21,488 nt of DNA from Planctomycetota bacterium (GTDB lineage Bacteria; Planctomycetota; GCA-002687715; DRQF01), in assembly GCA_036479435.1 (NCBI GenBank), contig JAZGFI010000162.1, forward strand, positions 1 through 21,488. Direction: 5' to 3'. The position numbers and the translations under genes were made by a program. Shown piece after piece: positions 1 through 21,488 of this stretch. Position 1 is the stretch's first letter; each line of letters opens with the position of its first letter. The notes under the pieces are model-generated. The model made no database searches. It was given only the letters and a program-made list of their open reading frames with translations, and had not been told where the DNA came from.

Positions 1-127
1 CTGAACTCAGGAACGAAACTCCAAGAGACCTCGACGTCCAACACGGCCCTCCGATCTGGGCACCGTTGAGGCCTGGCGGCCCGTGTACAAAGCGCCGCTT
101 ATCCGCACTTTCAGGCCACCGTCAACA
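1..127 (-). mobile_element. Possible terminus of an insertion sequence (IS21-like end) that continues beyond the left edge
   Basis: Minus strand from 127 reads TGTTGACGGTGGCCTGAAAGTG..., resembling TG-initial IS21-family terminal repeats. It supplies the TGT TGA that abruptly ends the adjacent CDS. No transposase or other end is in the window. Confidence 0.3.
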
Positions 128-1084
128 CAAGACCGTCGCGATGCGGAGGATGGCGGGGAAGCTCTGTGGCAATAAACCGCTCAAGTCGACGAGCATGCCG
201 TCGCCTTCAATGAGCCCGAAGCCGAAGAGGGCGGGGAGTCTGAACCAGTAGTAGCAGGCGACCGCAAGGGTCACGAAGGTCTTAGCTAGGGTCCTCTTTT
301 GACTCGACTGCACCATGCTGCGCGCAAGGAGATAGACCGCGAGCGAATCGGCCAATCCGGCCCAGGGCCAAAGGTAGATCTCGCCGAGGTGGCTTAAGCC
401 CGCTGACCATTCATAGTCTGGGACTTGGAACCAGCCCCAGATGTAACCGGGAAATCCGCCGATGAGGAGAGTGGGAACCAAGGCTCTGAGTCCCCCTTTT
501 TCCTGTTCATGAATAAACTGTTCGCCTTGACCAGAGTCGGGGCAAACATGAACGCAAACCTGACAAGCGTCGCAGTGAGCATTGCCGAGCGTGGCGGCGG
601 GACTATGGCCATAGAGTTTTTCGACCGGATGAACAGGGCAAAGGCCGCTGCACCAAGCACTTTTCCACTCGTAGCGCGTGCCCAAGAGCGTGGCAAATAT
701 GGTGAGGGATAAGACCAAGATAGCCGTGGCGGGGCCGCTCAGATTGAAGCCCAGGTGCCGCAAGGGCACCAACAAAAGCAAAAGCAACAGGCCGCCCAGG
801 CCGAGTCTTTGGTGAGCCTTCACGGAGATCTTTTTCTGACGGGAAAAACCCAGATGTCGAGGAAGAAGGGCCGTGGTTCCCAAGGGGCAGATGTTGCGCC
901 AAAGGCCGGGCAAAAAGACCAAGAGCGCCGGCGCCACAGGGATCAAGACATTCCAGAACGCGTGGATGCCGACCGTCGGTTTCAACAACAACAGCATGAC
1001 GATGGCCAGACCGATCAACCAGACGAGACCTTGGATGACGCGCCAGATCTTTCTTTTCAGATCTGGGTTGTTCGCGGTGGTCAT
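122..1084 (-). CDS. Polytopic membrane 4Fe-4S binding protein (NapH/MauN/RdxA-like ferredoxin), possibly C-terminally truncated
   Basis: Start moved to ATG 1084 (MTTANNPDLKRK), 16 nt after the Rrf2 stop. Several TM helices; motifs WRNICPLG, WCSGLCP and CDACQVCVHVCP (CxxCxxCxxxCP). Confidence 0.82.
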   Translation of the reverse strand: MTTANNPDLKRKIWRVIQGLVWLIGLAIVMLLLLKPTVGIHAFWNVLIPVAPALLVFLPGLWRNICPLGTTALLPRHLGFSRQKKISVKAHQRLGLGGLLLLLLLVPLRHLGFNLSGPATAILVLSLTIFATLLGTRYEWKSAWCSGLCPVHPVEKLYGHSPAATLGNAHCDACQVCVHVCPDSGQGEQFIHEQEKGGLRALVPTLLIGGFPGYIWGWFQVPDYEWSAGLSHLGEIYLWPWAGLADSLAVYLLARSMVQSSQKRTLAKTFVTLAVACYYWFRLPALFGFGLIEGDGMLVDLSGLLPQSFPAILRIATVLC

Positions 1085-1100
1085 GGTGTCTCTGTTTTCC

Positions 1101-1541
1101 CTATCCCTTTGGTCCAGCCGCCAAAGAAGCCACGGCAGGCGGGGTGAAGTTTTTGAGGTCAGCCACGCTGGTCTTTTGCATGTCGGCTTCGATCTGTCGC
1201 CGGAGCTTGCCCCAAGTGTCGTGAAAGGCGCAGGCGGTCTCATCAGAGCAGAGCCCGTGTCCGATGACACAGCGGTTCCATTGCCGCTCGGGTTCCAAAG
1301 CATCGATGACTTGGCTCAACATGATGGACGCAGGGTCAACCGCTAGAGTCCAGCCGCCGTTGCGCCCCTTCAAGGCACGAAGCCAGCCCTGGCGGGCCAT
1401 GGGTTGGAGAGACTTGGTGACGTAAGTCGCCGAAATGCCCATCGTTGCGCCGATCTCTCGCGACTGCAAAACGGCACCTTCTCCCTCCGCCACTAACAGC
1501 GAAAGGCAGCGCAAACAGATTTCGGTGCCTTGTTGGAACAT
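1101..1541 (-). CDS. Rrf2-family transcriptional regulator, IscR-like Fe-S ligand set
   Basis: wHTH with 'ISATYVTKSLQPM' and wing 'KGRNGGWTLA'; C91-x6-C98-x5-C104-x2-H107, comparable to IscR C92/C98/C104/H107. Confidence 0.92.
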   Translation of the reverse strand: MFQQGTEICLRCLSLLVAEGEGAVLQSREIGATMGISATYVTKSLQPMARQGWLRALKGRNGGWTLAVDPASIMLSQVIDALEPERQWNRCVIGHGLCSDETACAFHDTWGKLRRQIEADMQKTSVADLKNFTPPAVASLAAGPKG

Positions 1542-1547
1542 GAGGGA

Positions 1548-1575
1548 AGCTTAAAGGTACTTTGGCGTCAAACAA
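1548..1575 (-). promoter_or_regulatory. Possible sigma70-type promoter for a leaderless rrf2 mRNA
   Basis: Minus strand TTGTTT-16 nt-TAAGCT-6 nt-ATG(1541), with no Shine-Dalgarno before the ATG. Confidence 0.3.
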
Positions 1576-1576
1576 G

Positions 1577-1601
1577 ATAATCGTAGTTTTTTTACGATTA
1601 T
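1577..1601. promoter_or_regulatory. Putative Rrf2 operator (9-7-9 perfect inverted repeat)
   Basis: ATAATCGTA-gtttttt-TACGATTAT, AT-rich, in the divergent intergenic region between the Rrf2 gene and the di-heme gene. Confidence 0.65.
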
Positions 1602-1703
1602 GGCGATATAAGAAAGCTATGGGCTCGAGCCTCCACGGGGCCGTGGAGTTCTCGAGTCGCGTCCTACACGCCGCCGCACCCCAGAGTTTCGGATGCTGAA
1701 ATC

Positions 1704-4187
1704 ATGAGTCGCCTCATTTTCCCCTTCGCGTTCCTTCTTCTGACGGCTTCCTTTTTCGCCCAACAAGGCAGCGACGAAGCACCCGATTTTGTGAACTACG
1801 AATCGGGACAAGTTCATCCCATGGCGGTGTCGGCCGACGGCAAGTGGCTCTACGCCCTCAACACTCCGAACAGTTGCTTGTCGATTCTCTCTTTGGCGAA
1901 CCCGCGGCTCCCGGTTTTGAAAAAAGAGATCTTTGTCGGCTTGGAACCGGTCAGTCTTTGCCTCAGAAATGAGGACGAAATTTGGGTCGTCGAAAACCTC
2001 TCGGACGCCGTCAGTGTCGTTTCTCTCAAAGAGGGCCGGGTCACCGCGACGATTCGCGTAGGAGATGAACCCAACGACATCATCTTTGCTGGTTCTCCAG
2101 AGCGGGCCTACGTTTCGATCTCTGGCGAAGATCTCATTTGCGTCATCGACCCCCAATCCCACGAGCGCGTCGCGACGATTCCCATCTTGGGCAAAACGCC
2201 ACGAGCACTGGCGACCAATGGCGATGGGAGTCGGGTTTACACCCTGGCCTTTCACTCCGGTAACCGGACGACTCTCGTTCCTATCGACCCGGCTCCGGCC
2301 CCGCCCTTGCCCGCCAAAAAGGAACTGCGCCCGGCTCCGAAGACCAGCTTGATTGTCTCTTTGACCAACCCGGTCTGGAACATTCACCCCATGAACCTCG
2401 TGGACTACGACGCCTTCGAAATCGACACCAAGACGATGGCGGTGACCAAACAGATCAAGAGCGTGGGCACGACCAACTTCGACCTGGTCTACGATTCTGA
2501 TTCCAAGGCCCTGTTTGTCGTTAACGCTGATTCCAGGAACCGGTTTAGGTTTGAACCGGCCGTGAACGGTCACGTCATCGACAACCGCGTAAGCCGAGTC
2601 TCCCTCGGGGACGAATCCCAGGTACAGCATTTTGACGTCAACCCTGGTGTCGACTACAGCCTGCTGCCTAACCCCGCAGCGAGAAAGACTGCGCTAGCCG
2701 ATTTGACCTCGATCGTCATGAGCGAGAATGGAAGACTCTTCGTCACCGCCCAGGGTAGCGACCGCATCGGTATCTTGAGCAAGAGCGGCGAGATCTTAGG
2801 CCGCATCGACGTGAGCGAAGCTCCGATGGACGGCCGCGATACGCTCAATAAGCGTGGCCCGAGGGCTCTCGCGTTCCACCTCAATCAGTCAATCCTGTAC
2901 TGCTACAACCGCTTGTCCCACACCATCGCCGTCATTGACGTCGAGCAGCAAGAAGTCGGACATGAAGTGTCGATCGGATTCGATCCCACGCCTCCCTACA
3001 TCCGCGACGGGCGAAAGTTCCTTTACGAAGCTCGCATTGCCGGCAACGGAACCATGTCTTGCGCCAGTTGCCACATCGACGGCGATGCCGACTTTTTAGT
3101 TTGGGACTTAGGCGATCCCAACGGCGACTTGATGCCCGTGCCCCAACAAAAAGATCTCGACTTCATGCCGAAGGGAAGCTCGCCCGCGGGTTTCTTTCAT
3201 CCCATGAAGGGACCGATGATCACCCAGACGATGCGCGGGTTAGATCCGAACCCTCCTTTTCATTGGCGCGGTGACAAACAAGACCTCACCGGCTTCAACG
3301 ATGCCTTCGTTTCGCTGCACGGTGGCGATCGAATTCCCCACTCTGAAATGAAGATGTACGAGCGATACCTTCTTCAGATCGCCCACGCTCCCAACCCTCA
3401 TCGCGGTTTGGACAACGGTCTTTCGGAGGCCGCACAGAAGGGTGAATTCACCTTCAACAACACCATCGCGATTGACTTTCCCGATCACACCCTCGTGAAG
3501 TGTGTCGATTGCCACAGCAATCCCGACGGTGCGAACAACCACATCTTCATGCCGGTGAGGCAGGCCTTCCTCGGCATTCCCCAGCCCATCAACACGCCCC
3601 AACTCAGAGGCATCTACCGCCGCGGCGAAGCCAAGATAGACGGCTCACCATCCAAAGTTGGTTTCGGTTACGCCAACGACGGCAACTTCCCCACCCTGCG
3701 CGCCTTTCTCGACTTGGTGACCTTCAACGCCATGCCCGACGCCGAAAAGGACGACTTGGCCGAGTTCATCCGCGCCTGGGACACCGGCACCGCGCCCGCC
3801 GTGGGCTTTAGACTTGCCCTCAACGCCAAATCCATCGCCAACCCCGACTATCGACGAGACATCGAAACTCTCGAATGGCAAGCGGCTTTGGGGAAGATCG
3901 ACCTAATCGCCAAAGGCCTCGTGAACGGCGTTGAGACCGGCCTGCTATTCGACCCCGCGAAACGGACCTACGCGACCGACCAAAAACACGGCGAACGCAT
4001 TCCGCGGGCGACGATGGAAATCCTGGCGGCCAAAGGTGGCGTCGACATCATCTTCACCGGTGTCGCCCCCGGTTGCGGCCAACGCTCCGCCTTAGACCAT
4101 GATCGCGACGGCGTGCTCAATGGCGAGCCGGCCAAAGCCAAGGTGAAGGCTTCCAGCGAAGCGACCGGCAAGAGCCAATCTAACTAG
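1704..4187 (+). CDS. Secreted YVTN/YncE beta-propeller fused to a di-heme cytochrome c (CcP/MauG-like) domain
   Basis: Signal peptide; YVTN-type blades (VGLEPVSL, IRVGDEPNDI, LGKTPRAL, GPRALA); CASCH at 3060-3074 and CVDCH at 3501-3515; CcP-like PFHWRGD and TPQLRG; C-terminal DHDRDG Ca-binding-like loop. Confidence 0.88.
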   Translation: MSRLIFPFAFLLLTASFFAQQGSDEAPDFVNYESGQVHPMAVSADGKWLYALNTPNSCLSILSLANPRLPVLKKEIFVGLEPVSLCLRNEDEIWVVENLSDAVSVVSLKEGRVTATIRVGDEPNDIIFAGSPERAYVSISGEDLICVIDPQSHERVATIPILGKTPRALATNGDGSRVYTLAFHSGNRTTLVPIDPAPAPPLPAKKELRPAPKTSLIVSLTNPVWNIHPMNLVDYDAFEIDTKTMAVTKQIKSVGTTNFDLVYDSDSKALFVVNADSRNRFRFEPAVNGHVIDNRVSRVSLGDESQVQHFDVNPGVDYSLLPNPAARKTALADLTSIVMSENGRLFVTAQGSDRIGILSKSGEILGRIDVSEAPMDGRDTLNKRGPRALAFHLNQSILYCYNRLSHTIAVIDVEQQEVGHEVSIGFDPTPPYIRDGRKFLYEARIAGNGTMSCASCHIDGDADFLVWDLGDPNGDLMPVPQQKDLDFMPKGSSPAGFFHPMKGPMITQTMRGLDPNPPFHWRGDKQDLTGFNDAFVSLHGGDRIPHSEMKMYERYLLQIAHAPNPHRGLDNGLSEAAQKGEFTFNNTIAIDFPDHTLVKCVDCHSNPDGANNHIFMPVRQAFLGIPQPINTPQLRGIYRRGEAKIDGSPSKVGFGYANDGNFPTLRAFLDLVTFNAMPDAEKDDLAEFIRAWDTGTAPAVGFRLALNAKSIANPDYRRDIETLEWQAALGKIDLIAKGLVNGVETGLLFDPAKRTYATDQKHGERIPRATMEILAAKGGVDIIFTGVAPGCGQRSALDHDRDGVLNGEPAKAKVKASSEATGKSQSN

Positions 4188-4439
4188 CTGAGATAGTAAG
4201 ATCCGCACTGGGGAGGATTCTTGGACGGCCTTGCGGCTCGATCGGCGGCAAACCGAAGGCGAATGACCCCAGTTCCCAATCTAGCTTCCCCAAACTGGCC
4301 TCGTTTGTCTAGCGATAAATGTTGGGATGCGGCTGAACACCCAGCCATCGCCTCGCGTTGAAGTCTCGGTGCAAGGCCACTGGAGCCTATTGCAAATTCG
4401 CAAGACTCTCGGCATCCAGCTCGTTGGGGGAGGAGTCGT

Positions 4440-6389
4440 ATGGTGTTCAACGATCGGCAAAAAATCGCAGTGCTTGCGGCATTCCTTGCGCTGTCGGCCG
4501 CCCTTTTCATCGTTCTTCAACTGCAAGATGACGATGAGCAACTCGATGCTGTCGGCAAAAGTGCCGAAGCATCAGGCGCAGAAACGAAGAATACAACCTT
4601 TGCGCCTAGCCGTGTTTCGAAGCTAAAGATCAAAGACCTTCCGATCGCCAAAGAGGCACCTGCGCCTGAACCCCTTGGCCCTTCGCCGACGGAGCCGCAA
4701 AAATCCAAGTACGCGAAGATTACCTTCATAGACCAACACCAAAATCCCTTTGGAGACGGTGTTGTCTTCGTGCCTGCCAAAGGCAAGGTCTTGGAGTTTG
4801 AACTAGCCGAGTCTGGTGTTTGCCAGTTACCTGTGAGTGAGTCCCCAGTCTCATTGATCGTCAAGCGCAAGGCGTCGCCGCCGCTGCTGATCGAGGACGT
4901 TCGAATAACAAGGGACGACACCTTCACCGTCGAGGTGGCTCCAGCCTTCGCGGGCCGGGTCAAGGTCGAAGGCGATCTGCCCCAGGAGCGCATCCAGTTG
5001 TTTTTCCATCCCTGCCACGATGAGAATCTCCAGGCCATCCAGAGCAAGTGGAGTTTTTCAAAGCGGCAGACAAATACATTGCGTCGCATCGTCGAGTTCA
5101 CGGACAAAGCTGGCTGTATTAAGGTAATGGGGTTTGCTGGCGTCCTCTACACGGCGTCGATTACCATCGGCACGGGCTACTTTTTGGAGGGCAACCTAGC
5201 TGAAGACCTCAAGCTCACCTTCGTGCACAGCAATGTGGAGTTTCTGGTCGACCTAAAAATCGCTCGAATTGTAACGGGTTTTTTGAGGTATGAGGGGCAG
5301 GAATCTCCGCTGCGAAATGCTCTGGTCATGATGAATTGGAAGCGTCAGGTGGCTGAACACAACAAGATGACCTTCATGGATCGGCAAACATCTGATTCTC
5401 GGGGCCGCTTTGTCATGACCGCATCAACCGGCCTCAACGACGCACTGAGCATCAGTTTCGCAATCAAGCATGACACCGGGATGTTTCGATTTGACGTTCC
5501 CGTTGCGTTGGCGCGCGAGCGCGAGACAGATCTTGGCATCATTATTATTCCTGTCTCCCAAAAGCGCTCCATCACGGTCGTCGACATTGACGGCTCGATC
5601 CTAGAGGGCGCCATCGTCGTCGTAGATGAGGCCGTCACTTTTGGGCCCAGCGGCACAGATGGCGAAGTCGAGTTTGAGGTGCCCTCAGTCGGGAAATGCC
5701 GTCTTGAAGTCGCCGCAAAGGGCTTTGCCGCGGCTCACATCTCAAGAGTAGATGAAAGCCGACGGCTCCCGCGGCGAGTCCGTTTGCACCGATGTGCCTC
5801 CATTGAAGTCAAGGGCGACTCACGGTTTTCGCTGCAAGTAGAGAGCAAGGACGGCAGCCTTTTCGCGAATCTCGGGGGGGAGATCTCCAAGCTACACGGC
5901 AAGCTCGGGGCTTCGCCTTCTCATTCATTCAACACATCTTCGAAGTACGGCGTGGCGACTTTCAATTCCGCAGGTGGTGCCGTCCGCGTCGATGGACTCA
6001 GAGTACCCAACGACCTCACTCTGATTCTCAGGCGAGCGAACACGATAGGGGACGCGCCAACGCTGCATTTGAGGCTAGACAGAGCTTCGCTCTTCGAGCT
6101 TTCGATCGATGACTTTCCCGAGACTTTGCCGCCCGAAACTCTAACGCTCAGGATTGTGGACGAGGCAGGCCGTCTCTTGCCGCAGTCCTCGGTCGTCGTG
6201 ATCCGGCCGGGGAAGATTGGCGACTTTATCGCTAGTCCGAACAAATTGGGCCTCGTGAAGCTGTCGGTTCAAGTCGGCGTACAATTTGAGATCGTGGTCC
6301 AAGCTTTGGGTCACGAAAAGAGGAGACTGGAAATCAGGGCCGACTCTGTCGGGGGGGCGCCAATAGATATCATCTTGCGCAAAAAATAG
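4440..6389 (+). CDS. Membrane-anchored hypothetical protein with carboxypeptidase-regulatory-like beta-sandwich repeats
   Basis: 649-aa ORF; GGAGGAG SD before ATG; N-terminal TM helix then Pro-rich linker; repeats such as 'VVDIDGSILEGAIV..TDGEVEF..LEVAAKGF' and 'IVDEAGRLLPQSSV..IVVQALGH'. Confidence 0.75.
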   Translation: MVFNDRQKIAVLAAFLALSAALFIVLQLQDDDEQLDAVGKSAEASGAETKNTTFAPSRVSKLKIKDLPIAKEAPAPEPLGPSPTEPQKSKYAKITFIDQHQNPFGDGVVFVPAKGKVLEFELAESGVCQLPVSESPVSLIVKRKASPPLLIEDVRITRDDTFTVEVAPAFAGRVKVEGDLPQERIQLFFHPCHDENLQAIQSKWSFSKRQTNTLRRIVEFTDKAGCIKVMGFAGVLYTASITIGTGYFLEGNLAEDLKLTFVHSNVEFLVDLKIARIVTGFLRYEGQESPLRNALVMMNWKRQVAEHNKMTFMDRQTSDSRGRFVMTASTGLNDALSISFAIKHDTGMFRFDVPVALARERETDLGIIIIPVSQKRSITVVDIDGSILEGAIVVVDEAVTFGPSGTDGEVEFEVPSVGKCRLEVAAKGFAAAHISRVDESRRLPRRVRLHRCASIEVKGDSRFSLQVESKDGSLFANLGGEISKLHGKLGASPSHSFNTSSKYGVATFNSAGGAVRVDGLRVPNDLTLILRRANTIGDAPTLHLRLDRASLFELSIDDFPETLPPETLTLRIVDEAGRLLPQSSVVVIRPGKIGDFIASPNKLGLVKLSVQVGVQFEIVVQALGHEKRRLEIRADSVGGAPIDIILRKK

Positions 6390-6430
6390 CAGAGCACTCG
6401 AGCCGCGGGCTCAATCAAGCTTTTGGATGC

Positions 6431-6464
6431 AAAACGGGCCGATCACCCTAAGGTGATCGGCCCG
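6431..6464 (-). terminator. Intrinsic terminator between convergent genes
   Basis: 13-bp perfect stem CGGGCCGATCACC/GGTGATCGGCCCG (6435-6464) with a 4-nt loop, followed by TTTT on the minus strand. Confidence 0.75.
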
Positions 6465-6497
6465 AAAAGTATGAACTCGATTGTTGCTTTTCAGAGG

Positions 6498-7346
6498 CTA
6501 TCGGGTCAGGGGAGTTTTGCCGGCGGAGTTGTAGGGCATGGCGAGTTTCCCGAAGGGCGTGTCCAGGTCCATGATGCCGCTGAGGCCGTAGTTGGCGTCG
6601 GAGCCGCGGAGCATGTTGAAGGCGGCGAGGCCGAGGGAAGCGGGGGAGAGGTTGAAGCCGATTTCGAGGGGCTTGTTGACGCCTTGTTCCAGTGAGGTGC
6701 CGCTGTTGATGGCGCTGCGGGCGACTTGCTGACCACCCAAAGTCAGGTCGTAGGCGAGGCGAGAGAGGTCGATGGGAAAGTCGTTGGTGTTCTCGATGCC
6801 CAAGAGCACGGTGGCGGCGGCGCTAGTGAACGACAGGGAGTCCCAGCTGAGATTTTGAACTTCGATCTTGGGGACATTCGGAATCGGGAACTCGCCGGTC
6901 TTTTTGAGCGGCAAGCGGATTTGGTCGAGACCGGGAGCATCGACGCGAATGCCGAGGTCGGCTTCGTAGGGCACGACGTTTCCGGGGCGAATTCCGCTCA
7001 ACACCGCGAGAGCTTGTTGGAAGGGGATGCGCGCCAAAAGAGGGACTGTGGTTCTACCGTTGGCGGGGATTGAGGCCGAGCCGGCACTTTGCCCGCTGAG
7101 GAATGACTTGCCGGCACTGGCCAGGCTCCAGTCCAATCCCGCGACGGGAAGCGGCACGCCATAGGGGTTGGTCACGTCGAGGTCAAAGGCCAAGGTGATC
7201 GACTCGGCATCAAAGCCCTGGAAGCTCACTCCCGAGACCGAAGCCGTGGGTTTGTCGAGGCCGTCGAGCATCCCGCCCAAACCTTGGCAGGAGTTGAACA
7301 CAAAGACCGAACAAAGAGCGAGAATGACTGCCGAAATGCGATGCAT
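6498..7346 (-). CDS. LEA type 2 / WHy-domain lipoprotein (two tandem domains)
   Basis: Lipobox-like FNSC after a hydrophobic stretch; two WHy repeats (LDVTNPYGVPLPVAGLDWSL; LGIENTNDFPIDLSRLAYDL); AAGAGG SD. Confidence 0.88.
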   Translation of the reverse strand: MHRISAVILALCSVFVFNSCQGLGGMLDGLDKPTASVSGVSFQGFDAESITLAFDLDVTNPYGVPLPVAGLDWSLASAGKSFLSGQSAGSASIPANGRTTVPLLARIPFQQALAVLSGIRPGNVVPYEADLGIRVDAPGLDQIRLPLKKTGEFPIPNVPKIEVQNLSWDSLSFTSAAATVLLGIENTNDFPIDLSRLAYDLTLGGQQVARSAINSGTSLEQGVNKPLEIGFNLSPASLGLAAFNMLRGSDANYGLSGIMDLDTPFGKLAMPYNSAGKTPLTR

Positions 7347-7471
7347 GGTTTAAACCTCTTGTAATTTCTAAGCGCCACTTCCGTGGCGATGAGTTCATTG
7401 TTGCAGGTTGCGCCTTTTTGCGCTTCCCTCGAGTACCGAGGGAAGTTGGAAGGCGCAGAAATCCGGTCTAC

Positions 7472-10400
7472 TTAGTTGCTGCCACCACCGAGAAGGCCAC
7501 CCAGGCCGCCGAGGATGTCTTTTTTCTTCTTCTTCTTTTTCTTCTTCTCGTCCGTCTTCTTCTCGTCGGTCTTTTTGTCTTTCTTCTTGCCGCCCAACAG
7601 GCCGCCGAGTCCTTCGAGAATCCGATCCTTGGGCTTCTTTTTGCCGTCGGTTTTCTTGTCGCCGTCTTTGCCGCCGCCCAACAGACCGCTCAGGCCACTG
7701 GGCTTTTTGCCCCCCAGCAGATCGGAGATGCCTTTGTCGAGCCGGCTTTTGATGGCGCCTTCGATGAGTTTCGCCGGATCGGGAAGACGAAGACCGGGCG
7801 AACTCACATGGCCTTTTAGCCCCAGGGGCAAAAAGCCGTTAGAGGCCAAAATCGGGCTGAACTTATCCCATTCTTTGATGCGGCCCGGTTCGGGGCGGAT
7901 GCCGAGTTTGTAGTTCAGGTCGCCATTGAAGGCCGTCGAACCGCCAAGTTGAAGGTCGAGAGGACTTCCCTTCATGTTGAAGGCCTCTTGAAACACGGCG
8001 CCGTCGCGCACGGTGATGCCGGTTTGCAGCGCGTCAAAATCGAGGCGCGGCGGAATCTTTAAGAAACGAGCCAAGGTCGTCAGCAGGGGGCCGCCGACGA
8101 TGCTGCCTTTCGCCGAGCTGAAAGATCCGGTGCCGTTGAGGCTGTTCAGCAGGGTATCCTGGTCGAAGCTACGGCCCTTCAGCTTCATGTTGAGGCTGAC
8201 TTTGGTTTCTACTTTGGCTCCGATGCCCGCGAAAATGGGGATGACGCGCGCGATGGTCGGCTGGAATTTCTCGACAACATTGACGTCGCGAGCGTCGACG
8301 CTGAACTCGAGGATGGGCTCTTCGGGCCTCATGTCGAGGTCGAGACCGAGTGTGGCCGGGCCGCCGTTGACGGTGGCCGTACCACGGCTGAGTTTGCCCA
8401 CGCCGTTGGTCATGTTGCCTTGCAAATCGAAGGCATCCATGGTCAAACCACCGATACGAAGCTGGTCGATTTTGGCCAGGAGGCTGCCGGTCGAGCCCGC
8501 CCAATCGGCGTCATCGCCCAAGGGCATGTCGACGTCGAGGTTGAGTTGGCCGCGCCCCGAACCGTCGACGTCGTCGAAGTAAAGGGCCAGCCAGTTCTGC
8601 GCGAAGGCTTGCGGTTGCAGCTGCGATTGCGTCGAAAGCACGACGCGCTTGCCGGGGCGGTAGTTCATGCGACCGGTAGCGACAATGCCCGCGGCGGTCA
8701 GGTCGAGTTTCGTGACGTCCCAAGCTTGGGTCGCTTCGTCTCGCCGGCCTTTCAGCCCGAGTACGAGGCCAGAATTCATGCTCTGAAACTGACGTTTGTC
8801 GGTGGGGCGTATGCCCATGCGATCGCCGTTGACGCTAAAGTTGAAGCCGCCGTCGGCGTTGACTTGGCCGAGCACTTTCAAGTCCCCGCGAAGCGCTGCG
8901 CCATCTTCGGGCTCAAGCACGGCGTTTCGAAGTTCGGCGCGACGGATGTTGAGGTCCTGCAAGCCCTCGCTCATGACGAAGTCCAAATCGTAGTCGACGC
9001 TTTGGGCGCCAAGGGTTTGATCGCCCGCCAGTTCGCCCGACATATTGAGCTGGCTGGCGCGGCCCTTGCCGCTGAAGCGAAGGGCCTCACCCGTCACGAT
9101 ACTGCCTTCGCCGTGGAGTTCTCCCGCGATCCGGCCGGGCTTGAAAGCGGTGATCAAAGCATCGAGGTCCTGCAGGAAGCCGTCGATGCGGTAGGTCCAG
9201 TTGCCAACGCTGGTGTCGTCTTCGTTGGTAACCAAAGTGCCCTGAAGCTGAGCCTTGGTGCGCGCGGTTTGTAGATCGGCTTTGCGAACGACGAGCTTAT
9301 TTGAAGTTTGTTCGATGGCGAAGTCGACCCGCGATTGCGAAAGAGCCGAGGGCTTCATCGCCTCATCGAGGAAGGGACGGCTCAATTGGACGAGATCTGC
9401 CGTCCCGGCCAGGGCCAAGCGAAGCGAGCTGTCTTCGTCGTCGCCGAGTCTTTGGTTCATGCTGCCTTGGAGGCGGCAGACGCCGGAGTTGAGGATGAGC
9501 GAGTTGATGTCGAGGACGTCGTCGTCGCGATTCATCGTGCCCTTGGCGCGGAAGTCAATCTTGCCCAAGGAAAAAGGCCCATCGCCCAGCGCTTCATGGG
9601 TCAGATCTACGCGGTTTCCGGTGAGTGTGGTATCGAACCCAAGGCCTTCGGGGCGGCCATTGAGAGTGCCGACCAAGCGAACGCGACCCGAGGCACTTCC
9701 CGGCATGAGGTCGCCGACCAAAGCCATGATGTCGTCAAGATTGGCGTCGGCATTGATGTTGATTTGTCCCGTTGAAGCGCTGTCTTCCTCGCCCAGCTTC
9801 AAGCTTCCGGTCGCGCGCGCTTTCGCAAAGGACGCGTCGAGCCGGATGTCCTCAAGGGTGATGGTGTCGTCCAACATCGTGAGATCATGCTTCAGCAGAA
9901 CGCGGTCTTCGCTAAGCGGCGGCATGCCCTCTTTGAAGGGCGCGGCTCTTAGATTCATGACGGTGGTCTCGCCGCGGAGCGTGACTCGGCCGTCCGCAGC
10001 CGTGGTCAACTTGACTTTCGTTTCCAGGTCACCCGATAGGTCGCGCGGCTCTTGGCTCAGCTTGGCGAGGCGGTCCAAGGCGGCACGCAGGGTGAGATCG
10101 AAATTCCCTTTGAAGAACTTTCCGCTGTAGTCGATGACGCCCTCGGCATCCATATCGACAAGGTCGCCTTTGATCGTGGCGCTTTTGACTTCGAGTTTTT
10201 GATCGGGGTGAATCACGCCGTCTAAGCGGGCCACCGAAACGACGACGGGTTCGTCGAAACCCTCCATGCCCTTGGCTTCCGCGTCTTTGAGTTCGAAGTT
10301 CAAAGTTCCCGAGGGATTGGAATCAGTATCAAGTGCGAAGTCCGAATTCAGCGTGACCGATTGAATGCGGTGCCGCCCCGATTTGAACTTGTCCGCGAAA

Positions 10401-11218
10401 GCGAGGTTGCTGGCATTGAACGTGCCGACGATTTTCCATTGGCCGCCCTCGCGTGTGATGAGCTCGTCCATGGTGAATCGACCGCCGGCCATCTCCAGCC
10501 AGGGCGCCAAAGCGTCTTTGAATCTCCCCAAGTCGCCGTTGTCGCTCTTGATGCGGGCGCTGATGTCGACTTCGTCGCCGGTGCGTAGTTTGCGTCCGTC
10601 GAACAACTTGGCTTCGCCTTCGATAGAAATCGCTGGGTCTTGGATGGTGAAGGTCACCGGCTCGCCGGTCTTGACCTTGACGCGAATCTCCTGAATGGAC
10701 TCCACGCGGATCGGATTGGCGTAGGCCGGATCGTCGTAGATGATCGTGAGATCTTTGACGACCGCGTTGATAGCCAGTTTCGGCAATTCGCTGGCTTCGC
10801 CTGCGGCTTCTTCTTTCGCGGAGGATTTTCCCCGGCCGCTGCCGTCGCCCTTTGTCGGGCTCGATTTCTTGGTCTTAGGTGCCGAGCCCCGTTGCCGCAC
10901 CACGACCTTTTCTGCCCGCAGTTCTTCGATCTTGATCTCGCCGCCGAGCAAGGCCATGAGATTGGGTTTGGCCTCAAGACGTCCGATCTTGATGTCCGGG
11001 GCGTCAGCTGCGCGGCCATCGATCACAATCCCCTTGGCATCCAGGCCGGACAGCCAGCCAAAGGAGAAGTCTTTCACCTCGACGTGAGCATCCATGGAAG
11101 CCGACAGCTGATCCGTGACTTTGTCGCGAATGAAGCCGCCTGCGATGGTCGGTAGCAGGGCGATCACGACGACGAGCAATAAGAGCGCGATCAGGGTGTA
11201 CTTAATGAACTTTTTCAT
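7472..11218 (-). CDS. AsmA-like (bridge-like beta-taco) envelope protein
   Basis: 1248 aa; N-terminal TM anchor followed by an AsmA-like segment (VEVKDFSFGWLSGLDAKGIVI..PNLMALLGGEIKIEEL); repeated beta-strand pattern; AsmA-type C-terminus (LNGTGSFS..G..LGGSTAFNGDLNY). Confidence 0.8.
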   Translation of the reverse strand: MKKFIKYTLIALLLLVVVIALLPTIAGGFIRDKVTDQLSASMDAHVEVKDFSFGWLSGLDAKGIVIDGRAADAPDIKIGRLEAKPNLMALLGGEIKIEELRAEKVVVRQRGSAPKTKKSSPTKGDGSGRGKSSAKEEAAGEASELPKLAINAVVKDLTIIYDDPAYANPIRVESIQEIRVKVKTGEPVTFTIQDPAISIEGEAKLFDGRKLRTGDEVDISARIKSDNGDLGRFKDALAPWLEMAGGRFTMDELITREGGQWKIVGTFNASNLAFADKFKSGRHRIQSVTLNSDFALDTDSNPSGTLNFELKDAEAKGMEGFDEPVVVSVARLDGVIHPDQKLEVKSATIKGDLVDMDAEGVIDYSGKFFKGNFDLTLRAALDRLAKLSQEPRDLSGDLETKVKLTTAADGRVTLRGETTVMNLRAAPFKEGMPPLSEDRVLLKHDLTMLDDTITLEDIRLDASFAKARATGSLKLGEEDSASTGQININADANLDDIMALVGDLMPGSASGRVRLVGTLNGRPEGLGFDTTLTGNRVDLTHEALGDGPFSLGKIDFRAKGTMNRDDDVLDINSLILNSGVCRLQGSMNQRLGDDEDSSLRLALAGTADLVQLSRPFLDEAMKPSALSQSRVDFAIEQTSNKLVVRKADLQTARTKAQLQGTLVTNEDDTSVGNWTYRIDGFLQDLDALITAFKPGRIAGELHGEGSIVTGEALRFSGKGRASQLNMSGELAGDQTLGAQSVDYDLDFVMSEGLQDLNIRRAELRNAVLEPEDGAALRGDLKVLGQVNADGGFNFSVNGDRMGIRPTDKRQFQSMNSGLVLGLKGRRDEATQAWDVTKLDLTAAGIVATGRMNYRPGKRVVLSTQSQLQPQAFAQNWLALYFDDVDGSGRGQLNLDVDMPLGDDADWAGSTGSLLAKIDQLRIGGLTMDAFDLQGNMTNGVGKLSRGTATVNGGPATLGLDLDMRPEEPILEFSVDARDVNVVEKFQPTIARVIPIFAGIGAKVETKVSLNMKLKGRSFDQDTLLNSLNGTGSFSSAKGSIVGGPLLTTLARFLKIPPRLDFDALQTGITVRDGAVFQEAFNMKGSPLDLQLGGSTAFNGDLNYKLGIRPEPGRIKEWDKFSPILASNGFLPLGLKGHVSSPGLRLPDPAKLIEGAIKSRLDKGISDLLGGKKPSGLSGLLGGGKDGDKKTDGKKKPKDRILEGLGGLLGGKKKDKKTDEKKTDEKKKKKKKKKDILGGLGGLLGGGSN
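7475..7740 (-). repeat. Low-complexity C-terminal tail of the AsmA-like gene: poly-Lys, KKTDE repeats, repeated (G)LLGG motifs
   Basis: (TTC)n-rich tract at about 7520-7590 encoding KKKDKKTDEKKTDEKKKKKKKKK, with four LLGG units around it. Confidence 0.85.
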
Positions 11219-11726
11219 GACGAGCCATTCGAGTCGGTCTGAGTTTGGTGACGCGTTCGAGCGCGCCCTTCATGATAGGCACCGCGAGCCCGAACAGCCC
11301 AGGAATGCCGGTTAGGAAAAGTCCTAAGAGCGAGTGAATCGACCGTTCTGCTCTTGAAAGTGCCAAGTTGTGTCTTAGCAGAGAGCAATATTGTTGCCTT
11401 TGGTCGCATTTGCGTATTGCGTGAGATATTATTCGTATTTATATAGTAATAAAACCGGCGCGGATTGCCGCCCTTACGACTCTAGGGAATCACCCGTACG
11501 GTTCCCTAACTCCTTGCGAAAAACGACATTGCTATCCCGAAACAGTCTTGCGCTTTTCTTCTGGGCGAACAAAATGGCCGGAGTGCGAGACAGAGCGCAC
11601 GCGAAGTTGTTGCAAACCGAATGAGGCTTAGAGCCGCGGCCCTGGTTGTTCCAGGACTCCGAGGATTGTCGAGAAGCATTAGGTCTGCAGCATGGATCAA
11701 CGAAGACACCTTGAGGACTGATGATT

Positions 11727-13376
11727 ATGAGTCGATTCAGCTTTTACCCGGTTCTACTGGCCGTCTTCGCGATGGCCATCGCGTTGCCGGGTTGTCACAC
11801 CCAACAGAACCACCGTGGCGGCGATGCCATGGACACCGCAACTTCGCGTCACAGCGATGATGGCATGGCCGACACGGGCATGGACGATGGCGGCATGGCC
11901 GACACGGGCATGGACGACATGGGCTCTGGTGGAATGGTCATAGACAGCGGCCCGTCGGGCGGCACGCACATGGTCGGCGGCAATTGCGTCCGCACCCTTT
12001 ACATCCCTTCCGGCAGCCGCAACACCAGCACCGTGATGTTGGAAAAGCGCGCTCCCATCGAAGTGATGCTCGGCGTTCCCTTCGAGTACACCATCGCGGT
12101 CGGTAACCTGACCAGCGAAAAGCTCGAAGACGTCGCGGTCATGGATCGCGTCCCGAATGGTCTGACCATTCAGGATTCGACGCCCCCCTTCCAGCGCTCT
12201 GCCGATGGCAAGTACAGCTGGGTTCTTGGCGACGTCGCCGCTGGCTCGAGCCAGGAGATTCGCGTTCGCGCGGTCGCCAACTCGCTCGGCGAGCACAAGT
12301 ACTGCGCCGAAGTCTCCTACAACCAACTCGCTTGCTGCACCACGAAGGTCGTCGAGCCCAACATCACGCTCACCAAGAACATCACGCCAGCTGACGGCTT
12401 GGTGTGTGATCCCTACAGCTGCGTGATCACCGTGACCAACACCGGTACCGGTCCAGCCCGTGGCGTTGTCGTTCGCGACAACCTGCCCGCCGGACTCACC
12501 TCAGATGACGGCCGCAATAACCTCTCCTGGGATGTCGGCACGCTCAACGCGGGCGAAACCCGTGAAATCCGCTTCAACCTGAAGGCCAACGCCACCGGTC
12601 AGTACACCAACTCCGCGGAAGCTACTGCGGACGGTGGACTCACCAGCAGCGCCAGCGCCAGCATGACGGCTCGCAACTGTGAGCTCTCGATCACCAAGTC
12701 CGGACCGGACAAGATCTTTGGCGGCCAGCAGGCCACCTACGAGATCTCGGTGACCAACAGCGGCAACGCTGATGCCCGTGACTGCGTTGTCGAGGACATG
12801 CTCCCGGCCAACAGCACCTTCGTTAGCGCCAGTGATGGCGGTCAGAACGTCGGTGGATCGGTTCGCTGGAACGTCGGCGTTCTCCGCGCCGGTGAAAGCC
12901 GCAACTTCAGCGTCAGCGTTCGCGCTGGTAGCATCGGCACCATGCGCAACGTCGCTCGCGTGTCGTCTTACTGCTGCCCGCCGGCCCAGGCCGAAGCGGT
13001 CACCGAAGTTCGGGGTATTCCCGCGGTTCTCCTCGAGGTCATTGACCTTGAAGACCCGATTCCGGTCGGCTCTGAAGTCACGTACAAAATTCGCGTGACC
13101 AACCAGGGTTCGGCTCAGGACACCAACATCATCATCACCGTTAACCTCGAAGACACTTCGGCGTTCGTCACCGGTGGTGGCGCTACGAACCACAGTGTCT
13201 CGGGTTCGACCATTACCTTTGCGCCGCTGCCCTCGCTCGCCCCGGGTGGCGTTGCCGAGTGGACGGTTCGCGTCAAGGCCGTGTCGGCTGGTGATGTCCG
13301 CTTCGCGGTTCAAATGGACACTGACGAGCTCAGCCGTCCGGTGAACGAAACCGAAGCGACGAACTTCTACAACTAA
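11727..13376 (+). CDS. omcB: OmcB-like large cysteine-rich DUF11-repeat lipoprotein
   Basis: Lipobox-like LPGC; about 4 DUF11 repeats (YTIAVGN, ITVTNTG..VVVRDNLP, YEISVTNSG..VEDMLP, YKIRVTNQG); C-terminal 'DLEDPIPVG..YKIRVTNQGSAQDTN' parallels chlamydial OmcB. GAGG SD favours ATG 11727 (alternative 11721). Confidence 0.85.
   Translation: MSRFSFYPVLLAVFAMAIALPGCHTQQNHRGGDAMDTATSRHSDDGMADTGMDDGGMADTGMDDMGSGGMVIDSGPSGGTHMVGGNCVRTLYIPSGSRNTSTVMLEKRAPIEVMLGVPFEYTIAVGNLTSEKLEDVAVMDRVPNGLTIQDSTPPFQRSADGKYSWVLGDVAAGSSQEIRVRAVANSLGEHKYCAEVSYNQLACCTTKVVEPNITLTKNITPADGLVCDPYSCVITVTNTGTGPARGVVVRDNLPAGLTSDDGRNNLSWDVGTLNAGETREIRFNLKANATGQYTNSAEATADGGLTSSASASMTARNCELSITKSGPDKIFGGQQATYEISVTNSGNADARDCVVEDMLPANSTFVSASDGGQNVGGSVRWNVGVLRAGESRNFSVSVRAGSIGTMRNVARVSSYCCPPAQAEAVTEVRGIPAVLLEVIDLEDPIPVGSEVTYKIRVTNQGSAQDTNIIITVNLEDTSAFVTGGGATNHSVSGSTITFAPLPSLAPGGVAEWTVRVKAVSAGDVRFAVQMDTDELSRPVNETEATNFYN
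11862..11917 (+). repeat. Intragenic direct repeat (26-bp exact copies, 30-bp period) encoding GMADTGMD x2
   Basis: GGCATGGCCGACACGGGCATGGACGA at 11862-11887 and 11892-11917. Confidence 0.9.
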
Positions 13377-13400
13377 ATCTCCACCGAGATTTGTAGAACC

Positions 13401-13439
13401 AAAAGCGCCGCCGACCTTAGGGTCGGCGGCGCTTTTTTT
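13401..13439. terminator. Bidirectional intrinsic terminator
   Basis: AAAAGCGCCGCCGACC-TTAG-GGTCGGCGGCGCTTTTTTT between the convergent omcB-like and MMT genes. Confidence 0.9.
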
Positions 13440-13479
13440 GGATGGCAAGTCTCAGGGAATGAACGGACCGAAGGTTCGC

Positions 13480-16400
13480 CTAAAAGCGATCAAGCGCTGT
13501 GAGCGCGCGCTCGAATTCTTCCTCGTCAACCGATAAGACGAAGCGGCAATGCCCGGGTAGCCCGGTCCAGCGCCCGCCGTTCACCAACAACCCGGTGCGG
13601 TAAAACAGCGCAGTCGCGATATTATCTTCGTTAAGCACCCAAGTTTCGTCGCCTCCAGGCCCGAGGCCGCTTCGCGTTTGGCCCAACAGCTGTGAGGGAT
13701 GGGCCATGACGAAAAGGCCGCCCTCCGGGGGCAGCGGCGACCAACCGCGATCGCGAAGCTTCTCGACGAGGCGCTTAGCTCGCGAGGCCAGAATCTCTCG
13801 CTGTTTTTCGGTCGCTTTGAGTGCCGACTCGTTCACGTCGCCGCGGTTGACGTCCCCGAGGAACTGGTGCATCGCAAAGGTCAAAGTGTTGTGTGGTGGC
13901 GCGTAGGCGGCTTCAGCTCTAAGCGCCTGGCAATGAACGGCGGAGCTTGCCCAGGAGTAACCAAAGCGCAGACCGCCCGCGGCAAACTCCTTGGAGACGC
14001 CGCCTAAGACAATGAGGGCAAGATCGGGATTGGCCTTCAGGGTTGAAGCCAGATCGACGGGGAGGGCTGGAGGCTCGAACTCAAGACCCGAGAAGATCGT
14101 GTCAAGGACCACGGTGATCCTGAGACTGGCCGCCATCTTGAGGAGATCCGAAAGCTCGCCGCTGCCGTAGACCGCCCCGCTAGGATTGACGACCGGCGCG
14201 TTGAGGTAGAGCCAGCGCTTTGCATCGCCAGCTTCGCCGTCGACGGCCTTGCGAAGACTGGCCGTCTGGAGCTTGAAGGCGTGCTGAACGTCGGTGTCGA
14301 CAAAGTCGACCGGCAATCCCATGAAATCGGCTACGGCCGCGAAATAGCCGTAGCTACCACGGGGCAACAAAAGCCGGGCTCCCTCGGTGCGGGCGGCGCG
14401 CATCATCGCGGCAAATAGGGGCGCGACGCCCGATCCCAGGACGACCTCGTCGGGCGAGGCAAGCACCAAGCCCAATCGTCGCTCCAAGAACCTTGCGACT
14501 TCGGGCCGGGCATCCGCTTCCTCGTCGCTGAGGTGGCGGCGTGCGAAGGCTTCCAAGATCCGCTCGCGGAGGCGAGCGGGAGAGGGGAGGGCGTTTTCGC
14601 CGTAGTCGAGGCGTATCGTCGCCTCGCCCAAAGTCAGTCGATGCGAATCTAAGGCCGGATGGTCAAAGGCCCTGCGGCAGGCCGGGGGCAGATCTTTGGA
14701 TACGAGCTCGCCCTGCGGAAGCCGCCGATGGCCGGGGGCTTGCAATCGAGCGAGGCGAAAGCTCGAGAGGTCAGCGAGGATGCGCTCGTAGTAGGCCTGT
14801 GTGAGGCGAGGGGTCCGAGAATAGGTCAACTCGGCGGCATAGATCAGAGCTTGGGCTAAGGCCGCGTTCTCGGTGATCAAGAAACTGAGCTCGAGGGCCG
14901 GATAGACTTGGCCGCGATTGAGCGCACAAGTGATGCCCACGTGGGACGGCAAGGGCCCCGTTGCCAAAGACTTAAGGACACCGTCCAAGGCCGGACTGGA
15001 GGAAAGCTCGAAACTCTCCGAGATGTCGACGATCAACCGAGAGTTCAGCCGCTCGGAGCTCTCAAGCAAACGCCGAAAAGCGTTTGCCGAGCTGACCTCG
15101 CGACTGGCGAGCGCGGTGATGACCATGTCGGGCTCCAACTTTTCCATGAGCGCACAGACGAGATCGCTGCCGCGGGGGATCTCCAGCAGCTCGATCCCCA
15201 TCGTCGCCAAGCGTTGTACGAAGTCTTCGGGGAGGCCATTCAGCAGGGCTTGGTCACAGAGGATGCGTTTGGGTTCGTAGATCGTTGAGAGATTGAGCAG
15301 GGCGTAGCCACGGCTCGGAAAAGTTGTGAAGCAAGTGGGCGCCAACTCCGCCCGAAAGTAATGGGCAAAGTAATCAGAAAGCTGGCGTCGCAGCTCGTCG
15401 GACCCCGCCGTGTCTTCGTAGGGAAAGCAAATGTCTTCTTCCAGCGTTTCGCCGAGAGAAGCCAAGAACGAGCACTTCTCTTCGCTCTTAGCGGCGTCCT
15501 CGTAGGAAAGGTCGAGGGCGCCAGCGACGCGCCGAAAGGGCTCTTTTCGCAGCGTTGAGAAGATACGTCGGAGATCGATGGGGTGGCGCAGTTGCGCGCC
15601 GAAGACGGTGATCGCGTGAAAGATGTCGCCGCCGGCCCGGGCGTAGGCCAAGGCGCAGCGCGCGTCGATCGGCGTTTCGCTGTGAAGGTCGGAGAAAAAC
15701 TCGAAGCGGTGGCTGCTACCGTTTTCAATCTCAACGAGCGCTTCGATTTCGGTATCGCCAGCCTGTTGAACCCGAGTTTGCCAGACTTTCTGGACGGCGA
15801 AACCGCGGCGTTCGAAAAGCCGGCGCAAGACGGCTTCGCCCGGGCGGCCCCCCATGTTGAAGACGACGCGACCCTGTGGCCTGAGGATCTCAATCGATTC
15901 TTCAAGCACCCGAGCCATCAAGCCCAGCCCGAACTGATCCTCGACGTAGCCCTGGCGACCGCAATAGTTGCTCAAGGACAAAAGTGCCTCGTCACTGGCT
16001 TGGTCGCCGAGAGCTTGGAGACTCTCTTGGATGTCCGGGCTGAGGACCTGAGGGATGCAGCCGACCACGCGGTCGAGCCGGATGTCATGGTCGATGCAGT
16101 GTCCCAAAAGATCCGAAACGTGGAATTCGCAACGATCGAGGAGGCTTTTCCCCTCGCCGTCGAGCCTTAACTCGCCTTGGTCGTCGTAGGCATTCAAAAA
16201 CAGGTTCAGACGTGCGCAGAGAATGGCGCGGGGGTTGATGTCAAGCCCATAGACTTTGGCGGGACGAGTGCGTTGAGCCAGAGCCATGGACACCCAGCCG
16301 TTGCCACAACCAGATTCGGCGACCACCATGCGCTCAAATTCGGTCACGGGAATGCGGATGAGACCCTCATAAAAAGTGAAGGACCACTCCTCGGGGGCAA

Positions 16401-16662
16401 ACACGCTCGGCAACTGCAACAAGTCGAGGGCGATCTCGCCGTTGCCCGAGGGGATCTCGAGCCGCGAAAAGGAAAAATGCGGGGCCGCCGCCCGATCTGA
16501 GGCATCGGCATACCAGCGATGAATCGACTGGAGTTCTATTAACGCCGCCGCTCGGCTCTGAGTGGCTTCAAGCCGCTCAAGTAGTGATTCCAAAGCGGCC
16601 ACCGTTGCGGCGCTAGAATCTCGAGTGCTTTGAATCCACTCATCAACTAAAAACCGGCTCAC
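13480..16662 (-). CDS. mmt: Full-length plant-type methionine S-methyltransferase (SAM-MT domain plus PLP aminotransferase-like domains)
   Basis: Blocks matching plant MMT as I recall it: PSVFAPEEWSFTFYEGL, GCGNGW, KVYGLDINPRA, LLDRCEFHVSDLL, RVVGCIPQ, SLSNYC, EDQFGLGL, FNMGGRPG, HRFEFF. C-terminal NPSG, DTIF and SKEFAAGGLRFG. GTG 16662 lies 6 nt after AAGGAGG (track uses TTG 16665). Confidence 0.93.
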   Translation of the reverse strand: MSRFLVDEWIQSTRDSSAATVAALESLLERLEATQSRAAALIELQSIHRWYADASDRAAAPHFSFSRLEIPSGNGEIALDLLQLPSVFAPEEWSFTFYEGLIRIPVTEFERMVVAESGCGNGWVSMALAQRTRPAKVYGLDINPRAILCARLNLFLNAYDDQGELRLDGEGKSLLDRCEFHVSDLLGHCIDHDIRLDRVVGCIPQVLSPDIQESLQALGDQASDEALLSLSNYCGRQGYVEDQFGLGLMARVLEESIEILRPQGRVVFNMGGRPGEAVLRRLFERRGFAVQKVWQTRVQQAGDTEIEALVEIENGSSHRFEFFSDLHSETPIDARCALAYARAGGDIFHAITVFGAQLRHPIDLRRIFSTLRKEPFRRVAGALDLSYEDAAKSEEKCSFLASLGETLEEDICFPYEDTAGSDELRRQLSDYFAHYFRAELAPTCFTTFPSRGYALLNLSTIYEPKRILCDQALLNGLPEDFVQRLATMGIELLEIPRGSDLVCALMEKLEPDMVITALASREVSSANAFRRLLESSERLNSRLIVDISESFELSSSPALDGVLKSLATGPLPSHVGITCALNRGQVYPALELSFLITENAALAQALIYAAELTYSRTPRLTQAYYERILADLSSFRLARLQAPGHRRLPQGELVSKDLPPACRRAFDHPALDSHRLTLGEATIRLDYGENALPSPARLRERILEAFARRHLSDEEADARPEVARFLERRLGLVLASPDEVVLGSGVAPLFAAMMRAARTEGARLLLPRGSYGYFAAVADFMGLPVDFVDTDVQHAFKLQTASLRKAVDGEAGDAKRWLYLNAPVVNPSGAVYGSGELSDLLKMAASLRITVVLDTIFSGLEFEPPALPVDLASTLKANPDLALIVLGGVSKEFAAGGLRFGYSWASSAVHCQALRAEAAYAPPHNTLTFAMHQFLGDVNRGDVNESALKATEKQREILASRAKRLVEKLRDRGWSPLPPEGGLFVMAHPSQLLGQTRSGLGPGGDETWVLNEDNIATALFYRTGLLVNGGRWTGLPGHCRFVLSVDEEEFERALTALDRF

Positions 16663-16877
16663 CAAAAACCTCCTTCAAGACGGTCACAGCATACCCTAGG
16701 CAAGTCTACTGCCTTCCAACGAGGAGAGTAGCGATGACGTTCCCGGCGGAGAAAAGACGAATTTTCTCTTGGCCGCAGCCGGATTTATTACGATGAGCGG
16801 AGCTGCTGGCACGCGCTGTCCACCCAATGGGGGGAGACGGTGCTCTCGAGCCCGGCTGGATTAAGGCGACGATACCC

Positions 16878-17852
16878 ATGATCTGGCGAACCGGAGTGAC
16901 AAGACGAGGACCGCTTTGCGACAAAGAAACGCAGGGGGGCAAGAGGCGTTTTGCTTTCACCTTGTTGGAGGACTTGGAGCGCAGTTTTCAAGGCGAAAGA
17001 GACGAGGCCTTGTTGGCTAGGATCTACAACCAACTGGTGGTGGGCGAAAAGATCTACAAGACAACGCGTCGCGGTCGCTTCAAGGATCTGGATGCGCGCC
17101 TTGCAGACGAAGTTGCCCAACGCATGCCGCATGTACGCCCCGTGCGCATCCACGATGTGGGAGCTTCCAGTGGGGTGACCAGCTTAGAACTTCAGTTACT
17201 TTTTGACGGGAGGCATCCCGTTGAGGTGCATGCAACGGATTTCTACGATCGACTCGTGGCCGTAAAGCCCCGCGCTTCGGTTTGGACCGTAGTTTTCGAT
17301 GTCGACGGCGAAGCGCTGCAATTTGTCAGTGGGAGCTTTGTGCTTTCGGCACAAGAAGGAGAATCGCGGAAACTTCCGATCAACCGTGCCTTGGCGGCTA
17401 GGGCAAAACAAAGAGTCTTGCTCAGGGCGCAGGCGCTCCGAGACGCGGTGCAACATCAAAATGGCGAGGGTGTGGTGCAATTAGATGATGGTGAGGTCCG
17501 GGTCATTCGCCTCGTCCATCCTGATGTGGCCGACCTTCTCAACTCTCACTCCGGCTTCACTTTTGGCCGCCATGATGTTTTCGAGCCGACCCCGACCACC
17601 TACGATGTGGTTCGTGCCGTCAATGTTTTGAATCCAGGTTACTTTGACGACGACCGCGTCCGCTCTGCGAGCCTTGCCGTCGCCAAGAGCTTGCGTTCAG
17701 AGGGCCTTTTTTTGGTGGGCCGTACGATCGACGAAGAGCAGCGACAAAACAGAGCAACTCTCTTTTTGAAAACCGAAGATCGATTCCTGCCTCTATGGGA
17801 CCACCAAGGGGGCGCTGAGAATCGCGAAGTCGTGCTGTCGCTTCAGTGGTGA
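16878..17852 (+). CDS. Class I SAM-dependent methyltransferase-like protein (CheR-like C-terminal motif)
   Basis: Motif I-like IHDVGASSG, HATD, and YDVVRAVNVL..YF..SLRSEGLFLVG. Start is uncertain (16878 or 16827). Confidence 0.7.
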   Translation: MIWRTGVTRRGPLCDKETQGGKRRFAFTLLEDLERSFQGERDEALLARIYNQLVVGEKIYKTTRRGRFKDLDARLADEVAQRMPHVRPVRIHDVGASSGVTSLELQLLFDGRHPVEVHATDFYDRLVAVKPRASVWTVVFDVDGEALQFVSGSFVLSAQEGESRKLPINRALAARAKQRVLLRAQALRDAVQHQNGEGVVQLDDGEVRVIRLVHPDVADLLNSHSGFTFGRHDVFEPTPTTYDVVRAVNVLNPGYFDDDRVRSASLAVAKSLRSEGLFLVGRTIDEEQRQNRATLFLKTEDRFLPLWDHQGGAENREVVLSLQW

Positions 17853-18071
17853 GCGGGGCCGCAACGAAGACGCCTTGGCTCAGCAGGACTTCTTCAGGCC
17901 CGCGAGGAACCGCGATGCGAGTGTCGCGAACGCCACCAAAGAACCTTCGCCCCTCAGCCGGTGCCGCGTGAGAGCAAGCTCGCAGCAAGCAAATCCCAGA
18001 AAATACTGTTGTTAATGCGCTAGCCCAACGCTTCAGATACTGAGGTAGCGATGCGACCTGGTCCCGGCCTT

Positions 18072-18097
18072 AGCCACTCCGCGACGGAGTGGCTTTT
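18072..18097 (+). terminator. Terminator-like hairpin just upstream of the PLD genes
   Basis: AGCCACTCCG-CGA-CGGAGTGGCT followed by TTT. Confidence 0.55.
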
Positions 18098-18112
18098 GGA
18101 TCGGGGGATTCT

Positions 18113-18413
18113 ATGAGCGGCGCCACGGTGGGCGTGGCCAACGTCGGGGTGCGGCTCTTGCCCACTCGCGGTCGCAGCCCGAGCGAGGGCCGAAAGCCTG
18201 AGGATTCCCAGCCGGGCGCTGATGGCTAATCCCGTGCGAGGGAGCCACGTGAAGATGGCGATTACCGAAAACATCGTCCATTTGGGTTCACACAATTGGT
18301 CACCTGGCGCCTTTAGTAGCCAAACGCAGGACTTCGTGGCCATCGAGTCCCAAGCGTTCTCCGCTTTGTTGGCGCAGCAATTCGAGTGGCAATGGAATCG
18401 AGCGGAGGGATAG
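18113..18413 (+). pseudogene. Internally deleted, frameshifted phospholipase D-family (single HKD) gene
   Basis: GGGGGA then ATG 18113 gives MSGATVGVANVGVRLLPTR in one frame. A different frame carries ..ARAESLRIPSRALMANPVRGSHVKMAITENIVHLGSHNWS..QFEWQW. Total 301 nt, too short for a PLD fold. Confidence 0.65.
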
Positions 18414-18415
18414 GC

Positions 18416-19283
18416 ATGTTCAGCTTCAAATGGGACGACTTCGCAGATGATGCTTTGCTTGACCGCGTTCGTTTGGCGTCTGGGCTCAGCGCTGCCACGG
18501 AGTTGTCCCACCTTCGCCCGCGGCTTAGGCGCATCCAAGGGTTTGGTGAGCAAGGTGCGAAAGAGCTTGCAAACGTCATCCGTTTCGATCGTGTCGAGGA
18601 TCTGGCCAGCGAGAAGTTGATGCTAAGTGAGGACTTCGCGAGCAACCTTCAAAGCCTGATGTCCGTCCAACCAGGCACGACCGAGATTGCCAAATTGGAG
18701 GGGGCCCTTTTGTCGGTTGCCGTCACCTGCGCGAGCGAACCGCACCCCTACGCGGAGGCGGGGATGCAACACCCGATGGGCCTTGCCGCTGCACCCGCGG
18801 GGGGCCAAACCGGCAGATGTCGGTCTTTTTTGGGGATCGGAATACTACCGGGCGCTTCCAGCCTTTTTTCAGGCGGCCACTTCTTCCATCGATGTCTGTA
18901 TGTTTCACATCGCGATGCCTGGTGATTCTCATCCAACGCGAAGCTTGCTCGACGAACTCATCGCGGCGAAAGGGCGAGGCGTGACCGTCCGCGTTCTGAT
19001 GGACGCGGATCGCCCCTCCGACCCCTATCTTTCGACCGTCATCAACGCCAACGCAAAAGAGTATCTATCGGCAGCAGGAATATCGCTGCGCTTAGATCCG
19101 GTCGGTACGCTTTTGCATTCGAAGTTCATCGTGATCGACCAGACTCGCGCGATCATCGGGAGCCACAACTGGTCCGCGGGTTCATATTTTCAATTTGATG
19201 ACCTCAGCGTTGTCATTTCATCTCAATCTCTGGCGACGACGCAGCTGGATCGTTTCGAGGTCTTGTGGGCGGCGGGCAACTGA
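18416..19283 (+). pseudogene. Frameshifted HhH + PLD/Nuc-like nuclease gene
   Basis: GGAGGG SD and ATG 18416; HhH-like RLRRIQGFGEQGAKELA. The +1 frame holds a complete PLD domain (EYYRAL..SIDVCMF..RGVTVRVLMD..HSKFIVID-x6-GSHN). Removing one G from G6 at 18799-18804 joins the two into 288 aa. Confidence 0.72.
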
Positions 19284-19317
19284 CCTGGGCGCCTCCAGAT
19301 CAAGTCTGCGAACGTAC

Positions 19318-20256
19318 TTAGGTGATCAACAGGGCCTGAATAAAGGCGCCGCTCGTCGTCAAGTCATCGTCGGAGATGGACCGGTACCTTGAAGCTAGGT
19401 CGGTGGGGATAAGTTTCGAAGGCGTCTTGATTTTCTTCTCACACACGATCTCAAAGCCCTCGTCCTTCATCATGGTGACGTGGGTTGAGTGCGGCTCTCG
19501 GTTCAAAAGGAATGGCCTTTTGCCTTTGATCAGCTTCCAGGTGAGTTTCGAGTAGGCCCAGTGACCATTCCATTCGTCGGCGGTGCAATGGCACTTATAA
19601 TCGATCTGGTGCGACATGTAGCCAGTTGGTTTCAGCCACAAGCGCATAGACTTGTAAGTGTTGCGCAGATCATCGACGTGCTCGAGAACGGCTTGGGAGT
19701 AAATCATATCGACGGACTCTCTTTCGAGAACGCCTGAGTCGTACCATGGGACTTTGTACTGGATGAGCGGATTTCCGGCCTGGGTGAGCTTGATGGCCTC
19801 TCTGATTTTCTCGAGGCGCGAAGGCTCCAGTGCTTGTTTCAGTCGGCTTTCGTCAAGAAAGTCGGCCGGGAAATCATAGTTGTCTAGATGGGGTCTGACT
19901 TTCGGAAATTCCTCGTCCCCGGGAATCGGCGTCCGGTTCCTAAAGAGCGTGACCAGTTCATCGAAAATCTTTAGGTTTGTTTCGGTATCGGCGTGGTGGA
20001 CGACATCAAAGGCAAAGTACTTGTCACATCCCGAAATGAGGGCGGCCAGTCCCATGCCCAGCGAATCTCCCGGGCCCAATTCAGCGACGACTTTCGGATG
20101 GGGGTTAAGACCATTGGTTTTGGCCATCACCAGGTGGCGCAGCCATACGGAATAGCAGTACTCGGCAGAGTCTGTCCCGCCCGTGCCTTTCGCATGATAG
20201 TGGCTCGCCCCCGGAATGTAGGTCGCGAGGCCATGGATAAGAAGCTTTAGTTTCAT
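19318..20256 (-). CDS. Class I SAM-dependent methyltransferase (Methyltransf_11/23-like)
   Basis: VAELGPGDSLG (motif I), AFDV, ESVDMIYSQAVLEHV, WLKPTG. Confidence 0.88.
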   Translation of the reverse strand: MKLKLLIHGLATYIPGASHYHAKGTGGTDSAEYCYSVWLRHLVMAKTNGLNPHPKVVAELGPGDSLGMGLAALISGCDKYFAFDVVHHADTETNLKIFDELVTLFRNRTPIPGDEEFPKVRPHLDNYDFPADFLDESRLKQALEPSRLEKIREAIKLTQAGNPLIQYKVPWYDSGVLERESVDMIYSQAVLEHVDDLRNTYKSMRLWLKPTGYMSHQIDYKCHCTADEWNGHWAYSKLTWKLIKGKRPFLLNREPHSTHVTMMKDEGFEIVCEKKIKTPSKLIPTDLASRYRSISDDDLTTSGAFIQALLIT

Positions 20257-20307
20257 GGCGTGGACTAACTCTTACTCTGCTGATTGCGATTTGACACTCG
20301 AGTTGGC

Positions 20308-20339
20308 GGCCCGCTTTCACGATTCAGTGAAAGCGGGCC
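20308..20339. other. GC-rich stem-loop downstream of the thioredoxin-like gene
   Basis: GGCCCGCTTTCAC-GATTCA-GTGAAAGCGGGCC, a 13-bp perfect stem with no clear U-tract. Confidence 0.6.
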
Positions 20340-20344
20340 AATCG

Positions 20345-20689
20345 TCAGGCCAGAAGCCTTTCGAGCCGATTTGTGAGGCGTTCGATCCCTGACCCCGCGA
20401 AATCTTTGACCTTTTCACCGTCCCGGTAGATGACGTTGAAGGGTAAGACGTCGACGTCCGCCAACCATGGGCTTTGCTTTTTGAAGTCGATCAGGCCGCG
20501 TTGGTCAAGGAGAAGCTTGCCAAAGCGTACCGAGTCAAAGGTGTTTTGCTCCGAGGTCAAAAAGGCCTTCAATTCCACCGTCCAGTCGCTGCAGGCCTGG
20601 CAGTCAGACTTGCCCAACATCAAGACGGCGGTCGGGGACTTCAAAAACTCCTCCCAATTGGAGGCGTCTAAGATCTCGAGGTCGCTCAT
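20345..20689 (-). CDS. Thioredoxin-like protein (CQAC)
   Basis: Trx-fold pattern: LDASNWEEFL, CQAC, cis-Pro loop VLPF, YRDGEKVKDFAG. Confidence 0.85.
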   Translation of the reverse strand: MSDLEILDASNWEEFLKSPTAVLMLGKSDCQACSDWTVELKAFLTSEQNTFDSVRFGKLLLDQRGLIDFKKQSPWLADVDVLPFNVIYRDGEKVKDFAGSGIERLTNRLERLLA

Positions 20690-21213
20690 TATCCGACGTA
20701 GTCCTCACCCTTGCTCCAGTCGGCGCCACAAAGGCCACCGGACTGCAAAGCCTGGACGGTGCGAAGGACCTCCGCCGGGCTGCGGCCGGCACTGAGGTCG
20801 TTGACCGAGACCGAGCGGACGATGCCCTCGTTGTCGACGATGACGGTGCCACGGAAAGCGATGCCCGCGTCTTCCTTCAAGATGCCGAAAGCGCGACTGA
20901 CTTCGTGGCTGGTGTCGGCGAGGACCGGGTGCGTGATGGTCGAACTGAAAGTCTTGCCGTCGTTGAACCAAGCTTGGTGGCTAAAAAAGGAATCAGTGCT
21001 GCAACCGATGATGTCGACGCCATCGTCTTTGAAGTCCCCAAGGCGTTCTTGGAAGCCGCGAATCTCGGTCGGGCAGATGAAGGTGAAATCGAGCGGGTAC
21101 CAGTAGAGAACGTGCCATTTGCCTTTGTAGTCGCCGCTGCTGATCTGGACGTCTTCATTGTTGAGGTAGGCGCCACATTTCCACTCGGGGGATTTTTGGC
21201 CGATGAGACTCAT
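20689..21213 (-). CDS. ahpC: Peroxiredoxin, AhpC/Prx1 typical 2-Cys type
   Basis: YPLDFTFICPTEI (peroxidatic Cys), STDS..H, GRSPAEVLR, and resolving-Cys region GGLCGADW; GGAG SD. Confidence 0.95.
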   Translation of the reverse strand: MSLIGQKSPEWKCGAYLNNEDVQISSGDYKGKWHVLYWYPLDFTFICPTEIRGFQERLGDFKDDGVDIIGCSTDSFFSHQAWFNDGKTFSSTITHPVLADTSHEVSRAFGILKEDAGIAFRGTVIVDNEGIVRSVSVNDLSAGRSPAEVLRTVQALQSGGLCGADWSKGEDYVG

Positions 21214-21488
21214 GAGAGTTTTCTCCGTCTTGAGGGTATTCGATCGAAATCAGGACCAGGCGCTGCGTGCGAACCACCTCGCTCGTGGTGCGGGAGCGGC
21301 TAGGACATCCTGTCCAATAGGTTAGGGTTTGGGCGGCTCAAATCAAGGCGACCACGGCCCTCCCAGCGATTCCGCATCTGCTGGTTCTCGCCATCCCTTC
21401 AGGCAAGGCCAACGAGCCTCAAAGGTGGTTTAGAGGCGGGGCGTAGGTTTGATGCGGAGAATAGCGCCTTCGAATTGCGAGTCTTGTT

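Follow-up and report, generated by a model that had tools for sequence, protein, structure and literature searches.

Plants pair methionine S-methyltransferase (MMT), which we take to be EC 2.1.1.12, with a homocysteine methyltransferase (HMT) in the S-methylmethionine (SMM) cycle. No reaction is assigned to the C-terminal two thirds of plant MMT in the literature examined, and plant MMTs are active as methyltransferases (PMC11464771). The bacterial Group I enzyme MmtN, for example, that of Roseovarius indicus (PDB 7vvv), is a 305-aa protein that forms a trimer held by P169/R183. Its gene lies in DMSP gene clusters, which include PLP enzymes for the next steps, and in Novosphingobium BW1 mmtN adjoins a PLP aminotransferase gene (PMC9135737 supplement). 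Long bacterial MMTs (Group III) have been published from Deltaproteobacteria and Oligoflexia, and their genes are not linked to DMSP genes (PMC9135737). DMSP was made by one of four tested bacteria with a Group III MMT, Pseudobacteriovorax antillogorgiicola is a DMSP-producing carrier, and the role of SMM in such bacteria is stated as unclear (PMC9135737). The main text and text supplements of that study do not name Planctomycetota for Group III.

The gene described here lies in a window of 21,488 nucleotides, the whole stretch of DNA that was analysed (contig JAZGFI010000162.1, assembly GCA_036479435.1). Its features are collected in Table 1. The open frame can be read from a TTG (13480-16665); the form started at GTG 16662 is the likelier protein because AAGGAGG stands 6 nt upstream of that codon. 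The ESM Atlas copy of the protein also begins at the residue of this GTG. Residues are numbered from the TTG, which adds one to their number in the 1060-aa form.

Table 1. Features of the MMT locus in the window.
Feature	Position	Strand	Basis
Gene for a Group III (plant-type) methionine S-methyltransferase; GTG start 1060 aa, TTG start (16665) 1061 aa	13480..16662	-	ORF, alignments to MMTs
Ribosome-binding site AAGGAGG	16669..16675	-	read from sequence
Domain 1, class I SAM-dependent methyltransferase, residues ~60-360	15586..16488	-	7vvv MmtN match, land-plant identity
Domain 2, degenerate partial fold-type I large domain, residues ~365-650	14716..15573	-	hhalign to domain 3, conservation counts
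Domain 3, complete fold-type I PLP domain, residues ~655-1061	13483..14703	-	Pfam, structure matches, conservation
K892 codon, aligned with the Schiff-base lysine (SK) of 6f77	13990..13992	-	alignment
GC-rich hairpin with A/T runs on both sides, between the converging DUF11 and MMT genes	13401..13439		fold energy
~6.9-kb block: MMT, CheR-like methyltransferase, phospholipase D-like gene, another methyltransferase	13400..20340		synteny comparison

Misassembly and misbinning were ruled out. Positions 6000-21391 of the window are spanned by single 21.3-kb contigs with 0 substituted bases (two runs of one sample), the DUF11 gene adjoining MMT has 50-59% orthologues in seven of eight family genomes, and an identical MMT protein is present on a 3.99-Mb contig. 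No RNA run is among the listed runs that contain DNA of the MMT locus, and invertebrate metagenomes are among them. The hairpin in Table 1 (-33.1 kcal/mol, z -7.6; equal stability in 0 of 200 shuffles) is a probable two-way intrinsic terminator; it is missing from the output of a consensus terminator scan. The host is a planctomycete. Its 16S gene matches the PLA46F and PLA886 sites, presumably planctomycete probe sites, with 0 mismatches, the PSD1 domain is present in its genome (0 of 14 controls), and ftsZ was not found in this 92% complete genome (13 of 14 controls positive). Both the planctomycete host and a 1060-aa, plant-type MMT of three regions had been proposed in a first-pass annotation made from the sequence alone, and both are confirmed, the latter by the GTG start and by domains delimited with PDB, Pfam and hhalign matches. 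A full-length plant-type MMT gene in a planctomycete is real and is no chance finding.

The chain (~115 kDa) carries an MmtN-like domain at its N-terminus and an aminotransferase domain at its C-terminus, and the AlphaFold model of the whole protein has a pLDDT of 92.8 and a pTM of 0.93. It belongs to Group III, with 37–40% identity over the full length to land-plant MMTs (Selaginella P0130, Oryza P0328) of the same three-part build. The P. antillogorgiicola MMT (P0100) has the same length and domain order, is 42% identical over 1048 residues, and likewise carries the PLP-site lysine and arginine; as in the published Group III cases (PMC9135737), the gene is not linked to DMSP or methionine-cycling genes. 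What characterizes Group I, a single domain of ~300 aa with >50% identity to Group I and clustering with DMSP genes, was not found here.

In the PDB, MmtN is the only strong methyltransferase match to domain 1, although a distant one (residues 92-355, E about 1e-11 to 1.2e-10). Residues 80-360 are 58–63% identical to four land-plant MMTs and 59% identical to P. antillogorgiicola MMT, and the protein matches 71 of the 72 positions that land-plant and bacterial-clade MMTs both conserve. The motifs are ExGxGxG 117-123, D142, SDL 184-186, GCIPQ 202-206, SNY 232-234, and EDQFGLGL 242-249. The SAM-binding residues G119-G121-G123, D142, and C203 align with those of MmtN (GxGxG, D69, and C121), while MmtN S101/L102 find their counterpart in SDL 184-186 by motif alone, without support from the pairwise alignment. 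In the distant phmmer alignment, the register of which is uncertain, methionine-binding E127, R132, and E250 of MmtN correspond to S209, a gap, and a gap, and the trimer pocket P169/R183 to V241/E255. These unmatched residues would suit a protein that is only an MMT homologue and methylates an acceptor other than methionine. However, plant MMTs also lack E127/R132/E250 at those columns, and MmtN-like proteins only ~30% alike, far more distant, are all active on methionine (PMC9135737). Together with the 71 shared positions and the identity to plant domain 1, this makes another acceptor very improbable, and the protein likely forms SMM, by homology. In NCBIfam, 0 MMT matches exceeded the cut-off, the best match being the generic GntC, far below it. 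No plasmid copies of the methyltransferase domain were found.

Long MMTs from bacteria are indeed reported from Deltaproteobacteria and Oligoflexia, as the first-pass annotation stated in part, but the rarity it attached to them does not stand. The 627 matches come from many groups, including Cyanobacteria, Bdellovibrionota/Silvanigrellaceae, Bacteroidota, Acidobacteriota, Sericytochromatia, and Gammaproteobacteria, and the fusion of the methyltransferase and PLP halves is kept across the whole family. The MMT gene was not found in the 60 relatives searched, and its absence from all 8 same-family and all 14 same-order genomes searched runs against the proposal that this lineage makes SMM. Within Planctomycetota, distant forms alone occur, in 3 of 400 genomes of the phylum. 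A planctomycete clade of MMTs was rejected, as the three other planctomycete matches are 29–34% identical and lie beyond a 100/100 branch.

In a tree that left out Group I and Group II MmtN, the protein falls with plants and P. antillogorgiicola in a 100/100 clade of 41 rows, set against five divergent long forms. Inside this clade it groups with acidobacterial-labelled sequences rather than with plants, in a different subclade from the P. antillogorgiicola protein. A position sister to plants was rejected by the tree and by an AU test against joining the query and its sister P0003 to the nine plant-clade rows (p=0.00055, under LG+G4 only and with many rows of uneven composition). The ~6.9-kb block, flanked by DUF11 and a thioredoxin-like gene, is lineage-specific, which also sets this gene apart from that of P. 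antillogorgiicola, and is missing from the syntenic site of the family relative G003. The absence in relatives, the missing block, and the acidobacterial-labelled grouping point to probable horizontal acquisition from another bacterium and leave no special bearing on the origin of plant MMT, which had been expected of this gene. Recent transfer was rejected, as GC3 (0.72) and the codon score (76th percentile of 1996 long ORFs) both match the host; the acquisition would be old enough for codon use to have adjusted to the planctomycete. In itself the find is modest, adding a further bacterial Group III MMT, probably acquired sideways, from a new phylum. The value of the protein lies in serving as a test case for the function of the PLP half.

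Domain 3 corresponds to Pfam Aminotran_1_2 (residues 717-1058, E 1.5e-34), and the fold-search matches listed all belong to it. It superposes on prephenate aminotransferase 6f77 (Z 41, rmsd 2.5 A, 379 residues) and on ACC synthase 7dlw (Z 38.6), with which it shares the fold and the PLP-binding residues at ~20% identity. A single-sequence fold of domain 3 alone was unusable (pLDDT 40). Since aminotransferases, ACC synthases, and C-S lyases all match at Z 33-41, the fold does not give the reaction type. The site residues are RLDYGEN 685-691, G746, Y772, N827, D855, S891, K892, R900, and R1041. From the alignments, the PLP-site set appears complete: K892 as the Schiff-base lysine, D855 for the pyridine nitrogen, N827 for O3', R900 and S891 for the phosphate, Y772 for ring stacking, and R1041 for the carboxylate. 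The tyrosine of the D-x-x-Y motif of aminotransferases is replaced by F858, as in 155 of 156 bacterial-clade homologues; this may weaken or change the PLP chemistry. Some active fold-type I enzymes, such as CobD, carry Phe at this position. We take the lysine after GGG in 6f77 to bind acidic substrates in that subfamily; it aligns to A748 and is thus missing here. The conserved acidic and aromatic residues D687, Y688, E690, F858, W1033, and Y615 could hold a sulfonium.

A profile-profile comparison (hhalign) matches domain 2 to domain 3 over 188 columns (96.1%, E 3e-9) and marks it as an incomplete, degenerate version of the large PLP domain, with conserved Y416 and Y615-S616-R617. Fold-type I enzymes have a dimeric architecture, and by this analogy domain 2 probably serves as the second half of a pseudo-dimer within the chain, a predicted arrangement with one site that sets the protein apart from 6f77 and 7dlw.

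The conservation of this site differs sharply between bacteria and land plants, a difference that the first-pass annotation had missed. The query has all eight of the PLP-site residues checked, as do 146 of 156 homologues of the main bacterial clade and 20 of 24 of the divergent clade, but 0 of 123 land-plant sequences do. The Schiff-base K892 is kept in 152/156 bacterial-clade and 0/123 land-plant sequences, and in land-plant domain 3, R900 occurs in 8, Y772 in 1, and G746 in 0 of the 123. Domain 3 holds 23 of the positions that are at least 95% conserved in the bacterial clade and less so in land plants, and domain 1 holds 4. In 59 of the 123 land-plant sequences a lysine stands at the next position, 893, so the K892 count by itself overstates how cleanly the plant site has decayed. 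Nevertheless, judged by these residues, the PLP site looks intact in this protein and decayed in land plants. As bacterial forms retain active-site residues that the land-plant enzyme has not kept, a second reaction on the PLP domain is likely, and its substrate is probably SMM.

The explanation that we favour, tentatively and at somewhat less than an even chance, is a Group III MMT gained by horizontal transfer and probably bifunctional, with a PLP site acting on SMM. Domain 1 would make SMM on the same chain. Domains 2 and 3 would then form the pseudo-dimer with its single PLP site, to which domain 3 would give K892, D855, N827, Y772, R900, and R1041, and the dead domain 2 the cross-subunit residues Y416 and Y615-S616-R617. 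For this second step, the structure comes from the model and from conservation, we infer the catalysis, and our confidence is fairly good. Given this step, it is somewhat probable that the SMM formed by domain 1 is consumed at this site. The support counted here is the family-wide fusion, A748, the sulfonium-suited residues, the Novosphingobium BW1 neighbour, and the lack of MmuM described below. The likeliest chemistry would be transamination to 4-dimethylsulfonio-2-oxobutyrate or a closely related PLP-driven elimination of dimethyl sulfide (DMS). The net result would be a one-protein overflow route for methionine and methyl groups, giving off DMS and a C4 oxo-acid. Land plants would have kept the first step, with a decayed PLP site and SMM consumed by HMT.

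A wider version is possible but doubtful. Long bacterial MMTs in several phyla would be bifunctional, making SMM and breaking it down on the internal PLP site, as a one-gene route from methionine to DMS (or to a DMSP precursor or ACC); the gene would have passed from bacteria to streptophytes at or before Mesostigma, and its PLP half would have decayed to a pseudo-enzyme towards land plants, creating the plant SMM cycle. If PLP turnover is true, a route is added to organosulfur cycling and the plant domain is explained as a relic. The conserved bacterial and decayed land-plant sites turn the questions of the plant domain and of bacterial SMM into one simple assay.

The decayed site of working plant MMTs also allows for a plant-like single function, in which SMM buffers methionine/SAM and domains 2-3 serve as a non-catalytic scaffold or a PLP/amino-acid-binding sensor. 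F858 in place of the usual Tyr agrees with this. The host genome encodes MetH and a YitJ-like HMT-MTHFR fusion (on C243), which might recycle SMM, and frames of 550-760 aa similar to it occur in several MMT-bearing genomes. However, the methyl donor described for YitJ is AdoMet rather than SMM (PMC6302742). A stand-alone MmuM-type HMT, the partner of MMT in plants, exceeded the cut-off in 0 of 29 MMT-bearing genomes, including this one; MmuM is also uncommon in controls (1/14), so its absence is weak evidence. In addition, among 156 bacterial-clade sequences of only ~40% identity, 152-155 retain each of K892, R900, Y772, and R1041, which exceeds the needs of a scaffold. We regard a single function as unlikely.

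The PLP site could also act on something other than SMM: methionine/oxo-acid transamination feeding or draining domain 1, SAM as in ACC synthase, or selenium analogues. ACC synthases and the methionine aminotransferase YbdL are among the structural matches, and some bacteria have ACC synthases that belong to the aspartate aminotransferase superfamily (GnmY; PMC10491745). Yet no structural match stands clear of generic aminotransferases, ACC deaminase was not found in the 92% complete genome, and the fused partner would make SMM the nearest available substrate, so that another substrate seems quite improbable. In the search for methionine gamma-lyase, four matches were obtained, 0 of them over the cut-off.

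The DMSP route raised in the first-pass annotation did not hold up well. As an osmolyte pathway, it would have domain 1 make SMM and the PLP site transaminate or decarboxylate it towards DMSP-aldehyde or DMSP-amine, with generic dehydrogenases finishing the synthesis. DMSP production by P. antillogorgiicola, the PLP enzymes in Group I mmtN clusters, and the invertebrate metagenomes mentioned above speak for it. However, three of the four tested Group III bacteria made no DMSP and the gene is unlinked to DMSP genes (PMC9135737). No DMSP genes were seen near MMT among the window neighbours or in a neighbourhood clustering of 109 loci, the genome holds one fold-III decarboxylase (in a 680-aa frame) with no second copy found, and many isolates from lakes and rivers, going by record titles, are found among Silvanigrellaceae and other carriers. 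We regard this route as distinctly unlikely, and the host genome offers little support for either DMSP synthesis or an SMM cycle. No conserved neighbour in the 109 loci points to a downstream step. Partner genes conserved across lineages were rejected after a family scan of 48 representative neighbours only, the recurring ones reflecting Silvanigrellaceae synteny and generic two-component genes. Co-occurrence of MddA with MMT was likewise rejected (0 of 28 other MMT-bearing genomes over the cut-off); the host genome itself carries MddA, a separate DMS route.

The MMT gene is a real and intact Group III gene in a planctomycete. Residues are numbered from the TTG of its 1061-aa form; since a ribosome-binding site lies 6 nt upstream of GTG 16662, the 1060-aa form proposed in the first-pass annotation is favoured. 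Pfam placed Aminotran_1_2 at residues 717–1058 and weak methyltransferase matches at 110–172. The PDB sequence search matched the short bacterial MmtN (7vvv) over residues 92–355 and class I aminotransferases over 680–1061, and returned no full-length MMT structure. The AlphaFold model (94-sequence alignment) reached a pLDDT of 92.8 and a pTM of 0.93. Domain 2 proved to be an incomplete copy of domain 3. The proposed build of a methyltransferase block and two PLP-fold-like regions was upheld. In BLASTP, ten named land-plant MMTs showed 37–40% identity across the whole length, and P. antillogorgiicola MMT showed 42%. Identity to four plant enzymes was 58–63% in domain 1 (methyltransferase), 36–38% in domain 2 and 27–31% in domain 3.

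Long bacterial MMTs, assumed to be rare in the first-pass annotation, turned out to be widespread. Of 7999 candidates in one search, 627 proteins scored E 1e-10 or better, with plants and fusions of generic aminotransferases among them. In the 120 matches listed, lengths were 1028–1167 aa and, the window's own protein excepted, identities 40–54%. The 25 loci of a GTDB scan had titles from Cyanobacteria, Silvanigrellaceae and other Bdellovibrionota, Bacteroidota, Acidobacteriota, Sericytochromatia and Gammaproteobacteria, and a metagenome scan confirmed 194 stretches, of which 80 were kept. The accessible part of PMC9135737 defines Group III MMT, names Deltaproteobacteria and Oligoflexia, gives DMSP as detected in 1/4 strains with this form and calls SMM function in Group III bacteria hard to predict. 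As far as that part goes, Group III MMT in bacteria is already known and the planctomycete gene is a further case. No paper was found in the literature that describes an MMT from a planctomycete or the condition of the PLP site in MMTs; two publications that may bear on both points are Bourgis et al. 1999 and Williams et al. 2019.

Trees were built with FastTree from 198 sequences of at least 860 aa, excluding fragments and 1200–2400-aa fusions, and with IQ-TREE from 46 of these, and the topologies agree. Streptophyte MMTs form one clade (100/100), in which Mesostigma branches off first and Closterium second; the clade lies within bacterial sequences, where the backbone is unresolved. The family supports a bacterial source of plant MMT. 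The query is sister to homologue P0003 (100/100) within a clade of 10 rows (98/96), all named members of which are Acidobacteriota. Grouping the two with plants was rejected (p-AU 0.00055), so the planctomycete gene adds nothing special on the origin of plant MMT, contrary to the initial claim. Two streptophyte algae, Mesostigma viride and Closterium (P0159, P0146), carry MMT and branch below land plants, which goes against the statement, in the accessible part of PMC6284425, that algae lack it.

The PLP site of domain 3 differs between bacteria and land plants. Domain 3 was superposed on prephenate aminotransferase 6f77 (Z 41, rmsd 2.5 Å, 379 residues), and the alignment pairs K892, R900, D855, N827, Y772 and R1041 with its PLP-site residues. 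We take these to be the Schiff-base lysine (K892), phosphate arginine (R900), pyridine aspartate (D855) and carboxylate arginine (R1041), with N827 and Y772 at the usual partner positions. Among 156 main-clade homologues, mostly taken as bacterial by tree position, conservation is nearly complete (K892 in 152, R900, D855 and Y772 in 155 each, R1041 in 153), and K892 is kept in 23/24 divergent homologues. Land-plant sequences keep K892 in 0/123, R900 in 8/123 and Y772 in 1/123; these are best hits to Selaginella, mostly angiosperms and non-independent, about a quarter of them assigned by similarity. The lysine may have been lost more than once, because it is kept in the plant-clade sequences P0104 and P0120 and not in Closterium or Mesostigma. 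Domain 2 shows no conserved lysine at the matching position (K in 77/156 homologues, R584 in the query) but conserves Y416 (155/156), S616 (152/156) and R617 (155/156), as might be expected of a partner half completing the other site. Two observations make this picture less clean: the query has F858 where a tyrosine is usual, and in 59/123 land plants a lysine occurs at 893. This family-level contrast turns an open question into a directly testable one.

Several relatives vary this plan. P0205, P0211, P0213, P0227, P0229, P0254 and similar distant proteins (1200–2400 aa) have long extensions without a Pfam match; in P0205 and P0227, whose full sequences were examined, the PLP lysine and arginine are retained. 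P0238 (173-kb contig) and P0259 (49-kb contig), of 500–550 aa with provisional starts, consist of a short domain 2 and domain 3 with SK and GGLRFG, and the methyltransferase domain is absent. They are possible stand-alone PLP modules and as such would be useful for assay. P0248, a 1000-aa relative (cluster of 16), has lost the GCIPQ motif and PLP lysine, which reads as a separate case of decay.

The fate of SMM was sought in the host genome and beyond. The genome (92% complete) encodes MetH and a YitJ-like HMT-MTHFR; the stand-alone MmuM suggested as a search target was not found. MmuM passed the cut-off in 0/29 MMT-bearing genomes vs 1/14 controls, and MddA in 0/28 other MMT carriers, counts that include the unpublished genome G401. 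The host has one fold-III decarboxylase, and it encodes MddA over the family cut-off (G000:C27:40373-41089), a separate route to DMS. Neighbour clustering of 109 loci gave no partner common to different lineages, in agreement with the findings of Peng et al. (PMC9135737). Silvanigrellaceae-type loci (L002–L005, L013, L014, L016, L017, L021 and others) have MMT near rplK-rplA-rplJ-rpoB, and 18 loci have a conserved 350–440-aa frame close to MMT, without a Pfam or NCBIfam match. After these searches, the fused PLP site stands as the closest candidate for a reaction on SMM. The reaction type is not readable from the modelled domain 3 fold; transamination would rank first, followed by elimination of DMS or ACC-type cyclisation, and then decarboxylation. 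The SMM oxo-acid readily loses DMS, and ACC synthase can act on SMM.

The suspected planctomycete host was confirmed. The phylum follows from exact 16S matches to two planctomycete probes, from ftsZ not being found in the 5.47-Mb genome (GC 58%) and from an encoded PSD1 protein. The full-length 16S gene (G000:C271:4036-5585) has 1 mismatch to the general bacterial probe EUB338-I and 2 to EUB338-II; with the single PSD1 match, this suggests a class outside Planctomycetia. Sequencing runs with window DNA include invertebrate metagenomes, and two of the runs may be the source of the genome. In 21.3-kb contigs from two runs of one sample, MMT is physically joined to its neighbours.

The gene was found in 0/60 relatives searched (8 of the same family, 14 of the order, 38 of the phylum), 7 of which gave generic aminotransferase matches only. 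Domain 1 as query matched in 3/400 phylum genomes, whose proteins are 29–34% identical. The family relative G003 keeps the order LEA2, AsmA, DUF11, thioredoxin-like, peroxiredoxin; its DUF11-to-thioredoxin-like interval is 1.1 kb of repeats only, whereas in the window a 6.9-kb block that includes MMT occupies this place. The three other relatives compared lack synteny on that side. MMT codon use fits the host. Gain in this lineage is likelier than many losses, the data alone giving no direction, and MMT was probably acquired sideways.

Features of the window
Feature	Position	Remark
Rrf2-family regulator, then NapH-like membrane ferredoxin protein	122-1541	
827-aa protein	1704-4187	beta-propeller and di-haem cytochrome c peroxidase-like; hydrazine synthase subunits matched weakly, far under cut-off
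DUF11-repeat protein	11721-13376	resembles chlamydial cysteine-rich outer-membrane protein; orthologues in 7/8 family genomes
Strong hairpin	13401-13439	between MMT and converging DUF11 gene
MMT frame	13480-16665	minus strand; 1061 aa from TTG
CheR-like methyltransferase	16827-17852	in MMT block
Phospholipase D-like gene	18687-19283	in MMT block; overlapped by an unassigned frame, 18386-18925
Another methyltransferase gene	19318-20256	in MMT block
Multi-copy repeat	21363-21488	contig end; depth ~10x remainder; several distinct flanks

MMT codon use is more host-like than that of the other block genes (16827-20256). The syntenic gap in G003 (L053 10800-11930) holds non-coding-looking tandem repeats of ~150–260 bp, seen as repeated translations.
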